DNA of 64,000 nt. It comes from Candidatus Kryptoniota bacterium. Lineage in GTDB: Bacteria; Bacteroidota; Ignavibacteria; Kryptoniales; JAKASW01. The stretch spans positions 274,569-338,568 of the forward strand of contig JBMFVE010000002.1 in assembly GCA_049966155.1 (NCBI GenBank). Reading direction: 5' to 3'. The position numbers and the translations under genes were made by a program. Under the pieces are notes generated by a model. It was not told the origin of the DNA and made no database searches. It saw only the letters and a list, made by a program, of their open reading frames with translations. Positions 1 to 64,000 of this stretch are shown piece by piece (position 1 is the first letter of the stretch; every line of letters begins with the position of its first letter).

Positions 1-1
1 G

Positions 2-943
2 GGAGTCGTCAAATTTGGACTGAAGCAAAATCGAAATCATCTCATCGTTTCTTCAATAGAACATCATGCTGTGCTTCACACAGCAAGATGGTTGAATGAA
101 AACGGGCTTCATGTGACCTATATTGAACCCGACTCGATGGGAATTATTGCTCCTGAAAGACTTATTGATGCAATTACGGAGAAAACTTTTCTTGTGAGCA
201 TCATACATACCAACAATGAAACTGGTGTCATCCAGGACATTAAATTGCTTGCTAAAATTGCTCACGAATATGGCGCACTTTTTCACACGGATGCTGTTCA
301 ATCTCTTGGAAAAATTCCCTTAAATCTTGCAGAACTTGATGTGGATATGGCAACTATCACCGCACATAAAATTTATGGGCCAAAAGGAGTGGGGGGGTTA
401 TTTATCCGTTCCAGCCTGGAATGGGAACCATTTCTTCATGGTGGGTCACAGGAGAGAAACCGTCGCCCAGGTACAGAAAGTGTTTCCCTTATTTCTGGAT
501 TTGCAACCGCGGTGGAAATAGCTGTAAACGAACTAAATCAAGAACAACAGCGGCTCAAAAAACTAAACGCCATGGCTCGAAAGTTTCTCGAGGAAAATGT
601 CCCGGGAATTTTGTTCAATTCAAATCAGGAGAAATCAATACCGAACATTCTCAATGTATCCATTGATAACAGCAAAATTGCAATCGACGGTGAAGCACTC
701 ATCCTGAATATGGACATTGAGGGAATTGCGGTTTCCAGCGGGTCAGCTTGCAGTTCGGGCAGTATGCAGCCGTCACATGTAATCAAAGCATTGGGCCGCG
801 ACGATCCTACCACAATGGCTACTGTGCGATTTTCCTTTGGAAGGTACACCTCAGAGGAAGAGGTTACTTATGCAATGAAGAAGTTTGCCGAAATTGTGAA
901 AAAAATTGGAAAGCCTGTAAAAGTTAGCGTACCCGTCTCATAG
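2..943 (+). CDS. Cysteine desulfurase, class V aminotransferase (NifS/IscS family); 5' end lies outside the window
   Basis: The frame is open from nt 2, so the ORF-track GTG at 71 is internal. Motifs: SSIEHHAV, ITAHKIYGPKGVGGL (PLP-lysine HK), SSGSACSS (active-site Cys loop), RFSFGRYT. Confidence 0.9.
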   Translation, partial: GVVKFGLKQNRNHLIVSSIEHHAVLHTARWLNENGLHVTYIEPDSMGIIAPERLIDAITEKTFLVSIIHTNNETGVIQDIKLLAKIAHEYGALFHTDAVQSLGKIPLNLAELDVDMATITAHKIYGPKGVGGLFIRSSLEWEPFLHGGSQERNRRPGTESVSLISGFATAVEIAVNELNQEQQRLKKLNAMARKFLEENVPGILFNSNQEKSIPNILNVSIDNSKIAIDGEALILNMDIEGIAVSSGSACSSGSMQPSHVIKALGRDDPTTMATVRFSFGRYTSEEEVTYAMKKFAEIVKKIGKPVKVSVPVS

Positions 944-2240
944 CTGCGGCAAAAAATCCATCCATGGCATGCCTGTGAGGATATATTTCAAGAAAATCAT
1001 CATGAATTAATTCATCGATTCTTTCAATTTTAAGAAATTCCTTGATACTGACCGGTTCAAAGCTCCTGTTTGATGCCAAAAATTTTGACACCACATCCGC
1101 ATTTTCTTTATCAAAGATGCTGCATGTTGCATAAAAAAGGGTGCCGCCTCTTTTCACAAGCTCCGAGTAATGTTTTAAGATCTCAAACTGTCGAATAGAA
1201 GCTTGTTCAACGTCTTTGACGGATATCTTGAATTTTTTATCAGGATTACGCCTTATTGTTCCGCTTCCTGTACATGGAGCATCAACCAGTACTTTGTCGG
1301 CATTATTGATAAGATGTTCGATCCCTGCATAACTGTCAGGTTTTACCAGAATAGTATTGATATTGGTAAACTTTCCCCGTTTGATCCTCTTTTGCATATT
1401 TTCAAGTCGGTTTGTATCTATATCGAGTGAATATATTTCACCCTTACCATTTGAAAATGCCGCTGCTTCTAAACTCTTTCCTCCCCCTCCCGCGCAGGCG
1501 TCAACAACTATTTCACCATCCAATGGAAAGAGCAGCATGCCCACAATTTGACTCGCTTCATCCTGAACCTCAATACCCCCGTTTTTGAACAATTCTAAAT
1601 TTGACAAATTGGTTCTTTTGCGAATAATTATGCCAATTGGTGAGTAAGGGGCCGGTTCAGATTCAATCCCAGCTGCCTTAAGAAATTCAATGACTTTTAA
1701 TACACTTTCTGAGGGGTTATTTATTCTCAGAACCATAGGTGCCTGCGTGTTCAATGAGAACATCAGGTTTTCAGCCTCATTCTGAATATGCTCAGGAAGA
1801 AGAAATTGAAAACCTTCCATAAAAGAATAAATCAGATTTTGATATTTTTTTGGCTCAGCTAAAATCTGAACCATCGCATCATTGATGCATTTTTCGACAG
1901 CGGGTAAGTCAATTTTAGAGGTTGTTGTCCTGTAAGCCGAGATAAGATCGTCGTAATCATGCTCAATCTCAGTAAAGTTGAAACCAGAAACCGCTATCTC
2001 GTGTGAAAGGAAAAGAGCTAACGACCTGTTAAAATCAGTGCACTTTTGCGAAAGATGCATTAATAAAATCATATTCCTGATAATGCTGAAGACCTTTTCA
2101 CTTATCCACCTTCTGTCGTGAGAGCCGAGATATCTGTGCAACTTATAATAGTCTGCAATTACTTTGTCAGCAGGAAGTTTTGACTTCAATATCAGACTTA
2201 TTAGTTCTACAGCGTGTCCAGCAAGAGATGAAGTTTTCAT
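924..2240 (-). CDS. rsmB: rRNA cytosine-C5 methyltransferase, NOL1/NOP2/Sun (RsmB-like) family
   Basis: 438 aa with ATG start. SAM motif VVDACAGGGGKS. Catalytic Cys motifs VDAPCTGSGTIRRNPD and FYATCSI. The N-terminal half is helical and NusB-like. Confidence 0.75.
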   Translation of the reverse strand: MKTSSLAGHAVELISLILKSKLPADKVIADYYKLHRYLGSHDRRWISEKVFSIIRNMILLMHLSQKCTDFNRSLALFLSHEIAVSGFNFTEIEHDYDDLISAYRTTTSKIDLPAVEKCINDAMVQILAEPKKYQNLIYSFMEGFQFLLPEHIQNEAENLMFSLNTQAPMVLRINNPSESVLKVIEFLKAAGIESEPAPYSPIGIIIRKRTNLSNLELFKNGGIEVQDEASQIVGMLLFPLDGEIVVDACAGGGGKSLEAAAFSNGKGEIYSLDIDTNRLENMQKRIKRGKFTNINTILVKPDSYAGIEHLINNADKVLVDAPCTGSGTIRRNPDKKFKISVKDVEQASIRQFEILKHYSELVKRGGTLFYATCSIFDKENADVVSKFLASNRSFEPVSIKEFLKIERIDELIHDDFLEIYPHRHAMDGFFAAAMRRVR

Positions 2241-3163
2241 GAGTTGATAATTTTCAAAGCATTTTTAAACAAAAATCCGTAGCGAATTCCCCTATCGGTA
2301 ACTCTAACCCAATTCATATGCCCCTTTGCCATTATTTTTTTTAAAATCAATACTCCCGCCAATAACACATCAGCACGTCCCTCAGCAGCTCTGGTTATTG
2401 AAAGTATTTCCTCCGGGGTTGAATGCTTGAGCCTCTCAAAAAGTTTGCTGATGAGAGAATATGAAAGAATGTAGTTTTCCACCGCATTTACATCAAATTC
2501 CCAAATTCCCTGTGCAATCAACGCAAGGGTAGTTGCTGTACCTGATGTGGCGTATACCTGCTCCGGCCTGAATTTCTGAAATGGATACTGACCGAGCAGT
2601 TTCTCTATATATATTTCTGCTCGATGAACCTCCATATCATCCGGCGGCAATTTTGAAAAAAACTCCTCCGTTAATTTTACAGCGCCGATTTGCAGACTCT
2701 TAACAAATAACAGGTCCCCATTTTCACCATAACTTAGTTCAGTGCTCCCGCCACCAATATCAATCACCAATGTGGACTTAAATTTCTCAGTTGCACCGCT
2801 TATAGCCCCATAATACCCCAGCCCGGCTTCCTCTTCTCCAGTTATTATGGCAACGTCAATCCCATATTTATCCTTTACAGCCCTGACAAATTCTCCCCCA
2901 TTCCTCGCTTCCCGAACTGCACTTGTGGCAAAAGCTAAGATCTTATCTACTCCATATTCCCTGGCTGATTTTACATAACGCGATAAAACATTCATTGTTC
3001 TTACAATTGCTTCTATGTGAAGTTCACCTGTTCGAGAAACCGACTCCCCGAGTCTCGGCAATTCATAAAAGTCTGCTATTCTTCTAATGAATGAGGCTGA
3101 GTCAACATCAGCAATGAGCATTAAGACTGTGTTTGTTCCAATATCAATTGAAGCGTATTTCAT
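2237..3163 (-). CDS. Ppx/GppA family phosphatase (exopolyphosphatase / guanosine pentaphosphate phosphohydrolase)
   Basis: ASKHA motifs ASIDIGTNTVLML and VIDIGGGSTEL. The track start at 3187 is TTG. The ATG at 3163 (MKYASIDIG) gives an ATGA overlap with the prmA stop. Confidence 0.8.
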   Translation of the reverse strand: MKYASIDIGTNTVLMLIADVDSASFIRRIADFYELPRLGESVSRTGELHIEAIVRTMNVLSRYVKSAREYGVDKILAFATSAVREARNGGEFVRAVKDKYGIDVAIITGEEEAGLGYYGAISGATEKFKSTLVIDIGGGSTELSYGENGDLLFVKSLQIGAVKLTEEFFSKLPPDDMEVHRAEIYIEKLLGQYPFQKFRPEQVYATSGTATTLALIAQGIWEFDVNAVENYILSYSLISKLFERLKHSTPEEILSITRAAEGRADVLLAGVLILKKIMAKGHMNWVRVTDRGIRYGFLFKNALKIINS

Positions 3164-4011
3164 TTTTGAAGCACAACGACCGACCAATCACCTTCATGAT
3201 GACTTTCAATAAATCTAAGTCCGGTTTCTTCGTAACAACTGACGACCGATCCCTCATCGAGTGTGAGAACCCCTGAGATAATTAACAAACCGTTTTTTGC
3301 AAGTGCCTCATTTATGCCGGCAGCAATATTAAGAAGCGTGTTTCGATTAAGATTTGCTAATACCATATCAAACACCGATGAACTGATAAACGATATTTCT
3401 CCCCTTACAATATTTACGACATCAGCAACACCGTTCTTCAGCACGTTCTCCCGGGCATTTTCGATAGACCATTCATCAGTGTCCAGGCCAACAACCTTCT
3501 TTGCACCAAGCCTGGCAGCAACTATTGCCAGCACTCCGGTTCCGGTACCGACGTCGAGAACAGTTGATCCCTTTTTAATGTATTTTTCAATCATCTGAAT
3601 CATCATACGAGTCGTCTCATGGTGACCTGTTCCAAAAGACATCTTTGGATCAATTTCTACCACAATGCCAGCATTGCCATTGTAATTCTTCCAGCTTGGT
3701 TTAATTGCGACATTGGGTGTTACTTCAACAGGTTCAATTGAAGATTCCCATTGGCCGTTCCAGTCAATATTTTTAACATCCTCAATATTCCAAGTAAAGG
3801 AGTTCACCAATCCCTCTGACTTAAGCTGATCAAGAAATTTAATGATCAGCATTTCAATCTCATCTGTCCATCTTTCTTTATTGAAGTAACATTCGACTTT
3901 CTCAAACTCTTCAACAAAGCCAGCTGCAGATGCTCCGCTCAGGAACCCTATAATCAATTCATTAACTGGCCTGTCTGTTTGAATTGTCAGTTTAATATAT
4001 TCTTCTTTCAT
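3160..4011 (-). CDS. prmA: Ribosomal protein L11 methyltransferase
   Basis: 283 aa. Motifs IDPKMSFGTGHHETTRMM and VLDVGTGTGVLAI. ATGA overlap with the upstream M28 gene stop. Confidence 0.85.
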   Translation of the reverse strand: MKEEYIKLTIQTDRPVNELIIGFLSGASAAGFVEEFEKVECYFNKERWTDEIEMLIIKFLDQLKSEGLVNSFTWNIEDVKNIDWNGQWESSIEPVEVTPNVAIKPSWKNYNGNAGIVVEIDPKMSFGTGHHETTRMMIQMIEKYIKKGSTVLDVGTGTGVLAIVAARLGAKKVVGLDTDEWSIENARENVLKNGVADVVNIVRGEISFISSSVFDMVLANLNRNTLLNIAAGINEALAKNGLLIISGVLTLDEGSVVSCYEETGLRFIESHHEGDWSVVVLQK

Positions 4012-4973
4012 TGAGACTGCGTAGCAACCTTTCTATAAATGACCTGAAGAAGTACCCTGCCAACTGCAGCCAGACTCTCGGGACTGCACTTGTCCGGCGT
4101 ATCTTCAAGAGTGTGCCAGTATCGATTCGTAGCATCGGGATATGCAAAATCGATTATATCAATTGCTTTTATCCCGACATTGTCAAGTTCCAAATGATCA
4201 TCATATACATCATCCCCTACACGATCGATGAACTGTGAAATACCAAGCTCACCAGCGGTATTCCATACAAGATTGACAATATCAGGCGCGTATTTAACTG
4301 AAAAACCCTCTTTTGGAAGGGTTAACTGTTTGTCGCCAACCATGTCGAGATTGACGGCAAATAAAGGTTGATAGCTGTATGGCTTCGTCGCAGCCCAGTA
4401 CCTCGATCCAAGAAAGTAATTGTTCAAATCGCCCTCACGGCCATAATCTTCGCCATCCCAGAGAATAATATCGACACCAACAGGCGGTGGATTACTCTTA
4501 AGGTTGCGGGCAATTTCAAGTAGTACTGCAACTCCGCTTGCACCATCATTGGCGCCCAGGATTGGCTTATCCACCGGTCCACCTTTTTCATGATCAGCAC
4601 GAGGACGGGTGTCCCAATGAGCAGACAGTAAGACCCTTCTTTGCGATTTGCTGTTAAAGTGAGCAATGACGTTCGTCAGATGTAAAATCAACCCATTGTA
4701 ACCTGTTACATCAAAGCTCTGCAACTGAACAGAATCAGCATAACGTGCTAATTCTTCCTGAAGATATGCCAGACATTGCGTGTGACCAATGCTGTTTGGA
4801 TTCCTCGGACCAAAGTTTGTCTGTGCAACCAGATACTGAAAAGCATTACTACCGCTAAATGATGGAACTGGAATATCAGGATATTTCATAGTTCGCGTCT
4901 TTGAGGTTTCGGAATGCTTTGAGCAGCTGTTAAACATTATGGCAAGGACAAATAGTAAAATAATATTTCTCAT
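4008..4973 (-). CDS. M28 family zinc peptidase / glutaminyl-cyclase-like protein, probably exported (lipoprotein-like N-terminus)
   Basis: Metal-ligand-type motifs SAHWDTRP, GANDGASGVAVLLE, ILWDGEDYG, NLDMVGD. The track GTG at 4997 is replaced by the ATG at 4973 (MRNIILLFVLAIMFNSC, hydrophobic signal plus Cys). Confidence 0.7.
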   Translation of the reverse strand: MRNIILLFVLAIMFNSCSKHSETSKTRTMKYPDIPVPSFSGSNAFQYLVAQTNFGPRNPNSIGHTQCLAYLQEELARYADSVQLQSFDVTGYNGLILHLTNVIAHFNSKSQRRVLLSAHWDTRPRADHEKGGPVDKPILGANDGASGVAVLLEIARNLKSNPPPVGVDIILWDGEDYGREGDLNNYFLGSRYWAATKPYSYQPLFAVNLDMVGDKQLTLPKEGFSVKYAPDIVNLVWNTAGELGISQFIDRVGDDVYDDHLELDNVGIKAIDIIDFAYPDATNRYWHTLEDTPDKCSPESLAAVGRVLLQVIYRKVATQSQ

Positions 4974-5380
4974 TAGTTTTTCTCTGTAGTAGAACACTTT
5001 TTCTTCGGTTCAAAAAAATGGATATAAAGGAAGTCAGTCAGCACAATTTCAATGTACCGCCCATATTCACCTTTTTGAATATCTCCAACGCTTTTCAGCC
5101 TTCTTGATAAAATCTCATGAACACCTCTTATATCACTTACACGCAGCGTTATAACCACTTTTAGTTCTGAAAAATTTGTCACTGCAAGATCGAGTCCCTT
5201 AATTTTAAATTCTGTCCACTCCGCAGAGCTACTTGACGGTTCTCCAAACAAACTAACTAACTTATTTAAAACGATTTCCCTACCGTCAGAAGAAAAATGG
5301 ATATTTTCAAGTCCTGAAACAAAATCAATTAAATTAGAGTGCGATTGCCGCCGATGCTGCGTAGACATTTGCTGCTCCAT
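4973..5380 (-). CDS. Hypothetical protein (135 aa), no confident family
   Basis: Open frame on the same strand as its neighbours. It overlaps the comF 3' end by 35-47 nt depending on the start used (ATG 5380 or 5368). No recognisable motif. Confidence 0.4.
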   Translation of the reverse strand: MEQQMSTQHRRQSHSNLIDFVSGLENIHFSSDGREIVLNKLVSLFGEPSSSSAEWTEFKIKGLDLAVTNFSELKVVITLRVSDIRGVHEILSRRLKSVGDIQKGEYGRYIEIVLTDFLYIHFFEPKKKCSTTEKN

Positions 5381-6050
5381 AACTTTTTAACACTTTAGCG
5401 CACTCCCTTATTGTAGCGCCTGTTGTAATAACATCATCAATTAACAAATATGACCTCCCAATAATTGTGCCAGTTCGGCTTCTGTGAACAGCAAAGGCAC
5501 CACGGACATTCACGGCTCTCGCTGGTAAATCAAGCCTTGTCTGCGTCTCAGTATATTTTGTCCTTATAAGGATCTTTGTATCGAGAGGCAAATTTAGCTC
5601 TTTTCCAACCACCCGTGAAATTAATTCACTTTGATTGTACCCCCGTTCACGAAAACGGGCTCTGTGAAGCGGCACAGGTATAATATAATCCACATTTGAT
5701 AATTTTTCGTCATTTATAACGGCATATGCAATAAACCTGCCGAGAGGCTCTGCTATAGAAACAGCGTGAGCATATTTTAGCATGTGAATAGCCAATCGAA
5801 TCCGAGCATCTCGCTGAAACAAAAATACAGATTCAAGTTTATCAACAGCATCATCAGCAATGAATTTTGATTCAATTAACTGGATAACGGTCTCAGTTTT
5901 TGCGACCCTTTCAAAATTGTCCCAGCAGTAAGAACATATATATTTTTCGCCTTTCTTAAGTTCCCCATCACAGGTCACACAGATGGGCGGGTACACAAAA
6001 TCAAAAAAACTTTCGGCCAACCGTATTAATTGGTTCACAAATAAACTCAT
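5334..6050 (-). CDS. ComF family protein (phosphoribosyltransferase domain)
   Basis: N-terminal Cys4 (CVTC...CSYC) and C-terminal PRPP loop [17 protein letters not shown] overlap with the uvrB stop. Confidence 0.8.
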
Positions 6051-8062
6051 TTTGAGTTCAATTTATGAATTTCATCACGAAGTTCTGCCGCCCTTTCAAA
6101 GTCAAGAGCCTTTGCAGCATCGTACATTTCCCTTGTTAACTGTGCTATTAATTCCTTCTTTTCCTTATCTGTGAGAAACTTTGTAACCGATTCCGCGACC
6201 TTCCCATGGGAAACTTTCCTCAGCTTTTCATCTCGTTGAGCCCTAACATCAGCAATCGCTGTCGAAGCCAGTATCTCATCGTGGCTCTTTACAATTGAAC
6301 GCGGCTTAATGTTGTGCTTTTTGTTAAATTCAATTTGCAGTCGTCTTCGACGATCGGTTTCATCTATCATCTTCCTCATGCTTTTCGTTATCGTATCTGC
6401 ATAAAGTATGACCTTGCTTGCTATGTTCCTTGCTGCCCGGCCTGCAGTCTGTATGAGTGATTTCTCTGACCTCAAAAAGCCCTCTTTGTCGGCATCGAGA
6501 ATTGCTACAAGCGACACTTCAGGCAGATCAAGTCCTTCACGAAGAAGATTTACACCAACAAGAACATCAAATTCTCCCAGACGGAGATCGCGCAGTATTT
6601 CCACTCTTTCAAGAGAATCAATATCTGAGTGAATGTACTTCACCCTTATATTTAGCCCTTGAAGATATTCGGTCAAGTCTTCCGCCATTCGCTTGGTTAA
6701 AGTCGTTACGAGTGTTCGCTCGCCTTTTATAACTCGTTCACGAATTTCGTGAAGTAAATCGTCCATTTGATTCTTAACCGGGCGGACTTCCACCTCAGGA
6801 TCAACAATACCTGTTGGACGGATAATCTGCTCAACAAACACTCCACCCGACTTTTCGAGTTCGTAGTCCCCCGGTGTTGCACTTACAAAAATTACCTGCT
6901 TAACCACAGACTCGAATTCTTCAAAACTCAGAGGACGATTGTCAAGGGCAGAAGGGAGTCGAAAGCCATATTCTACCAGTGTTAATTTTCTTGACCTGTC
7001 TCCATGTTGCATGGCTCGAAGCTGGGGGATGGTCTGATGGGACTCGTCAATAAAAGTGAGATAATCTTCTGGAAAATAGTCAAGAAGTACGTATGGCCTT
7101 TGACCTGGTGCTCTTCCTGTAAGGTGGCGGGAGTAATTTTCAATTCCGTTGCAATATCCAACTTCCCTCATCATTTCAATGTCGAACCTCGTTCTCTGCT
7201 CGAGACGCTGAGCCTCAAGCAGTTTGCCCATTGCCCTCAGTTCAGTGAGCCTTTCACCAAGTTCCTCCTGTATTGATCTAATTGCCCTTTCCAAATTTTC
7301 TTCACTTGTAACAAAATGGCGTGCAGGAAAAATGAATACATCTCCTTCAATTTCAGCTATTGCAGCACCGGTCAGAGGATCAAAATATTTTATAGATTCA
7401 ATCTCATCACCAAAAAACTCAACCCTTACGGCCTGATCTAATTCGTAAGCCGGAAAAATTTCGACCACATCTCCCCTAACACGAAATGTCCCCCTCCCAA
7501 ACTCCACATCGTTTCGGGTATAAAGCCCATTTAGCAATAATTCCTGTAATTTCCGCCGACTAATTTTTTCTCCTTTTTTAATTGCAACAACTTCGTGTTG
7601 ATAGTCTGTTGGCGATCCTATACCATATATACAGGAAACTGATGCCACGACGATTATATCCCTGCGTCCACTGAGCAATGCACTTGTAGCGCTTAAACGA
7701 AGTCTGTCGATTTCATCGTTAATAGAAGAATCTTTCTCAATATACGTATCACTTTGAGGAATGTAGGCTTCGGGTTGATAATAGTCATAGTAACTTATGA
7801 AAAACTCTACGAGATTTCGAGGGAACAGCTGCCTGAATTCCGCATAAAGTTGAGCAGCGAGAGTCTTATTATGAGAAATTACCAGTGTTGGCTTTTGTAC
7901 ATTTTGAATTATTTGTGCCATCGTGAAGGTTTTCCCGCTCCCGGTAACTCCCAGCAGAGTCTGGTATTTAACACCCTTCTTTACCCCCTCCGTAAGAGTT
8001 CTTATAGCTTCCGGCTGGTCGCCTGATGGGCTGTAATCAGAGACTAACTCAAACTCATTCAT
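6047..8062 (-). CDS. uvrB: Excinuclease ABC subunit B
   Basis: Walker [15 protein letters not shown] box (FIDESHQT), helicase motifs, C-terminal UVR domain ([11 protein letters not shown]). The first track codon at 8065 is TTG and the ATG at 8062 is used. Confidence 0.97.
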
Positions 8063-8104
8063 CAAAACATAAAAACGTTAATTGAATTAAAATTATTCCT
8101 GAAA

Positions 8105-9007
8105 TTACTCTCCACTGATTATCGCTTTCATAACGTTCACTGCAAACTGCGGATTTTCTTTAAATCTCCTTATTGAATACGGGTACCATTCCCTACCAAA
8201 TGGCACGTAAACTCTTAAACGATGCCCATCCGATACAATCCTGTCCCTCAGTGCAGTACGAACCCCATACAGCACTTGAAACTCATAACGCTCTTTTTCG
8301 CGTCCAGATTTTTTAAGCATTGAGTAAGCATTATTTATCAAATAATCATCATGAGTGGCAATCCCCACATAGCAGTTTCCATCAAGCAGCATTTGCAGCA
8401 GCTTTAAGTAGTTTTCTCGAATTTCATCCTTCCCTTTATACGCAATAGTGGAGGGTTCTATATAGATCCCTTTGCACAGGCGAACATTGGCTTTTAATTC
8501 AACCAGCCAACGAACATCTTCCTCACTTCGCCTCAGATATGCCTGAATCACCACACCTGTGTTATCGTAGCCTTCATTTCTGAGACGTTCATAAAGCTTC
8601 AGCGTATCGCTTGTGGTACTCGAATCTTCCATGTCGATCCTGACAAAGTTACCAAGTTTTTTTGCAACTTCCAGTAAATTTCGGACGTTCTCATAACAAA
8701 AATCAAAATTTAACTTCAAACCAAATTGTGTAAGTTTAATGGAAAGATTCGAATTAAGATTGTTCTCATTTATTACATATAAAACTTCTTCACATGCCGT
8801 TCTAAAACTCAAAGCTTCTTCTTTGGAGTTAACATTCTCACCCAAAACATCTACAGTTGTCATCATTCCTTTTGCATTTAGCTCCTTAGAGACCCTTACA
8901 GAATCGGAAATATCCTCTCCGGCAATATAACGCATGGCAAATTTCTTAATGAAGCTTTTAGGAAACAATTGAAGTGCTGAAACCATGACCTGATTAAGGG
9001 GATTCAT
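8105..9007 (-). CDS. Proline dehydrogenase (monofunctional PutA-like TIM-barrel)
   Basis: 300 aa. Motifs TVDVLGE, VRLCKGIY, GIATHDD, FQVLYGV, YVPFGREWYPYSIRRFKENP. Confidence 0.8.
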   Translation of the reverse strand: MNPLNQVMVSALQLFPKSFIKKFAMRYIAGEDISDSVRVSKELNAKGMMTTVDVLGENVNSKEEALSFRTACEEVLYVINENNLNSNLSIKLTQFGLKLNFDFCYENVRNLLEVAKKLGNFVRIDMEDSSTTSDTLKLYERLRNEGYDNTGVVIQAYLRRSEEDVRWLVELKANVRLCKGIYIEPSTIAYKGKDEIRENYLKLLQMLLDGNCYVGIATHDDYLINNAYSMLKKSGREKERYEFQVLYGVRTALRDRIVSDGHRLRVYVPFGREWYPYSIRRFKENPQFAVNVMKAIISGE

Positions 9008-9183
9008 ATTTTCTCCATTTACAGTTGTGAAAGATTGATTTGCCCTGAAAAAATCTTTCAGGTAAATATCAGATGTCGTTATTTATAAAATTTATTTTTC
9101 AGTCAGGACGTAATCAATTCCATAATTACACATTTTATTGTTGCCAGACAGAAGAAGCTGTCTGTGCTTTAATAAGAATGATT

Positions 9184-11832
9184 TCATGAGTCGAGTACTT
9201 GCCGAACTTTTTTAGCAAGAGCAACTGGTGTAAATGGTTTTTGAATAAAGTCGATTCCTTCTTCAAGGACTCCCCTATGAGCAATGACATTTGCGGTATA
9301 CCCTGACATATAAAGGGCTTTAACGTTGGGTTTCATGGCCCTGATTCTCTCGCTCAGTTCCCTGCCATTCATAACAGGCATTACAACGTCCGTTAAAAGG
9401 AGGTGGATCTCATCCTGGTACGCTTCGCAAACCAGTATTGCCTCTCCGGGGCTCAAAGCTGTAAGTACCCTGTAGCCATAAATTTCCAGAGTATTTTTTG
9501 CAAGTTCGAGAAGATTGGCCTGGTCTTCAACAATAAGGATTGTCTCCGACCCTCCATATGAGCCTGCTTCAGGTGCCGCCTCTATTTTTTCTGCATCCCC
9601 GATATACCGTGGTAAATAAATCTTAAATGTCGTTCCCTGACCAACCTCACTATAAACATTAATATTGCCCCCGTTTTGCTTTACAATCCCGTATACTGTT
9701 GAAAGTCCAAGCCCTGTTCCCTGCCCCTTTGGTTTCGTTGTGAAAAATGGCTCGTAAATTCTCTGAACGACTTCTTCATCCATTCCCTTCCCGGTATCAG
9801 TAAAACTTATGACAACATATTCTCCAGGCAAAAATTCAAATCTCTCCTTTACATATGTATCATCCAGAACAGCATTGAAAGTTTCAATTGTCACTGTTCC
9901 CACGTCATCAATAGCATCCCTTGCATTGGTTGCTAAATTAACAAGTATTTGATCGAATTGAGCTGGATCAATCCGGATATTCCAAAGGTCTTCCCCCGGG
10001 ATGAACTCAAACTTTATGTTTTCGCCAATTAATCTGCGGAGCATTTCAGCAATTGAACGAATTGCGCTGTTTGGATTTAAAATTTTGGGAGATATAATTT
10101 CTTTCCTTGCAAACGCAAGGAGTTCCTTCGTCAATTCAGCTCCGCGCCTGGCTGCCGAACCAATCAGCTCAGCATAATGGTAAACAGGATCCTCCCGCCT
10201 GATTTTCCTTATTGCTAAATCTGCATAGCCAATAATAACCCCAAGCATATTATTGAAGTCATGAGCAACACCTCCAGCAAGTCTCCCCAATCCCTCCAAT
10301 TTCTGAGCTTGAAGAAATTGCTCCTGGATTTTCCTGCTCTCGGTTATATCATAAGCAGATGCGATAATAGCAGAACTTCCTCTGTACTTAATCATTGCTC
10401 CACTAAAATCAATCCACCGCTCTTCACCCGACTTTGTAATAATCTTGTATTCATAATGAGATGGCACTTCCTTGCCGCTTATTCGCTGTTTAGCTCTTTC
10501 CATAACCATTGCCCTGAAGTCGGGATGGATAAGACTCATTGGATTTATCCCGTAAAGCTCGTCAGCACTATAGCCTGTTATTCTTTCCGCCGATGGATTT
10601 ACGTAAAGGAATTTTTCAACATCTTGAATCCATATCGCTGCAGGGGTGTATTCTGCAAGCATCCGGAACTTTTCTTCACTTTCTCTCAATTCCTCAACCG
10701 CCTTAACTCTTTCCGTAGCATCTCTTTTAACTGCAACAAAGTTCCTGATGTTGTCCGTTTCATCCCTGACCGGAGTTATACTCATTGACTCAGAATAAAA
10801 TGTTCCATCCTTTCTCTTATTCACCAGAATTCCACGCCATATTTTGCCAGACAGGATTGTCTGCCAGAGCTCTTCATAAAAAGTTTTATCTTGAACCCCG
10901 GATTTCAAAATCCTGGGATTGTTTCCAATTACCTCGTTCTTGGAATAACCTGTAAGCTTTGTGAATGCATCATTGACCCACTCTATTGTGCCATTTCTGT
11001 CAGTTATAGCTATTGCATCACCAACCGCTTCCAATGCCGTCATTCGTAAACGAAGCTCTCCTTGCTCTTTAACGTGTTCTGAGATATCAAGTGCAACTGC
11101 AACAATAAATGTTTTTTCAAGCATTTCCGCTGGCTGAAGAGAAAGGAACACATCGTAGACAGTCCCATTTTTTCTTTTATGAATGGTCTGGAAAGTTATG
11201 TTATCCTGCAGCCCTTTCTTTAAAGGTTCAATTAACTGAACAAATTCTTCTCTCGTAAACTCAGGCTTAATATCTAACGGCGTCATCTTTTGAAGCTCTT
11301 CCAGTGTGTAACCCATATTTCTCAATGCACCTTCATTTGCGTAGTAAAATTGAAAGGTGTTGCTGTCAAAGACGTATATCTCATTTAAACTATGGTCAAC
11401 AATAGAAACCAGCCATTTTTCTCTCTCCTCAAGCGTCATTCGTTCCGTAACATCAAAGGCCGTTGCCACAACAACATCTTTGTTGCCAAACCTTCCTTTG
11501 CGAAGATGCACTTCTTTTGGAAATATCTGTCCATCCTTTTTTAATCCCCAGAATGGAAAGTCACGGGGAATTCCATTCAAGGCATCCCTCACAGCTTTAC
11601 TTACCATTTCAAGATCATTTTTTCCGGGTGCACTTAAAAATTCCGGCGTTTTTCCGAGAAAATATTCTCCGGGATAGCCATATGTTTTTGCTGCAGCTTC
11701 GTTTACAAAAAGAAATCTCCCCTCAGCATCCAAAATATAAATTGCAGCCGATATTGCATTGAGAAGTTGTTCGTATGATGACATACGTTGCTGATTATTG
11801 GAACTTCTCATTCTTCCTGAACCTTCAGTCAT
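9184..11832 (-). CDS. Cytoplasmic multi-PAS hybrid sensor histidine kinase (about 4 PAS, HisKA, HATPase_c, C-terminal receiver)
   Basis: H-box AHDFNNMLGVIIGY, DTGKGMD, GTGLGLSTVYGIV. Receiver ILIVEDQ...LLLTDVVMPVMNG...K. Four PAS-like repeats and no TM segment. The 935-aa track ORF probably starts later; I use ATG 11832 (MTEGSG), with 11811 and 11784 also possible. Confidence 0.8.
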   Translation of the reverse strand: MTEGSGRMRSSNNQQRMSSYEQLLNAISAAIYILDAEGRFLFVNEAAAKTYGYPGEYFLGKTPEFLSAPGKNDLEMVSKAVRDALNGIPRDFPFWGLKKDGQIFPKEVHLRKGRFGNKDVVVATAFDVTERMTLEEREKWLVSIVDHSLNEIYVFDSNTFQFYYANEGALRNMGYTLEELQKMTPLDIKPEFTREEFVQLIEPLKKGLQDNITFQTIHKRKNGTVYDVFLSLQPAEMLEKTFIVAVALDISEHVKEQGELRLRMTALEAVGDAIAITDRNGTIEWVNDAFTKLTGYSKNEVIGNNPRILKSGVQDKTFYEELWQTILSGKIWRGILVNKRKDGTFYSESMSITPVRDETDNIRNFVAVKRDATERVKAVEELRESEEKFRMLAEYTPAAIWIQDVEKFLYVNPSAERITGYSADELYGINPMSLIHPDFRAMVMERAKQRISGKEVPSHYEYKIITKSGEERWIDFSGAMIKYRGSSAIIASAYDITESRKIQEQFLQAQKLEGLGRLAGGVAHDFNNMLGVIIGYADLAIRKIRREDPVYHYAELIGSAARRGAELTKELLAFARKEIISPKILNPNSAIRSIAEMLRRLIGENIKFEFIPGEDLWNIRIDPAQFDQILVNLATNARDAIDDVGTVTIETFNAVLDDTYVKERFEFLPGEYVVISFTDTGKGMDEEVVQRIYEPFFTTKPKGQGTGLGLSTVYGIVKQNGGNINVYSEVGQGTTFKIYLPRYIGDAEKIEAAPEAGSYGGSETILIVEDQANLLELAKNTLEIYGYRVLTALSPGEAILVCEAYQDEIHLLLTDVVMPVMNGRELSERIRAMKPNVKALYMSGYTANVIAHRGVLEEGIDFIQKPFTPVALAKKVRQVLDS

Positions 11833-12032
11833 ATTAAGGCTCCATCTGAATAAGTTTGAAGCAACATTCACTGATACAGAGACCATTGACTGCCACTTAA
11901 ATTGCAATCCTGTTGATATTGAGGCAATAATTATAGCCCAATGTCCGCAGAGAATCAATGAATCGAGAAGCAGCCGAACGTTGCAACTCATTCAGGTCGT
12001 TATTAGTTTATAAAAACAAGAAACAGTTGAAA

Positions 12033-13766
12033 ATGCTTGAAAAAATATTGAAGCCAAAGGACATTATTGATCTTTTACACCGGGAAAAAGATAAAACAAG
12101 TTTAAACTTAACTGAGTTTAAAGAAAAGCTCAGGTCAAGATTTTTCCTGAGTGACGCCAGCAGAAAGGAATTTTACATAGTACTGATGTCATCAACTGCT
12201 GGCTTTGACGCAATTATGGATGATGCTGACCTTGTACATGACGCCAAACTTCTTACACTTCCGAATTTTTCTCCCCTGGATCAAAAACGAATGCACCATC
12301 TCATATGGCTGGGAAAAGCATACTGGGTGTCGAGCAGCGAACAGCATACCGATAGACTTAAATCAGAGATCAGCGATTTCCTGAAGACTGAGCATAACAA
12401 AAGCTGGTTTGACTCAATCGACTCTAAAATTGCTCTGATTAACGTCATCACTTCACTCCTCTATTTTTTAAAATCACCTTACATTGACGACAAATTTCTA
12501 ATTGAATTCCTCTCTTCTCTATTCAAAATTGGTCGGAAGCTGAAAAAGTCCTTACGAGCCACTGACGGGTCCACCAATTACTGTGCCGGTCTCGTCGCCA
12601 TTCTCTTTATCGGGCTTGTCTTTCTCGATACAAAAGATGGAAAGAAATTGACAAAATGGTCATTCGATGCTCTTCAGAAACATATACTGGAAGCTGTACT
12701 TAAAGACGGTACTCACTCTTCACGTGATATTAACTGTCATTTGCTTTCAACCGAACTTTTAACCACAGCTTACATTCTCCTTAGACTTAACGGTTATAAA
12801 CTTTCTGATAGTTACGTTGAAAGGCTCGAACTGATGTATGACTTTCTTGATTCGGCATCGGACAAAAGTGGAAGATGTCATCTGGCAGGTATCAGGTGCA
12901 ATGGACGGTTATTCAGGACGATGTCACAATTTGAGATATCCGATGTGAGAGATCTTATGGCTATAGGAGCGGCTATTTTTAACCGCGACGACTTCCGCAC
13001 CAGAGCCATGAGATATAGCGATCTGGCACTGATGCTGCTCGGTAGCGAAGGATATGAAAGCTTCTCAGCATTGAGTCCAGTAGAAACCTGTAAATCGAAA
13101 GTCTTTAAAGAGGGACACTTTGCCTTTCTCAGATCTGAACAGAACTGGGCATCATTTGACTTTGGATTGGTAAAAAGGAAGACAAACGTTTCTAGCGGAT
13201 ATCCAATGAACTTTACAGTTTCCGGAAGGAATGACTTTATTCTTAACTTGGGAACAAATGGGAATACTTTACCTGACACCATGTATAGCGGTCGACTGGT
13301 TTTAATGTGCGATGATGCGAAACCGGGACGCTTTGTTTTAGAAAGTTCATCATTGGTTTCCGTCGACCTTGGAAACAAAGAAGATATTGTTGAAGTGGAA
13401 AACGTCTTAAGGACTAAAAAGCAGAGGTTTTTTCATCGACGTCGGCTTTCTTTCAATAAGTTCCAGAGAAGTATTCTAATCGAAGATACATTATCAGGTG
13501 AGGGAAAATGCAATATCAATATGCCCCTTTATTTTCACCCCGATTTGAGAGTCACGAGAATTGGCCGAAATACGTTGACACTTGAGGGGGAGGAATTCGC
13601 TTTTTTAAAAATTGACAATGATTTTGTATTAATGGATGAGCCCGGCACTCAACCAAAATCTCTTTTAATAAAATGGTCGGGTATTTTGCCATTTAAAAGT
13701 GCAATTTTTGTTTTTATCACAGGTAACCTTGATGATTTGAACCATATCATTAATACTTCAAAATAA
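12033..13766 (+). CDS. Hypothetical protein, possibly heparinase II/III (alginate-lyase superfamily)-like; no signal peptide
   Basis: Long open frame. The segment VLKDGTHSSRDINCHLLSTELL and the C-terminal FKEGHFAFLRSEQNWASFDFG...FTVSGRNDFILNLGTNG resemble the heparinase II/III layout, but the usual His-rich motif is not seen. Start is ATG 12033 (MLEKIL) or ATG 11958. Confidence 0.4.
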   Translation: MLEKILKPKDIIDLLHREKDKTSLNLTEFKEKLRSRFFLSDASRKEFYIVLMSSTAGFDAIMDDADLVHDAKLLTLPNFSPLDQKRMHHLIWLGKAYWVSSSEQHTDRLKSEISDFLKTEHNKSWFDSIDSKIALINVITSLLYFLKSPYIDDKFLIEFLSSLFKIGRKLKKSLRATDGSTNYCAGLVAILFIGLVFLDTKDGKKLTKWSFDALQKHILEAVLKDGTHSSRDINCHLLSTELLTTAYILLRLNGYKLSDSYVERLELMYDFLDSASDKSGRCHLAGIRCNGRLFRTMSQFEISDVRDLMAIGAAIFNRDDFRTRAMRYSDLALMLLGSEGYESFSALSPVETCKSKVFKEGHFAFLRSEQNWASFDFGLVKRKTNVSSGYPMNFTVSGRNDFILNLGTNGNTLPDTMYSGRLVLMCDDAKPGRFVLESSSLVSVDLGNKEDIVEVENVLRTKKQRFFHRRRLSFNKFQRSILIEDTLSGEGKCNINMPLYFHPDLRVTRIGRNTLTLEGEEFAFLKIDNDFVLMDEPGTQPKSLLIKWSGILPFKSAIFVFITGNLDDLNHIINTSK

Positions 13767-13778
13767 AGGAAGTTGAAA

Positions 13779-14753
13779 ATGAGATTAGCCGTAGCACAAA
13801 AGCTGGATGACAAAATGGTAAGCCTGATACAAAACAAATTGGGAAATCTGTGCGAGATTGATTTCATACACAAAGCTGATGATTCCATTAGAAAGGAGAG
13901 CCTGGTAAAAGCGGACATTGTAATGGCAATGAATATAAAAAGGGACTTAAAAGAAGAGGAGTTCGAACTCATAAAAAATGCAAAGCTAATTCAAATCACA
14001 CTTGCTGGCGCCGACATCATTCCGTTTGAAAAATTATCCCCCCATACAGTCGTCTGCAGTAATGGAGGTGCTTATAGCGATCCAATAGCGGAACATGCAA
14101 TGGGTATGATGTTGTCACTTGCCAGGAATTTCCTCCCCCTTCACAGGAGTCTCAGCAACGGCATTTTTGACCAGTGGACAAAACATAAGTTGCTGAAGGG
14201 ATCAACGCTTGGAATAATTGGATTTGGCGGCATCGGGAAACGAACTGCGGAATTAGCAAGAGGATTTGGTATGAAAATATTTGCAATTAACAAAACAGGC
14301 AAATCAGACATACATACTGACTTTATCGGAACTATAGACGATCTTGACTATCTTCTAAAAAATTCAGATTTCATTCTTTTATCTATTGCTCTCAATAAAC
14401 ACACAAAGAAAATAATTGGCAAAAGGGAGTTAGAATTAATGAAACCTGACGCAGTTCTGATTAATGTTGCCCGCGGAGACCTTGTGGATGAAGGTGCGTT
14501 GTACAACCACCTGAAAGCCAATCCTCAATTTAAGGCGGGAATTGAAGCCTGGTGGATAGAGCCTTTTAATTACCCAAAATTTGAAATTCACTACCCCTTT
14601 TTTGAACTGGACAACTTCCTGGGCTCACCTCATAATTCATACCTTGTGGATGGAATAATGATGAAGGCACTTGACGCCGCAGTGGATAACATTCTGGCTT
14701 ACATCGAGCAAAGACCACTGAAAAATATCCAGAATAGGGAAGATTACATATGA
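13779..14753 (+). CDS. D-isomer-specific 2-hydroxyacid dehydrogenase, NAD-binding
   Basis: GIIGFGGIGKRTAELARGFGMKIFA (Rossmann), INVARGDLVDE, SPHNS catalytic-His region. ATG 13779 follows AAGGAAG; the track start at 13773 is TTG. Confidence 0.85.
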   Translation: MRLAVAQKLDDKMVSLIQNKLGNLCEIDFIHKADDSIRKESLVKADIVMAMNIKRDLKEEEFELIKNAKLIQITLAGADIIPFEKLSPHTVVCSNGGAYSDPIAEHAMGMMLSLARNFLPLHRSLSNGIFDQWTKHKLLKGSTLGIIGFGGIGKRTAELARGFGMKIFAINKTGKSDIHTDFIGTIDDLDYLLKNSDFILLSIALNKHTKKIIGKRELELMKPDAVLINVARGDLVDEGALYNHLKANPQFKAGIEAWWIEPFNYPKFEIHYPFFELDNFLGSPHNSYLVDGIMMKALDAAVDNILAYIEQRPLKNIQNREDYI

Positions 14754-14771
14754 AAAGGGATTTAAAAGAAA

Positions 14772-14811
14772 GGCGGCGATGCATTGGGGAATTGCATCAA
14801 CCGCCCTTTTT
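14772..14811 (+). terminator. Rho-independent terminator, probably bidirectional (between convergent genes)
   Basis: GGCGG-c-GATGCA...TGCATC-aa-CCGCC stem followed by CTTTTT. The complementary strand also runs into a T-rich tract (TTTCTTTTAAAT). Confidence 0.7.
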
Positions 14812-14845
14812 GGGCTTCGCTTCAGGTGGGAAATTCAGCAAAGTG

Positions 14846-17800
14846 TCAATTAGCTGCAACAACAGACTTAACACCGGATGCTGCTGCCTTCTCGCTCCTG
14901 GTTGAAATTAATGGGACTCCTTTGACAAAATTGTCACGGTATTTCACGAGTAAACTTTCGACCCTCGAAGCAAGTTCAAATTGATCCGAAGCATTTAACT
15001 CCTTAATGTACTCACCAAGCAAATATCTTAAATTTTCTTCGTCACTTTCATCAACGTCCACAATTCGAACAATTGAATTTCTTGCCAGCCTCCGTCTGAG
15101 AGTATCAACCGTCAAATTCATCATGGGGTTAATCCTGAAGTATACCACACCGCCTGTCATGCCAGAGCACATCCATGGACCGGGATCACCCATCACCAGG
15201 GCACGACCTCCCGTCATGTATTCAAATGCAAATCCCTTTATGTTCGCTCTGCTGGCTACATTCCCCTTTGAATCATCAATGGGAACAGTCACCTCGCCTC
15301 CAATAATCACGTCTGCACCTGAAAGCCGAATTCCCGCTCTGGCATCAGCATTTCCCTGAACAATGAACAATCCTCCCTGTGCGCCATACGCAAAATACTT
15401 TCCAACTGAGCCATCAACCAGCTCACCTTCATGATTCTTTCCTTTCAGTATAACTATTCTGCCGCCCGAGGCACTCTTTGCCACCCCATCCTGCGCACCA
15501 CCTTCTACTCGTATTTCTATGGGCGCAGTGGAAAAAGCTCCAAGGCCATTTCCGGGGATTACTCCTCGAGTAAACTCAAGAGAAATCCTTTTTAAGTTAG
15601 CCGCTTTCGGGGAACTGTGATTCTGAGACTGGCGGATCAGTTCGCCTGCCAGATATGTCCCGATTGCCCTATCCGAATTGAAAACTTCATCATCACTATA
15701 GCATACCTCTTCACTTTTGTTATTAATTGCTGATTCGAGAACTGTTGATGCTATCATACGTGTTAGAAAAGTTCGAGGCCTTCTCACAAAAATTCGCTTT
15801 GATGTTCCATTATCATTACTTTTATCCACACTGAAGCGTTCAGTTAAAAACGAAAGATCAATTTTATCATGCATTTTGCTTTGAAATAATAAATCATTTC
15901 TTCCAACAAGATCCTTTACATTTTTAAACCCCAAATAGGCGGTAAGCTCTTTTATCTCATCATTAAATGCCGAAAATAATCTCACTATGCCTTCAGCTGC
16001 TTCTTCAAAATCTCGCGGCTCAAAAATTTTCTGTCCAAAGTAAATAGCTTCATCTCGATCCTTAAAATGTGAAGTTATTCCAACGTGACAGGTACCCGTG
16101 TTGCACTTGCGACATTGAGTACATCCAATAGCAAGCATAGCAAACGTTCCAAACCCCACCCGGTCTGCTCCAAGCAACATCATTTTAACCACATCCTTTC
16201 CACTGCGCATTCCGCCGTCACACCACAGTTCCACCCTGTGCCGCAGTCCGGATTTTAAAAGAGCAATATGGGCTTCGTGAACACCAATTTCTGCTGGAAA
16301 TCCAACATATCTTAATGAATGTTTTCTGGCAGCGCCGGTCCCCCCTTCATAGCCGCTAATTGTGATTATATTTGCACCCGCCTTAGCCACGCCTGTTGCT
16401 ATTGGCGCAATTGCTGGAATAGATGGAATTTTTACTGAAATTAATGCATCAGGATTAATTGTCTTCAACTCTTCAATTAACTGGGCAAGATCCTCAATTG
16501 AATAAATATCGTGATTGTTTGATGGAGAGATCAGGTCAATTTTTTCCGGAGTGTGCCTTGCCATAGCGATTTTTGTCGTCACCTTAAATGAAGGAAGCAT
16601 CCCCCCTTCGCCAGGCTTTGCACCCTGAGCAATCTTGATTTCGAGATATTTTGCAGAGTTTAACATTCGGGCATTCACTCCAAATCTTGCTGACGCGATT
16701 TGCTCACCGCGGTTGTAGTAGTATCTTCCCAGAATATCTTCCAGTTCTCCACCCTCACCGTTAATGCAAATTGTATTTAATCTGTAAGCTCCCTCTGCAT
16801 ATGAACGAAATGAAGTTTCTCCCTGTGAACCAAAAGACATTGCCGAAATGTACATTGGCATGCTATGCTGCCCAATTCGTGTGGAGACCTCGTGCGGGCT
16901 GATAGTATTATTTTGTTGTTCCTTGAAACTCAGAAGGTGACGCAATGCAACAGGAAATTCATCTTCAAGCTGCTCCAGCTTTGATCTGTATACCTGGTAG
17001 TCCTCCTCACCCTTAGCAACGTCGTTTACAGTTTTCCAGATCTTGCCATTGAAATGCTGATGCTTTCTGAAATTTGATTTTGTCTTCCCCAATGCGGTTT
17101 CCAGCCTCATTCGCGCTTCCCTGTCAAGATCTTCCATCTTCAGACCCGCCGTAGTATTCCCAAGATACGCTTTTGTCTTTAATATTTTCTGGAGTTCATC
17201 AGACAGGCCGAGAGACGCAAATATCTTGCCGTATCCCTCTATTTCGTGTATTCCCATTGTGGACATAACTTTTTCAATGCCAGAAATGATAGCTTTAACG
17301 GAGTTTTTTAGTGCCAGGACTTTCTGATCGAAATCCTTCTTTGAACTCAAAATCTCATCAAAAATCATGTATGGAATCACAGCGCTTGCACCAAGTCCAA
17401 GAACAATCATTATATCATGGACATTCCGAATGAACCCGGATTCAACAACGATACTTGTACTTCTCTTGAGAGATATCTTACTGTTTCCAGTCCTATCATC
17501 CCTTTTTTCTTCCAGTGCCCCATAGGCGACAGACACAGCCAGTACAGGGTCAATAACAGCCTCGCCTCTCTCAAAGGCACCAAAATCAGAGAGCAAAATA
17601 ACTTCAGCACCATTTTCAGCGGCTTCTATACACCTCAGCTTTAATTTCTCAACAGCTTCCTGCAATTTCTCCTGAGGAGAAAACGTTGCATTTATTGTTT
17701 CAAACCTCAATGGAGTCCTGGAGGTTGCTCCTGTTGCTTTTTCAATTATAAAACTCCCAAATTCTTCAGCAATCTCATTTAAGGCGTGGTTGTCTTCAAC

Positions 17801-19504
17801 ACTATAACCTGATTTAAATATCAGGGGGATTTCCAGAACCATCTGTTTATATTCTGTCAATCTTCTTACATCAGCTGATAAATCAGGCTTTCTTCCTATA
17901 ATTACCCTGGTTGAGAAATGTTCCTGTTCACGAATCCCATCTATCGCAGGATTTGTGACCACGGCAACAGTTTCCTTGAAAAATTCTGTAAGATTCTGAA
18001 TCCCGTCGCTCAGTGGCGCCAGCTGACCGTCATATCCCATTGATCCAATAGTTTCTTTTCCACCTTCCGCCATCTTGAGAAGGTCCTCTGTTTCATCCTT
18101 CGTCCACCCAAAGGCGGAAAGGACATTTTCTCTCCTCAATGTTTGTGAAAAAACGGGCAAACTTTGTACTTCAGTATGAATAGCCCTGACGGAAACCAAT
18201 GAACTATTTGGCTCTTCGTGGTCAAACCTTTTCTTAAAAAGTTCCACTGCTCGAGCTTGAAGCGCCTCATGTGAAAAGACCTGAACATAACCATTTACAA
18301 GCCGTTCAGTTTCCCTATCGAAAGTCCTTCTATGAAGCAAAAACCCTTTCTTTTCTCCCGGGGCAAGAGGGGTGACATCTGATACCATTGTCTCAAGTGG
18401 AACAACTCCTTTTTCAGAGGAAGCAAAATATTCTTTTTCTGTCTCACCAAACCAAAGTGGGCGCAAACCCATAGCGTCCACACTGAACACGACTTCATCG
18501 CCCTGCCTGCATATAAGTGCAGCCGGCCCCTGCGCGAGCGACCCAAATGAACGGCGATAAAAAGTATACATTTCTCTTAAGTCAGGGTTAAGATTCTCTA
18601 TTTCAGTCCACACAGGCGGGAAAACTATACTTAGAGCCTCCATTAAAGAAAAGTCGTGCTCAAACATCAGACTTTCTATTATCCTGTCTAAATCCTGCGA
18701 ATCACTTCCTCCTTCCGGCAGCTGCATTCCAAGCATAGCGGCTTCATGACGAAGCCTGCTAATTGTGTTAATCTCGCCATTATGACCCAGCGTGGAGAAC
18801 ATTTGAGCGCGTTCTGCTACAGAATCCGTGTTGGTTGAAAAGCGACCATGTGCCAGAGAAATAGCACTTGTATAGTCGGAGTCTCTTAACTCGGGGTAAT
18901 ACTCGATAAGGTTATGAACATCGCCTCTGACTTTATATACCACAGAGTTCTTTGAAAATGAAACAACATGGACTTCAGGTATTTCTTTCTCAATTTTCAG
19001 CTGAATTGCAAATTCCTTTTTACTGTCGAATTGCTTGAACTCCTTTGGGATGCAGGCATACTGATAAAAATGAGGCTCTGTTGCCCTTCCAATCGGACCT
19101 AATGCTGAACGATAAGTATCCCCCTTTCTGTAAAAAACCACATCCAGACCCCCCTCCTCAATAATAGCCTTGATTCTTTTAAGTATACCTGCAAGTAATT
19201 CTCCTTCAGCCCTGATAAAAAAATGTCCCACTGTAAAGAAATCGCTGTAAGAGACAGTAGATCTAATGCCGTGTGGCGTCAAAATTTTTTCCCATATCTT
19301 GCGTGGGACGTCAGTTTGAATGCCTGCGCCATCGCCTTCATATTCTATCTCGCCGGTTCTGTGTCCCATATTGCTCAACGCCTCCAATGTTCTTTTCACA
19401 TTACCATGTGAGGGCACACCGTTCTTCTTCACATTTGCTATGATAGCGCAATTTGATTTTTCGTTTTCTTTTAGGTATAGGCTGATATCGTTTAAAATGT
19501 TCAC
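14846..19504 (-). CDS. gltB: Glutamate synthase large subunit (Ntn amidotransferase + central + FMN/Fe-S + GXGXG domains)
   Basis: 1552 aa. N-terminal Cys (..SNCAIIANV), FMN-domain motifs GEGGMLPSFK and SGYEGGTGAA, Cys cluster CTQCRKCNTGTCHVG, C-terminal GXGXG repeats. GTG start. Confidence 0.93.
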   Translation of the reverse strand: MNILNDISLYLKENEKSNCAIIANVKKNGVPSHGNVKRTLEALSNMGHRTGEIEYEGDGAGIQTDVPRKIWEKILTPHGIRSTVSYSDFFTVGHFFIRAEGELLAGILKRIKAIIEEGGLDVVFYRKGDTYRSALGPIGRATEPHFYQYACIPKEFKQFDSKKEFAIQLKIEKEIPEVHVVSFSKNSVVYKVRGDVHNLIEYYPELRDSDYTSAISLAHGRFSTNTDSVAERAQMFSTLGHNGEINTISRLRHEAAMLGMQLPEGGSDSQDLDRIIESLMFEHDFSLMEALSIVFPPVWTEIENLNPDLREMYTFYRRSFGSLAQGPAALICRQGDEVVFSVDAMGLRPLWFGETEKEYFASSEKGVVPLETMVSDVTPLAPGEKKGFLLHRRTFDRETERLVNGYVQVFSHEALQARAVELFKKRFDHEEPNSSLVSVRAIHTEVQSLPVFSQTLRRENVLSAFGWTKDETEDLLKMAEGGKETIGSMGYDGQLAPLSDGIQNLTEFFKETVAVVTNPAIDGIREQEHFSTRVIIGRKPDLSADVRRLTEYKQMVLEIPLIFKSGYSVEDNHALNEIAEEFGSFIIEKATGATSRTPLRFETINATFSPQEKLQEAVEKLKLRCIEAAENGAEVILLSDFGAFERGEAVIDPVLAVSVAYGALEEKRDDRTGNSKISLKRSTSIVVESGFIRNVHDIMIVLGLGASAVIPYMIFDEILSSKKDFDQKVLALKNSVKAIISGIEKVMSTMGIHEIEGYGKIFASLGLSDELQKILKTKAYLGNTTAGLKMEDLDREARMRLETALGKTKSNFRKHQHFNGKIWKTVNDVAKGEEDYQVYRSKLEQLEDEFPVALRHLLSFKEQQNNTISPHEVSTRIGQHSMPMYISAMSFGSQGETSFRSYAEGAYRLNTICINGEGGELEDILGRYYYNRGEQIASARFGVNARMLNSAKYLEIKIAQGAKPGEGGMLPSFKVTTKIAMARHTPEKIDLISPSNNHDIYSIEDLAQLIEELKTINPDALISVKIPSIPAIAPIATGVAKAGANIITISGYEGGTGAARKHSLRYVGFPAEIGVHEAHIALLKSGLRHRVELWCDGGMRSGKDVVKMMLLGADRVGFGTFAMLAIGCTQCRKCNTGTCHVGITSHFKDRDEAIYFGQKIFEPRDFEEAAEGIVRLFSAFNDEIKELTAYLGFKNVKDLVGRNDLLFQSKMHDKIDLSFLTERFSVDKSNDNGTSKRIFVRRPRTFLTRMIASTVLESAINNKSEEVCYSDDEVFNSDRAIGTYLAGELIRQSQNHSSPKAANLKRISLEFTRGVIPGNGLGAFSTAPIEIRVEGGAQDGVAKSASGGRIVILKGKNHEGELVDGSVGKYFAYGAQGGLFIVQGNADARAGIRLSGADVIIGGEVTVPIDDSKGNVASRANIKGFAFEYMTGGRALVMGDPGPWMCSGMTGGVVYFRINPMMNLTVDTLRRRLARNSIVRIVDVDESDEENLRYLLGEYIKELNASDQFELASRVESLLVKYRDNFVKGVPLISTRSEKAAASGVKSVVAAN

Positions 19505-19695
19505 CGAATTTTCCCTTTTTTTGTTTTGGGATTATCTAATAATGGAGAGAATAATAAGGACAGGGAGTCGTCTGACTCCTCGTAGATTGGGAGGCAAATA
19601 GGATGCAACTGGTACAAAACTGCAGAGCTGTAAGTCTTCAGTCATAACAATACTTTTGAAGTTTGTGCAACACCTCTGCACGGTCTCTTTCAACT

Positions 19696-19872
19696 TCATT
19701 CATCGTCGTCATCTTTTGAGAAACCATATTGGTATACCTGAATAACCCCTGTACCATGACATTTCTCACATTCAATAAATTCGTAACCGTCATCTTTTGG
19801 CATAACTCCGACATATCGAGTGCCATGACAGACGTCACATTCTGATTCCCATTGAGTTTCTTTTTTAAACAT
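19696..19872 (-). CDS. Small (58 aa) DnaJ-CR-like zinc-ribbon protein; not in the ORF track because it is under 60 aa
   Basis: My translation: MFKKETQWESECDVCHGTRYVGVMPKDDGYEFIECEKCHGTGVIQVYQYGFSKDDDDE*. Two CxxCxGxG-type knuckles, GGAG 7 nt upstream of the ATG, and a canonical promoter upstream. Confidence 0.6.
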   Translation of the reverse strand: MFKKETQWESECDVCHGTRYVGVMPKDDGYEFIECEKCHGTGVIQVYQYGFSKDDDDE

Positions 19873-19894
19873 TTCTTATCTCCTTTTCAAATTC

Positions 19895-19923
19895 AATATA
19901 TCCTCATCCTGACAGCCTGTCAA
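19895..19923 (-). promoter_or_regulatory. Sigma-70-type promoter for the 58-aa zinc-ribbon gene
   Basis: Minus strand reads TTGACA-17 nt-TATATT, about 22 nt upstream of the ATG at 19872. Confidence 0.55.
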
Positions 19924-20153
19924 GATGAATTTAAAAAAAATTAGTCTTTTCTTTATTTATTTAGGCCAGTTGACCTAAAAAGCCTTAATCAATAACATCA
20001 CCTCAAACAGATTATGATTATAGCATAACTGCTCGGGAAAGTGAGAGCTGGTTTTCGGGTTATTGGTCGAGTCAATCTTTCAATCTCTCTTTGCCATTTT
20101 TTTCTTTTTAATATTGGATAGCAATACATAAATTCCACAAAAAAGGACATTGA

Positions 20154-20768
20154 ATGAACAATAACTTTGAAGCGATCGTTTTTGATCTGGGTAACGTGCT
20201 TATGCCCTTTGATTACAGGTCAATAGTAAACCAGCTTAATGATATCTACCCACTGCTCGGAAACCGATTTCTGGACTTTTACAGGGACAACTATGAAATC
20301 CATCGCTCATTTGAAAAGGGACATCTGACAATAGAAGAGTTTACGGGGATGGTCCTTAAGGCGCTTGACAACAAACTGGACTCTGAAACTTTCTGGAAAA
20401 TATACTCGCAAATTTTTACCGTCAATACTACACTTGTTGATTTACTTCCAAAGTTTAAGGCACACTATAAACTTGTACTCCTGTCCAATACAAATGAGAT
20501 TCACAGGAAATACGGCTGGGGAGATCTCAAGTTCCTGAAATATTTTGACAAGCTTGTCCTATCTTACGAGATAGGAGCCGTCAAACCTGAACCTGAAATT
20601 TATGAAGCTGTTGAACAATTTACTTGTGCACCACCACATAAGCACCTCTACTTTGATGATATTCCTGAATATGTTGATGCAGCCCGTAAAAGAGGATGGG
20701 ATGGCGTCCAGTTTGTAACGAACGAACTACTGAAGAAAGCCCTCGAAGATCGGGGAATTTTACTTTGA
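20154..20768 (+). CDS. HAD superfamily hydrolase (subfamily IA-like)
   Basis: Motif I IVFDLGNVL, motif II LLSNTN, C-terminal FDDIPEYV. Confidence 0.75.
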   Translation: MNNNFEAIVFDLGNVLMPFDYRSIVNQLNDIYPLLGNRFLDFYRDNYEIHRSFEKGHLTIEEFTGMVLKALDNKLDSETFWKIYSQIFTVNTTLVDLLPKFKAHYKLVLLSNTNEIHRKYGWGDLKFLKYFDKLVLSYEIGAVKPEPEIYEAVEQFTCAPPHKHLYFDDIPEYVDAARKRGWDGVQFVTNELLKKALEDRGILL

Positions 20769-20782
20769 AAGAGTGTTGATGC

Positions 20783-21340
20783 CTATTTTTTCTTTATCAT
20801 GGCGTCAAACAGCGTCCAATCAAATTGCCATGGGTCAGTCTTTCTATCCGGTGCGATATCGCTGTGACCGAGAACATACTTTATAGGATACTTCCTCTCC
20901 AGGCACTTCACCAGTTTTGCAAGTGCAGAATACTGGGCATCCGTAGGCCTATCATCTTTTGTATTGATGATTTCTATCCCTAAGGACAATTCGTTCACAT
21001 TTGTCCTTCCGTCAGGCAATTTCGATTTGCCTGCATGGTACGCAATATACTTATCGGGAACAAGTCTGAAAATCTCTCCCTGCCTGTCAATAATATAGTG
21101 TGGCGAGACATCCGCTTCCCTGTATTCCTGTATCACACCTGCTAAACTAAACGAATCCGGCGACAATGCGTTATAAGATGAATGAATGATAATAGCTTCT
21201 ATTTTTCGTACGCCAGCAGAATTCATAGAATAGCCCCAATTAACGAGCTTATTTATGACTTGAACTCCTTCACACCCCGTTTTTAAAGTATCAGACGGAG
21301 AAGACAGGAGTGCTAAAAATAGCGCAACAATCACGGGCAT
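20783..21340 (-). CDS. N-acetylmuramoyl-L-alanine amidase (amidase_2 / PGRP fold), exported
   Basis: Signal-like N-terminus. Motifs IIIHSS, YHAG, LGIEI, GHSDIAPDRKTDPW. Confidence 0.8.
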   Translation of the reverse strand: MPVIVALFLALLSSPSDTLKTGCEGVQVINKLVNWGYSMNSAGVRKIEAIIIHSSYNALSPDSFSLAGVIQEYREADVSPHYIIDRQGEIFRLVPDKYIAYHAGKSKLPDGRTNVNELSLGIEIINTKDDRPTDAQYSALAKLVKCLERKYPIKYVLGHSDIAPDRKTDPWQFDWTLFDAMIKKK

Positions 21341-21367
21341 ATTAGATAACCTCCAATCAATTACAAA

Positions 21368-21416
21368 GAGAGTGACTTGGTGCAGAATACTCTGTAATCA
21401 GGGTCAAGTCACTCTC
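21368..21416 (-). terminator. Stem-loop downstream of nrdJ (candidate terminator)
   Basis: Perfect 12-bp arms GAGAGTGACTTG / CAAGTCACTCTC with a 25-nt loop. On the minus strand it is followed by TTTGTAATTGATT. Confidence 0.5.
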
Positions 21417-21446
21417 ACATTTAAGATGCTCATAATCCTCAACTAC

Positions 21447-24290
21447 TTAAGAACAACCGCTGGTCTCACCGCAATTGAGGCATTTGTAGCAAGATCCACT
21501 CCTGATCATGATTGAACCACATGCGTGGCATGGGGGGGCATCAGACTGTTCTTCGAAAACTTTCTTTTCTGTTTGCTCAAGCATAATGCTGAACTCAGAC
21601 TTTTTATGCCGATCACCCAGCGTCGCCGACACCGCGTCTATCACGGTTGAAGAACTTTCCCTTTCATCATTGATAATTTCAGGCGATTCATTCTCTTCTG
21701 TTCTGTTTATAGCAGAATCCACCACCACGCTGGCAGGTTGATCATCACGCGGGAGGAATTTTAGTCCCAGCCATCTGAAAATGTAATCCAGGACCGATTT
21801 GGCTATCGGAATATCTTTACTGTTTGTGAATCCTGACGGTTCAAACCTCATGTGGCTGAATTTGTCCACAAGCACTTTTAATGGAACTCCGTATTGCAAA
21901 GCAAGTGAAACCGCAGTTGCAAACCCATCCATCAATCCACTGATAGTGGATCCCTCTTTCGACATTGTAATAAATATTTCGCCCGGTGTACCGTCGCTAT
22001 ACAGGCCAACAGTAATGTAACCTTCATGACCGCTAATGCTAAATTTGTGAGTAATTGCCATTCTTTCATCTGGCAATCTGCGGCGATTCACGCGTTTCGG
22101 TTCAGATTCACTTTCAGCGCTCCTGACTTTGCCGTCCTCTTTTTTTGTATTCAAAGGCTGTGTTCGCTTGGAACCATCCCTGTAAATTGCTATTGCTTTT
22201 AAACCCAATTTCCATGCTTCTATGTATGCCTGCTCAATGTCTTCGACAGTTGCTTCATTGGGCAGGTTAACCGTTTTTGAAATTGCTCCTGAAATAAATG
22301 GCTGAACAGAAGCCATCATTCTTATATGCCCCATATAATGAATTGAGCGCTGTCCACCTACAGGTTTGAAAGCACAGTCGAACACAGGTAAATCCTTTTC
22401 CTTAAGATGAGGCGCACCCTCAATTGTTCCATTCTCGTCAACGTATGCGAGGATATCAGAAACTTCAGCATCACTGTAACCAAGTGTTCTCAAGGCCAAT
22501 GGCACGGTATTGTTAACAATTTTCATATACCCACCACCAACCAGTTTTTTATACTTAACCAGTGCAATATCAGGCTCCACCCCGGTTGTGTCACAATCCA
22601 TCATAAAACCAATTGTGCCCGTCGGTGCCAGCACAGAGATTTGAGCATTCCTGTAACCGTACTCTTTGCCAATTGCAATAGCATCATCCCATGTTTGCTT
22701 TGCCGATTCAACGAGATATTCCGGAATGAGGTTACTTCCGGTCATCTCAGCATCATGCTGTATAATTTCATCTACATGAGCTCGATGCTTCCTGATAACA
22801 CCGAGCATCGGTTCACGATTTTTTTCGTAACCAGCAAAGGGCCCAAGACTCTTTGCTATTAATGCGCTTTGCCTGTATCCTTCCCCGGTCATTATAGCAG
22901 TCACAGCTGCAGCAAATTTTCTTCCTTCATCACTGTCATAAGGTAAACCATTTGACATCAGCAATGCACCTAAATTTGCATATCCTATTCCTAATGGACG
23001 GTAATCATTGCTGTTCTTTTCAATTGCCCTGGTGGGATATGATGCATTGCTGACAATGATCTCCTGTGACGTGATAATAATATCCACAGCGTGTTTAAAA
23101 GCCTCTACATCAAACGAACCGTCATCCTTCCGAAACTTCATCAGGTTCAGTGACGCAAGGTTGCAGGCGCTATCATCGAGAAACATATATTCACTGCACG
23201 GATTTGACGCATTTATGGGCGCAGTGTTTGGACATGTATGCCAGCTGTTTACAGTAGTATGAAATTGCATTCCAGGATCACCACATATCCATGCAGCCTT
23301 TGCCATTTCTCTCATCAAATCACGAGCTCTGTAGGTACCAGCTGGTTTTCCATCTGTAACATTCTTAGTTGTCCATTCCTTGTCCTCAAGGACAGCTCTC
23401 ATAAAATCGTCTGTAGCCCGCACGCTGTGATTAGCATTTTGAAATTGTACAGAATCATACGCTCCGCCAGGCACATTAAATCCCGGATCATAACCTGCTT
23501 CAATAAGAGCCCATGCTTTTTTTTCTTCTTCTGCTTTACTTCGTATAAAATCAAGTATATCTGGATGATCAGCATTCAAAATGACCATCTTCGCAGCCCT
23601 TCGAGTCTTACCTCCAGATTTAATTACGCCAGCAAATGAATCAAAGCCACGCATAAAAGAAACCGGTCCGGAAGCAGTACCTCCGCCTGATAGTTTTTCC
23701 TTTGAAGAGCGAAGAGTAGAGAAGTTAGAGCCCGTTCCACTTCCCCACTTGAAAAGCATTCCCTCTGTTTTGGCAAGCTCAAGAATTGAGCTCATTGTAT
23801 CTTTAACAGAGTTTATGAAGCAGGCCGAGCATTGAGGCTTTTCTTCGATCCCTACGTTAAACCAGACTGGACTGTTGAATGCCGCATATTGATTTACAAG
23901 CAAATATGTTAACTCGTCATAAAAAGTTTCAGCATCCTCTTTTGAAGCAAAATACCCACCTTCAATCCCCCAACGTGTGAACGTGCGGGAGACGCGATCA
24001 ATCAACTGCTTCACGCTTGTTTCTCTTTCCGCAGTGCCAAGCTGACCATGAAAATACTTTGATACTACAACATTTGTGGCCGTCATGCTCCAGGATTCAG
24101 GAACCTCCACATCGTCCTGTCTAAATATCACCTCACCCTTCTCATTGGATATCGAAGCTGTTCGCTTTTCCCACTTTATTGCGTCAAAAGGATGAACCCC
24201 TTTTGTTGTAAAGTACCTGCGAAACTTAAGTCCGCCCCATTTAGCCTGCACCTTTTGATCTCCTAACGCTAATGTGTCAGAGTATCCCAT
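21447..24290 (-). CDS. nrdJ: Adenosylcobalamin-dependent ribonucleoside reductase (class II)
   Basis: 947 aa. N-terminal FRRYFTTKGVHPFD, active-site region NPCSEYMFLDDSACNLASLNL, C-terminal Cys4 ribbon CHACG...CYKCLNCG. Confidence 0.92.
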   Translation of the reverse strand: MGYSDTLALGDQKVQAKWGGLKFRRYFTTKGVHPFDAIKWEKRTASISNEKGEVIFRQDDVEVPESWSMTATNVVVSKYFHGQLGTAERETSVKQLIDRVSRTFTRWGIEGGYFASKEDAETFYDELTYLLVNQYAAFNSPVWFNVGIEEKPQCSACFINSVKDTMSSILELAKTEGMLFKWGSGTGSNFSTLRSSKEKLSGGGTASGPVSFMRGFDSFAGVIKSGGKTRRAAKMVILNADHPDILDFIRSKAEEEKKAWALIEAGYDPGFNVPGGAYDSVQFQNANHSVRATDDFMRAVLEDKEWTTKNVTDGKPAGTYRARDLMREMAKAAWICGDPGMQFHTTVNSWHTCPNTAPINASNPCSEYMFLDDSACNLASLNLMKFRKDDGSFDVEAFKHAVDIIITSQEIIVSNASYPTRAIEKNSNDYRPLGIGYANLGALLMSNGLPYDSDEGRKFAAAVTAIMTGEGYRQSALIAKSLGPFAGYEKNREPMLGVIRKHRAHVDEIIQHDAEMTGSNLIPEYLVESAKQTWDDAIAIGKEYGYRNAQISVLAPTGTIGFMMDCDTTGVEPDIALVKYKKLVGGGYMKIVNNTVPLALRTLGYSDAEVSDILAYVDENGTIEGAPHLKEKDLPVFDCAFKPVGGQRSIHYMGHIRMMASVQPFISGAISKTVNLPNEATVEDIEQAYIEAWKLGLKAIAIYRDGSKRTQPLNTKKEDGKVRSAESESEPKRVNRRRLPDERMAITHKFSISGHEGYITVGLYSDGTPGEIFITMSKEGSTISGLMDGFATAVSLALQYGVPLKVLVDKFSHMRFEPSGFTNSKDIPIAKSVLDYIFRWLGLKFLPRDDQPASVVVDSAINRTEENESPEIINDERESSSTVIDAVSATLGDRHKKSEFSIMLEQTEKKVFEEQSDAPPCHACGSIMIRSGSCYKCLNCGETSGCS

Positions 24291-24505
24291 TGAACTCCTC
24301 CCTATATTTTAAAGTTTAATAAATTTCCTGTAAATGCCATACCAGCTGCCCGACATGGTAAAACTTTTGATAAATCAAAGCCTGCGTCCTATGAGATGCG
24401 GCAGGAGAAAGTAGCTTCTGACTCAAACCAATTGCATGCCGCCTTCATAGAGTTTTTCTGTTGCAAAGCAGCCAGCTTCAAACAACAGGAAGCATCGGAC
24501 TCAAA

Positions 24506-24532
24506 ATTATATGTGCCCCAGGGAAAAGTCAA
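24506..24532 (-). promoter_or_regulatory. Candidate sigma-70-type promoter for nrdJ
   Basis: Minus strand reads TTGACT-15 nt-TATAAT. This would give a leader of about 200 nt before the ATG at 24290. Confidence 0.4.
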
Positions 24533-24622
24533 GGATTTTATGACTGGAATTGACTTTATCCAAAATTTTGTTTAGTAGTTTAGCATTCTGCCCTGATAAA
24601 TAGAAAAAATAGAAAAGTGCGG

Positions 24623-24717
24623 GATTAATTCTTTCCAACCTTTCGACCTGTCGCATCCGGGCAAGCAGCACACAGGACCGCCAGCATGATTAATTCTTCC
24701 CAGGCTTTCGACTCGCA
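24623..24717. repeat. Imperfect direct repeat of the beta-lactamase-like gene 3' end
   Basis: GATTAATTCTTTCCAACCTTTCGACCTGTCGCA (24623-24655) versus GATTAATTCTTCCCAGGCTTTCGACTCGCA (24688-24717, containing the real stop). Confidence 0.5.
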
Positions 24718-25616
24718 AAATAATCATAAATAAGCCTCGAAGCGTGGGCCACCGCAAGGACAGTCGGATTATCTATCCCTTCGCCTGGAAACCTTGACCT
24801 GTCGGCAAAAATTGAAACAACGTATTTTGATTCCGGACTGACTACAAGTCCAACATCAATCTTGCTCTCATCCACACTTCCTGTCTTATGCGCTACAATG
24901 AAGACCTTACCGGGAGCAGTGGAATCGACCGGTAAAAAGCGAGGGATCATTTCATTATCCTGCTGTTCACTTAAGATTTTAATTATCTCATCACAGGCAT
25001 CAGGCGAGAGGATTTTATGTTCAGCAATAAGCTCAACCAACCTTGCCATTTCTTCAGGCGTCGAATACCCAACTCCAAAGCGAAGAGATTCAGGAGTATT
25101 CTTTTTCGTCTTCCACGACATCATCTTGTTCAAAAGACGTGTATGAATAAGTCCGAGTGAATCCATTAAACTATTTACAGCTGCAAGCTTTTCATCGTGT
25201 ATATTTGCAAATGAATCTATTACTAAATTAGTTGCTGTGTTGTCACTCAGCACAATCATTAAAACAGCCGCATTAATTAACTTTAAATCTTGAGGAGTGT
25301 AAAAGAACTGCAATACCCCTGAACCTCCCCATTTATTGGAGTCGGTCAGGCTCACTACATCTTTGCGATGAAGGGCACCGTTTTCAATCTTATGAAAAAG
25401 TGTAACTAAAATGGGGAGTTTAATTGCACTGGCAGTCGGGAACAGTGAGTCAGCATTCACAGAAATCACTTCTCCCGTATTTAGATCCTTTGCATAAACG
25501 CCAATCGTACCACCATAATTATTTGCCAATGCAGCGATTTGTTTCTCCACATCTGTCCTTCCAGTTTGAGAGAATACTAACTGTGCCATCATAAGTAAAG
25601 CAACAAATGTCTTCAT
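24690..25616 (-). CDS. Class A beta-lactamase family serine hydrolase, exported
   Basis: Signal peptide. SxxK (TASAIK), SDN (LSDNTA), KTG (HKTGSV). Confidence 0.75.
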   Translation of the reverse strand: MKTFVALLMMAQLVFSQTGRTDVEKQIAALANNYGGTIGVYAKDLNTGEVISVNADSLFPTASAIKLPILVTLFHKIENGALHRKDVVSLTDSNKWGGSGVLQFFYTPQDLKLINAAVLMIVLSDNTATNLVIDSFANIHDEKLAAVNSLMDSLGLIHTRLLNKMMSWKTKKNTPESLRFGVGYSTPEEMARLVELIAEHKILSPDACDEIIKILSEQQDNEMIPRFLPVDSTAPGKVFIVAHKTGSVDESKIDVGLVVSPESKYVVSIFADRSRFPGEGIDNPTVLAVAHASRLIYDYFASRKPGKN

Positions 25617-25732
25617 TCTTTTCCCTTGACTGGTTCCATATATATTTATATTTATTAATACATGTTCAAATTATAATCTTTGTATTTTAAATCTCCAGTA
25701 CTTTTTATGTCTATTGATTATCACCTGTTGTT

Positions 25733-28567
25733 TCAGTCTCCTGCCTTCTTCAGCGTTCTGGCAACGGCATTTAAGAGTTCAGTCGTCCGGTATGGTTTGC
25801 TCAGAAACCCATCAGCATATCCCTCAAGTAAATGTCTCAGTTCATTAGACTCGCTGTACCCGCTACAAATCAACACCCTCACATCTCTGTATCGCTTTTT
25901 AATTTCAATGCAGGTATCCTTACCCCCCATATGCGGCATAATCATGTCCAAAACTACAAGCCTGACGTCTGGCACCTCTGCCAGCTTTTTCAATGCATCT
26001 TCACCATCTGTTGCCTGTATTACAGTAAAATTGTGTTCTGACAAAATATCGTGTGCAAGCATGCGAACCATCTCTTCATCATCAACCACAAGTATCTTTT
26101 CCCCAGCACCATGTAAAGAACTCACCTCATCTTCAATATGCTTCTTTCCTTTTTCCTGATGCAAGGGGAGAAAAATTCTTATTTCTGTACCGACGTTTAG
26201 AGTTGATGAAACTTCTATAAATCCGCCATGATGCTTAACGATATTAAACGCTGCACTCATACTGAGTCCAGTGTATCTCGATTTTTTCTTTGTGGTGAAG
26301 AACGGTTCAAATACCCTCCGCCTGATTGTGTCATCCATCCCAATGCCGGTATCACTTATCTCAAGTACACAGTGCGTCCCTTTAGTTACAAAATTATAAG
26401 GCGGTTGGGTAATCTCCCTCTGAGAAACACTGCATACAACTCTCCCCCCTTCCGGCATTGCTTCCACAGCATTTTGAAAAACCGAGTCAACAACCTGTAA
26501 TAGCTGACCCCTGCTTCCATTGACATAAAGAGGTGTTGAGCATTTTTGCACAGCAAAATCATACTTATCGCCAGTCTTGTTTTTAAATTCCTCAGCAACC
26601 TCTTCAGCAAATTTATTCATTTCAATCAATTCAAGGGTAGAGCCATCTATTTGAGAAAAGCCGAGGACACGGTTTATAAATGTGGCTGTCCTGTTTGCAG
26701 CATCCTCTATCATCTCAGCAAAACGGTGCTCACGGGAATCTGGAGGAAGTTTCCTCTTCAGTAAAGAGGAATAACCAAGCATGCTTCCTATTGAATTTTT
26801 AAGGTCGTGGCTTAATGCTGCTGCAAGTTGTTCTATTGCGTCCATCTTCTGTGCCTGCAATGCTGCCGCTTCAAGGATCTTTTTTTCACTTACATCCTGA
26901 ATTGAGACATAAAAACTCTCACCTTCCCGATTGAACTGAATTGCAAATTCAATATCCTGAACCGAACCACCACCTCTCCCTATCGATGACTCGAAACGGA
27001 CAAACTCAGTACCATGGCCCTTAGACATACTTGCAAGCAGTTCATCAAGTCGTATCTTATCATGAGGACAAAGATGGTCAGATAATTTGGTGCCGACAAC
27101 TACCTTTGTTCCCAATATATCATTGGCAATCCTGTTTGAAGTGAGAATCCTTCCATCCAGCGAAAGTGACATTAAACCAAATACGGAATTGTTGTACAGT
27201 TCTTCCAGGGCGATTTCCTGCCGCCGCATAAGCTGAAAAAGAGATGCCGCCCTTACGCTTAAGTTTATCATCCTTATATATGAAATTACCATTTTCCTTG
27301 AGAAATCGTCAATGATATCATATGCATGATTAAAAATAATCAGTATCCTGCTGTCACCCGAAGCCTGTACAAACATACTAACGTAATCATGTTCCATTTT
27401 AACATTTATTCCGGTATTAATTTTCTTTTCACGCAGTTCACTCTTCAGCTTTTTGAATTCTTCGTCGCCGGATTGACCTAATATTTCATCGATATTAGAA
27501 TTCCACACGGCATTGTCGCCTGACAGTTTGTCCGTTAAGATACTAAATGAACTTACTGCAAACCGGACTCTTTTTATCCCGACATCGTCTCCTGCAATTT
27601 CTACTAAATCTCCAAAACAGTTTCCATCATCATTTATTTGAACAACAAGAAAATATGTTGTGCCGACCAGTTTTCTTGCAGTTTTTATAGCAGAGCTATA
27701 AATGGCTCTAATGTCAAGTGTTCCAACAATCTCACTGCTGCTCCTGTAAAACTCTGTCAACACTTGAGATTCATACTCCAGTTTAGAGGTTCTGTCCTTT
27801 ACCTTCTTCCTCAACGCCTGATTAAATAAGAGCAACAGCGCAACCAGGAATAACAAAAATATAATTGCAGCGATAATATAGCGCTCTACTCTGTTTGCCT
27901 GAAAGAGAGATAAGTCCGACTGGTCACGAACGACAATCTCGTTACCATCCAAAAAGGGGGGCCTAGGGCTGTACCTCGAAGCAACTCCTGTAATCATTAA
28001 CTCATCCCCGGTATGCAGCTGTGAAACATCCACCGATGGGAAGAGCCCCTTGCTTACGAGTACTTTCCCGGTGTCGTTTGAACTGTCGCGAATATATATT
28101 ACAACAGCTCCCGGAGTTTCGACTTTATTTATAACTCTTCCTCTGGTTCTGATAAGACGTCCATTATATCTTCCACTGTTTATATCTTGCAACGAAGCCT
28201 GCTCCGGGACAAGACGCAGATTTTTCTTCAGTATGCGAACTTCGGGATTTAAAATTTCTTCTGCACCAAAAAATAACCCCAGATTGCCGACAGCAATTAT
28301 ACTATCTCCAGCATCCAGAAGAGGACCGGTATAATGTCTCGTAAACAATTTAATTCCGCCTGTAGAATCCTGAACAAATAGCTGAAGTGTGGAATCTTTT
28401 CTGAAAGAGGAACCCGTGACGACCCCTGAAACGGCAATCCTGAGCCGGGTAACCTTAATTGCGCTGTCGCGTGGGACAAGCTCTGCTGCTTTTCTTATTG
28501 AAACCGTCTGTTGAGGCGATTGGACAAAGAGAAAAACGCCAAGAAAGCAAACAACAAGGGAGGTCAA
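25733..28567 (-). CDS. Hybrid sensor histidine kinase: periplasmic tandem OB-fold-like domain, TM, GAF/PAS-like region, HisKA, HATPase_c, receiver
   Basis: H-box SHDLKNSIGSMLGY, DTGIGMD. Receiver ILVVDDEE...VVLDMIMPHMGG...SK. One TM at aa 230-248. TTG start overlaps the upstream stop (TTGA). Confidence 0.8.
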   Translation of the reverse strand: MTSLVVCFLGVFLFVQSPQQTVSIRKAAELVPRDSAIKVTRLRIAVSGVVTGSSFRKDSTLQLFVQDSTGGIKLFTRHYTGPLLDAGDSIIAVGNLGLFFGAEEILNPEVRILKKNLRLVPEQASLQDINSGRYNGRLIRTRGRVINKVETPGAVVIYIRDSSNDTGKVLVSKGLFPSVDVSQLHTGDELMITGVASRYSPRPPFLDGNEIVVRDQSDLSLFQANRVERYIIAAIIFLLFLVALLLLFNQALRKKVKDRTSKLEYESQVLTEFYRSSSEIVGTLDIRAIYSSAIKTARKLVGTTYFLVVQINDDGNCFGDLVEIAGDDVGIKRVRFAVSSFSILTDKLSGDNAVWNSNIDEILGQSGDEEFKKLKSELREKKINTGINVKMEHDYVSMFVQASGDSRILIIFNHAYDIIDDFSRKMVISYIRMINLSVRAASLFQLMRRQEIALEELYNNSVFGLMSLSLDGRILTSNRIANDILGTKVVVGTKLSDHLCPHDKIRLDELLASMSKGHGTEFVRFESSIGRGGGSVQDIEFAIQFNREGESFYVSIQDVSEKKILEAAALQAQKMDAIEQLAAALSHDLKNSIGSMLGYSSLLKRKLPPDSREHRFAEMIEDAANRTATFINRVLGFSQIDGSTLELIEMNKFAEEVAEEFKNKTGDKYDFAVQKCSTPLYVNGSRGQLLQVVDSVFQNAVEAMPEGGRVVCSVSQREITQPPYNFVTKGTHCVLEISDTGIGMDDTIRRRVFEPFFTTKKKSRYTGLSMSAAFNIVKHHGGFIEVSSTLNVGTEIRIFLPLHQEKGKKHIEDEVSSLHGAGEKILVVDDEEMVRMLAHDILSEHNFTVIQATDGEDALKKLAEVPDVRLVVLDMIMPHMGGKDTCIEIKKRYRDVRVLICSGYSESNELRHLLEGYADGFLSKPYRTTELLNAVARTLKKAGD

Positions 28568-29235
28568 GTTAAAGCAGTTCCTCCCTGAGCCTCTCCTGAA
28601 AGCAGCGTCAAGACATGATTCAGCAAGTCATTTACCGAGACGGGCTTTGCGACCCATCCGTCAGCTTGTGAAAGTCTCAGCCTGTCAACAGTATTCTTCG
28701 TTAAATTGCCGGACAGAACAAGGATCTTGACAGGATTTATCGGCTTTCGCGCGCTGAGAAGTTCGAGGACCTTAAAACCATCCAGTCCTGGCATCAACAA
28801 ATCAAGAATTACAAGATCGGGTTTAAACTCACCAATGAGTATTAACCCCTCGTATCCATCCTTGCTAATCTGGATTTCAACTCCCTCGATTTTTTCTTCC
28901 AGTACGACTCGTACCATCTCTGCGTACATCTCATCGTCATCAACGATTAAGATACGCTTTGGCCTAACTTCCTTGTAATCAAATTGGATATCCATTTTGT
29001 GCGCTTTTATAAATTTGTTCAAGTCTGACGGCCAAACTCTGAAATGTCCACCCGGTGTCGCATAAGCTTTGAGTCTGCCCGCTCGAATCCAGTTTAGAAT
29101 GGTTTTAGAGCTGACCCTCAGGATGCGTGCCGCTTGCCCCACACTCAAAGGTTGTTCAGTTTCATTCCCTATAGTGAGCACTTCTCGTTTTTCCGAATTT
29201 TCTTGTTTTTCCAATTTTAATATTCCCGAATCCAA
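28564..29235 (-). CDS. Response regulator with N-terminal excisionase/MerR-type HTH and C-terminal receiver
   Basis: HTH LSVGQAARILRVSSKTILNWIRAGRLKAYATPGGHFRV. Receiver ILIVDDDE...LVILDLLMPGLDG...KP. The track start at 29235 is TTG and lies inside a good promoter, so the in-frame GTG at 29181 is a plausible true start. Confidence 0.75.
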   Translation of the reverse strand: MDSGILKLEKQENSEKREVLTIGNETEQPLSVGQAARILRVSSKTILNWIRAGRLKAYATPGGHFRVWPSDLNKFIKAHKMDIQFDYKEVRPKRILIVDDDEMYAEMVRVVLEEKIEGVEIQISKDGYEGLILIGEFKPDLVILDLLMPGLDGFKVLELLSARKPINPVKILVLSGNLTKNTVDRLRLSQADGWVAKPVSVNDLLNHVLTLLSGEAQGGTALT

Positions 29236-29252
29236 AAGTCAATACATTGACT
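29214..29252 (-). promoter_or_regulatory. Candidate promoter (TTGACT-17-TAAAAT) overlapping a perfect palindrome AGTCAAT-AC-ATTGACT
   Basis: Palindrome at 29237-29252. The -35 element is its minus-strand half and the -10 lies at 29214-29219. Confidence 0.45.
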
Positions 29253-29414
29253 CAGTAAAATCTCTAAGAAAGAGGAAGCTCTGTGAGGCATTGTTCAATA
29301 TCCACCGTTCATCCCTTGTTAAACCCCTTTCTGTAAATTATCTTAATGCGCAATTTCATGTCAATAGAGTCGTAAACAGCGATCTAAAACTCATACCAAC
29401 GAAAGGAACTAATT

Positions 29415-31121
29415 ATGGAGATCAAAGGAAAAACAGTCCTTGTTCTCGGCGGCTGGGGTCTGGTTGGGTCAGCAATATGCCGCCGTCTTATTCCGGAAAA
29501 ACCTGAAAAGATTATTGTTTCATCTTTACTTAAATCCGAAGCGAACGAAGCAGTCGAAGATCTTCGGAAGGAATATCCAGATCATTCAAAAGACTTTTTT
29601 GTACCTGCGTATGGCAACATTTTTGTTCGGGAGGAATTCAAAGACCTCCCCCGCGAGGAAATTATTAATGACCCTGTGAAAAGAAGAACTTTAATAAACG
29701 ATATTCTCGGTGAGCTGACTGATGAAATTATCAAATCAAGCACTATATATACATTATTAACTGATTACAGGCCTGAAATTGTAATAGACTGCATCAACTC
29801 AGCTACCGCAATAGCATACCAGGACTTATTTCAGTCGAGTCGACTTCTTTTAAAGGAGCTCGATAATGCTAAAGATGGTAAGAGTTCTACACTTGCAGAA
29901 TCTGTCGAAAAAATGCTTTGCACATTATACACACCTCAGCTAATCCGACATGTGCAGTTATTGTATCGAAGCATGCATGAAGCACAAACTAAAATATATG
30001 TTAAAATCGGAACCAGCGGTACGGGTGGAATGGGTCTTAACATTCCATACACCCACAGTGAGGAAAAACCAAGCAGTGTCCTGCTCAGTAAATCTGCAGT
30101 CGCAGGTGCGCACACGATGCTAATGTTCCTTATGGGACGCACACCTGATGCGCCAATTACGAAAGAGATCAAACCCGCAGCCGCAATTGCCTGGAAGAAA
30201 GTCAGCTTTGGCGAAATTAAAAAAAGAGGCAAACCAATACTCCTTCAGGATTGTCCTCCTGAGAAGCCATACAGAATTGGGGAAACTCTTCAAATAAAAG
30301 TAACTGACGGGTTTGTAAGAACCGGCACACCGCTAAAGTCAGTTTATATTGACACAGGTGAAAACGGATTGTTTTCCAGAGGAGAATTTGAAGCAATAAC
30401 AACACCAGGACAGATGGAATACGTGACACCGGAGGAAATTGCAGAAGATGTTGTTTTCGAAATAAAGGGTGGAAACACAGGGCACGACATAATAAATGCT
30501 CTCGACAATGCAACTCTTTCACCAACTTATCGTGCCGGATACCTCTTCCACTCTGCCGCAGAAAAATTGCGGACATTAGAAAGAAAACACAACGTCAACA
30601 GCGTTGCGTTTGAAATCCTCGGGCCACCTCGACTTTCAAAACTCCTTTACGAAGCCTATATAATTAAGCTTGTTTATGGAGATTTCAAAAGAACCCTTGA
30701 GGCAACTCCTGAAGAGATGTCCAGAGCTCTTACAGACCTATTAAAGTCAAATTCAAATTTGAGGTCGGAAATAATTTCAATTGGAATTCCGATCCTCCTT
30801 GCCGATGGTAAATCACTTCTCCGCGGAGAAGAAATAAAAATACCGCCATTCCGGGGGGAAAATGTTGTGCCGGCAAACGAAAAAGCAATTAATGCATGGG
30901 CACACGATGGATGGATTGATTTGAGAACGAGCAACATGAAATTGTGGCAGGAGCGTTTAGAAAAAATTATTGAGATGACAGGAAGCATTCCGGAAAATGA
31001 AACCAGTTCCAGATATATTTACACAAAAGAATACTGGGACAATTTCGAATCAATTGAGCCAGGCAAGATTGCCGGATGGATTTTCTCCTTTGAGGAAAAA
31101 GGCGCAAGAATGAAAGCGTAG
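29415..31121 (+). CDS. Uncharacterised protein with an N-terminal NAD(P)-binding Rossmann motif (568 aa)
   Basis: ATG after AAAGGAAC. KTVLVLGGWGLVGSAICRRL glycine-rich loop. The remaining ~450 aa show no motif I can place. Confidence 0.6.
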   Translation: MEIKGKTVLVLGGWGLVGSAICRRLIPEKPEKIIVSSLLKSEANEAVEDLRKEYPDHSKDFFVPAYGNIFVREEFKDLPREEIINDPVKRRTLINDILGELTDEIIKSSTIYTLLTDYRPEIVIDCINSATAIAYQDLFQSSRLLLKELDNAKDGKSSTLAESVEKMLCTLYTPQLIRHVQLLYRSMHEAQTKIYVKIGTSGTGGMGLNIPYTHSEEKPSSVLLSKSAVAGAHTMLMFLMGRTPDAPITKEIKPAAAIAWKKVSFGEIKKRGKPILLQDCPPEKPYRIGETLQIKVTDGFVRTGTPLKSVYIDTGENGLFSRGEFEAITTPGQMEYVTPEEIAEDVVFEIKGGNTGHDIINALDNATLSPTYRAGYLFHSAAEKLRTLERKHNVNSVAFEILGPPRLSKLLYEAYIIKLVYGDFKRTLEATPEEMSRALTDLLKSNSNLRSEIISIGIPILLADGKSLLRGEEIKIPPFRGENVVPANEKAINAWAHDGWIDLRTSNMKLWQERLEKIIEMTGSIPENETSSRYIYTKEYWDNFESIEPGKIAGWIFSFEEKGARMKA

Positions 31122-31136
31122 TAAAGCCAATAAATG

Positions 31137-34100
31137 CTATGTTGAATATGCCTGGTTGACAGATGAATTAACTTCATCTTTTGCACCATCCTGTCCATCT
31201 GTCACCATCTCCTGCAATGAGATATATAATGGGGCCGATCTTGTCGGTTCTTTTCCATCCCGCCACCATTCTGCAGGAGCCACTCCCCATTTTTCTCTGA
31301 ATATTTCCGAATTTTTCTCTATAATATTAAGATAATTTTCCTTCCCGTTTGCGAGAAAACTTCCCCCGCTGTAGTGGTGGATAAAAACATCCCGGGCTAT
31401 AACCGTACGGTAACCTGCCTTCGAAGCCCGCAGACAATAATCATCGTCCTCGCAGTTTCCTACTCCAAACAGCGGGTCAAGACCGCCAATTTTATCGACC
31501 ACTTCGCGTTTTATTAACATACAGAACCCCGCTACTCTCCTCACTTCTGTCCAGCTGTTCAGATTCTTTTTCTTATAATCAGCAGCGAATTTCTTTAGTT
31601 CGAGCTGATTTGAATACCTTGCCGTAAGGTCTATCTGATAACCACTGATTCGGTTTGTCATTGGTCCAACTATTCCTATCGTCCCATCACTTTCTGCACG
31701 TTTAATCATTCCCTTCAGCCAGCCGTCAGTAACAATTACATCACTGTTCAAAAGAAGAACATATTTTCCAGCCGAGATAACAATACCTTGATTACACGCA
31801 TATGGGAAGCCTTTGTTATCGGTGTTAAAGATCGTTTTTACATTCTTCATTTGTGTGGAAAGCTTCTTCAAATAACCGCGCGTCCCGTCTCTGCTATCGT
31901 TATCTATGAAGATAATCTCATATGGCTCGGCTGTATATTTCAAAATAGAGGCGACACACTGTTTTGTGTAATTCAAGTTATTGTAGGTTACAATTATAAT
32001 TGAAGTTAACTCATTCCCTTCGTCTGCTTTCTTTACCTGAACTGACTCCGCAGATTCTTGAAAAATCCGCATGGAGCGTTGAATTTCATCAGAAGGCGGC
32101 AGCTGATCTTTCTCATCAAATGGCTCCGTTTGAATGCTCTCATTCTTTTGATTATCACCATTCACCCTGCTCTTAATTATTTCTTCAATTGTCTTCATGT
32201 TTTCTTTTGCAATTTCATTGTCAGGGTCAATTTCAAGCACCGCTTTTAATTTCTCCAACGCCTTATCCGTCTTCCCCTGCATTATATAAATAACTGACAA
32301 ATCATTAAGAGCATCAAGATTAAATGGGTATCTCGAAATTACATTGTTCAGTAGTAGCTCAGCCTGCTCATACGCTTTCTCCTGTATGAACTGTTCGGCT
32401 TTTAATATTTCATCAGAGGGATTTCTGGAATCTTCGACCAGTGTTCTTTTTTTAAGGTCGTCGTAAACCTTATTGAGTTTCTCAAGGACAACCTGGATAT
32501 TTTGCCTGGCAGTTGGGTTTTCAGGATCAATCGATATTATTTTCTTTAATAATTCAAAAGCTTCGTTATATCTGTTTTGAAGAATGTTTAAAACTGCAAG
32601 GTCGTTGAGGATATCGAGATTAAGGGGGAATATTTCCAACCCTTTTTTCAGTATATTTTCAGCTTTTTCAAAATCATGTGACTCTATTAATCCTTCAGCC
32701 TCGCTGATTACCTGTTGCAGGTCAACATCCAGAATAGCAGCGGACAATTTCCCTGCAATCTCTGATTTGCCGTAGTCTACTCCCCGATTTGCAGATACCG
32801 AAGTTAATCCTCGACTTAAACTGGACACCAGGACAATATATTGTTTCAATATGCCGGCAACCCGCGTCATTGAATTATTCTGTCTTGCAAAATGTTTCAG
32901 CGAGGCGATTATCCGTCCTGCAACCCTGATTCCCCATTTATAATAATACTCAGCCTGATGTGCCCTCCCGAGCTCTTTAGAGGCTTCCGCAAATGCAATG
33001 ATTTCCCTCAATCCTCTCTCATCCTCAATCGGGTACAACCAGTTAACCGGTGGATGAAATTCATCTGTTATATTTTTTGACCTTGCTGTTGCTTCAAGAA
33101 ACATTCTGCCGTATTCCTGATCAGGCTCTAAATGTGCCCCCTCTCCCCATTCGTTCCATGCATTTATGAAAATGATTCTCTTTTCCGGATCATTTTTGGA
33201 TTTTGACAGTGCAATTTCCTTTTGCAGCCATTTTTCATAAATAATTGGCGACGGCTTTCTTAAAACAAACGCCTGAATTCCGAGCCTTCTGGAGGCATTA
33301 TCCCAGCCGGGCAGGATTGTTACATACTGATCATCCCCTTTTTTCAAAAATTCAGCATTTTCTTCCTCCATCACTTTAACTGCATCCTCATAATCAATCA
33401 CAATAGACTTTCCATCGTTTGAAACCCAGCTTCGACTTTTAAGGAGTCTATCCACCAAACTGGAAAATTGCGGCTGAAACAGAAGTTCCCCACTAAATCC
33501 ATTTGCCTTATAATTCTCCAACCTGTTGAAAGAGGTATCAACAGCTATAAAATAAACTCCTTCAAGGCCATTTTGCTTCGCCATTAATTCCCAGAGTCCT
33601 GTCATGTTGCTAATGTTTGGTATATCTGTAGGCCTGTAAACAATAAAAACAGGTTTTCTGTTTATCGTGATATAACGTGGATCTTTGAAGAATGGCAATA
33701 ACCAGTTAAAATGTGCTGCCAGATCTTCATCTGAAGCATATGTCTGCTTCATCAATACTTCATTTTCCAATCCATCCCATCTTCTAGTCCAGTTTTCGTT
33801 AGCCCACGCGAGACAAAACGGAAATGAGTACAATTTATTGTTAAGTACGTTGAGAAGAGGTTTTTCCAACAGGAGTTTTCCATCAAACCAATAATGCCAG
33901 AAACAAAAGCCATCAATCCCATACATGGAAGCAAGGGCTGCTTGCTCATTAAGTACAGCTTCCAATCGCAAATCATAAAATCCCATATCTGCAGGTACAT
34001 GAGGTTGGTAATGTCCAGGGAAAAGCGGTCGTCCCTTTGCCACATTTACCCATTCAGTGAAACCCTTTCCCCACCATTTATCATTTTCTGGAATCGGATG

Positions 34101-35906
34101 AAATTGAGGAAGATAAAAAGCAATTATTTTGGCATCTCTATTTTCAACATTTCTATTTTCAGTTTCCGATTCCCTTTCCTCTCTGCGTACATTTAAAAGC
34201 ATAGTGTCAACTGCTTTAATCACAGCTTTGGAACGTACATTTCTTGCCGGTCCATCGTGACTATAAACCAACAAAGCATTCTCAGAATTTGCGTAATAAC
34301 CACTGTACGGAATGTACATTTTGAAGTTGCGGTACTCGCCCAGAATAATCACCCCTTTTGTCCTGACAGCATTTGCCAGATGAGCAGGTCCGCTGTCGAC
34401 CCCAATAAATAATTTTGCCCTCCTGATCACCTCTGCAGTTTGAATGTAGGATGTTTTTCCAATAAACTTCACAAGGTCAGGTAATGCTTTTTCTACTATT
34501 CCCTCATTCCCAACTTCAATAACAGGCAACTTATAAGTCTTGTGAACATAAGACACGACGTCAATCCATCCATTTAAATTCCAATCCCTGTCGAATTCGT
34601 TTGTCTTTGCATGTATGACCACGTAGTCCGGGGGCAAATGCATTTCGTCAACTGCATTCCTGGCAAGTTCATCAATATAGACATTGGGTGACCCATCAAG
34701 AGCAGGGAGCCCAGCCCCTTTTGAAAACGCGGACAGAAGGTTCCCTACTTTGTAGTAGTTTTCTCCATCCACCCGAAATGGTACTCCCTTTTTCAATGGA
34801 ACCTGACAAACCGGACAGATACGGCCGTCTATGTGCAAATCCACCACTTCATCAAAGACACCTAATTCCTTTAAGGCAATCCATTCAGTTAAGCACTCCA
34901 CTGTCACAACCTCATCAATGTAAGGGTTAGAAACTAGCAGTTCTTTATATTCCTTTCTAACGCACCATGCTATGTAAGCTTCAGGGTTTTCTGAACGGAC
35001 ATATCGTGAGACAGGCTCGCAGGCTACTATGTCACCAAAGTGCTCTATTAATCCAATAGCTATTTTCTTCTTTTCGTAGGTATTAAGTTCTGTCGATTGA
35101 GTTACCAATCTGACTGGTTTCGGTTTTAGAGTATCGACATTTATTTTTTTCTTAACAACGACATTCATATCCTGCTCGAGAGACCCCTTCGTCACACTGA
35201 CGACATCGAACCCGCATCTGTCAAACAGCAACCTTATATTTGTATCATCGAAAAGAAAGAGGTGCTCATCAGGTTTGAAGTGAATCCAGCCTTTACCATC
35301 ATTTCGATACCTTGGAGTTTGGAAGATTCCGACGCCATCATCTTTCAAATTTTCATAAATATGATTTAGCGTCTTCACGGGATCGATAAAATGTTCCAGT
35401 ATATCAAAACCAGCAATCACATCATACCTTGAGTAAGGAAGTTCCACTTCTGGATAAAGCCCGGGATAAATATGTTCAAGTTCATATTTTTGTTTAGCAT
35501 ATTCGCAGGTACGGGCATCCACCTCAACACCAACAATATGTTTTATTCCCATTTGTTTACAGTAATAAAGAAACGATCCCTCTGCGCATCCTATTTCCAA
35601 CAAATAATCAACATTAGACTTGTACTGCTTCATTAATTCATACCAATCAGGAACTCTATTGTTCAAGAGATAGTCGCCTCTCTGTTCCAAATTTGGATAG
35701 TTATAATTCTGCACATAATCGTGCCAATAACCGTCGTAGGTGTAAAATGCCTTGAGCCTGTCTCCTGAAGCCTCCGCCTTTGAGACAAATGTGCCGCAGT
35801 TTTCACATCTTAAGTAATCTTGATGGATGGAATCAGCTAATTTTCCACCGCACCAACAAACACGGCTTTGGGATTTATTTGTTTCTCTCAAGATATCACC
35901 TCTCAT
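31137..35906 (-). CDS. 1589-aa multidomain enzyme: Zn-ribbon + class I SAM methyltransferase / GT9 (heptosyltransferase-like) / WbsX-like glycosyltransferase domain / TPR / GT2
   Basis: aa 17-38 CWCG..CENCG. aa ~95-240 LLEIGCAEGSF. aa ~280-570 GVDSGPAHLANAV (GT9). aa ~592-945 AFYLPQFHPIPENDKWWGKGFTEWVNV...NAWNEWGEG (WbsX/PF14307-like). aa ~1060-1245 two TPR blocks. aa ~1300-1545 IIIVTYNN...IDNDSRDGT...CEDDDYC (GT2). Confidence 0.8.
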   Translation of the reverse strand: MRGDILRETNKSQSRVCWCGGKLADSIHQDYLRCENCGTFVSKAEASGDRLKAFYTYDGYWHDYVQNYNYPNLEQRGDYLLNNRVPDWYELMKQYKSNVDYLLEIGCAEGSFLYYCKQMGIKHIVGVEVDARTCEYAKQKYELEHIYPGLYPEVELPYSRYDVIAGFDILEHFIDPVKTLNHIYENLKDDGVGIFQTPRYRNDGKGWIHFKPDEHLFLFDDTNIRLLFDRCGFDVVSVTKGSLEQDMNVVVKKKINVDTLKPKPVRLVTQSTELNTYEKKKIAIGLIEHFGDIVACEPVSRYVRSENPEAYIAWCVRKEYKELLVSNPYIDEVVTVECLTEWIALKELGVFDEVVDLHIDGRICPVCQVPLKKGVPFRVDGENYYKVGNLLSAFSKGAGLPALDGSPNVYIDELARNAVDEMHLPPDYVVIHAKTNEFDRDWNLNGWIDVVSYVHKTYKLPVIEVGNEGIVEKALPDLVKFIGKTSYIQTAEVIRRAKLFIGVDSGPAHLANAVRTKGVIILGEYRNFKMYIPYSGYYANSENALLVYSHDGPARNVRSKAVIKAVDTMLLNVRREERESETENRNVENRDAKIIAFYLPQFHPIPENDKWWGKGFTEWVNVAKGRPLFPGHYQPHVPADMGFYDLRLEAVLNEQAALASMYGIDGFCFWHYWFDGKLLLEKPLLNVLNNKLYSFPFCLAWANENWTRRWDGLENEVLMKQTYASDEDLAAHFNWLLPFFKDPRYITINRKPVFIVYRPTDIPNISNMTGLWELMAKQNGLEGVYFIAVDTSFNRLENYKANGFSGELLFQPQFSSLVDRLLKSRSWVSNDGKSIVIDYEDAVKVMEEENAEFLKKGDDQYVTILPGWDNASRRLGIQAFVLRKPSPIIYEKWLQKEIALSKSKNDPEKRIIFINAWNEWGEGAHLEPDQEYGRMFLEATARSKNITDEFHPPVNWLYPIEDERGLREIIAFAEASKELGRAHQAEYYYKWGIRVAGRIIASLKHFARQNNSMTRVAGILKQYIVLVSSLSRGLTSVSANRGVDYGKSEIAGKLSAAILDVDLQQVISEAEGLIESHDFEKAENILKKGLEIFPLNLDILNDLAVLNILQNRYNEAFELLKKIISIDPENPTARQNIQVVLEKLNKVYDDLKKRTLVEDSRNPSDEILKAEQFIQEKAYEQAELLLNNVISRYPFNLDALNDLSVIYIMQGKTDKALEKLKAVLEIDPDNEIAKENMKTIEEIIKSRVNGDNQKNESIQTEPFDEKDQLPPSDEIQRSMRIFQESAESVQVKKADEGNELTSIIIVTYNNLNYTKQCVASILKYTAEPYEIIFIDNDSRDGTRGYLKKLSTQMKNVKTIFNTDNKGFPYACNQGIVISAGKYVLLLNSDVIVTDGWLKGMIKRAESDGTIGIVGPMTNRISGYQIDLTARYSNQLELKKFAADYKKKNLNSWTEVRRVAGFCMLIKREVVDKIGGLDPLFGVGNCEDDDYCLRASKAGYRTVIARDVFIHHYSGGSFLANGKENYLNIIEKNSEIFREKWGVAPAEWWRDGKEPTRSAPLYISLQEMVTDGQDGAKDEVNSSVNQAYST

Positions 35907-35909
35907 TTA

Positions 35910-36098
35910 TTATTTCTTTTCCCTGCAGAGCATTTTCGCAAAGGATGCGGAGATTGGCACCTTTTCGTCAGCTTTAAAGAAAACCAGAGAAAGTCCAACG
36001 CTATTTATGACCTCGTATATCTTTTTATATGTATTAGAAGATCCATCGCAATTGAAGTAACACAAGAGCTGTGCCAGATTTCCAGCACTTTTTTCCAT
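35910..36098 (-). CDS. Doubtful 62-aa ORF immediately upstream of the giant gene
   Basis: ATG start, no SD, no motif. It contains a sigma-54-like element, so it may be a non-coding leader or a gene relic. Confidence 0.2.
   Translation of the reverse strand: MEKSAGNLAQLLCYFNCDGSSNTYKKIYEVINSVGLSLVFFKADEKVPISASFAKMLCREKK
36061..36076 (-). promoter_or_regulatory. Sigma-54-like -24/-12 element TGGCAC-N5-TTGT
   Basis: Minus strand reads TGGCACAGCTCTTGTG, about 155 nt upstream of the ATG at 35906. The -12 GC is GT here. Confidence 0.3.
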
Positions 36099-36256
36099 CT
36101 TTTTGAAGCGTCTTAGGTTTTCATTGGGCTACTATTAGCCATGTGGCCAAAAGTGAGCAAAGAGAAGTCAACAATTCATTAACTTATTTATTAGCATAAA
36201 TCAAATCAAAATTATAGATTTATCTGTCGTTAAAAATAAAAAATGAGGTAACTGCG

Positions 36257-39200
36257 ATGCCCAGGCACTTATCAATTCGGTTTTCAAAAAAGCTCTTCAC
36301 ATTGATGCTATTTGAAGTTGCTCTTACATTCCTTATACAGTTGCATTATCCAACAAATTCATATGCCGACTCTCCATTTCATCATCGATTTCATTCTTCA
36401 CTTAAATGGCGTTTTGTTGGTCCCTATAGAGGAGGGTGGGCAACCATGGCAGCAGGCATACCATCATTACCAAATACTTTTTACTTTGGTGCTGCAGGGG
36501 GTGGTGTCTGGAAAACAACAGACGCCGGACAGACATGGAAGGGATTGATGCAACATGAAAAGTCCAGTTCAATAGGAGCAATTGCAATCTCCACGTCCAA
36601 TCCAAATATTGTTTATGCGGGCACAGGACAGGTGGATTATCGCTACGATATTTTATCAGGCGACGGTATATATAAATCAGACGACGGTGGAAATTCGTGG
36701 AAAAATGTGGGATTATCGGAAACCGGTCATATAGGCATGATTTTAATTGACCCGAGGAATCCCGATAAAGTTATCGTAGCTGCGTTAGGACATATGTTTA
36801 AATCAAATCCAGAACGTGGCGTATATCTTTCAGAAAATGGCGGAAGAACATGGACAAAAGTATTGTATGTCAACGATTCTACAGGCGCCGTTGATTTAGC
36901 CTGGGATCCAGGTAACCCTTCTGTAATATATGCAGCAATGTGGCAGGTTAGAATGCATCCATGGCTCGACTATTTTTATCCCCAGCTTGCAAATGGGTCA
37001 GGAATATACAAAAGTTCAGACGGCGGCCATACATGGTACAAGCTATCAGGAAATGGCTTACCGGAACCTCCATTAGGAAGAATAGGTATTGCAGTTGCTT
37101 CTGGAAGCAACGGAAACATTGTTTACGCTACAGTAATTGCAACCGGTGGAAAAAGCGGCTTATATAAATCTACCGATGCCGGTAACTCATGGGTGTTTGT
37201 TAACAACAACGCCTCTCTTGCAAATAACTACTTCAGCCGCCTGACAGTCGACCCAAAAGATCCAAATACCGTTTACGTAATGGGACGGTCAATAAGTAAA
37301 TCAGTGGACGGGGGACGAACGTTCCACTTTTTTAAGGGCGCCCCTGGTGGAGATGACTACCACTACCTCTGGATAAACCCTGATAATCCATCGTATATGA
37401 TAACAGCATCTGATCAGGGATGCGTTATTTCAATCGACAGTGGTAAGACCTGGTCAAGCTGGTACAACCAACCTACAGGCCAGTTTTACAGTGTGGCTGT
37501 GGACAACCAGTTCCCGTACAAAATTTACAGTGGACAACAGGATAATGGGACTGTTGGAATACTGAGCCGTGGGCCATACGGTGTAATTGAGGACCGTGAT
37601 TGGCATCCGGTTGGTGGTGATGAAAGAGACTACGACGTTCCAAAACCAGACAACCCCCGATTGATTTTTGGAAGTGGACTCGGTGGTCACGTATCGAGAT
37701 TCGATGATGTGACCCGTCAGGTTGTCGAGGTATCCCCATGGCCAGTTTCCAGCTATGGGGCTTTCCCACCCGCTCAAAAATACAGATACACATGGATAAC
37801 TCCAATTGTATTTTCAAAATTGCCACCTTATCCATTGTACTTTGGTGCACAGGTCTTGTTTAAATCTGTTGACAATGGAGATCACTGGGAAATTATAAGT
37901 CCTGATTTAACAGGACGGATCAAAGGCATGGCTGCTACGAACGACCCGGATTTGAAGACAGCACGTAATGCAGGATTTGGGGCGATATTTAGCATAGCAC
38001 CCTCTCCAATCTCCAGAAATGTAATATGGGTGGGATCTGATGACGGGATAATAAGTATAACGACTGATGGTGGAAGGCATTGGCGAAACGTAACTCCACC
38101 CGATATACCACTTTGGTCAAGGATAGATGCAATATCGCCTTCTCACTTTTCAAAAAGCACTGCATATGTAGCTGTTAACCTGCACAGAATTGGTTTTAAT
38201 CAGCCGTTAATTTTGAAAACCACTGACAATGGAAGGACATGGCGTAAGATTGTGAACGGAATACCTGATGATGAGTACACCAATTCTGTGGAAGAAGACG
38301 CTGTCCAGCCAGGTTTAATTTTTGCTGCAACAAACAGGACAATATATTTTTCGTACAATGACGGGAAGAACTGGCATAAGTTAAATGACGGTTTTCCCAC
38401 AACCTGTGTCAATGCACTTACGATTCATAATAGTGATTTAATTGCCGCCACTCAGGGCAGAGGTATCTGGATCTTAGATGATATAGAGCCTTTGAGGGAG
38501 CTCTCATCAGGAGTTTTAAATCAGAAAGCACATCTCTTTAAACCTGTCGATGCGATACGAATCCGCCCAAATGAGAACAAAGATACGCCCTGGCCTCCAG
38601 AGACCCCCCTCGGACAAAATCCGCCGACAGGTGCAGTGATAGATTACTGGCTGAAGAACGCCCCGCTGAATCCTGTTAAATTGACGATTGAGGACTCAAA
38701 AGGAAAAACTATTGCCGAATTTAGAAGCGATGAAAAGCCAAAGCCACTTAAGACAGAGCCTCGTTACTTTGAAGAAGGTTGGCTCGGCAGGGGAGAAGAA
38801 CTCTCTGCTGAACCAGGAATACATCGTTTTGTCTGGAATTTAAGGTATCCGAGGCCCCCTGCTCTTTCGTATAACTATTCTATTGCAGCGGTCTGGCATG
38901 ATGGTACACCACTGGAGCCACAGGGTGCATTCGTATTACCAGGCAAATATAAAGTAACCCTTACAGTCGACGGAAGCGAATATAGCCGCTTATTGGTTGT
39001 CAAATCCGATCCTCGCATCCATATTGATCATTCAGTTCTCAAGAAACAGCTTGATTTGGAACTAAATATATACGCTGAACTTAAAAAAGGGACTGAGGTT
39101 TACCGGAAGATTACTGAAGTCTTATCTGAACAAAAACACAGGTACGCAAAGACTCTATTAGATTCCTTAACTGATATCTCGAACAATGGAAGGCCAAATA

Positions 39201-39361
39201 TTTCATCTGTCTGTAATGTCCTCAGCAGCCTCGAGGCTTCAATAGAAGGAGCAGATGCAGCTCCAACAGCTGGACAGCTGTCCGTTTATGAAGAGTACAG
39301 AAATAAGCTGGATTCTCTCCTCAAAAGGTGGGAAAAGCTGAAGAAGGACATGAACCGGTAA
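36257..39361 (+). CDS. Exported BNR/Asp-box (sortilin/VPS10-type, GH74-like double beta-propeller) protein
   Basis: Signal-like N-terminus. Repeated S-x-D-x-G-x-T-W type Asp-boxes (TTDAGQTW, SDDGGNSW, SENGGRTW, SSDGGHTW, STDAGNSW, SVDGGRTF, SIDSGKTW, TTDGGRHW, TTDNGRTW, YNDGKNW). Confidence 0.8.
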   Translation: MPRHLSIRFSKKLFTLMLFEVALTFLIQLHYPTNSYADSPFHHRFHSSLKWRFVGPYRGGWATMAAGIPSLPNTFYFGAAGGGVWKTTDAGQTWKGLMQHEKSSSIGAIAISTSNPNIVYAGTGQVDYRYDILSGDGIYKSDDGGNSWKNVGLSETGHIGMILIDPRNPDKVIVAALGHMFKSNPERGVYLSENGGRTWTKVLYVNDSTGAVDLAWDPGNPSVIYAAMWQVRMHPWLDYFYPQLANGSGIYKSSDGGHTWYKLSGNGLPEPPLGRIGIAVASGSNGNIVYATVIATGGKSGLYKSTDAGNSWVFVNNNASLANNYFSRLTVDPKDPNTVYVMGRSISKSVDGGRTFHFFKGAPGGDDYHYLWINPDNPSYMITASDQGCVISIDSGKTWSSWYNQPTGQFYSVAVDNQFPYKIYSGQQDNGTVGILSRGPYGVIEDRDWHPVGGDERDYDVPKPDNPRLIFGSGLGGHVSRFDDVTRQVVEVSPWPVSSYGAFPPAQKYRYTWITPIVFSKLPPYPLYFGAQVLFKSVDNGDHWEIISPDLTGRIKGMAATNDPDLKTARNAGFGAIFSIAPSPISRNVIWVGSDDGIISITTDGGRHWRNVTPPDIPLWSRIDAISPSHFSKSTAYVAVNLHRIGFNQPLILKTTDNGRTWRKIVNGIPDDEYTNSVEEDAVQPGLIFAATNRTIYFSYNDGKNWHKLNDGFPTTCVNALTIHNSDLIAATQGRGIWILDDIEPLRELSSGVLNQKAHLFKPVDAIRIRPNENKDTPWPPETPLGQNPPTGAVIDYWLKNAPLNPVKLTIEDSKGKTIAEFRSDEKPKPLKTEPRYFEEGWLGRGEELSAEPGIHRFVWNLRYPRPPALSYNYSIAAVWHDGTPLEPQGAFVLPGKYKVTLTVDGSEYSRLLVVKSDPRIHIDHSVLKKQLDLELNIYAELKKGTEVYRKITEVLSEQKHRYAKTLLDSLTDISNNGRPNISSVCNVLSSLEASIEGADAAPTAGQLSVYEEYRNKLDSLLKRWEKLKKDMNR

Positions 39362-39379
39362 TTATACCTCGGAACAAAA

Positions 39380-40588
39380 TTAGAGTGAGAGAACTGCTGG
39401 ATTTTCCAGGATTCGCCTCAGTGTCTGCATAAATTTCGCGGCCATTGCACCGTCAATAACTCTATGGTCTGAAGAAAGCGTAATTTTCATTCGCTTCCCT
39501 ATTTTTATAGTCTTGTCCTCTACTACGGGTTTTTCTACTATGCTTCCAACTGCAAGTATTGCGGCTTCAGGTGGATTGATTATAGCAGTAAACTCCTCAA
39601 CATCAAACATTCCGAGGTTGCTGACTGTGAAAGTACTTCCGCTGTATTCTTCAGGATTCAACTTCCGCTCACGCGCACGAGAGGCGAGATCTTTGGACTC
39701 AATGGAAATCTGACGTAGCCCTTTTCGGTCTGCGTCCCTGACTACAGGAGTAATGAGTCCTTCATCAATAGCAACCGCAATTCCGATATGGACGTCAGAA
39801 AAAATTCTTATTCTGTCCCCAAGAAAAGTAGCGTTCACTTCAGGATGCATTTTCAATGCTGTTGCACAAGCTTTGACTATGATGTCATTAAAGCTAATTT
39901 TCAGGTTTTCATCGAAAGAATTCAAAGCTTCCCTGTACGCAGCTGCGTTCTCCATTTTCACTTCAACTGTCAGATAAAAATGGGGGGCCTCAACGTTGCT
40001 CTTGCTTAATCTTCTGGCAATTGCCTCCCTCATCATTGTCAAAGGCACATCGGTAAACTCTCCCGTTGTCTTTATCTTTAAGGCAGGTTCACCTTTTTTA
40101 TCGGTTACAGCCATGTCAACATCCCTCCTGATGATCCTTCCAGAAGGTCCTGAACCCTGAATCTGGCTTAAGTCAATTCCTTTCTCTTTTGCAATTTTCC
40201 GCGCCAGCGGTGAGGACTTAATGCGAGTGTTAGCAGACTTACTTTCCTTTATGCTTACATCTTTAGTTACTTCTTTCAAATGGGGTGAAGGGGCGGTTTC
40301 TGACGCTGTCTTTCCAGCTGTCTCATTAATAACCGAAGAAATATCTTCCCCTTCAGTACCTAAAATAGCAATCACCCCACCCAACGGCACACGTGTTCCT
40401 TCTTTTGCAACGATCTTCAGCAAGATCCCTTCATCATAAGCTTCCATATCCATATTTGCTTTATCCGTTTCAACCTCAGCAATAACTTCACCGGGCTGCA
40501 CCCTGTCACCTTCTTTTTTCAACCACTTTATTATCCGTCCTTCTTCCATAGTATCACTCATTTTCGGCATTTGAATCTTTATCGCCAT
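39380..40588 (-). CDS. pdhC: Dihydrolipoamide acetyltransferase (E2) of a pyruvate-dehydrogenase-type complex
   Basis: Lipoyl domain (EVETDKANMDME), E3/E1-binding SPLARKIAKEKGIDLSQIQGSGPSGRI, catalytic SSDHRVIDGA. Confidence 0.88.
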   Translation of the reverse strand: MAIKIQMPKMSDTMEEGRIIKWLKKEGDRVQPGEVIAEVETDKANMDMEAYDEGILLKIVAKEGTRVPLGGVIAILGTEGEDISSVINETAGKTASETAPSPHLKEVTKDVSIKESKSANTRIKSSPLARKIAKEKGIDLSQIQGSGPSGRIIRRDVDMAVTDKKGEPALKIKTTGEFTDVPLTMMREAIARRLSKSNVEAPHFYLTVEVKMENAAAYREALNSFDENLKISFNDIIVKACATALKMHPEVNATFLGDRIRIFSDVHIGIAVAIDEGLITPVVRDADRKGLRQISIESKDLASRARERKLNPEEYSGSTFTVSNLGMFDVEEFTAIINPPEAAILAVGSIVEKPVVEDKTIKIGKRMKITLSSDHRVIDGAMAAKFMQTLRRILENPAVLSL

Positions 40589-40622
40589 TCCTTAACCTCT
40601 CTGTAATTTCTTTTAAATGAGT

Positions 40623-41603
40623 CTATTTCCTGTAAGTTACTTTGAGCACCGCATTGACAATCTTCTCTGGAGTGGGCAGTACACTGTGTTCCAGCGTTTT
40701 CGAATATGGCATTGGGACATCTTCAGAAGCAACGAGTTCCACCGGTGCATCGAGATAGTCAAATGCCTTTTTAGATACCCTGTATGCAATTTCACTCCCC
40801 ACACCAGCAAATGGCCATGCTTCTGTGACAACCACGCATCGATTCGTCTTCTGAACACTTCTGATAATCGGTTCATCATCAAGTGGGCGAATCGTCATGG
40901 GATCTATTACTTCAGCTTCGATTCCCTGATCTGCCAGAATTTCGCTCGCTTTAAGGGCTGCGCTTAGCATTTTAGAATACGCTACAATTGTAACGTCTCT
41001 ACCTCCCCTCTTCACATCTGACTTGCCAAGAGGTATCAGATATTCTCCTTCGGGAACTTCACCCTTGATCCCATACATTACCTCGCTTTCGATAAATATC
41101 ACAGGATTATCATCACGAATCGATGACTTCAAAAGACCCTTGGCATCCTTTGGAGTTCCAGGCATTACCACTTTCAGGCCCGGTATATGAGCATAATAGC
41201 TCTCAAGTGCCTGTGAATGCGTGGCGGCCAGCTGATGCGCAGCCCCTCCGGGTCCGCGCACAACCATTGGAATTTTAAATTGCCCTCCAGACATATACCT
41301 CATTTTAGCAGCATTATTCACAATCTGATCAATTGCTACCAGAGAAAAATTAAATGTCATCACCTCAACTATAGGCCTTAATCCAACCATTGCTGCACCG
41401 ACCCCAACACCGGTAAATCCGGCTTCTGAAATTGGCGCATCTATCACCCTCATAGGACCGAACTTCTGAAGAAGGCCCTGCGTGACTTTGTAAGCTCCCT
41501 GATATTGACCTACTTCTTCTCCAACAATGAATATGGAGTCATCACGCTCCATTTCTTCTACCAAAGCTTGATTCAACGCTTCCCTGAATGTGATTTCTGG
41601 CAT
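40623..41603 (-). CDS. pdhB: Pyruvate dehydrogenase E1 beta subunit
   Basis: MPEITFREALNQALVEEM..., transketolase Pyr and C-terminal domains. ATG 41603 is preceded by GAGGAGGG; the track start at 41621 is TTG. Confidence 0.88.
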   Translation of the reverse strand: MPEITFREALNQALVEEMERDDSIFIVGEEVGQYQGAYKVTQGLLQKFGPMRVIDAPISEAGFTGVGVGAAMVGLRPIVEVMTFNFSLVAIDQIVNNAAKMRYMSGGQFKIPMVVRGPGGAAHQLAATHSQALESYYAHIPGLKVVMPGTPKDAKGLLKSSIRDDNPVIFIESEVMYGIKGEVPEGEYLIPLGKSDVKRGGRDVTIVAYSKMLSAALKASEILADQGIEAEVIDPMTIRPLDDEPIIRSVQKTNRCVVVTEAWPFAGVGSEIAYRVSKKAFDYLDAPVELVASEDVPMPYSKTLEHSVLPTPEKIVNAVLKVTYRK

Positions 41604-41617
41604 TTGCTCTACCCTCC

Positions 41618-42619
41618 TCAAACGTAAATATCATCGTAAATAGAATCCAGAGGGGGCTCAGGACTATTCTCAGCAAATTCCACTGCTTCTGAGATTGTTT
41701 TCTTCACATCAGTTTCAACTGACTCAATTTCCTTTTGCGTCGCAACCTTTTCTTCGAGCAAAAACCTCTTCATGTTTTCAATCGGGTCTCTCTTTTTCTC
41801 CTCTTCCACCTCCTGCTTCGTTCTATAAACTGCATCAGGATCTGACATTGAATGACCCCGATACCGATATGTTCTCACTTCAAGTAATGTCGGCAGACTC
41901 AGTTCACGGGCTTTCCTCACCGCTTCTCTTACAGCATCGTAAACTGAAAATACATTCATTCCATCTGCAACCATTCCTTCAATTCCATAAGAACACCCGC
42001 GTTTATAAAGTTCTGAAATAGCTGACGCTCGCTCTACTGCCGTGCCCATTCCATACAGGTTGTTTTCTATGATATAAACAACAGGTAATTTCCAGAGCGC
42101 TGCGATATTGAGGGACTCGTGGAACGTTCCCTGATTGACCGCTGCATCTCCCATAAACGTAAGGCAGACACGGTCTTCTTTCCTGTATTTTATTTTAAAT
42201 GCCACACCGGTGCCAAGCGGAATCTGTCCGCCCACAATTGCATGCCCTCCCAGCATGTTCCGCTCAACATCAAAGAAATGCATTGAACCACCCTTCCCCT
42301 TGCTGGTACCTGTGTACTTTCCAAAAAGTTCAGCCATGAGCTTCCTGGGGTCCGTGCCCCTCGCAAGGGCGTGGCCATGATCTCGATATGCAGTGATGAC
42401 GTAATCATCATCCCGTATGGCAGCTATCGACCCTACTGCAACAGCTTCCTGTCCAATGTACAAATGAAGAAACCCACCGATTTTTTGGAGTCCGTACATT
42501 TTTGCTGCGGCTTCCTCGAATCGACGAATCAACAACATTGATTTGTATATTTGAACGAGTTTGGCTCTCCCCAAACTCAAGTATTGTTCCATATTTGTTT
42601 CTATAGCGTAATCGCTCAT
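41618..42619 (-). CDS. pdhA: Pyruvate dehydrogenase E1 alpha subunit
   Basis: TPP motif GDAAVNQG...NN and the phospho-loop-type motif YRYRGHSMSDP, typical of PDH E1 alpha. Confidence 0.88.
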   Translation of the reverse strand: MSDYAIETNMEQYLSLGRAKLVQIYKSMLLIRRFEEAAAKMYGLQKIGGFLHLYIGQEAVAVGSIAAIRDDDYVITAYRDHGHALARGTDPRKLMAELFGKYTGTSKGKGGSMHFFDVERNMLGGHAIVGGQIPLGTGVAFKIKYRKEDRVCLTFMGDAAVNQGTFHESLNIAALWKLPVVYIIENNLYGMGTAVERASAISELYKRGCSYGIEGMVADGMNVFSVYDAVREAVRKARELSLPTLLEVRTYRYRGHSMSDPDAVYRTKQEVEEEKKRDPIENMKRFLLEEKVATQKEIESVETDVKKTISEAVEFAENSPEPPLDSIYDDIYV

Positions 42620-42642
42620 TTATTCCTTTCCTCAGATATTTT

Positions 42643-43509
42643 TTAAAAAACAACCTGTTGTTCTGCATGATATGAACTTCTAACCAGGGGTCCGGATTCA
42701 ACATATTTAAACCCAAGTTCAATCCCGATTTTTTTATATAATTCAAATTCAGAAGGCTTAACATAGCGGTCAATTGGAAGATGGTCTTTTGTGGGTTGCA
42801 GATATTGCCCAATTGTCAGTATATCCACTTTTACCTCACGCAAATCCTTCATAACCTCAATGACCTCATCATAACGTTCACCAATTCCCACCATCATTCC
42901 GCTTTTAGTAACCAATCCCTTTTCCTTAAAAAACTTTAAAACATCAAGTGACCGTTCGTATTTTGCCTGAGGTCTTACAAGGCTGTAAAGCCGTGGGACA
43001 GTTTCAACATTATGATTAAGGATATCAGGTCCAGCATCAGCAACGATGCTACAGGCAACCTCGTCGCCTTTGAAGTCGGGTATTAAAACTTCCACCCGAC
43101 AGGCATGGTTTTTTATTCTTATTTGTCTGATAGTCTCAGCAAAAATTCCTGCACCACCATCATTTAGCTCATCTCTGTTAACTGAGGTTATTACAACGTG
43201 CCTCAGTTTCATTGAGGCAACAGCTTCTGCAACCCTGCGTGGCTCGTCAGTATCCAGCTGGACAGGTCGACCGGTTTTAACTGCACAAAAGCCGCAGCTG
43301 CGGGTACAAACATCTCCAAGGATCATAAAAGTTGCTGTACCATGCCCCCAGCATTCACCTAAATTTGGACATCGAGCTTCTTCACAAACAGTGTGCAACT
43401 GTTTGCTCCTCATCAAATTCAAAATTTGCGAGTAGTTTTCACCATACGGTAATTTTGCACGTATCCAGTCTGGCCGGCGCGGTAGTTTCTTTTCTGTTAT
43501 ATCCATCAT
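42643..43509 (-). CDS. lipA: Lipoyl synthase
   Basis: [13 protein letters not shown] and the radical-SAM motif [10 protein letters not shown]. Confidence 0.93.
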
Positions 43510-44786
43510 TCGTATAATGAGTTTGTTGTGTCAAAATTCTCCAGGTAATAAATAATCTTTTCAAGGAATTGCCCCCCCATGGCACCATCAATTAATCTAT
43601 GGTCAAATGATAAAGTCAGGTATGCCATCTGTCGAATAGCAATTGCATCGTTAATTACAACGGGTCTTTTTTGAACAACCCCAACACCAAGTATTGCAAT
43701 GTTTGGCTGGTTAATAATTGGAGTCCCCATCAAATTGCCAAATACACCGTAGTTTGTAATTGAAAAGGTTGAATCAACCACATCATCCGGGGTCAGCTTT
43801 TTAGTTCGTGCACGAACTGCCAGGTCGTAAATACCCCGTGCCAGTCCCAGGAGATTCTTCTCATCAGCACCTTTTAAAACAGGGACAATCAAGCCTGTTG
43901 TTTCAATTGCAACAGCTATGCCCAGATTGACGTAATTCTTTACGATGATGTTTGTACCCTCTATGCTGCTGTTAACAAGCGGAAAATCTTTTAAAGCTTT
44001 TACACATGCACTGGCAATGAATGGCATGTATGTAAGCTTAAATCCTTCACGGCTCTGGAATTCAGAGGCATTTTTCTCAATATAATTTGCTATACCTGTC
44101 ATATCAGCCTCCGAGATAGCTGCCACATGAACAGATGTATCCCGACTCCTTATCATATGCTCCATTATCCGCTGTCGCAGGTTGTCCATCGGCATAATCC
44201 TTGAGCGGGATTTGTCATAAGTTTGAGTCATGGCCTGAGGCTCCGCTTTCGGGGCACCTGCAGCATGTCTGGTCTCCGATTTTCTTTTTATATAAGCCAG
44301 CAAATCCTGCTTGGTTACCCTTCCTCCTGCACCTGTTCCATGAACCGCAGAAAGTTCTTCAATACTTATGCCCTCAGACCGAGCAATTGCCTTAACCAAT
44401 GGAGAATAAAATTTGCGTACACCTGCTTCTGTTCGAGCAGGGACTTTCACTGAAGTTGCCTCAAAAGGCTTCTCATCAACCACATACGAAGCGATGTCTG
44501 CAGATGCTTTCACAGCTGCTTTCTGCTCCGGTTCAATTGGACCTGTAATGTCAGTCTCAATATATGCTATCACAGCACCTACAGGCGCAACTTCCTGTTC
44601 ATGCACGACTATGTCTGCCAGAATTCCTGCTGCGGAGGACGGTATCTCGGTGTCGACCTTGTCAGTACTTATCTCGAGCAAAATTTCGTCTTTCTCTATT
44701 TTGTCTCCAGGCTTCTTGTGCCACTTTATAATCTTACCTTCAGTAATGCTTTCGCCCATCTTGGGCATAAGGACTTCTATTCTCAT
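43506..44786 (-). CDS. Dihydrolipoamide acyltransferase (E2) of a second, branched-chain-type 2-oxoacid dehydrogenase complex
   Basis: Lipoyl domain ([12 protein letters not shown]), binding domain [30 protein letters not shown], catalytic [13 protein letters not shown] 44786 follows AAGGAG. Confidence 0.85.
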
Positions 44787-44796
44787 TGGATTCTCC

Positions 44797-46881
44797 TTAG
44801 TACGCAGCCAGTTCTTCAATAACTCTTACAACTGATGATTCATTCGGCAGAGCGGCTACCTCAAGTGGAGGACTATAAGGTATAGGTGAATCCAGAGCAG
44901 TTATTCTTCTAACAGGTGCGTCAAGATATTCAAAAGCCTCCTCAGCAATGATGGCTGCCAACTCCGATGCAAAGCCGTTGGTATGGGTATCCTCGCTCAA
45001 TACAAGAACCCTATTTGTCTTTTTTACGCTTCTTAATACGGCCTCTTTATCAAGGGGAACAATGGTGCGGAGATCCAGTACCTCTATATCAATTCCTTTT
45101 TCGCTCAATTTCTTTGCTGCATTTAAAGCCATGTAAACCATAGCACCGTAGGTAATTACTGAAATATCTTTCCCCTCCCTCCTCACGCTTGCTTTTCCAA
45201 ATTCAATAAGATATTCATCGTCGGGTTCGGGTGACATAGCATAACTCTGTCTATATAGGCCCTTGTGTTCGAGAAACAAAACAGGGTCTTCCATGCGGAT
45301 TGCTGACTTCAGTAAACCTTTAGCATCAGCGGATGTGGATGGAAAGGCAATGTAAAGTCCCGGACAATGTGCAAATATACTCTCAATGTTCTGACTATGA
45401 TAATGTCCACCGTGGATATACCCCCCAACAGGTACCCGAATCACCATTGGCACCGACCATGTGTTATTCGAGCGATATCTCATCATTGCCACTTCATTCT
45501 TCAACTGCATCATTGCCGGCCAGATGTAATCACCAAACTGGATTTCAACAACAGGCTTAAAACCACGAACTGCCAGTCCAAATGCAGTTCCAATTATACT
45601 TGCTTCCGCCAGTTGTGAATTAAAAACCCTGCTGCGTCCAAATCTTGTCGAAAGACCTTTGGTAGCAGTAAATACGCCTCCTTTTCCATCTTCGACGTCT
45701 TCACCGTAAATAATCATCTTTTCATTACGCGCCATCTCTTCGTGTAGTGCATGGTTAATTGCATCAACCATCACCACAGGCTTACCATTGGGTGGATTTT
45801 TTTCATATTGAAAATTTGAATATAAATCCTTTGAAGCATAAACATGGAGCGAAACAGTAGCCGGGTCAGGAAGGGGTCGTGACTCCGCCCATTCCGCTGC
45901 TGTGTCCACAACCTTCTTAACTTCTTCGTGAATGGAAGAAATTTCTGCATTGGAAAGAATCTTCTCGGACGTTAAAAGAGCTTCCATTACCATCAAAGGA
46001 TCACGAGAATGATCTCGCTCTATCTCTTCCTTGCTTCTATACTTTCTGTCGTCGTCAGATGATGAATGAGACAAAAGTCGAACAACATCGGCCACAATAA
46101 TGCTCGGACCTCCTCCATTCCGGGCACGCTCCACTGCTTCCTTTGCAGCAGCATAACTCTCAACAAAATCCACCCCGTTAACTTTAAAGCGCATGAGTCC
46201 ATCATATCCCCCGGCAACTTCATAAATTGAACCGCCAGCTGTTTGCTGCCATTCCGGCACGCTTATAGCATAATGGTTATCCTCAATGACAAAAATCACA
46301 GGAAGTCTGTCCCGGGACGCCCAGTTAAGGGCCTCGGCAAATTCCCCTTCACTTGTGGCACCTTCCCCTGAAGAGACATACACAACCTGATCGGTATTGT
46401 CCCTTACCGCACCAATTGCAGTTCCAACAGCCTGGAGGAACTGTGTACCTGTAGGACTTGACTGGGTGGGAATATTTAGTTCCCTTTTTCCGTAATGTCC
46501 AGGCATTTGCCTCCCTCCCGTCATGACATCCTCTGCTCTATGCAGTTCACCCAGCATTATCTCCTCGGGAGTCATTCCAAGTGCAACCGCAAAAGCTAAT
46601 CCCCTGTAATAAGGATAAGCCCAGTCATAACCTGGTCTCAGGTTTAGTGCACATGCGACCTGGATAGCTTCATGACCTGACCCACCTATGTGAAAGAATG
46701 CTTTGCCCTGTTTAAGCAATGTTAGCTCTTTTTCGTCAAGGCGCCTCGACAGGAGCATTAACCTATATGCTTTCACAAGCACTTCAGGTGAAACCAGCTT
46801 GTCCGTCGATTCCAGTACATCAACCTGTCGCTTTTCTGAAGCGGCATCATTTTTCTTTGGATCTTTTTTAACAGGAGGCAT
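44797..46881 (-). CDS. Fused E1 alpha-beta subunit of a 2-oxoacid (branched-chain-type) dehydrogenase
   Basis: 694 aa. The N-terminal half is E1 alpha (GEGATSEGEF, SHSSSDDDRKYR). The C-terminal half is E1 beta (IIYGEDVEDGKGGVF, transketolase C-terminal domain). Confidence 0.85.
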   Translation of the reverse strand: MPPVKKDPKKNDAASEKRQVDVLESTDKLVSPEVLVKAYRLMLLSRRLDEKELTLLKQGKAFFHIGGSGHEAIQVACALNLRPGYDWAYPYYRGLAFAVALGMTPEEIMLGELHRAEDVMTGGRQMPGHYGKRELNIPTQSSPTGTQFLQAVGTAIGAVRDNTDQVVYVSSGEGATSEGEFAEALNWASRDRLPVIFVIEDNHYAISVPEWQQTAGGSIYEVAGGYDGLMRFKVNGVDFVESYAAAKEAVERARNGGGPSIIVADVVRLLSHSSSDDDRKYRSKEEIERDHSRDPLMVMEALLTSEKILSNAEISSIHEEVKKVVDTAAEWAESRPLPDPATVSLHVYASKDLYSNFQYEKNPPNGKPVVMVDAINHALHEEMARNEKMIIYGEDVEDGKGGVFTATKGLSTRFGRSRVFNSQLAEASIIGTAFGLAVRGFKPVVEIQFGDYIWPAMMQLKNEVAMMRYRSNNTWSVPMVIRVPVGGYIHGGHYHSQNIESIFAHCPGLYIAFPSTSADAKGLLKSAIRMEDPVLFLEHKGLYRQSYAMSPEPDDEYLIEFGKASVRREGKDISVITYGAMVYMALNAAKKLSEKGIDIEVLDLRTIVPLDKEAVLRSVKKTNRVLVLSEDTHTNGFASELAAIIAEEAFEYLDAPVRRITALDSPIPYSPPLEVAALPNESSVVRVIEELAAY

Positions 46882-47590
46882 GTTCTTTCTCCATATTTAT
46901 ATGAAAATGTTCCATGAAATTGCTTAATTCATAGGTTACAAACTCAGATTGAAATACATCTTGAAAAGCAGCAGCAACCAATGATTTTACCTGATTCATA
47001 TCGACTTCTTTTCGCAATACTTTCGAGAGTGACGTAACCCCCTTGTGAAAAATTCCACATGGAATAATTCTTTCGAAGTAAGATAAATCGGTGTTCACGT
47101 TGAACGCAAATCCATGCATTGTCACCCACCTGCTGACTTTAATACCAATAGCGCATATCTTTTCATCGCCGACCCAGACACCTGTGTAATCCAAATCACG
47201 CCTGCCGATAATACCAAATGACTGAAGCGTACGTATTACAACATCTTCCAGACCACGAATGTACCTGTGAACATCAGCTTTATCCCGACTTAAATCGAAA
47301 ATTGGATAAGCAACAAGCTGACCAGGACCATGGTAAGTGATATCACCACCTCTGTCCACTTTAAAGACACTCACACCCCTTGCTTTCAGTTCCTCATCTG
47401 ATGCAAGCAGGTGGTCTTCACCACCCGATTTACCAATTGTGTAAGTATGGTGGTGTTCGGTAAATAAAACAACATCAGGGATTGTCCCTGCAGTCCTTTC
47501 TGCATGAAAAAACTTCTGCATTTCCCATGCATGCAGATATTCTGTAAATCCTATGTCTATTATTATTCCTTTATTCACAGGACATTTCAA
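46868..47590 (-). CDS. lipB: Octanoyltransferase (lipoyl(octanoyl) transferase)
   Basis: RGGDITYHGPGQLVAYPI and KICAIGIKV. TTG start in a TTGA overlap with the lpd stop. Confidence 0.85.
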   Translation of the reverse strand: MKCPVNKGIIIDIGFTEYLHAWEMQKFFHAERTAGTIPDVVLFTEHHHTYTIGKSGGEDHLLASDEELKARGVSVFKVDRGGDITYHGPGQLVAYPIFDLSRDKADVHRYIRGLEDVVIRTLQSFGIIGRRDLDYTGVWVGDEKICAIGIKVSRWVTMHGFAFNVNTDLSYFERIIPCGIFHKGVTSLSKVLRKEVDMNQVKSLVAAAFQDVFQSEFVTYELSNFMEHFHINMEKEHASC

Positions 47591-48993
47591 ATATCTATTG
47601 CATGGCCCATGGCGTCCTCAGCCGCCTCTTTAACAGCCTCACTCATTGTTGGGTGTGCATGAATGGTATGAAAAATTTCATAAGGGGTTGTTTCAAGTTT
47701 CTTGGCAACTCCAAGCTCGGCTATCATTTCGGTAGCACTGTTACCAATAATGTGGGCGCCAAGCAGCTCACCATATTTTGCATCAAAAATTAGCTTGACA
47801 AATCCCGTGGTCTCACCGCTGGCAATTGCTTTTCCACTTGCAGTAAATGGAAACCTCCCTATTTTTAATTCATATCCTAACTCTTTTGCCTTTTCTTCAG
47901 TTAACCCAATGCTCGCAACCTGAGGTTGACAATAGGTGCACGCAGGGACGCTGTTATAATCAATATCCTCTGTCTCAACCCCGGCAATTCCTTCGACGCA
48001 TCTTACTCCCTCTGCAGATGCTACATGCGCAAGCCATGGCGGCCCAATTACATCTCCAATTGCATAAATTCCCTTTACACCTGTAGCATAATTTTTCTTA
48101 TCCACTTTTATCCAGGATTTCTCAACCTGTACACCAATTCCCTCAAGATTAAGTCCATCGCTATTTCCCTGAATCCCCACCGCAACAAGAGCAATGTCAG
48201 CGTTAAGTTCACGCCTGCCTTTTACACCATTAATAATAACAGAAACACCATCTCCTTTCGCCGCAGCCGACTCCACTCTGGTTTCTGTCAACACTTCTAT
48301 GTTTTGCTTCCTGAATTCTCTTTCAAGCTGCGCGCTAACCTCTTTGTCCTCAAGAGGGAGTATATTCGGCATCATTTCAAGAAGCGTAACCTTTGTGCCA
48401 AATGCGTTGTAAAAATATGCAAATTCCACTCCAATGGCACCAGCACCGATAATTATCATGCTCTCTGGCACATTTTCAAGAACCATTGCTTCACTGCTTG
48501 TGACGACCCTCTTCCGATCAATCTTTATCCCGGGGAGCTCCTTTGGTCTGGCACCTGTAGAAATAATTATATTATCACCTTCAACCTGTGTCACTTCCTT
48601 CCCTGAGTTGTCAAGCACAGAAATCAAATTTTGAGAGAGAAATTTCCCGGTACCTGAAATCTTTTCAATTTTGTTTTTCTTAAACAAAAATTCTATTCCC
48701 CTTGACAGGCGGTCTGCTGCATCGCGGCTTTTCTTGATAACTTTCTTGAAATCCACATTGAAATTCGAATATGTAAAGCCATATTCTGAGGCATGTTTAA
48801 ATTCCCACATTACTTCTGCACTCCTCAAAAGGGACTTAGTTGGAATACACCCCCAGTTTGTGCAAATTCCTCCAAGCTTAGCCCTTTCTACTACCCCAAC
48901 CCGCATCCCGAGCTGGGCTGCACGTATAGCAGCAACATAGCCCCCGGGACCACCACCCAGTATAACAATGTCAAACTTTTTAGCTTCTGCCAT
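47587..48993 (-). CDS. lpdA: Dihydrolipoyl dehydrogenase (E3)
   Basis: GGGPGGY FAD motif, redox disulfide GGICTNWGCIPTK, C-terminal HAHPTMSE. Confidence 0.93.
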   Translation of the reverse strand: MAEAKKFDIVILGGGPGGYVAAIRAAQLGMRVGVVERAKLGGICTNWGCIPTKSLLRSAEVMWEFKHASEYGFTYSNFNVDFKKVIKKSRDAADRLSRGIEFLFKKNKIEKISGTGKFLSQNLISVLDNSGKEVTQVEGDNIIISTGARPKELPGIKIDRKRVVTSSEAMVLENVPESMIIIGAGAIGVEFAYFYNAFGTKVTLLEMMPNILPLEDKEVSAQLEREFRKQNIEVLTETRVESAAAKGDGVSVIINGVKGRRELNADIALVAVGIQGNSDGLNLEGIGVQVEKSWIKVDKKNYATGVKGIYAIGDVIGPPWLAHVASAEGVRCVEGIAGVETEDIDYNSVPACTYCQPQVASIGLTEEKAKELGYELKIGRFPFTASGKAIASGETTGFVKLIFDAKYGELLGAHIIGNSATEMIAELGVAKKLETTPYEIFHTIHAHPTMSEAVKEAAEDAMGHAIDI

Positions 48994-49228
48994 ATTTTCT
49001 CCTGGTTATTAATATGTTCCGCTCATTCCGGACAAATTTCATGAGGGAATCAAAAAATTAACATTTGACTGGAATCTGCATTTCCTTTTTCATGGTTCAC
49101 TGCGACTGCGGGAAAATATAATGACATTTCGGAAATAATAACAAGCCAATGATGCATTAGGTTTCATTGAAAAATTTGAGAAGAAAGACCAAAAAGGTTA
49201 AATTTTTATCAAACTAACAGGTGAAGCT

Positions 49229-49966
49229 ATGTCAAATAATCATACAGGGTGGCCATTCAACCATGGTGTTCCACCCAGCTACCATACCGAGAAATCACAC
49301 ATACCGGGTGGCGGCATTGTCCGCGAACTGGTTTTTGGAGCCAACGATGGACTTGTTGCTGCTTTTGCAGTAGCATCGGGGGTAAATGGTGCGGGAGTAA
49401 CCAGTAGCATTATTCTCATTGCGGGGCTGGCCGAGCTGATAGGCGGAACAATATCCATGTCGCTGGGCGCTTACCTCTCTACAAAATCACAAATAGAATA
49501 CTATGATGGTGAAATGAAGCGCGAAAGATACGAAGTCGAACAATTTCCTGAGATTGAAAAACAGGAAATTCGAGAAATATATCAGGAAAAGGGATTCCAC
49601 GGTGAAATTCTGGAGAGAATAATCGAACATATAACCTCAGATAAGAATAGGTGGGTTGATATTATGATGAAGGAAGAATTGGGACTTTCACTGGATCAGT
49701 CAATCTCACCAATCAAATCAGCCTCAGCTATTGGAGCAGCTTATGCACTCGGGGCATTTATGCCAATCATTCCCTACATTTTCCTTCAACCGGCAGCTGG
49801 ACTGATCGCAAGTGGACTTCTGACACTTGCCGCTCTCTTCAGTGTTGGTGCTGCAAAGACATTTATCACAGGGAAAAAATTTCTGCGAAGTGGATTTGAG
49901 AGCATGATCATTGGTGGACTTGCAGCAACTGCTACTTTCCTTGCCGGGAAGTTAATTTCACATTAA
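49229..49966 (+). CDS. VIT1/CCC1 family iron/manganese transporter
   Basis: LVFGANDGLV, a central acidic cytoplasmic helix region, and C-terminal TM helices. Confidence 0.8.
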   Translation: MSNNHTGWPFNHGVPPSYHTEKSHIPGGGIVRELVFGANDGLVAAFAVASGVNGAGVTSSIILIAGLAELIGGTISMSLGAYLSTKSQIEYYDGEMKRERYEVEQFPEIEKQEIREIYQEKGFHGEILERIIEHITSDKNRWVDIMMKEELGLSLDQSISPIKSASAIGAAYALGAFMPIIPYIFLQPAAGLIASGLLTLAALFSVGAAKTFITGKKFLRSGFESMIIGGLAATATFLAGKLISH

Positions 49967-50032
49967 AGTTTAAACTTTAGAGCTATTTCAACCATAATAA
50001 TGGCTCCAGCTCAACCGGAGGTCAATCGTTTC

Positions 50033-50659
50033 CTACTCTGTTCCAAATATCCTGTCGCCAGCATCCCCCAGTCCCGGCAGTATATATCCGTTCCTGTTCA
50101 ATTCTCTGTCAAGAACAGCACAAAAGATGTGAACATCAGGATGTTCTCTATACATGAGCTCAACACCAGGTGGGGCTGCAACAACGCAGGAGAGCCGAAT
50201 GTTTTTTGCCTTCTTTTCCTTAAGATATCTTACGGCTGCAACCGCACTCCCTCCTGTAGCAAGCATTGGGTCAACCACTATAACTGCGCTGTTTGAGAGG
50301 TTTGCGGGAAATTTGGCATAATAATCAACAGGTTTTAACGTGGTTTCATCCCTGTATAGTCCAATGTGACCGACCTTTGCATCCGGAAGAAACTGCAGAA
50401 AAGCATCTACCATCCCCAGACCTGCCCTCAAAACAGGAACAAGTATGACATCCTCTGATATCTTATGGCCCTCAGTTGATTCAAGAGGTGTTTGTATTCT
50501 ATAAGAAACCGTTCGAAAATCCCTGGTAACCTCATAAACCATAAGCGCAGCAAGCCGCTTGAGCGCTACCCGAAATTCCTCACTGCGCGTATTCCTGTCG
50601 CGAAGCAAGCTAAGGTCACGCTTTAAAAGCGGGTGATCAATTATTGTCAAATTTTGCAT
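50033..50659 (-). CDS. upp: Uracil phosphoribosyltransferase
   Basis: VVDPMLATGGSA PRPP loop, YILPGLGDAGDRIFGT C-terminus. ATG at 50659 (MQNLTIIDHPL). Confidence 0.92.
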   Translation of the reverse strand: MQNLTIIDHPLLKRDLSLLRDRNTRSEEFRVALKRLAALMVYEVTRDFRTVSYRIQTPLESTEGHKISEDVILVPVLRAGLGMVDAFLQFLPDAKVGHIGLYRDETTLKPVDYYAKFPANLSNSAVIVVDPMLATGGSAVAAVRYLKEKKAKNIRLSCVVAAPPGVELMYREHPDVHIFCAVLDRELNRNGYILPGLGDAGDRIFGTE

Positions 50660-50698
50660 TGATTTTTTAGACAAAATTATCAAGTCGCCTAATCAAAA

Positions 50699-51517
50699 TC
50701 AAATCTGAGTTGCTGATACAGCTTCCCCCAGCATTGAAATGAGATCTACCACCGAACTTAGAGTGATATCTGGAATTACTCCTGTTGAGCTGTCATACTC
50801 AAGGTTATTATTTCCCGTCTTTACGTAAACTCCAATTAATCCGGCATCCTTAGCACCTTTGATATCATTTATTATTTCATCCCCAACCATTGCAAAATCG
50901 GCAGATAGCCACCTTTTCCCTTCCGCAACCCTGATATTATGCACAGCCATATTATAAAATTGCCTTGAAGGTTTACCTACCAATTTTGCTTCACGGCCAC
51001 TGGCATATTCCAGAGCAGCTACAAAGCTTCCGCTCCCTATTCTTACCCCATCGGTATCTCGTTGAAACCGATTTTTTCCAAGGGCAATAAGTTCAGCTCC
51101 ATTCATCAAAAATCTAAATGCCCTGTTTAATAGTTCGTAATCCATCCTGTTGCCTACATCACCAATCACAACATAATCTGGATTTTTTTCAGAATGCTCT
51201 ATCCCTTCAAATTCCTCTTCAAGTTGAGGAGAAGTAATAAAAAAGCACTTTACACCTTCAAACATTCTCAACATTTCTGCAGCGGCAGATGGAGCCGTTA
51301 TTATTTCATCACGATGAATGTCGATGCCGAAAGAATTTAGCTTCGCTACAATTTGAGAACGGCTCAGCATTGAAGTATTTGAGACGAGCCTGAAAATACG
51401 CCTTTGCTGCCGCATGGTATTGATAAACAAATCTGCACCGGGCACCAGCGAATTCCCAACATATATTGTTCCATCGAGGTCGACCAACCATGCTTTAATT
51501 TTTTTTATTATGTCCAT
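50699..51517 (-). CDS. HAD-IIA family hydrolase (NagD-like)
   Basis: WLVDLDGTIY motif I, SNTS motif II, GKP, MVGDEIINDI motif IV. Confidence 0.8.
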   Translation of the reverse strand: MDIIKKIKAWLVDLDGTIYVGNSLVPGADLFINTMRQQRRIFRLVSNTSMLSRSQIVAKLNSFGIDIHRDEIITAPSAAAEMLRMFEGVKCFFITSPQLEEEFEGIEHSEKNPDYVVIGDVGNRMDYELLNRAFRFLMNGAELIALGKNRFQRDTDGVRIGSGSFVAALEYASGREAKLVGKPSRQFYNMAVHNIRVAEGKRWLSADFAMVGDEIINDIKGAKDAGLIGVYVKTGNNNLEYDSSTGVIPDITLSSVVDLISMLGEAVSATQI

Positions 51518-51574
51518 TCTTTTTGATTTTGTCTTTCAACATTAATTTAATTAAAAACGGCTTCAACTGCATTA

Positions 51575-51608
51575 AATAAAAAAGCCAGGTCTCAAACTTA
51601 GACCTGGC
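51575..51608 (-). terminator. Rho-independent terminator closing the cytochrome operon
   Basis: GCCAGGTCT-7 nt-AGACCTGGC perfect 9-bp stem, followed on the minus strand by TTTTTTATTT. Confidence 0.8.
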
Positions 51609-51637
51609 ACTGAATCTCCTAAAACCCATCCTTTGCC

Positions 51638-52495
51638 TTACCAGACCGTAAGTTCATGACCATATAAATTTAACTTCCCGTTTATATGCGTGCTATCAAC
51701 CATTGTCCCATTAGAATCTTTCAAGGTTGGATAATGACATTTAAAACATGTTTGAATTGTCTGTCCTTTATGAACAGAATTATTCGGAGGAATTCCATGG
51801 CAAGTACCGCAGGCAGCCTGATCATGACCCCCTGTCCATTTTGGTGAAAAGTTGTTTCCATTCTTGAAATTTCCATGGCAATAAGTGTTGGAGCAACTCA
51901 AGGTCTGAGAATTAAAAAATGGCGCAGGTGAAATGGTGGGCTGGGTGCTGTCATAATACTGACTTGAAGGAGTGTTGGTCGCAACAGTAGATAACCCGGA
52001 AAATGCAACTATTGCCGGGACTCCAAACGGATGGATACCTGGGCCCGCCTTCTGGGGAACAACATGACAGGAACTGCACCTGACACCTGAAGAAATAAAC
52101 CCACCACTGAGATGTACTCTGTGTGCTCCTACTCCCGGGCTTTCTGAACCTGTATTCCCGGACAGATCAACGGGAGGTGCTATTCCTGTGGAGTCTCCGT
52201 GGCATGTGTTGCAGGAGAGTGGTCCATTAATTCCCTGGTGACATGTGTAACAGGACTTTCCAGCTGTACCACCCTTAAAATCATTTCCATGACATGTAGC
52301 ACATGTGGACAAATCGTAGTGATTGTTCTTTATAAATTTGCCATGAAAGTTAGGAGAATTCATATCTGTCCACCCGGCTGGATGTATATCACCCTGGGAG
52401 GGTTGCGGTGCAAGTATGTTTTGCTGAAGCTTGCTGCATCCAGTTAATGAAACAGTGATTAACACCATAAATAAAATCGATAAGTATATTCTCAT
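51638..52495 (-). CDS. Lipoprotein multiheme c-type cytochrome (6 CXXCH + 1 CX4CH)
   Basis: Lipobox LTGC. CATCH, CYTCH, CNTCH, CSSCH, CSNTYCH, CGTCH, CFKCH. The CSNTYCHG...CGTCHG pairing resembles the Geobacter CxxxxCH...CXXCH domain. Confidence 0.85.
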   Translation of the reverse strand: MRIYLSILFMVLITVSLTGCSKLQQNILAPQPSQGDIHPAGWTDMNSPNFHGKFIKNNHYDLSTCATCHGNDFKGGTAGKSCYTCHQGINGPLSCNTCHGDSTGIAPPVDLSGNTGSESPGVGAHRVHLSGGFISSGVRCSSCHVVPQKAGPGIHPFGVPAIVAFSGLSTVATNTPSSQYYDSTQPTISPAPFFNSQTLSCSNTYCHGNFKNGNNFSPKWTGGHDQAACGTCHGIPPNNSVHKGQTIQTCFKCHYPTLKDSNGTMVDSTHINGKLNLYGHELTVW

Positions 52496-52507
52496 TTTTG
52501 CACTCCG

Positions 52508-53758
52508 CTATTTTCTCCCGTGACAGTAACCGCAAAATCCAACGCCCGGGGTACCACCAGGATGGGCATTTGGATCTGTATGACAGGTGTAGCAAACCGC
52601 ACCTGCATCTGTGTGCCAATTTCCATCAACATCGCGCATATAAAAAGCAGAATGAGTTTTGGGATCGTTACCTTTTATACCATCGGGGTCATTATGACAT
52701 GTTACACAGGTGGGATCAGCACCCTGTATATCGTGACAGCTTGCACAACTTTCAATGTCCTTCCGTGCATAAACTGCATGCCTTCCACCTCCACTGCCAA
52801 CTCCAAAAGTTACAAAATCCCCTCCATCATGCCACACAGGTTTAATTCTCTCTCCGTTGGACTCATGGCATTTCACACAAAAGGTTCGCTCATCATGACA
52901 GGTATAGCAATTGCTTTCCCTTCCCTTCGCATCAATTGAATGAGTGAATCTATAATTGAGACTATGAACCCTTTGCACAGTAAGCTTTTTGTGGGTCGTC
53001 AGAGGAGAGAGTGTAGGGGTAGATGGCACATAAATTTGCGCCGGATTTAAATCCTTAGCAAGATTTGCTGCATCGTGGCACTCCTGACATGAAGCTGACG
53101 TGTGACATGACCTGCAATCATTTTGTGCCCCGCTAGCATTTACAAAATTTTTATGCTGTGTGATGAAATCAGAAGATTTGTGAGAAACAGGAATAAGATT
53201 GGCAAGATCCTTATGACAGGTTTCGCACCCGCCAGGCGCAGTTTTTACCAGCGATGCTTGAATTACAGTGTCCCTGGGGGCATTTCTTTCAAGTTGCCCG
53301 TGACAGGTTGTGCAAAGCGACATGCTTGGGAAAGCCCGGGCATCCTGATAAGCATAGTCGAACCTGTTTAGGTCCTGATGACAGGTTTCGCACTTAAGCT
53401 TAAGAGAGCTGTAATGTTCCTTATGTGAAAAATAAACCGTGCTCGATTTTTGAACAAGCTTTCGGTAAGCTGTGCTATCAGTACCAATATGACAGAACTC
53501 ACAGCTCGTAGAGGATTGATCGTGACATGTATAGCATGTCTCCATAGAGGGCATGAGATTATCGGTTTCGCTAATGCTGGAAGTGGCTTTCCCATGGCAG
53601 TCAGTGCATGAAGCTCCTACGTCATTGATATGCAATTTGTGTGAAAACTTAATCAATGAAGAATTGTTCAACTTTGGAGCATTCTTGACCGCAAACAAAT
53701 TTGAAATAGAAAGAAGAGCGACAATTAAAGCTATACTAAAAAAACTTATTTTATTCAT
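52508..53758 (-). CDS. Secreted 14-heme c-type cytochrome (cytochrome c3/c7-type repeats)
   Basis: Signal peptide, 14 CXXCH motifs counted, repeated F-x-H-x2-H...CxxCH pattern. Confidence 0.88.
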   Translation of the reverse strand: MNKISFFSIALIVALLSISNLFAVKNAPKLNNSSLIKFSHKLHINDVGASCTDCHGKATSSISETDNLMPSMETCYTCHDQSSTSCEFCHIGTDSTAYRKLVQKSSTVYFSHKEHYSSLKLKCETCHQDLNRFDYAYQDARAFPSMSLCTTCHGQLERNAPRDTVIQASLVKTAPGGCETCHKDLANLIPVSHKSSDFITQHKNFVNASGAQNDCRSCHTSASCQECHDAANLAKDLNPAQIYVPSTPTLSPLTTHKKLTVQRVHSLNYRFTHSIDAKGRESNCYTCHDERTFCVKCHESNGERIKPVWHDGGDFVTFGVGSGGGRHAVYARKDIESCASCHDIQGADPTCVTCHNDPDGIKGNDPKTHSAFYMRDVDGNWHTDAGAVCYTCHTDPNAHPGGTPGVGFCGYCHGRK

Positions 53759-53759
53759 A

Positions 53760-55064
53760 TCACTCTCCTTTCGAAAACCATGCCAGGTTTCTAAAGAAAT
53801 AATAATTAACCCGTAAGTAGCCTCTCATATCATTGAGATATACCGGATTTCTCAAATATTGAGCCTGAATGTCAAACGACAACAAACTCATTGGTCTGAA
53901 TGTCAACCCGAGAGTCCCACTGTAAATTCTGGTCAAATCTGACTGGCCCTGTAGATACCTGTAATCACTAAAAGACGCAGCACCAATTAAAATTAACTTT
54001 CTATTGAAGAGGGGATACAAAATCTGTGCGCTTACTCCGTTGAGATTGCCAGCAAAACCATCATTGTGGGAATAAGTAATTGAAAAAAGCCGGTAAGTTC
54101 CACCAACAGAAATCTGGGAGGCATTGTCTCCAGTATAATAAACCTTTCCAGCAGAAACGAAAAACGTAATATCGCTTGCAAAGAGGTAGTTCACCCCAAT
54201 ATCATACTCATCTGTTCCACTGTGGTCAAAAACAGAAAAAATTGAATTAAATGGGAGCCTCGAATCCCGGTGGAAATATTCAACATTTAATACAAGAGGG
54301 CGGAATATCGAATATCTGAGTGACGCTTCTGTGCGATTAAACTTTGAAAAATTAAGGTCATAGTCAACCCTCAAATAGCCTGAAGCTTTCTCGTTATAAT
54401 AAAAGATATCTCCAGATACAAACTGATTTGCAACAGACGATGGATCCACCAGAACAGTCCTGACATCCGATGGCGATCCAAGTGTATCCCTTCGCAACGC
54501 ATAGTAGCTTTCGGGCTTAAAGTTTTTATTCACATAGCTTCCTGTAAATGAAAGTCCTTCCACTGGCGAGTATGATGCCTGAGCCCCAATTAAATTGTTG
54601 TTTTTAATGTTGGAATTGATCTTGACAGACTCGTCATAAGGTGGCAGGATACCGCCAAAGAGAGTTATCTTTACCTTATCGTCAATCAATCTGGCATCGG
54701 CACTTAATCCATCTACAGCAGAAACGCCAACACGTGAAAAAACCGGCTGCCTTCCTAATTTCAAGGTGAAAACATCGCCAAGGTTTCTAATCTCGACGTA
54801 CAAATTTGCGGCGCGCAGCCGCGGATCACCACTCAACCTTGTAAGGAAGTCATTTGTTGCAAGAAGGTATGAATGCAATTGATATCTGGAATTTCCGAAA
54901 TTCAACTGCATTGCTTCGTACCCCCGCAAACTCAACTTGCTTGAATTGGTGGTATCATATTGCTGGTATGAGTAGAGAGTTGTGACAAACCTGCCACTAA
55001 ACAACTGCGCGCTCGCTTCACCCGAAAGGAAGAGGAGAAGAGCTAAAAACAGGATCTGTCTCAC
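53760..55064 (-). CDS. Putative outer-membrane beta-barrel protein (no heme motifs)
   Basis: GTG start after GGAAGG. Signal peptide MRQILFLALLLFLSGEASAQ. No Cys, alternating hydrophobic/polar strands rich in Y/F/G/N/S, aromatic-rich C-terminal region (RVNYYFF). Confidence 0.6.
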   Translation of the reverse strand: MRQILFLALLLFLSGEASAQLFSGRFVTTLYSYQQYDTTNSSKLSLRGYEAMQLNFGNSRYQLHSYLLATNDFLTRLSGDPRLRAANLYVEIRNLGDVFTLKLGRQPVFSRVGVSAVDGLSADARLIDDKVKITLFGGILPPYDESVKINSNIKNNNLIGAQASYSPVEGLSFTGSYVNKNFKPESYYALRRDTLGSPSDVRTVLVDPSSVANQFVSGDIFYYNEKASGYLRVDYDLNFSKFNRTEASLRYSIFRPLVLNVEYFHRDSRLPFNSIFSVFDHSGTDEYDIGVNYLFASDITFFVSAGKVYYTGDNASQISVGGTYRLFSITYSHNDGFAGNLNGVSAQILYPLFNRKLILIGAASFSDYRYLQGQSDLTRIYSGTLGLTFRPMSLLSFDIQAQYLRNPVYLNDMRGYLRVNYYFFRNLAWFSKGE

Positions 55065-55099
55065 AGTTCACCTTCCTTCATAATTGGGAACGTTAAATT

Positions 55100-55648
55100 T
55101 TACTTTGGAATCGGGTGTGCAATTTGTGCCCACATCTTACTGAAATCAAATCCTTTGAAAGTTGGACTCTTCTTGTTATGGCACTCTTCACATTTCTTCT
55201 GTGCGCTGCCATCTTTAACGGATAGAAGAATTAATCCGTTTTCAGCTGCTTTCTTTCGATCTTTCATAATGCTCATGGTCTTATAGTCGTTTCCTGGCCC
55301 GTGGCATGTCTCACACTGAACACCATCCTGTTTGTTGAACTTAGGACCAAGCAAAGATGCAGGAGCATTGTAAGCAGTAACGTGGCATTCAAGGCATTCT
55401 GGAGATTCTGACGGTTTGCCTTTTACTCCGTGCTCCTTCGCCACTTTTTCAGCTTCAGCAGTGAGGAGCGTCTTATAAGCCTGAGAATGCTTGCTGGCCT
55501 GCCACTTCTGGAACTGTTCTCCCTGTTTGGCAGTCTTGTGACACATTGCGCAGACCTGAACACCTACATATTGGTGCCCGGTTCCAGCGGCGTATGCCAA
55601 TGTAGTCACCATAAATAATGCCGCAATCATCTGAACTGTAGTTTTCAT
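55100..55648 (-). CDS. Periplasmic tetraheme c-type cytochrome (c554-like family)
   Basis: ATG 55648 after GGAGG, signal peptide. CAMCH, CLECH, CETCH, CEECH. The segment CAMCHKTAKQGEQFQKWQASKHSQAY is typical of the c554/multiheme family. Confidence 0.85.
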   Translation of the reverse strand: MKTTVQMIAALFMVTTLAYAAGTGHQYVGVQVCAMCHKTAKQGEQFQKWQASKHSQAYKTLLTAEAEKVAKEHGVKGKPSESPECLECHVTAYNAPASLLGPKFNKQDGVQCETCHGPGNDYKTMSIMKDRKKAAENGLILLSVKDGSAQKKCEECHNKKSPTFKGFDFSKMWAQIAHPIPK

Positions 55649-55685
55649 ATTTTTACCTCCATCTTTTGTTTTGATGCAGCTTATT

Positions 55686-56090
55686 TTATATCTCATAATT
55701 AACTATACACTCATCGCAATAAGTTCTTGTTGGAGATTTTTCCAGCTGTTTTATACCTATGAACTTCCCACACCCCTCACAAATACCAAATAACCCAGAT
55801 TTAATCCTGCTCATTGCCAGTTCCAGCTCTTTCATCTCAGTTTCCTCCTTAATTGCCATTTCACACCTGTAGCCAGGTTCTATCTTGCAACGAGGGTTTT
55901 CCATATCGCACGTACTGCAAATGAATGCCTCACCGCTGGCAATGTTCATTACTGCATCTGGTTCAAGGTACATCACGCGCAAAAGGAATTCCATCCGTCT
56001 CTCTATTATTTTTCTAAAATGCCTGTTCAATTCAGGGTCAATTGTTACCTTTTCCTTCAATGTCATCCTTTCTAACTTTTGCGTTTCCAT
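55686..56090 (-). CDS. DksA/TraR C4-type zinc-finger protein (copy 2) with an extra Cys cluster
   Basis: CEGC-17 aa-CDEC, plus upstream CSTC..C..C. The start is uncertain (ATG 56090 or 56066; track TTG 56141). It overlaps the 3' end of the 892-aa gene by 29-53 nt. Confidence 0.65.
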   Translation of the reverse strand: METQKLERMTLKEKVTIDPELNRHFRKIIERRMEFLLRVMYLEPDAVMNIASGEAFICSTCDMENPRCKIEPGYRCEMAIKEETEMKELELAMSRIKSGLFGICEGCGKFIGIKQLEKSPTRTYCDECIVNYEI

Positions 56091-58716
56091 TGTCAACAAT
56101 GATATCCTCGCCCCCTTTCTCACGAAGACGCTGCAGTTCAAGTGGATGTTCCTTAAACATCTCCTCTTCGCTCAACATTCCAGTAATGCAGGCGGGATTA
56201 AGTGGATACACATCAGGATTAAAAATAACAAAATAAAAATGCCAGACGAGTATCGCCAGTGATGCCAGTACCGCTTCGTAGTAATGTATCAAAGTTGCAG
56301 CATCCATTCCAATCGGTCCAACAATCCCCAGAAAATAATTATTGAACCACAAAATGAATCCCGTTAATCCCATTATTACCGTTCCCCAAATTAATGCGAG
56401 ATACTCAAACTTTTCTATATAACTGAACCGACCCAACTGAGGCTTTTCTTTAGATAGACCCAAATTATATTTAAATACACCTACCAGATCTCTTAAATCC
56501 TGTACCTTCGGGATCATATCAATAACAAATTTCCTTCCACGTTCTGTAAAAATTACATAAAAAATGTGATAAATGGCATCCGCAATAAGTATAACAGCTG
56601 CTACCCTGTGAATTACCCCACGAAGTTCGACAAAGTTGTTACCAAAAATGTCCCTTATTGGCTTAACCCACCATGAGTCTGGAAATTTTAGCATAAAACC
56701 GGTTACCACAAGGGTAATAAAACTCAGCAACAATAATAAATGTTGTATCCGTTCGTTCAGTGTCATTCTCAAGTAAAGTTTATAACCGGTCGACCAGGTT
56801 GTGTCATACCCTCTTTGATGACGCATTCTTCTAATGACTTTCTTTGTGAAGTCTAAAACATTATGAAAAACCATCATCCCAATTGTGCCTATAATAAGTA
56901 CGATATATATCTGCGATATCCAGAAAAGGAGAGGTTCTTTTCTGGATGAAGGAAGTACATGAACTTGGCCTGCTACAAATCTTTTATCCGCTCCCGGATG
57001 GCATTTCCCGCATGTCGATGCGAGATTCTTGGGATTTATTGGAGATGTTGGATCAGACGATGGCTTTATGTCGTGAGCACCATGACAACTTGCACAGTTT
57101 GCGACAGTTGCCGACCCTCCCTGCATAGCCAATCCGTGATAGCTGTCCAGGTAACTAACTACAGCGTGTGAAGGCAACTTATACCTGGATGTCAACTGTA
57201 CGGAGCCATGGCACTGAGAACATGCGCGCGCCACATTGACATTGGATACAGTTGACTGTGGATTCCCAGGCGATAATATCTGATGCATCCCGTGGCAATC
57301 AGTACAAACAGGAGCATCCTTATTCCCTGCAACAAGTGCCTCCCCATGAATTCCTTTCATATATTTTGTAAAAACCTCGTCATGACAACCGGCCTGTCCA
57401 CATGTCCCCGGGATATTGTTTTTAAAGACCTTCGAGTCAGGATCACCTGCAGGCAGCATATCATGTGCACCATGACAGTCACTGCAGGTAGCCGCTTTCA
57501 AGTTTCCCCTCGAAAGGGCAACCATATGGACACTGTTTTTTATGCTTAGCAGGAAGGCCGCAGATACTCCCGTCATATTCAGCACTTCTTTATTTTCGAC
57601 GTGACACTTCAGACATAAATTGGGCTCGTTGGCACGACTTGTTGGTGCATTTGGATTCCTTATAGATTCAATTGAATGCTCTTCATGACAATCTGTGCAC
57701 ACCGGAGCATACTTAATCCCATGTAAAAGAGCTTTACCATGGGAGGATTTCAAATAGTGTTCCTCAACATCACTATGGCATTTCCCGCATGTTCTTACAA
57801 TATTTGCTCGATTCACACTCGATGTCGGATCATTTGCAGGCTTAATAGTATGACCTTCGTGACAATCTACACAGGTAGCTCCTTTTTGATTCTTATTGAG
57901 AAGATCTGCATGAATGCTGTGAGAATATTGCTCTACCAGTGAAGTAAGTTGAACCCCGCCGGTTGATTTCATCCCTTTAAAAAGCTTCTGATTCGTGTGA
58001 CACTTAAAACATGCGTTTTTTGAGATTTCCCTGGAATCATTAACGGTTCTATGTGCCGTGTGACATGTCACACATGTAAGCACTCCATCAGCAAGCGGTA
58101 TTTTATGGATCCCCGCTGCTACCGCTGCACTGTCAGATTTGTGGCATGTCGAACACATCCTGGTTTGATCTTGAGGAAGGATGTTTTTCACCACCTGAAC
58201 TTTATGAGCTTTCAAATGGCATGATTCACATGAAAATAAAGAGTCGGCAACCTTCACACCGGAATGCCGTGAAGTGAGATATGACTTCTCTCTTTGATGG
58301 CATTTTAAGCAAAACTGAGCCGAAGCAAGTTTTTCAGGCGGATAAATATCATGGGTACCATGACAACCAGAGCAGCTAACTTTTTCGTGTGCAAATTTCG
58401 ACCGTTCAACCCTGGAAGTACCGAATTTAACATCGTGGCAATTATTGCAATTAACTGTTAAAACCCCCTTACTGTGTGGAATTGAATCTGGATTAAAACC
58501 AACATGACAATCCACACAGGCTAATTCACCGTGAACTGATGAATCGAAAATTTTCGAATCGACATAGAGACTTAATTCCTTCCCGTTCCTTTTGGTTGTG
58601 AGGGAGCTGTCAGAATGGCAGACAAGGCAGTCATTATTTCCCTCTGGAAATCCAGCCTGTGAGGTTAAAATAAGAATGAAAACGATTTCGACAATTCTAA
58701 AATAGTTTTTAATCAT
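56038..58716 (-). CDS. 19-heme c-type cytochrome fused to a C-terminal 4-5 TM cytochrome-b (HydC/FdnI-like) module
   Basis: Signal/anchor. 18 CXXCH + 1 CX4CH (CGQAGCH) in aa 30-575. aa ~595-840 holds five hydrophobic helices with conserved His (IQH, IHR..YH, IH..WH). Confidence 0.88.
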   Translation of the reverse strand: MIKNYFRIVEIVFILILTSQAGFPEGNNDCLVCHSDSSLTTKRNGKELSLYVDSKIFDSSVHGELACVDCHVGFNPDSIPHSKGVLTVNCNNCHDVKFGTSRVERSKFAHEKVSCSGCHGTHDIYPPEKLASAQFCLKCHQREKSYLTSRHSGVKVADSLFSCESCHLKAHKVQVVKNILPQDQTRMCSTCHKSDSAAVAAGIHKIPLADGVLTCVTCHTAHRTVNDSREISKNACFKCHTNQKLFKGMKSTGGVQLTSLVEQYSHSIHADLLNKNQKGATCVDCHEGHTIKPANDPTSSVNRANIVRTCGKCHSDVEEHYLKSSHGKALLHGIKYAPVCTDCHEEHSIESIRNPNAPTSRANEPNLCLKCHVENKEVLNMTGVSAAFLLSIKNSVHMVALSRGNLKAATCSDCHGAHDMLPAGDPDSKVFKNNIPGTCGQAGCHDEVFTKYMKGIHGEALVAGNKDAPVCTDCHGMHQILSPGNPQSTVSNVNVARACSQCHGSVQLTSRYKLPSHAVVSYLDSYHGLAMQGGSATVANCASCHGAHDIKPSSDPTSPINPKNLASTCGKCHPGADKRFVAGQVHVLPSSRKEPLLFWISQIYIVLIIGTIGMMVFHNVLDFTKKVIRRMRHQRGYDTTWSTGYKLYLRMTLNERIQHLLLLLSFITLVVTGFMLKFPDSWWVKPIRDIFGNNFVELRGVIHRVAAVILIADAIYHIFYVIFTERGRKFVIDMIPKVQDLRDLVGVFKYNLGLSKEKPQLGRFSYIEKFEYLALIWGTVIMGLTGFILWFNNYFLGIVGPIGMDAATLIHYYEAVLASLAILVWHFYFVIFNPDVYPLNPACITGMLSEEEMFKEHPLELQRLREKGGEDIIVDNGNAKVRKDDIEGKGNN

Positions 58717-59027
58717 GTTGAAGTAGAAGATGAGCTATTCTTTTCATTGATCACACTTTCACATGAAGGGCATAACCGCGCTGTAAGGTTCTCCTTTAAG
58801 ATAGCTGAAGGAATATCATGACGGCAGATGACACACTGTCCATATGTTCCTTTCTCAATCATTTTCAACGCAAAAGAAAGTTCATTCAGATTCGGATCAT
58901 CTAACTTACCGCAGGCTTCTAACACCCTGCGTTTTCCTTCCGCTCGAACATTATAGCGTTCCAGCAGGATTAGTGCCATTCTTCCTATTACTAACTTCTC
59001 GAATAACGACAGTTCATCTGGTTTCAT
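58713..59027 (-). CDS. DksA/TraR C4-type zinc-finger protein (copy 1)
   Basis: CVIC-17 aa-CPSC. ATGA overlap with the 892-aa cytochrome start. The track start at 59048 is TTG and I use the ATG at 59027. Confidence 0.65.
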   Translation of the reverse strand: MKPDELSLFEKLVIGRMALILLERYNVRAEGKRRVLEACGKLDDPNLNELSFALKMIEKGTYGQCVICRHDIPSAILKENLTARLCPSCESVINEKNSSSSTST

Positions 59028-59043
59028 TTTAAAAATGCCATAG

Positions 59044-59060
59044 TTCAATCATTGTGCCGA
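59044..59060 (-). promoter_or_regulatory. Sigma-54-like -24/-12 element CGGCAC-N5-TTGA upstream of the cytochrome operon
   Basis: Minus strand reads TCGGCACAATGATTGAA, ending 17 nt before the ATG at 59027. A sigma-54 activator gene lies 2.9 kb away. Confidence 0.4.
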
Positions 59061-59189
59061 CGATAATGAATCTACACTGCTTAAAATTACACCTGAAAAA
59101 AGCATTTTCACACAAATTGTAGAAATGGGTGCAGGTCACTGAGGAAAAAGTGTGGTTATATTTCTCATAGTGTGCGAAATCTTACCTCA

Positions 59190-59238
59190 ATCAACAAAAG
59201 GCTGCTGCCGGAGTCAGATGTGGGAACTCCGGCAGCAG
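59190..59238 (-). terminator. Rho-independent terminator (or protein-binding inverted repeat)
   Basis: Perfect 13-bp stem CTGCTGCCGGAGT-11 nt-ACTCCGGCAGCAG, followed on the minus strand by CCTTTTGTTGATT. Confidence 0.6.
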
Positions 59239-59269
59239 AAGGAGGAGGAAAGAGGAGAATCTACAGATT

Positions 59270-59348
59270 AAAAAAAGAGTTTGGGCCACCTGAGTTTGGC
59301 AGTGTCTTCCCCTGAGCGAGCTGTTATCTCATAAAAAGGTGGCCCAAA
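59270..59348 (-). other. Long-loop stem (12-bp arms TTTGGGCCACCT / AGGTGGCCCAAA, 45-nt loop) followed by a T7 run
   Basis: Minus strand reads ...TTTGGGCCACCT-45 nt-AGGTGGCCCAAACTCTTTTTTT. This is either a first terminator-like element downstream of the 59408 ORF or a structured RNA. Confidence 0.4.
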
Positions 59349-59407
59349 AAGCTGATCACTTTCAAGGAAAACCATGAGGGTATCAAAGGCGATGGATTCC
59401 AGTTTCC

Positions 59408-59791
59408 TCATCGCGAAATCCCTTCAGCAGCTTTATTCTCTACTGAGGTTATTTCTTTAATCATATTGTTCAAATTCGACAGGTTCATAGGGGCTTCAGA
59501 ATACACATAAAAGTTTTCTTTCACGGACGGAGTTTCCTCACCACAGCACTGCAGGAGAAAAAGAACATTGCGAGCTAATCCATCCCTGATGACCCATTCA
59601 TAAGAGTCGCCGGGCAAACGGGTTGTTGCAACTATAAGCAATGACACAGGCAATGGAAATGAAACATTCCATTCAACAACCTGGTAGCCCTCACGGCTGA
59701 GGAATTTACTGAGGAGGTCATACATTGCCCTCTCATCTGAGATTATACCAATTTTGCCTGAAAATTGCCTGTCGCTCATCAGATACAACAT
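59408..59791 (-). CDS. Hypothetical small protein, degenerate receiver-like
   Basis: The track start at 59872 is TTG. In-frame ATGs lie at 59791 (after GAGGG) and 59779. The pattern IGIISDE...GYQV...SLLIVATT loosely resembles a CheY fold that lacks the acidic pocket. Confidence 0.4.
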   Translation of the reverse strand: MLYLMSDRQFSGKIGIISDERAMYDLLSKFLSREGYQVVEWNVSFPLPVSLLIVATTRLPGDSYEWVIRDGLARNVLFLLQCCGEETPSVKENFYVYSEAPMNLSNLNNMIKEITSVENKAAEGISR

Positions 59792-59793
59792 TG

Positions 59794-59807
59794 TCAACCC
59801 TCGTGCC
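59794..59807 (-). promoter_or_regulatory. Second copy of the GGCAC-N5-TTGA motif
   Basis: Minus strand reads GCGGCACGAGGGTTGACA, immediately upstream of ATG 59791 and 14 nt upstream of ATG 59779. Confidence 0.3.
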
Positions 59808-60039
59808 GCAAAGGATTCGCCGGTCACTTTCTCAAAAACCTTAAAAAACAAATAAAACTGCCCGAGGCACAATCACTACATTTTCGTTAGAGACATTTTT
59901 CCCTCCAAATTCGTGAAATTTTTCCTCAATCAAACTTATAATCGTACCTAATGCAGGCTCAAATATCAGGTTGATTCAAACTTTCACACATCTCCATTGA
60001 ATATTGTCCCACTATTTGCAAATTTAATGTTGAACCGCT

Positions 60040-61908
60040 ATGCTCAGCAGTCTTAGGTCAAAAGTTGCAGTTGGATTTACAGTCCTCGTATCAATTAACG
60101 TCGTGGTAAGCATCTGGTCAATTTATAATTTTAACGAGCTTGCTGATGCAATTGCAACCATGATAAAGCAGAACTATCAAAACATCACGGCTGCTCAATA
60201 TATGGTTGTGGCCTTAGAGAGAGAAAACAGTGCCCAGCTTGTGATGCTAAATGGTGATGTCGAAGGGGGACTGGCTCAGTTTAACGACAACCACGCCAAC
60301 TTCTTAAACTGGTTTTCACAGGCATCTGCTTCCGCTGTTCCCGATGGTGGAGAACAGGTCTTATCCAAAATTCAGTATATGTACAAAAGATATACAGCGG
60401 CAACAGACTCCCTTGTTATGATTATCAGGAAATATGGACTGATGAACGGCCAGAACTATCACTATATGAAGATTCTTCCTTTGTTTACACAACTTAAGGA
60501 ATCCTGTTTTCAACTCCTTGACATGAACCACAATGCAATGATTGAAACCGATACCAAGGCGCACAACATAGCGAACCAGGCTACCGTGGCTGTAATCGGA
60601 GCCTCATTAATCGCCATTATACTCAGCATTGTTGCCAGCTGGCAGTTCTCTCAGTATATAATTGAACCGGCTGAGAAACTTACCGAAACCGTACGCAAAA
60701 TTGGAAGAGGAATCCTGGATGCACGAGCAGATGAAAGTACAAATGATGAAATAGGTGAACTGAGCCGGGAGTTCAATAAAATGACGGCTCGCCTGCGCAA
60801 ATATGACGAAATCAATGTTGAAAAACTTGTTTCAGAAAAGAAAAAATCTGAGGCAATTGTAGCTACAATATCTGACCCAATAATTGTGACGGACTCCCAG
60901 GGGAGGATAGTCCTTCTAAACGAACTGGCTGAACTCCTCTTTAACGTTACAGAAGAGGAGGCTATGGAAAAGATGTTTGGGGAGGTTGTAAAAAATGAAC
61001 AGCTTTCAGGCTATGTCCGCCGTTGTCTGGATGGAGAGCTCAGTCCGAACATTCCTCCATATTTTGAATTAAAATTTCAGAATGAAGTCCGTTACTTCAG
61101 GATAAAAATTAACCATGCCACGGATAAATCTGGCAGGGTCACCGGATGTGTACTTATTCTCCAGGACGTTACACAGTTTAAAGAGCTCGACAGAATGAAA
61201 TCAGAATTTATGGCACGCGTCTCACATGAGTTCCGAACACCGCTGACATCAATTAACATGACAATTGACATACTTAAGGACGAGCATGTTGGTAAGGTAA
61301 ATGACCACCAGAGAGAGCTTCTTATTGCTGCAAAACAGGATGCGGAAAGATTGACCAAATTGGTCCGCGACCTGCTTGAACTTTCCAGATTGCAGTCGGG
61401 CCGAATACAACTTAAAGAGGATGTAATTACTGCAGGCTATCTTATTGATTTTTCAATCCAGCCAATCCTGTTGCAGTTTCATGATAAAAATGTAAACCTT
61501 ACAAAAACTGTCGACCCTGCAATTCCACCGTTTAAAGGCGACCTGCAACAGCTTTCCTGGGTCATCTCTAACCTTGTTACAAATGCCCTTCGGTTTACCA
61601 ATCCAGAAGGATCGGTGGATATTACAGCTTCGTTTGACGGGCAAAATTTAATCATATCTGTCCGCGACACGGGCAGCGGCATCGATCAGAAGGAGCTTGA
61701 AAAAATTTTCGACAAGTTTGTCCAGCTTGAAGACAGTGGAAGTCCAACCCCTGGCTCTGTTGGACTCGGCCTCTCTATTGCAAAAGAAATTGTTGAACTT
61801 TATGGGGGCCGCATATGGGCAGAAAGTCGGGTCGGCAAAGGTAGCACATTTACATTCACAATTCCTATAAAAGAAAGGATCGTAACAGATAACGTAGAAA
61901 CAATATGA
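60040..61908 (+). CDS. Membrane sensor histidine kinase (periplasmic 4-helix-type sensor, HAMP, PAS, HisKA, HATPase_c)
   Basis: Two TM segments. H-box SHEFRTPLTS, N-box ISNLVTNALRF, DTGSGI, GLGLSIAKEIV. Confidence 0.88.
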   Translation: MLSSLRSKVAVGFTVLVSINVVVSIWSIYNFNELADAIATMIKQNYQNITAAQYMVVALERENSAQLVMLNGDVEGGLAQFNDNHANFLNWFSQASASAVPDGGEQVLSKIQYMYKRYTAATDSLVMIIRKYGLMNGQNYHYMKILPLFTQLKESCFQLLDMNHNAMIETDTKAHNIANQATVAVIGASLIAIILSIVASWQFSQYIIEPAEKLTETVRKIGRGILDARADESTNDEIGELSREFNKMTARLRKYDEINVEKLVSEKKKSEAIVATISDPIIVTDSQGRIVLLNELAELLFNVTEEEAMEKMFGEVVKNEQLSGYVRRCLDGELSPNIPPYFELKFQNEVRYFRIKINHATDKSGRVTGCVLILQDVTQFKELDRMKSEFMARVSHEFRTPLTSINMTIDILKDEHVGKVNDHQRELLIAAKQDAERLTKLVRDLLELSRLQSGRIQLKEDVITAGYLIDFSIQPILLQFHDKNVNLTKTVDPAIPPFKGDLQQLSWVISNLVTNALRFTNPEGSVDITASFDGQNLIISVRDTGSGIDQKELEKIFDKFVQLEDSGSPTPGSVGLGLSIAKEIVELYGGRIWAESRVGKGSTFTFTIPIKERIVTDNVETI

Positions 61909-63227
61909 GTCTTAAAGTTTTGCTGGTTGACGATGAACAAAACATCCTGAGGACCATGACGATTTGCCTTCAATCAATAGGCCTTCAGGTAAATCCAGTT
62001 CCAAATCCGTCCGACGCGCTGGAACTTGCAAGCAAAGAGCATTTTGATATTGCCTTTCTGGACTTAAAAATGAAGCCAATGGACGGCATTCAATTGATGA
62101 CAGAAATAAAAAAAATAAACCCGGAAATTCTGGTCGTAATTGTAACAGCACACGGATCTATCGATACCGCTGTCGAAGCTATTAAAAAGGGAGCATATGA
62201 TTATCTACAGAAACCTTTTGATTTCCAGGAACTTCAACATTTTACAGAAAAAGTAGTTGAATACTACAACCTCCAAAGAGAGGTAAAAGATCTGCAAAAG
62301 CGGCTGCATGAATATCAAATGCCTGGAGAAATTGTCACAAAGAATCCACATATGCTTCAACTCCTTAACTTATCAAGAGAAGTAGCCGACACAACAATTA
62401 GCGTTTTGCTCCAGGGTGAAAGCGGCACAGGAAAAGAACTGTTTGCAAAGTTTATCCACGATTCAAGCTCCCGCAAAGACAAACCATTCGTGACAGTAAA
62501 TTGCGCTGCCCTTTCAGAAAACCTCCTTGAAAGTGAACTTTTTGGACATGTAAGAGGAGCTTTTACAGGAGCAGTTAAAGACAGAGAAGGAAGATTCGAA
62601 CTGGCTGATGGTGGGACAATCTTCCTCGACGAGATAACTGAAATCCCGACCACGACTCAAGCAAAGCTGCTAAGATTTCTTCAGAGCAGAGAATTTGAAC
62701 GCGTTGGTGATTCACAAACTCGGAGAGTGGATGTGAGATTTATATCTGCCACAAACCGCGACTTGAATGAAGCGCTCACGTCCGGGAAACTTCGGGAAGA
62801 CCTTTATTATCGTATCAATGGTGTCACCATCAAGCTTCCACCTCTTCGTGAGCGTCCGGAGGACATCCCCCTGCTGATCAAACATTTCATTAGAAAATTT
62901 TCACAGGGTTCTGAACCAGATATTTCTGCAGAAGCATTTAAGCTTTTAATAAATTATCAATGGCCAGGAAATGTCCGACAGTTAGAAAACGTCATGGAAA
63001 GAGCTGTTCTCCTTGCCCACGGCAAGCGTATAGAGCCTTACCACCTTCCTGAAGAGATTCAAAATATGAATGTGACGACAAAACGACTCCTTTCCCTGGA
63101 AGAATTGGAGAAGGAGCACATCATTCGCGTTCTCAGAGAAACTGCAACAGCCGAGGAAGCAGCAAGTGTCCTGGGCATTGATCCGGCAACACTCTGGCGT
63201 AAGAAGAAGAAGTATGGAATCAACTGA
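61905..63227 (+). CDS. Sigma-54-dependent response regulator (NtrC family: receiver + AAA+ + Fis-type HTH)
   Basis: ATGA overlap with the kinase. Receiver VLLVDDEQ...FLDLKMKPMDG. Walker A GESGTGKE, GAFTGA loop, FLDEI, PLRERPEDI, C-terminal HTH AASVLGIDPATLWRKKKKYGI. Confidence 0.92.
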   Translation: MSLKVLLVDDEQNILRTMTICLQSIGLQVNPVPNPSDALELASKEHFDIAFLDLKMKPMDGIQLMTEIKKINPEILVVIVTAHGSIDTAVEAIKKGAYDYLQKPFDFQELQHFTEKVVEYYNLQREVKDLQKRLHEYQMPGEIVTKNPHMLQLLNLSREVADTTISVLLQGESGTGKELFAKFIHDSSSRKDKPFVTVNCAALSENLLESELFGHVRGAFTGAVKDREGRFELADGGTIFLDEITEIPTTTQAKLLRFLQSREFERVGDSQTRRVDVRFISATNRDLNEALTSGKLREDLYYRINGVTIKLPPLRERPEDIPLLIKHFIRKFSQGSEPDISAEAFKLLINYQWPGNVRQLENVMERAVLLAHGKRIEPYHLPEEIQNMNVTTKRLLSLEELEKEHIIRVLRETATAEEAASVLGIDPATLWRKKKKYGIN

Positions 63228-63317
63228 GGCCTGCTGCAGCAATTAATTTATTCTTGAATTTACAAATCACAAAATTTATTTTACTCCAGTTCTAAAATTC
63301 TATGGAGGGACTAACCT

Positions 63318-64000
63318 ATGTACAATTTTACAGGCGCAACAATTATTGTAACAGGGGCATCGAGCGGAATAGGGAGGGCTACGGCAAAGGCCTTCAGTGA
63401 ACAGGGTGGAAATGTTATAGCTTTTGCAAGAAATAAGGAAAGACTCGACTCACTTTGTGAACAATGTAAACAAAACCCCGGGAAAATATATGCAGTTAAA
63501 GGAGATGTAACAAAGGAAATGGATAGGCAGAAGTGTATTGACTATGCTCTGGATAAATCTGGGCGGATTGATGTGCTGGTTAACGCTGCAGGAATCATTG
63601 CAAGTGGGACAATTGAAAATACAACGGAAGCACAATGGGATGAAATGTTCGATATAAACCTTCGCTCCGTATTCAGGATGATGCAGCTGGCAATACCTCA
63701 TTTAATTTTGACAAAGGGAAATATCGTAAACGTATCAAGCGTAACAGGTATAAGGGCATTCCCAAATGTTCTGGCTTATTCGGTTAGTAAAGCTGGAGTT
63801 GATCAGCTCACCCGTTGTGCTGCACTGGAAATGGCTCCAAAGGGTGTAAGAATAAACGCTGTAAACCCTGGTGTTGTGGTCACAGAACTCCATCGAAACA
63901 GCGGTATGACCGAGGAACAGTACCAGGCATTTCTTGAGCACTCAAAGACAACTCACCCACTTGGAAGAACGGGGACTCCAGAAGAAGTAGCTGATCTCAT
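63318..64000 (+). CDS. Short-chain dehydrogenase/reductase (SDR), 3' end outside the window
   Basis: ATG after GGAGGG. TGASSGIGRATA, NAAG, catalytic YSVSKAG. Not in the ORF track because no stop codon falls in the window. Confidence 0.85.
   Translation, partial: MYNFTGATIIVTGASSGIGRATAKAFSEQGGNVIAFARNKERLDSLCEQCKQNPGKIYAVKGDVTKEMDRQKCIDYALDKSGRIDVLVNAAGIIASGTIENTTEAQWDEMFDINLRSVFRMMQLAIPHLILTKGNIVNVSSVTGIRAFPNVLAYSVSKAGVDQLTRCAALEMAPKGVRINAVNPGVVVTELHRNSGMTEEQYQAFLEHSKTTHPLGRTGTPEEVADL

Follow-up and report, generated by a model that had tools for sequence, protein, structure and literature searches.

Genes IALB_1840-1837 of Ignavibacterium album JCM 16511 were classed as a pcc cluster by Shi, Fredrickson and Zachara in 2014, who noted a 400-aa, 14-heme periplasmic cytochrome and an atypical outer-membrane-cytochrome motif and found IALB_1839 and IALB_1838 to be only distantly related to other Pcc proteins; according to the same source, I. 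album does not reduce solid Fe(III)/Mn(IV) (PMC4245776). An iron-respiration cluster whose cytochromes belong to pfam09698 and pfam14522 has been proposed for Candidatus Kryptonia (PMC4737851, Supplementary Fig. 8), and similar clusters are on record in Melioribacter, Ignavibacteria MAGs and Ca. Kryptonia (PMC7399161, PMC6137239, PMC4737851). Fusions of 3–23 c-hemes to an FdnI-like cytochrome b occur beside mtrAB clusters (PMC6295460), and Dester_0351, a c-heme protein weakly resembling the cytochrome b of formate dehydrogenase, adjoins pcc clusters (PMC4245776).

The locus described here lies in a 64-kb window (the whole stretch of DNA analyzed) from Candidatus Kryptoniota, a member of the FCB group and, as originally predicted, non-proteobacterial. 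We consider it likely to be a sigma-54-controlled, Pcc-type trans-envelope conduit operon, representing a subtype of Ignavibacteria, Kryptoniota and related FCB bacteria, the core of which was already predicted from genomes in I. album (2014) and Candidatus Kryptonia (2016). Its tetraheme/barrel/14-heme/lipoprotein core is collinear with IALB_1840-1837 (178/372–421/400/286 aa), with identical heme counts (4/0/14/6+1) and overall sequence identities of 34–50% (E 1e-49 to 1e-101). The tetraheme protein is 50% identical to IALB_1840, the barrel 34–35% to IALB_1839, the 14-heme protein 40% to IALB_1838 (E 5e-101) and the lipoprotein 36% to IALB_1837. The original claim that no Pcc system has such component sizes and heme numbers is contradicted by these similar sizes and equal counts. 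Like the window cluster, the I. album cluster is known from sequence alone; unlike it, the I. album locus (L002) has no adjacent inner-membrane cytochrome, DksA-like genes or sigma-54 two-component system. Candidatus Kryptonia (Eloe-Fadrosh et al. 2016), of the same phylum, has a homologous barrel, 14-heme cytochrome and pfam09698 lipoprotein cytochrome, and the barrels of loci L032 and L055 are 36–38% identical to that of the window. The hot-spring Kryptonia genera, however, carry a Rieske protein, a cytochrome b and an 11-heme cytochrome in place of the window's 19-heme cytochrome-b fusion, and DksA-like genes were not detected at their loci.

Operon boundaries and candidate control elements

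Seven co-oriented minus-strand ORFs were found where the original prediction had placed them, and the NCBI gene calls on the source contig concur (104, 892, 124, 182, 434, 416 and 285 aa). The predicted 44 c-heme motifs were recovered as well, split 19/4/14/7 over four proteins, with one Cx4CH included in each of the counts of 19 and 7. As CxxCH is absent from every other ORF of at least 130 aa in the window, this clustering is far beyond chance. The genes are closely spaced, as claimed: with the likely starts, the first two overlap by 4 nt, the second DksA-like gene overlaps its predecessor, and gaps of +37, +35, +1 and +12 nt follow. The overlap at the second DksA-like gene ranges from 23 to 53 nt with the start chosen; conservation favors the ATG at 56066, giving 29 nt. 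The operon closes with the expected strong intrinsic terminator (51574..51608, minus strand), a 9-bp stem at 51608-51584 followed by UUUUUUAUUU, with a folding free energy of −16.6 kcal/mol (z −4.0). At the 5' boundary, a terminator-like hairpin (59202..59238, minus strand; −26.3 kcal/mol, z −6.2), which shows compensatory changes and is kept in 14 loci, closes an upstream unit composed of a 123-aa protein and a 47-aa ORF. The conduit genes, which encode all four predicted tiers, are bounded by one promoter-like site and one terminator.

The promoter-like site is a sigma-54-type element, CGGCACAATGATTGAA (59044..59059, minus strand), with the ATG of the first gene 15–17 nt downstream. The 64-kb window contains just two copies of GGCAC-N5-TTGA, both at this locus, and the element is kept at the equivalent position in 15 of 21 related loci, although TTGA stands at its −12 element where TTGC is canonical. 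About 110 nt further upstream, an alignment of 14 related loci revealed a conserved block (59151..59188, minus strand) that reads TGTGG-N27-CCACA in relatives, with the left arm degenerate in the window; it is a candidate binding site for the sigma-54 activator. Beyond it lies the gene of a conserved small cytoplasmic protein of ~123 aa (59408..59779, minus strand), receiver-like by eye and without a match in a Pfam search, which has its own sigma-54-like site at 59794-59807. A divergent two-component system follows (60040..63227, plus strand), assigned by Pfam as a HAMP-PAS-HisKA-HATPase sensor kinase (60040-61908) and an NtrC-type sigma-54 activator (61905-63227). Of 25 clade loci, 16 have this system in synteny and three more have a kinase fragment; in most of the others, the region is cut at a contig end or carries a 4.7-kb insertion. 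We suggest that this two-component system may regulate the operon via the sigma-54-type promoter, an arrangement of promoter, upstream site and divergent regulators that is apparently new.

Also apparently new is a pair of conserved DksA/TraR-type genes on either side of the quinol-dehydrogenase gene. The first (58713..59027, minus strand) encodes a 104-aa C4 zinc-finger protein and shares 4 nt with the 892-aa gene, its stop overlapping the latter's start. NCBIfam DksA_like matches it below the cut-off (E 1.2e-8), and its motif GQCVICRH...CPSC is invariant across 21 loci. The second (55686..56066, minus strand; ~126 aa, or 124 aa from the NCBI start at 56060) overlaps the 3' end of the 892-aa gene and encodes a protein conserved in 25 loci, with an extra conserved Cys4 motif; Pfam zf-dskA_traR scores 24.6 bits (cut-off 24.9), and PDB DksA entries match at E 2.5e-6 and 3.3e-6. 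We found no description of the DksA-like pair or of sigma-54 control in the conduit literature cited here.

Components of the predicted conduit

The 892-aa protein (56038..58716, minus strand) is a putative quinol dehydrogenase of the inner membrane. It comprises a signal peptide, 18 CxxCH motifs plus one Cx4CH that is kept in homologues, and five transmembrane helices (residues 596-621, 660-678, 701-723, 773-791 and 806-832). The predicted five-helix, His-rich membrane module is supported by PF01292 (E 2e-14) and by His 618, 659, 703, 717, 811 and 826, which are invariant in 25–26 of 26 homologues. By sequence, it is a dihaem cytochrome b of the FdnI/HydC type in a CbcL/MtrH/MtoC architecture. 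The predicted periplasmic carrier (55100..55648, minus strand; 182 or 198 aa, by start) is a tetraheme cytochrome of the c554 family, with four CxxCH motifs and a signal peptide (AYA/AG), matched by PF13435 (E 7e-21) and by cytochrome c554 in the PDB (1bvb, E 4e-7).

The 434-aa protein (53760..55064, minus strand) has the anticipated signal peptide (ASA/QL) and no Cys, and its strand-like composition is borne out by an AlphaFold2 model (pLDDT 82.7) with 24 β elements, which we read as a barrel of 22–24 strands, without a plug domain and with short turns on the periplasmic side. No constriction-loop helix folding inward is seen in the DSSP string. The best Foldseek matches are 24-strand usher barrels and pores, and 16-18-strand general and substrate-specific porins are also among the matches. 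The analysis thus yielded a large barrel, rather than a non-barrel protein, a generic porin or an LPS-assembly homolog, with no sequence-family match (porin, LptD or other) in profile searches; it is the predicted sheath of the 14-heme cytochrome.

This 416-aa cytochrome (52508..53758, minus strand) carries 14 CxxCH motifs, all invariant, along with 11 invariant and one nearly invariant additional His and an invariant Met; 14 hemes are found in nearly all of ~80 loci. We predict a periplasmic protein that inserts into the barrel. Its own structure model is of low confidence (pLDDT 60.5), and this placement is an analogy with MtrAB. The closest similarity of its N-terminal pentaheme module is to ActA/QrcA, subunits anchored in the inner membrane, and the helix at the protein's N-terminus may serve as an anchor instead of being cleaved off as a signal peptide. 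The 285-aa lipoprotein cytochrome (51638..52495, minus strand), with six CxxCH motifs and one Cx4CH that is kept in homologues, is matched by TIGR01904 (E 5e-12, above cut-off) and PF09698. The LTGC lipobox noted earlier lies at residues 17-20, its Cys being invariant in 49/49 homologues (pattern [LFI]-x-[SGA]-C-S), and the protein is predicted to be the terminal reductase on the outer surface.

At least 409 species genomes encode a relative of the barrel. In each of ~80 loci, a 12–14-heme gene directly follows the barrel gene, with a 6+1-heme lipoprotein gene next in nearly all complete loci and a c554-type gene preceding the barrel gene in most. This linkage of barrel, 14-heme and lipoprotein genes spans phylum-level distances, while the quinol-oxidizing module on the shared core differs by lineage: a CbcL-like fusion is attached in the window clade, L072 and L083, and a Rieske protein, a cytochrome b and an 11-heme protein in L032, L055 and L037. 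Such module swapping, as a respiratory conduit predicts, is apparently a further new feature. No periplasmic reductase was found in the flanks of about eight of the ~85 loci retrieved; at one Ignavibacteriales locus, CcsA and heme-biosynthesis genes lie downstream.

Proposed electron path, alternatives and known conduits

Parts, predicted localization signals, conservation, strict co-occurrence and I. album orthology are evident from the sequences, and from them we infer complex formation, surface exposure, direction of flow and substrate as follows. The 892-aa protein would oxidize menaquinol at its FdnI-like dihaem cytochrome b, and its 19 periplasmic c-hemes would conduct the electrons to the soluble tetraheme cytochrome of c554 type, which would pass them to the 14-heme cytochrome in the lumen of the 22–24-strand barrel. 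On the outer face, the 7-heme lipoprotein would reduce an extracellular acceptor unable to enter the cell, candidates being Fe(III)/Mn(IV) oxides, humics, sulfur species or a partner cell.

Electrons might instead enter from Fe(II), a cathode or a syntrophic partner, with the 892-aa protein reducing the quinone pool. The conduit's periplasmic carrier is a c554-family protein, and in nitrifiers this family carries electrons from a periplasmic oxidation. Reversed flow has been proposed for MtoC in Fe(II) oxidizers; the CbcL/MtrH/MtoC family is found in Fe(III) reducers as well as Fe(II) oxidizers, and sequence gives no direction (PMC6295460). Moreover, the FdnI-type cytochrome b of formate dehydrogenase is a quinone reductase (PMC4245776). 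We nevertheless regard this direction as unlikely: no pcc cluster had been detected in any known Fe(II) oxidizer (PMC4245776), Ca. Kryptonia and Ignavibacteria are described as heterotrophs for which Fe(III) respiration has been proposed (PMC4737851, PMC7399161), and the 64-kb window, judged by eye, contains pyruvate/2-oxoacid dehydrogenase-type genes and no autotrophy genes.

It is very improbable that the locus represents a distinct, undescribed architecture unrelated to Pcc and Mtr, as originally proposed. The window proteins do score only 21–37 bits with the DmsE/MtrA and OmcA/MtrC models (cut-offs 192–209), Pfam MtrB_PioB (PF11854) matches none of them, IALB_1839/IALB_1838 are themselves remote from other Pcc proteins (PMC4245776), and the DksA-like pair and sigma-54 control were not found described in the cited papers. 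This proposal is, however, largely refuted by the orthology of the core, with identical heme counts, to IALB_1837-1840 and by the published clusters of Melioribacter, Ignavibacteria MAGs and Ca. Kryptonia (PMC7399161, PMC6137239, PMC4737851), and CbcL-type fusions beside conduits are likewise on record (PMC6295460, PMC4245776). We give still less credence to a periplasmic network or electron store for a soluble acceptor, with the 434-aa protein an ordinary co-transcribed diffusion porin. The lack of a diagnostic barrel family, the porins among the Foldseek matches and the ActA/QrcA-like N-terminus would fit such a role, but the strict adjacency of barrel, 14-heme and lipoprotein genes, the invariant lipobox, the reductase-free flanks of about eight loci, and a modeled barrel larger than classical porins and without their constriction-loop helix argue against it.

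CbcL (GSU0274), MtrH and MtoC, as well as Dester_0351/Theam_0871 (PMC4245776), combine an N-terminal periplasmic multiheme c domain with a HydC/FdnI-like cytochrome b, like the 892-aa protein, and some members adjoin mtrAB or pcc clusters (PMC6295460, PMC4245776). Compared by architecture, the 892-aa protein has 19 c-hemes versus nine in CbcL, within the published range of 3–23, and five transmembrane helices versus the usual six, five-helix members also being on record. Shewanella MtrCAB with CymA is alike in principle, with a barrel-threaded cytochrome, a surface lipoprotein cytochrome and a quinol-dehydrogenase feed, yet MtrCAB is not homologous, and CymA is a NapC/NirT tetraheme protein whereas the window's inner-membrane protein is a cytochrome-b fusion. 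Geobacter sulfurreducens OmbB-OmaB-OmcB and ExtABCD/ExtEFG share with the window a three-element design of periplasmic multiheme cytochrome, outer-membrane β-barrel and one or more lipoprotein cytochromes (PMC4245776, PMC6148476); the sequence relationship is probably remote at best. The window's order of barrel, periplasmic cytochrome and lipoprotein is that of the omcB cluster, and Geobacter is where the TIGR01904 CxxxxCH/CxxCH domain of the lipoprotein was originally defined. The systems differ in heme number (8 + 12 in Omb/Oma/Omc, 12 + 5 + 12 in ExtACD, 14 + 7 in the window) and in predicted barrel strands (18–22 versus 22–24). While the Geobacter CbcL and ImcH genes lie elsewhere in the genome, the window's quinol-dehydrogenase gene is part of the operon, and the cluster fits the operational definition by which an electron conduit consists of three elements (PMC6148476).

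Organization of the operon and its predicted products

Seven open reading frames run in tight succession on the minus strand from 59027 to 51638, as read from the sequence in the original prediction, and the NCBI gene calls on the contig concur. Consecutive genes are separated by -4 nt, an overlap of 23-53 nt (depending on the start codon chosen), +37, +35, +1 and +12 nt, and the last is followed by a terminator consisting of a 9-bp GC-rich hairpin and a U-tract (51608-51574). The products carry 44 heme motifs in total: 19 in the 892-aa protein (18 CxxCH and one Cx4CH), four CxxCH in the 182/198-aa protein, 14 CxxCH in the 416-aa protein and seven in the 285-aa protein (six CxxCH and one Cx4CH), while the 434-aa protein has neither a heme motif nor a Cys. 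Chance occurrence of CxxCH could be ruled out, as the motif is absent from all other ORFs of at least 130 aa in the 64-kb window. Reading frames, heme counts, spacing and terminator were thus all found as claimed, confirming the original observation.

The 892-aa protein begins with a signal peptide, followed by a long multiheme domain with motifs in residues 30-573, and contains five hydrophobic helices with a C-terminal cytochrome b of the FdnI/HydC type (PF01292, E 2e-14, above the cut-off; TIGR01583, formate dehydrogenase gamma, E 3.5e-13). In 26 homologues, the 19 heme motifs and the helix His residues 618, 659, 703, 717, 811 and 826 are all conserved; the C-terminal tail (residues 833-892), predicted to be cytoplasmic, has a conserved His857. 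Judged by sequence, it has the CbcL/MtrH/MtoC architecture and is a putative quinol dehydrogenase: members of this family combine an N-terminal periplasmic domain bearing 3-23 CxxCH motifs with a C-terminal cytochrome b of 4-6 transmembrane helices and conserved His residues (PMC6295460), and both elements can be recognized here. The family, described by Zhong and Shi (PMC6295460), spans 15 phyla, 3-23 hemes and 416-1034 residues, and its genes sometimes lie beside mtrAB.

The 182-aa protein belongs to the c554 family of tetraheme cytochromes (PF13435, E 7e-21; PDB 1bvb, E 4e-7). In the 416-aa protein, whose gene starts 1 nt past the gene for the 434-aa protein, 14 of 14 CxxCH motifs are invariant, and 11 invariant and one nearly invariant additional His, together with an invariant Met, are candidate distal ligands. 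Residues 1 to about 165 resemble the pentaheme ActA/QrcA module, which was also the sole Foldseek match to a low-confidence AF2 model of the protein (pLDDT 60.5). The 285-aa protein matches TIGR01904 (CxxxxCH/CxxCH domain) with an E-value of 5e-12, above the cut-off, as well as PF09698, and the lipobox noticed at its N terminus is borne out by a Cys shared by all 49 homologues. In the homologue alignment, the lipidated Cys is followed by SKLQN in the Kryptoniota clade versus S[DE]xx[DE] in Ignavibacteria (residues +1 to +6; 52420-52440 in the window); the latter motif recalls the acidic surface-export signal of Bacteroidota lipoproteins.

The 434-aa protein has a signal peptide and, as predicted from its composition, is rich in β strands: an AF2 model based on a 44-sequence alignment (pLDDT 82.7) is a β-barrel with 24 β elements, in which short periplasmic turns alternate with long loops and which lacks a plug. 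Because one short β pair could be a hairpin within a loop, we put the barrel at 22-24 strands. Every Foldseek match to the model was an outer-membrane barrel, the closest being the 24-strand usher pores FimD and PapC (TM 0.54), which ranked above 16-18-strand porins. As neither the sequence alone nor a 44-sequence profile matched anything in Pfam, NCBIfam or PDB sequences, family assignment rests on fold and synteny. The most conserved motif of the barrel family, the invariant NSIFSVFD (residues 273-280; ~54225-54248), sits in the longest predicted extracellular loop (17 residues), the only sizeable part of the mature model with low confidence. This low confidence suggests that the loop may adopt a partner-dependent conformation.

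Distribution of the core and its inner-membrane modules

Relatives of the barrel were found in 409 genomes in a scan with one genome per species. A full HMMER search with the barrel yielded 495 representatives at 50% clustering; in the best 150 of these 495, the only named proteins among the ten most distant came from Calditrichia and candidate division KSB1. In each of about 80 fetched loci, a gene for a 12-14-heme cytochrome, with 14 hemes in nearly all cases, followed the barrel gene, and a c554-type gene usually preceded it; in nearly all complete loci, a gene for a 6+1-heme lipoprotein also followed. Thus, one porin-cytochrome design, comprising a c554-type tetraheme cytochrome, a barrel of 22-24 strands, a cytochrome with 14 hemes and a lipoprotein with seven (hereafter, the core), is widespread and strongly conserved, occurring in at least 409 species genomes. 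It is seen in Kryptoniota, the FCB-group phylum to which the window's MAG belongs, in Ignavibacteria and in other Bacteroidota-labelled MAGs, and also in Calditrichia and KSB1.

The inner-membrane module adjoining the core varies. No such module adjoins it in the Ignavibacterium loci L002 and L085; a CbcL-like fusion does so in the window clade, i.e., the 25 loci that share the operon (barrel identity 56-65%), and in the Ignavibacteriales loci L072 and L083; and a Rieske protein, a cytochrome b and an 11-heme protein take this place in the hot-spring Kryptonia loci L032 and L055 and also in L037. Swapping of quinol-oxidizing modules around one core is expected if the core represents the outer half of a respiratory chain. 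In one Ignavibacteriales locus, CcsA and heme-biosynthesis genes continue from the core. Some members of the window clade (L009, L011, L021, L022, L007 and L012) hold a 4.7-kb insertion between the homologue of the 892-aa gene and the second of two genes for small zinc-finger proteins (see below). The insertion has genes for a separate cytochrome b of 233 aa, a 9-heme protein of 343 aa, a protein of 298 aa and an 18-heme protein of 649 aa.

At 49229-49966 (plus strand), 1.7 kb beyond the 3' end of the operon, is a VIT1/CCC1-family gene for a putative Fe/Mn transporter, and the same neighborhood of HAD hydrolase, UPRTase and VIT1 genes is retained in a related locus (L086). Further on, inspection by eye revealed a minus-strand run of 2-oxoacid dehydrogenase-type genes (39380-48993), with E1 alpha/beta, two lipoyl-E2-like, lipoyl synthase-like, octanoyltransferase-like and E3-like flavoprotein genes, consistent with a heterotrophic lifestyle.

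Promoter-like elements and DksA-like proteins

The sequence GGCAC-N5-TTGA, resembling a sigma-54-type promoter, has only two matches in the 64-kb window, both on the minus strand: one at 59058-59045, in an element spanning 59059-59044 just upstream of the first operon gene, and one at 59807-59794, just upstream of a preceding gene for a 123-aa protein. Both elements are kept in most of the related loci compared (L003-L026), about 15 nt ahead of an ATG; in the window, each lies 15-28 nt before an ATG, implying very short leaders. An alignment of 14 loci revealed, in this order on the minus strand, a terminator hairpin that is conserved and shows compensatory changes (59238-59202), a conserved TGTGG-N27-CCACA block (59151-59188) that precedes the operon promoter by about 110 nt, and the promoter-like element. 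The block, whose left arm is degenerate (GAGGT) in the window copy, is a candidate site for an enhancer-binding protein. Divergent genes for a HAMP-PAS sensor kinase and an NtrC-type sigma-54 activator adjoin the operon; both were seen in 16 of the 25 clade loci, and most of the loci without the full two-component system end at a contig edge or hold the 4.7-kb insertion. This arrangement of hairpin, block, promoter and activator gene is the one classically seen at activator-dependent sigma-54 promoters. The NtrC-type activator would be expected to act on the operon promoter, and the transcript would be expected to start about 8 nt before the ATG at 59027.

The conserved 123-aa protein (59408-59779, minus strand) has a receiver-domain-like N-terminal motif, G..TDE.AM..L.KFL.KEGY, and no Pfam match. 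A 47-aa ORF (59268-59411, minus strand) and then a strong conserved hairpin lie 3' of its gene. The 123-aa gene and the 47-aa ORF probably form a separate sigma-54-dependent unit of the operon's regulon.

Two small proteins, Dks1 and Dks2, are encoded on either side of the 892-aa putative quinol-dehydrogenase gene, to which each of their genes is joined by overlap or translational coupling. A word-indexed protein search with Dks2 returned just three near-identical matches, and we took its distribution from tblastn on the fetched loci instead. DksA-like genes were detected only in the window clade, Dks2 in all 25 loci and Dks1 in 20; in the comparison of conserved residues, Dks1 was covered by 21 loci and Dks2 by 25. 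In L086, the public gene caller missed the Dks2 gene (55686-56066 on the minus strand in the window) and called an opposite-strand ORF in its place.

In the 21-25 loci compared, a C4 zinc finger of the DksA/TraR type (CxxC-N17-19-CxxC) is invariant in both proteins, and Dks2 matched DksA structures in the PDB with E-values of 2.5e-6 and 3.3e-6. However, NCBIfam DksA models scored the small proteins at 22-40 bits, versus cut-offs of 105-289, and Pfam gave 24.6 against a cut-off of 24.9 for one protein and no match for the other. The tip of the DksA coiled coil, with an acidic DxxDxA motif, reaches into the active site of RNA polymerase. This motif is missing from the conserved columns of both DksA-like proteins in the 21-25 loci, and where DksA has the coiled-coil tip, Dks2 has an additional conserved Cys4 motif, YIC..CD...KRC...P.YRCE (C-x2-C-x7-C-x8-C). 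Dks1 and Dks2 are real, conserved proteins, best called DksA/TraR-type zinc-finger proteins. It is doubtful that the pair serves as a dedicated feedback device, informing RNA polymerase of the assembly of the conduit, of redox state or of metal status; if it did, it would represent an undescribed regulatory layer for extracellular electron transfer, apparently confined to one Kryptoniota clade.

Proposed electron path and relation to known conduits

We consider it likely that the operon encodes a Pcc-type conduit with an outward electron path from quinol to an extracellular acceptor. The 892-aa protein would oxidize quinol at its cytochrome b, and electrons would then pass along the 19 c-hemes of the same protein to the c554-type tetraheme shuttle. 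The shuttle would hand them to the 14-heme cytochrome, seated in the barrel, from which they would reach the 7-heme lipoprotein, presumably exposed at the cell surface in complex with these partners, for reduction of the extracellular acceptor. As Ignavibacterium album, which carries an orthologous core (see below), was reported not to reduce solid Fe(III) or Mn(IV) (PMC4245776), the acceptor may be something other than iron oxide.

The same conduit could also carry electrons inward. We regard this direction as unlikely, while treating it as a live rival to the outward path because the CbcL/MtoC family operates in both directions (PMC6295460). A purely periplasmic role for the cytochromes, next to an incidental porin, seems to us very improbable. 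Classification of the 434-aa protein as a generic porin was rejected on the basis of its strict linkage to cytochrome genes, and an association with periplasmic nitrite, sulfite or tetrathionate reductases was rejected because none is present in the flanks of about eight related loci.

The interest of the locus lies mainly in the breadth of the FCB-type conduit, its cultured carriers and an apparently undescribed DksA-like/sigma-54 layer of putative regulation. Among the carriers are I. album, Melioribacteraceae and Rosettibacter, with Melioribacter roseus and Rosettibacter firmus as candidate species, which renders the FCB-type conduit tractable for studies of metal and humic redox cycling by non-proteobacterial, often heterotrophic, sediment and subsurface bacteria. 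Handles for expression studies and genetics are offered by the swapping of inner-membrane modules and by the sigma-54 promoter and upstream site, both conserved.

Two known systems were rejected as matches. A Shewanella-type MtrCAB combines an MtrB/PioB-family porin with two decaheme cytochromes, one of the DmsE/MtrA and one of the OmcA/MtrC family. The 434-aa barrel matches neither PF11854 nor any other family, and model scores are far under the cut-offs (TIGR03508 gives the 14-heme protein 21 bits and the 892-aa protein 93 bits versus 192; TIGR03507, 34-37 bits versus 209). ACIII/Qrc complexes combine a pentaheme ActA/QrcA with molybdopterin-family, FeS and NrfD-like subunits; here, ActA/QrcA likeness is confined to the N terminus of the 14-heme protein, and genes for the partner subunits ActB, ActC and NrfD-like proteins are absent from the operon and its flanks.

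Our literature searches found no paper combining Kryptoniota with both cytochromes and extracellular electron transfer, and a Melioribacter multi-omics paper (PMC5492636) makes no mention of multiheme, porin, ferrihydrite or outer membrane. The Kryptonia discovery paper, however, put forward a gene cluster for iron respiration that includes pfam09698 and pfam14522 cytochromes and was called 'similar, yet non-homologous' to Mtr (PMC4737851, Supplementary Fig. 8). Later work described similar clusters in Melioribacter as well as in MAGs of Ignavibacteria recovered from iron springs and bioanodes (PMC6137239, PMC7399161).

Electron conduits of the Pcc/Ext kind are defined operationally by an outer-membrane β-barrel, a periplasmic multiheme cytochrome (5-14/15 hemes) and at least one outer-membrane redox lipoprotein (PMC6148476, PMC4245776). 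The modeled 434-aa barrel, the adjoining 416-aa cytochrome, predicted to be periplasmic, and the 285-aa predicted lipoprotein correspond to these three elements. The proteins of the Ignavibacterium locus L002 fall into 90%-identity clusters with IALB_1840, IALB_1839, IALB_1838 and AFH49543.1 of I. album JCM 16511, the last being the product of the next gene, by position IALB_1837. The window proteins compare with these at 50% identity for the tetraheme cytochrome (IALB_1840; E 3e-61; four hemes each), 34-35% for the barrel (IALB_1839; E 1e-62 to 1e-76; zero hemes each), 40% for the 14-heme cytochrome (IALB_1838; E 5e-101; 14 hemes each) and 36% for the lipoprotein cytochrome (IALB_1837; E 2e-49; 6+1 hemes each).

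IALB_1837-1840 have been published as a pcc cluster by Shi, Fredrickson and Zachara (PMC4245776), who noted that IALB_1838, with 400 aa and 14 hemes, is the largest of the Pcc periplasmic cytochromes. In their description, IALB_1837 is an outer-membrane cytochrome in which one motif is atypical, and IALB_1840 is an associated cytochrome of the periplasm. These authors found IALB_1837-1839 by BLAST from Geobacter proteins and called them distantly related, so that the link between the window core and Geobacter OmbB/OmaB/OmcB is indirect, through orthology. They also noted that some pcc clusters adjoin inner-membrane cytochromes, Dester_0351 and Theam_0871, which bear c-heme motifs and show low similarity to the cytochrome b of formate dehydrogenase. 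The notion that sizes and heme numbers fit no Pcc system thus gives way to an orthologous cluster with identical heme counts, and the proposal of an undescribed architecture is not supported. What may be new are the DksA-like pair and the sigma-54 regulatory layer. With its parts, targeting signals, conservation, linkage and orthology, the locus is a genuine, well-preserved candidate conduit of a known kind, itself so far only predicted.

Follow-up and report, generated by a model that had tools for sequence, protein, structure and literature searches.

The window, i.e., the whole 64-kb stretch of DNA analyzed, contains a minus-strand operon of multihaem cytochrome genes, among which lie two small genes, hereafter copy 1 and copy 2, encoding proteins with a predicted DksA-like fold (Table 1). 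Junctions between the genes of the operon are tight, and a terminator-like element follows the last cytochrome gene. The TGA of copy 1 and the ATG of the gene for the 892-aa cytochrome share an ATGA overlap, as the sequence-only reading had noted. The stoichiometric co-translation proposed there was not upheld, since eight other gene pairs in the window likewise overlap by 4 nt and such an overlap is therefore no sign of it.

Table 1. Features of the cytochrome operon and its surroundings (positions in the window)
Feature	Positions	Strand	Remarks
Terminator-like hairpin and T-run (intrinsic type)	51584..51608	-	operon end; 9-bp stem, 6 GC pairs, then TTTTTTATTT
6-7-haem lipoprotein cytochrome c	51638..52495	-	6 CXXCH and 1 CX3-4CH; GSu_C4xC__C2xCH domain; lipobox LTGC read from sequence
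14-haem cytochrome c	52508..53758	-	14 CXXCH; Pfam Cytochrome_C7 and MtrC/MtrF domain
434-aa secreted protein	53760..55064	-	between cytochrome genes in all loci; signal peptide
Tetrahaem cytochrome c554-like protein	55100..55648	-	Pfam Cytochrome_C554, E 7e-21; 4 CXXCH; GGAGG Shine-Dalgarno
Copy 2, eight-cysteine protein, predicted DksA fold	55686..56066	-	126 aa from ATG 56066
Copy 2 C4 zinc-finger codons CEGC..CDEC	55707..55781	-	aligned to DksA finger C114-C138
Copy 2 extra Cys4 cluster CSTC-x6-C-x7-C	55863..55919	-	predicted helical hairpin tip
892-aa inner-membrane cytochrome	56038..58716	-	haem-c sites fused to PF01292 b-type membrane domain
Copy 1, short 104-aa protein, predicted DksA fold	58713..59027	-	no conserved tip motif; length from ATG
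Copy 1 C4 zinc-finger codons CVIC..CPSC	58761..58835	-	four Cys invariant in alignment A1
Sigma-54-type promoter element GGCAC-N5-TTGA	59045..59058	-	~30 nt upstream of copy 1 ATG
124-aa receiver-like gene	59408..59782	-	upstream; in all loci; receiver-domain matches weak, E about 0.04; dN/dS 0.11
Second sigma-54-type promoter element	59794..59807	-	in front of receiver-like gene; kept in 16/17 species-level loci
Divergent histidine kinase	60040-61908	+	beside operon in all loci
Sigma-54 enhancer-binding response regulator, 440 aa	61905-63227	+	GAFTGA motif; beside operon in all loci

The 892-aa protein carries 18 CXXCH motifs and one CX4CH, giving 19 haem sites, and matches the Pfam families Cytochrome_C7, Cytochrom_c3_2 and Ni_hydr_CYTB, with the b-type domain at its C-terminus; it has the CbcL-type architecture. 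The gene for the c554-like tetrahaem protein lies directly 3' of copy 2 at every locus. For the 434-aa secreted protein, searches of Pfam and NCBIfam gave no family match, and it is presumed to be the outer-membrane porin of the conduit. With haem-motif counts of 19, 4, 14 and 7, the PF01292 domain, and signal peptides and a lipobox readable in the sequences, the cytochrome genes are recognizable as a porin-cytochrome-type conduit for extracellular electron transfer, comprising inner-membrane quinol-linked, periplasmic and outer multihaem cytochromes. In Geobacter, too, CbcL-type inner-membrane cytochromes occur with porin-cytochrome conduits. The likeness is one of parts: a multihaem c- and b-type cytochrome of the inner membrane, a multihaem cytochrome of the periplasm, a porin-like protein and, on the outside, a lipoprotein cytochrome. 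DksA-like genes are not known to us from any conduit operon of Geobacter, and literature searches turned up none.

Signalling genes adjoin the operon. Orthologues of the activator carry the Pfam domains Response_reg, Sigma54_activat and HTH_8, while the receiver-like protein, with Ala at the position of the phospho-Asp, is probably a pseudo-receiver. Two sigma-54-type matches were observed in the 64-kb window against 0.72 expected. The element before copy 1 has the correct spacing for a -24/-12 promoter, though with A in place of the C at -12, and it occupies the same position in the window, in the orthologous locus L001 and in 14 of the 17 species-level orthologous loci; no sigma-54-type motif was found in front of copy 2. 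We infer that the operon is co-transcribed from the conserved putative promoter before copy 1 and that the adjacent activator controls this promoter. Of the suggestion that the small proteins are partners of the sigma-54 system, the link itself gains support from the conserved sigma-54-type element directly upstream of copy 1, and this speaks for co-regulation only, not for partnership.

The exact spacing C-x2-C-x17-C-x2-C was found again on re-scanning both ORFs (CVIC-x17-CPSC in copy 1 and CEGC-x17-CDEC in copy 2). The same spacing is matched by three haem-motif stretches of the window, so that it is not diagnostic by itself and homology carries the case. Both proteins match the NCBIfam DksA_like model, with E values of 1e-8 (copy 1) and 1e-10 (copy 2). 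Neither reaches the curated DksA or TraR cut-offs, and the scores are far below them: 35 and 42 bits for copy 1 and copy 2, respectively, against 105 for NF033459 (DksA_like), 22 and 34 bits against 115.5 for TIGR02420, 28 bits against 289 for NF008045, and 18 bits for copy 2 against 59.7 for TIGR02419 (TraR), which gave no hit with copy 1. Copy 2 falls just under the cut-off of PF01258 (24.6 versus 24.9 bits); copy 1 has no Pfam hit, its matches being to the NCBIfam DksA models. The solved DksA structures 2KQ9 and 1TJL were matched by sequence in the region of the finger, 2KQ9 being the best match for both copies, and the profiles of the two copies align over their full length, with an hhalign probability of 96.5% and an insertion at the tip of copy 2.

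AF2 models (pLDDT 91.9 for copy 1 and 74.8 for copy 2) predict a helical hairpin N-terminal to the finger and a DksA-like overall fold in both proteins, with a C-terminal helix at residues 87-101 of copy 1 and a short one at 126-132 of copy 2, in its low-confidence end. Foldseek searches with these models gave eight confident matches per copy, all to DksA-family structures (probability 0.98-1.00, TM-scores of about 0.35-0.72 over 96-128 aligned columns), including RNA-polymerase-bound DksA, 7KHI chain M. All four zinc-finger cysteines are invariant among copy 1 homologues (alignment A1) and copy 2 orthologues. By homology and predicted structure, both are DksA/TraR-superfamily proteins with the whole DksA fold, which bears out the family assignment made from the sequence. 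Inspection of the sequences by eye revealed no N-terminal hydrophobic signal-like segment in either copy, in agreement with the claim that signal peptides are absent.

The same genes follow one another in the same order in 17 species-level genomes, which belong to Candidatus Kryptoniota and to related Bacteroidota MAGs, at 47-59% protein identity; the pairing with multihaem cytochrome genes seen in the window is preserved in relatives. Every one of the 14 loci that reach far enough contains copy 2; even with additional genes inserted, copy 1 still precedes the inner-membrane c/b fusion and copy 2 still precedes the porin-cytochrome module. There are 15 clusters of copy 1 homologues and about 65 of copy 2 orthologues, and a sharp gap separates the orthologue family (E below 1e-25) from generic DksA/TraR proteins (E of about 1e-5). 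Between the window and L001, dN/dS is 0.082 for copy 1 and 0.084 for both copy 2 and the cytochrome, with dS near saturation; values of ~0.08 like that of the cytochrome point to purifying selection, and hence to real genes. Small DksA/TraR-type ORFs are common, their cysteine spacing recurs in haem motifs, and 4-nt overlaps are generic in the window. Even so, the idea that these ORFs are generic DksA paralogues, or non-functional, and stand in the operon by chance is hardly credible: it is contradicted by the order kept in 17 genomes, the low dN/dS, the positions held despite insertions and the gap in E values. The strictly conserved placement shows that the copies are not generic, unlinked DksA paralogues.

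The two copies differ from DksA at the hairpin tip. Alignment to DksA, suggested in the sequence-only reading as a check for the acidic tip residues, showed the DxxDxA motif to be absent from both. In copy 1, the tip (residues 26-31) is variable among homologues, each helix of the hairpin in the AF2 model falls about 10 residues short of its counterpart in E. coli DksA, and conservation is centred on the globular finger domain, not on the hairpin tip. Copy 2 has C-x2-C-D-x-E-x-K-R-C at the position of DxxDxA, within an extra cluster that falls exactly at the predicted hairpin tip; its spacing is C-x2-C-x6-C-x7-C, the x8 originally given for the last gap being one too many. The third cysteine of this knuckle is aligned on DksA R75-A76 in the profile alignment, and the tip-to-finger distance is close to that of DksA. 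The cluster is invariant in 15 copy 2 orthologues, in 52 sequences and across the wider family, and the knuckle with its flanks is the best-conserved part of copy 2. In the AF2 model, the knuckle has low pLDDT values, 56-64. No description of a four-cysteine tip replacing the acidic tip of DksA was found in the literature. Of the DksA residues K98 and R129, which we take to belong to the ppGpp site, the first is replaced in copy 2 by Glu and the second by Ser or some other variable residue, so that whatever effect copy 2 has would not depend on ppGpp.

Copy 2 is one member of a wider family of DksA-like proteins with eight cysteines; in an alignment of 38 diverse members, these cysteines are the sole invariant columns. 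Distant members adjoin not cytochromes but genes for malic enzyme, 2-oxoacid oxidoreductase (POR/PFOR) or ackA-pta, and one of them stands at the head of a POR operon, with an overlap of 4 nt. These neighbours are soluble cytoplasmic enzymes, so the genomic context favours a regulatory role over that of a cytochrome subunit. The same context, and the position of copy 2 before the periplasmic/outer-membrane module, disfavours the earlier proposal that the proteins serve the 892-aa cytochrome as a partner in the cytoplasm. In a further reading, copy 2 and its family would be small cytoplasmic redox carriers, each with a pair of Fe(Cys)4 or Fe-S centres, that pass electrons to or from the membrane cytochrome or other oxidoreductases as partners, not regulators. 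The invariance of the cysteines would suit such a carrier, as would the redox functions frequently encoded nearby (POR/PFOR, hydrogenase-linked genes, cytochromes). However, one Cys4 set is the canonical, structural zinc finger of DksA, the module accompanying copy 2 in Kryptoniota is out of the reach of a cytoplasmic carrier, malic enzyme and acetate kinase/PTA are not ferredoxin-type neighbours, and we know of no electron carrier with a long helical hairpin. We regard a carrier function as very unlikely.

The chances seem to us about even that the copies are operon-encoded secondary-channel factors of RNA polymerase, with the tip of copy 2 held by a metal site. Both cytoplasmic proteins would be made from the same sigma-54-type-promoted transcript as the conduit; the kinase and the sigma-54 activator would switch the operon on, and the copies would then adjust the behaviour of RNA polymerase, in a secondary-channel role like that of TraR encoded by the F-plasmid tra operon. 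The effect could be direct on the long operon or consist in polymerase redistribution between promoters. Copy 2, combining a hairpin of DksA-like length with a four-cysteine, putatively metal-binding knuckle, could have an activity dependent on metal or redox state and, with the knuckle in place of DxxDxA, would act on the polymerase differently from DksA. Copy 1, lacking the tip insertion, might use the same docking site with the active centre out of reach, as a competitor or modulator. RNA polymerase binding, the bound metal, any redox sensing and this relation between the two copies are inferred.

A possible, though rather unlikely, alternative is that the DksA fold serves here without RNA polymerase binding, either within the local signalling circuit, for instance by binding the activator, the receiver-like protein or the kinase and so feeding back on operon induction, or as a pre-Sec holder or targeting factor of the very long apocytochrome precursors. 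It would account for the constant company of these three genes, for the location of each copy directly before one cytochrome module, for the missing DxxDxA and for the conservation of copy 1 on the finger domain rather than the tip; copy 1, moreover, resembles a short class without DksA function (PMC4010833). Against it, the wider family adjoins cytoplasmic enzymes that need no export nor, in the loci seen, a signalling pair, and the predicted structural likeness spans the entire RNA-polymerase-binding architecture. To our knowledge, no protein of the DksA/TraR fold acts in a local circuit or as an apocytochrome holder.

The secondary-channel reading may be set against characterized homologues. 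The copies share with DksA (E. coli 1TJL and 5VSW; P. aeruginosa DksA2, 4IJJ) the hairpin, the globular CxxC-x17-CxxC finger domain and a similar sequence near the finger (FIGIKQLE versus EIGIRRLE); a C-terminal helix as in DksA is predicted for copy 1 and, short and at low confidence, for copy 2. DksA, however, is a stand-alone housekeeping gene with a DxxDxA tip, whereas the copies lie inside a respiratory operon and have instead the Cys4 knuckle (copy 2) or a shorter hairpin with a variable tip (copy 1). DxxDxA has been taken as an indicator of DksA-like function (PMC4010833). Copy 1 is most like two short proteins of the DksA-like kind, Atu0905 (2KQ9) and RSP0166 of R. sphaeroides, which are similar in size (about 105-112 aa) and have a short hairpin but keep a DxxDxA-like sequence. 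RSP0166 is induced anaerobically and no DksA-like function was found for it; no link of either protein to such an operon is reported (PMC4010833). TraR of the F plasmid and Orf73 of phage lambda are likewise small superfamily proteins encoded within a functional operon, and TraR, an operon-encoded DksA homologue, reprograms host transcription, both acting on RNA polymerase without ppGpp (PMC9239242). TraR (~73 aa) has a single N-terminal helix and no second cysteine cluster, whereas the copies are longer, with a two-helix hairpin. DksA homologues regulate respiratory genes (bioRxiv 10.1101/2023.01.17.523660), and cysteines of DksA are redox sensors (PMC4850274).

A broader proposal, quite unlikely in our estimate, is that the eight-cysteine proteins make up an as yet undescribed class of secondary-channel transcription factors, carrying a metal-bound Cys knuckle, not an acidic DxxDxA loop, toward the RNA polymerase active centre. 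The C-x2-C-x6-C spacing of the knuckle recalls the cluster ligands of FNR; if the knuckle binds an Fe-S cluster or iron, polymerase activity would be tied directly to the redox or iron status of the cell. The sensing copy 2 and the tip-less copy 1 of Kryptoniota would then form an operon-encoded pair tuning expression of the electron-export conduit, and in other FCB-group anaerobes the family would tune enzymes of the pyruvate and acetyl-CoA node. Secondary-channel factors (DksA, TraR, Gre factors) are a small, well-studied set, and all DksA-type factors known to us to act on catalysis or initiation use an acidic tip. A widespread subfamily with a Cys4 metal-site tip would, if real, be a new way to address the polymerase active centre, and could give direct redox or metal input into transcription. 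The analysis also draws attention to an electron-export operon that is conserved in an uncultured phylum and probably under sigma-54 control, and names two small proteins as handles on conduit regulation; should they not bind the polymerase, their strict conservation would still point to an accessory role in conduit expression or assembly.

The start of copy 2, whose stop codon is at 55686, is ambiguous, the candidates being ATG 56090, ATG 56066, TTG 56060 and TTG 56030. The location of the start inside the 3' end of the cytochrome gene, as first read, holds for the two ATGs, with overlaps of 53 nt (56090) and 29 nt (56066), and fails for TTG 56030, which lies 8 nt past the cytochrome stop and leaves zero overlap. 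TTG 56060 was chosen by the gene caller on a 99%-identical contig (P0016), and the position of TTG 56030 is ATG in 9 of the 14 orthologous loci. With one or two exceptions, the loci shown carry an in-frame ATG inside the final ~45 nt of the upstream gene, in the majority ~22-26 nt ahead of its stop, and in most cases with a purine-rich stretch just 5'. Because these features recur across loci, ATG 56066 is favoured on sequence grounds as the start of copy 2.

Copy 1 and copy 2, the two small zinc-finger proteins encoded within the multihaem cytochrome operon, are assigned to the DksA/TraR superfamily by finger sequence and predicted fold. The finger spacing C-x2-C-x17-C-x2-C, reported for both in the sequence-only reading, is exact; it also matches haem-motif stretches of the window, so the bare cysteine spacing was rejected as an unspecific detector here, and the evidence for the DksA type is homology, not the motif. 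Sequence searches of solved structures returned DksA proteins only for both copies (2KQ9, 1TJL and 4IJJ), with alignments spanning the finger and the helix before it. The NCBIfam model DksA_like matched copy 1 at E 1e-8 (35 bits) and copy 2 at E 1e-10 (42 bits), the cut-off being 105; copy 2 falls 0.3 bit short of the PF01258 cut-off, and the Pfam search gave no match for copy 1. The predicted structure of copy 1 (pLDDT 91.9) is represented by helices 3–25, 32–40 and 45–59, a zinc ribbon, and helices 74–79 and 87–101. In that of copy 2 (pLDDT 74.8), two long helices and the finger are confident, and pLDDT is 56–64 over residues 41–80, where the extra cysteines sit. Foldseek against the PDB ranked eight DksA-family structures first for each model, RNA polymerase-bound DksA among them (probability 0.98–1.00; next at most 0.33). 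The tip motif and curated scores that define DksA proper are reached by neither copy, nor do the copies show the defining features of TraR.

The hairpin tip of E. coli DksA carries DxxDxA (D71–A76), in which D74 and A76 are essential, and the intact motif is taken as an indicator of DksA-like function (PMC4010833). These acidic tip residues, which the sequence-only reading had proposed to look for, are missing: in the alignments DxxDxA is absent from both copies. Across 15 homologues of copy 1, the tip (residues 26–31) is variable and lacks DxxDxA, conservation being centred on the finger domain; the helices of the model are approximately ten residues shorter than those of DksA (DksA ranges from PMC4010833). 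The additional cysteine cluster noticed in copy 2 is present, but with the spacing C-x2-C-x6-C-x7-C and not with x8. In the profile alignment of copy 2 with 1TJL, the R-C of the third extra cysteine falls on R75-A76 of DksA; therefore, the cluster replaces the DxxDxA loop at a similar distance to the finger. Conservation in copy 2 is highest in and around the four-cysteine cluster. The profiles of the two copies were matched over their entire length by hhalign (probability 96.5%), with a tip insertion in copy 2 that bears the cluster.

The eight-cysteine family, to which copy 2 belongs, and its tip replacement represent the strongest element of the analysis. When 1.8 billion cluster representatives were searched in full with the profile HMM of copy 2, 2010 matched with E no higher than 1e-3 and 20 with E no higher than 1e-10; C-x2-C-x6-C-x7-C, followed by 27 residues and then the finger, was found in 34 of the best 148. 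An alignment of 38 diverse members, with a mean column identity of 26%, is invariant at the eight cysteines and at no other column. Named members are few and originate from Bacteroidota and Ignavibacteriales MAGs. A metagenome scan for the eight-cysteine codon spacing yielded at least 120 loci; in the 120 listed, no family member was found by HMM, the matches being cysteine-rich false positives. That copy 2 and its family would instead be small redox proteins with two centres is quite improbable.

Neighbourhoods of seven distant family members were inspected. The malic enzyme gene is located directly downstream or one gene away in three of them. One member, P0102, has a 4-nt overlap with an unannotated downstream gene, the rest of its neighbourhood matching that of another member, P0111; one leads a 2-oxoacid:ferredoxin oxidoreductase operon with a 4-nt overlap (L059, 8001–8959); one lies between a pair of PFOR and dihydroorotate dehydrogenase genes and ackA-pta; and one has uninformative neighbours. 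The leader-gene layout of L059 is that of copy 1 with the cytochrome. At the loci L056, L057, L058, L181 and L182, the family gene (at 8001 or equivalent) is repeatedly found just upstream of a gene for a malic enzyme/PTA fusion, and in L057 and L058 it is near dnaA, with DUF2279 divergent; in Ignavibacteriales and Bacteroidota MAGs, the malic-enzyme position appears to be the family's housekeeping one. None of the seven members lies within a cytochrome operon, and accordingly the placement in an electron-transfer operon is specific to the Kryptoniota clade. The eight-cysteine family overall occurs with genes of anaerobic energy metabolism, contexts that a regulator fits better than a cytochrome subunit.

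Features of the cytochrome operon and its divergent regulatory genes (window positions)
Feature	Position	Strand	Remarks
Sigma-54 enhancer-binding response regulator	61905–63227	divergent from operon	GAFTGA motif
Histidine kinase	60040–61908	divergent from operon	
Sigma-54-type element	59794–59807	minus	precedes receiver-like gene
Receiver-like ORF, 124 aa	59408–59782	minus	tentative pseudo-receiver
Sigma-54-type element	59045–59058	minus	30 nt upstream of copy 1 ATG
Copy 1, 104 aa	58713–59027	minus	DksA-like
892-aa cytochrome	56038–58716	minus	haem motifs and PF01292
Copy 2	stop at 55686, start between 56090 and 56030	minus	DksA-like
Tetrahaem c554-like cytochrome	55100–55648	minus	GGAGG ribosome-binding site
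Secreted 434-aa protein	53760–55064	minus	no family match
14-haem cytochrome	52508–53758	minus	
Lipoprotein cytochrome	51638–52495	minus	6–7 haem sites
Strong terminator-like hairpin	51608–51584	minus	after lipoprotein cytochrome

The protein encoded between the two copies (the fusion cytochrome) contains 18 CXXCH haem motifs and one CX4CH, with a PF01292 b-type cytochrome domain at the C-terminus, an architecture of the kind known from Geobacter CbcL. The ATGA overlap of copy 1 with its gene is exact; the junction is ATGA in 14 of 19 loci, and elsewhere it is TAAATG or TAGATG, or the two genes lie no more than 11 nt apart. Exactly 4-nt same-strand overlaps are found at eight further gene pairs (2237–2240, 4008–4011, 6047–6050, 28564–28567, 41618–41621, 43506–43509, 47587–47590 and 61905–61908). 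The 4-nt junction is the norm in this genome and no special mark of DksA-like genes. Because such overlaps are routine in the window, the stoichiometric complex that translational coupling had been thought to imply was rejected.

The start of copy 2 had been placed inside the 3′ end of the cytochrome gene, and ATG 56090 and ATG 56066 do give overlaps of 53 and 29 nt, but the start itself is uncertain. TTG 56060 was chosen by a gene caller, and TTG 56030, 8 nt past the cytochrome stop, is an ATG at the equivalent position in 9 of 14 orthologous loci. With one or two exceptions, the loci shown have an in-frame ATG within the final ~45 nt of the upstream gene, mostly ~22–26 nt ahead of the stop of that gene and usually with purine-rich sequence before it. 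Since an in-frame ATG near the end of the upstream gene is common to nearly all loci shown, ATG 56066 is favoured as the probable start. Copy 2 is separated from the c554-like gene by 37 nt in the window and by 270–420 nt in the orthologous loci L009, L014, L017 and L023, and the longer spacers would leave room for an internal regulatory element.

Homologues of copy 1 form 15 clusters, and those of copy 2 about 65 clusters at E below 1e-25; after a gap, generic DksA/TraR proteins follow at about 1e-5. In a scan of one genome per species, full-length copy 1 orthologues were found in 17 genomes, all of them MAGs that carry the label Candidatus Kryptoniota, Bacteroidota or Bacteroidetes; the scan found no full-length match in other phyla, where the finger alone was matched. 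Conservation of the pairing in related genomes, on which the sequence-only reading had made its proposal depend, was observed in all 17 species-level loci, which share one gene order: the divergently transcribed activator and kinase, then the receiver-like gene, copy 1, the fusion cytochrome and copy 2, followed by the c554-like, porin-like, 14-haem and lipoprotein cytochrome genes. Copy 2 is present in all 14 loci extending far enough. L011, L012, L013 and L015 have additional cytochrome b and multihaem genes after the fusion gene; L011 and L012, which alone among the four are long enough, still have copy 2 directly ahead of the c554-like gene. L017 has additional genes ahead of copy 1, which still directly precedes the fusion gene. 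Both this synteny behaviour and the contexts of the wider family count against a cytoplasmic partner of the membrane cytochrome, as had been suggested, and a role as cytoplasmic subunit of the 892-aa protein was rejected on the same grounds. Between the window and L001, an orthologous locus 72–78% identical to it, copy 2 and the cytochrome have the same dN/dS, 0.084, and copy 1 has 0.082, with dS near saturation. That the two genes came to lie in the operon by chance is contradicted by the synteny and selection data and is hardly credible.

The inserts between fusion cytochrome and copy 2 in L011, L012, L013 and L015 (about 13000–17600) encode two b-type cytochromes (PF01292) and two multihaem proteins, one of 343 aa and one of 664 aa, the latter of NapC/NirT type; the insert ahead of copy 1 in L017 (6779–9726) encodes a pair of 684 and 298 aa. 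In L007/L019 (about 10300–13080), from one MAG, the fusion cytochrome gene is represented by two ORFs of 175 and 694 aa, ~110 nt apart; a genuine split or pseudogenisation is one explanation, an assembly error the other.

The motif GGCAC-N5-TTGA has two sites only in the 64-kb window. This count in the window alone is not significant (2 vs 0.72 expected; 17 of 100 shuffles reach 2), and cross-locus conservation alone carries weight. The element ahead of copy 1 occupies one and the same position in the window, in L001 and in 14 of the 17 species-level loci, and that of the receiver-like gene is kept in 16 of 17. The spacing is that of sigma-54 promoters, with A replacing the usual C at −12. Both elements read TTGA, not the usual TTGC, at −12 in nearly all orthologous loci (L001, L009–L024), and this consistency suggests that the lineage has a −12 preference of its own or that the promoter logic differs. 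Upstream of copy 2, no motif of this type was found. The promoter element before copy 1 and the terminator at the end of the operon would most simply be read as bounding a single transcript of ~7.5 kb with copy 1 first, which would be activated by the neighbouring kinase and activator.

The receiver-like protein is conserved, with Ala at the position of the phospho-acceptor Asp and a conserved QCC motif. Its profile gave weak receiver matches among solved structures (E about 0.04), so the assignment is tentative; it is probably a pseudo-receiver of the same regulatory circuit. After its gene, a terminator-like hairpin was noted by eye at about 59193–59238 (minus strand), GCTGCCGGAGT..ACTCCGGCAGC with a T-run.

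The best-supported reading is that both copies would be operon-encoded RNA polymerase secondary-channel factors serving their own operon. Copy 2 would deliver a metal-bound knuckle, formed by its extra cysteines, where DksA delivers an acidic loop, and the tip-less copy 1 could sit in the docking site without reaching the active centre. According to references cited in PMC2725144, DksA and ppGpp are believed to affect sigma-54 promoters indirectly, by freeing core polymerase; an operon-encoded factor could yield positive feedback via freed core polymerase or, alternatively, could act on elongation along the long operon. TraR offers a likeness, being encoded by the F tra operon as the copies are by this one, and acts without ppGpp (PMC9239242). 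Regulation of respiratory genes by DksA homologues has been described (bioRxiv 10.1101/2023.01.17.523660), and a redox-sensing role is already established for DksA cysteines (PMC4850274). Counted against a polymerase factor are the absence of DxxDxA and the resemblance of copy 1 to the short DksA-like proteins Atu0905 and RSP0166, no DksA-like function having been found for RSP0166 (PMC4010833). Beside these two points stands the alternative that the copies have a non-polymerase partner in the local signalling circuit, or take part in apocytochrome handling, which is rather unlikely. In the open-access literature covered (DksA with multihaem or EET, Kryptonia, Ignavibacteria, sigma-54), neither an eight-cysteine DksA variant nor an electron-transfer operon with DksA-like genes was found described, an absence that is weak evidence.

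Elsewhere in the window, very large ORFs of 1552, 1589 and 1034 aa are present (14846–19504, 31137–35906 and 36257–39361, respectively).
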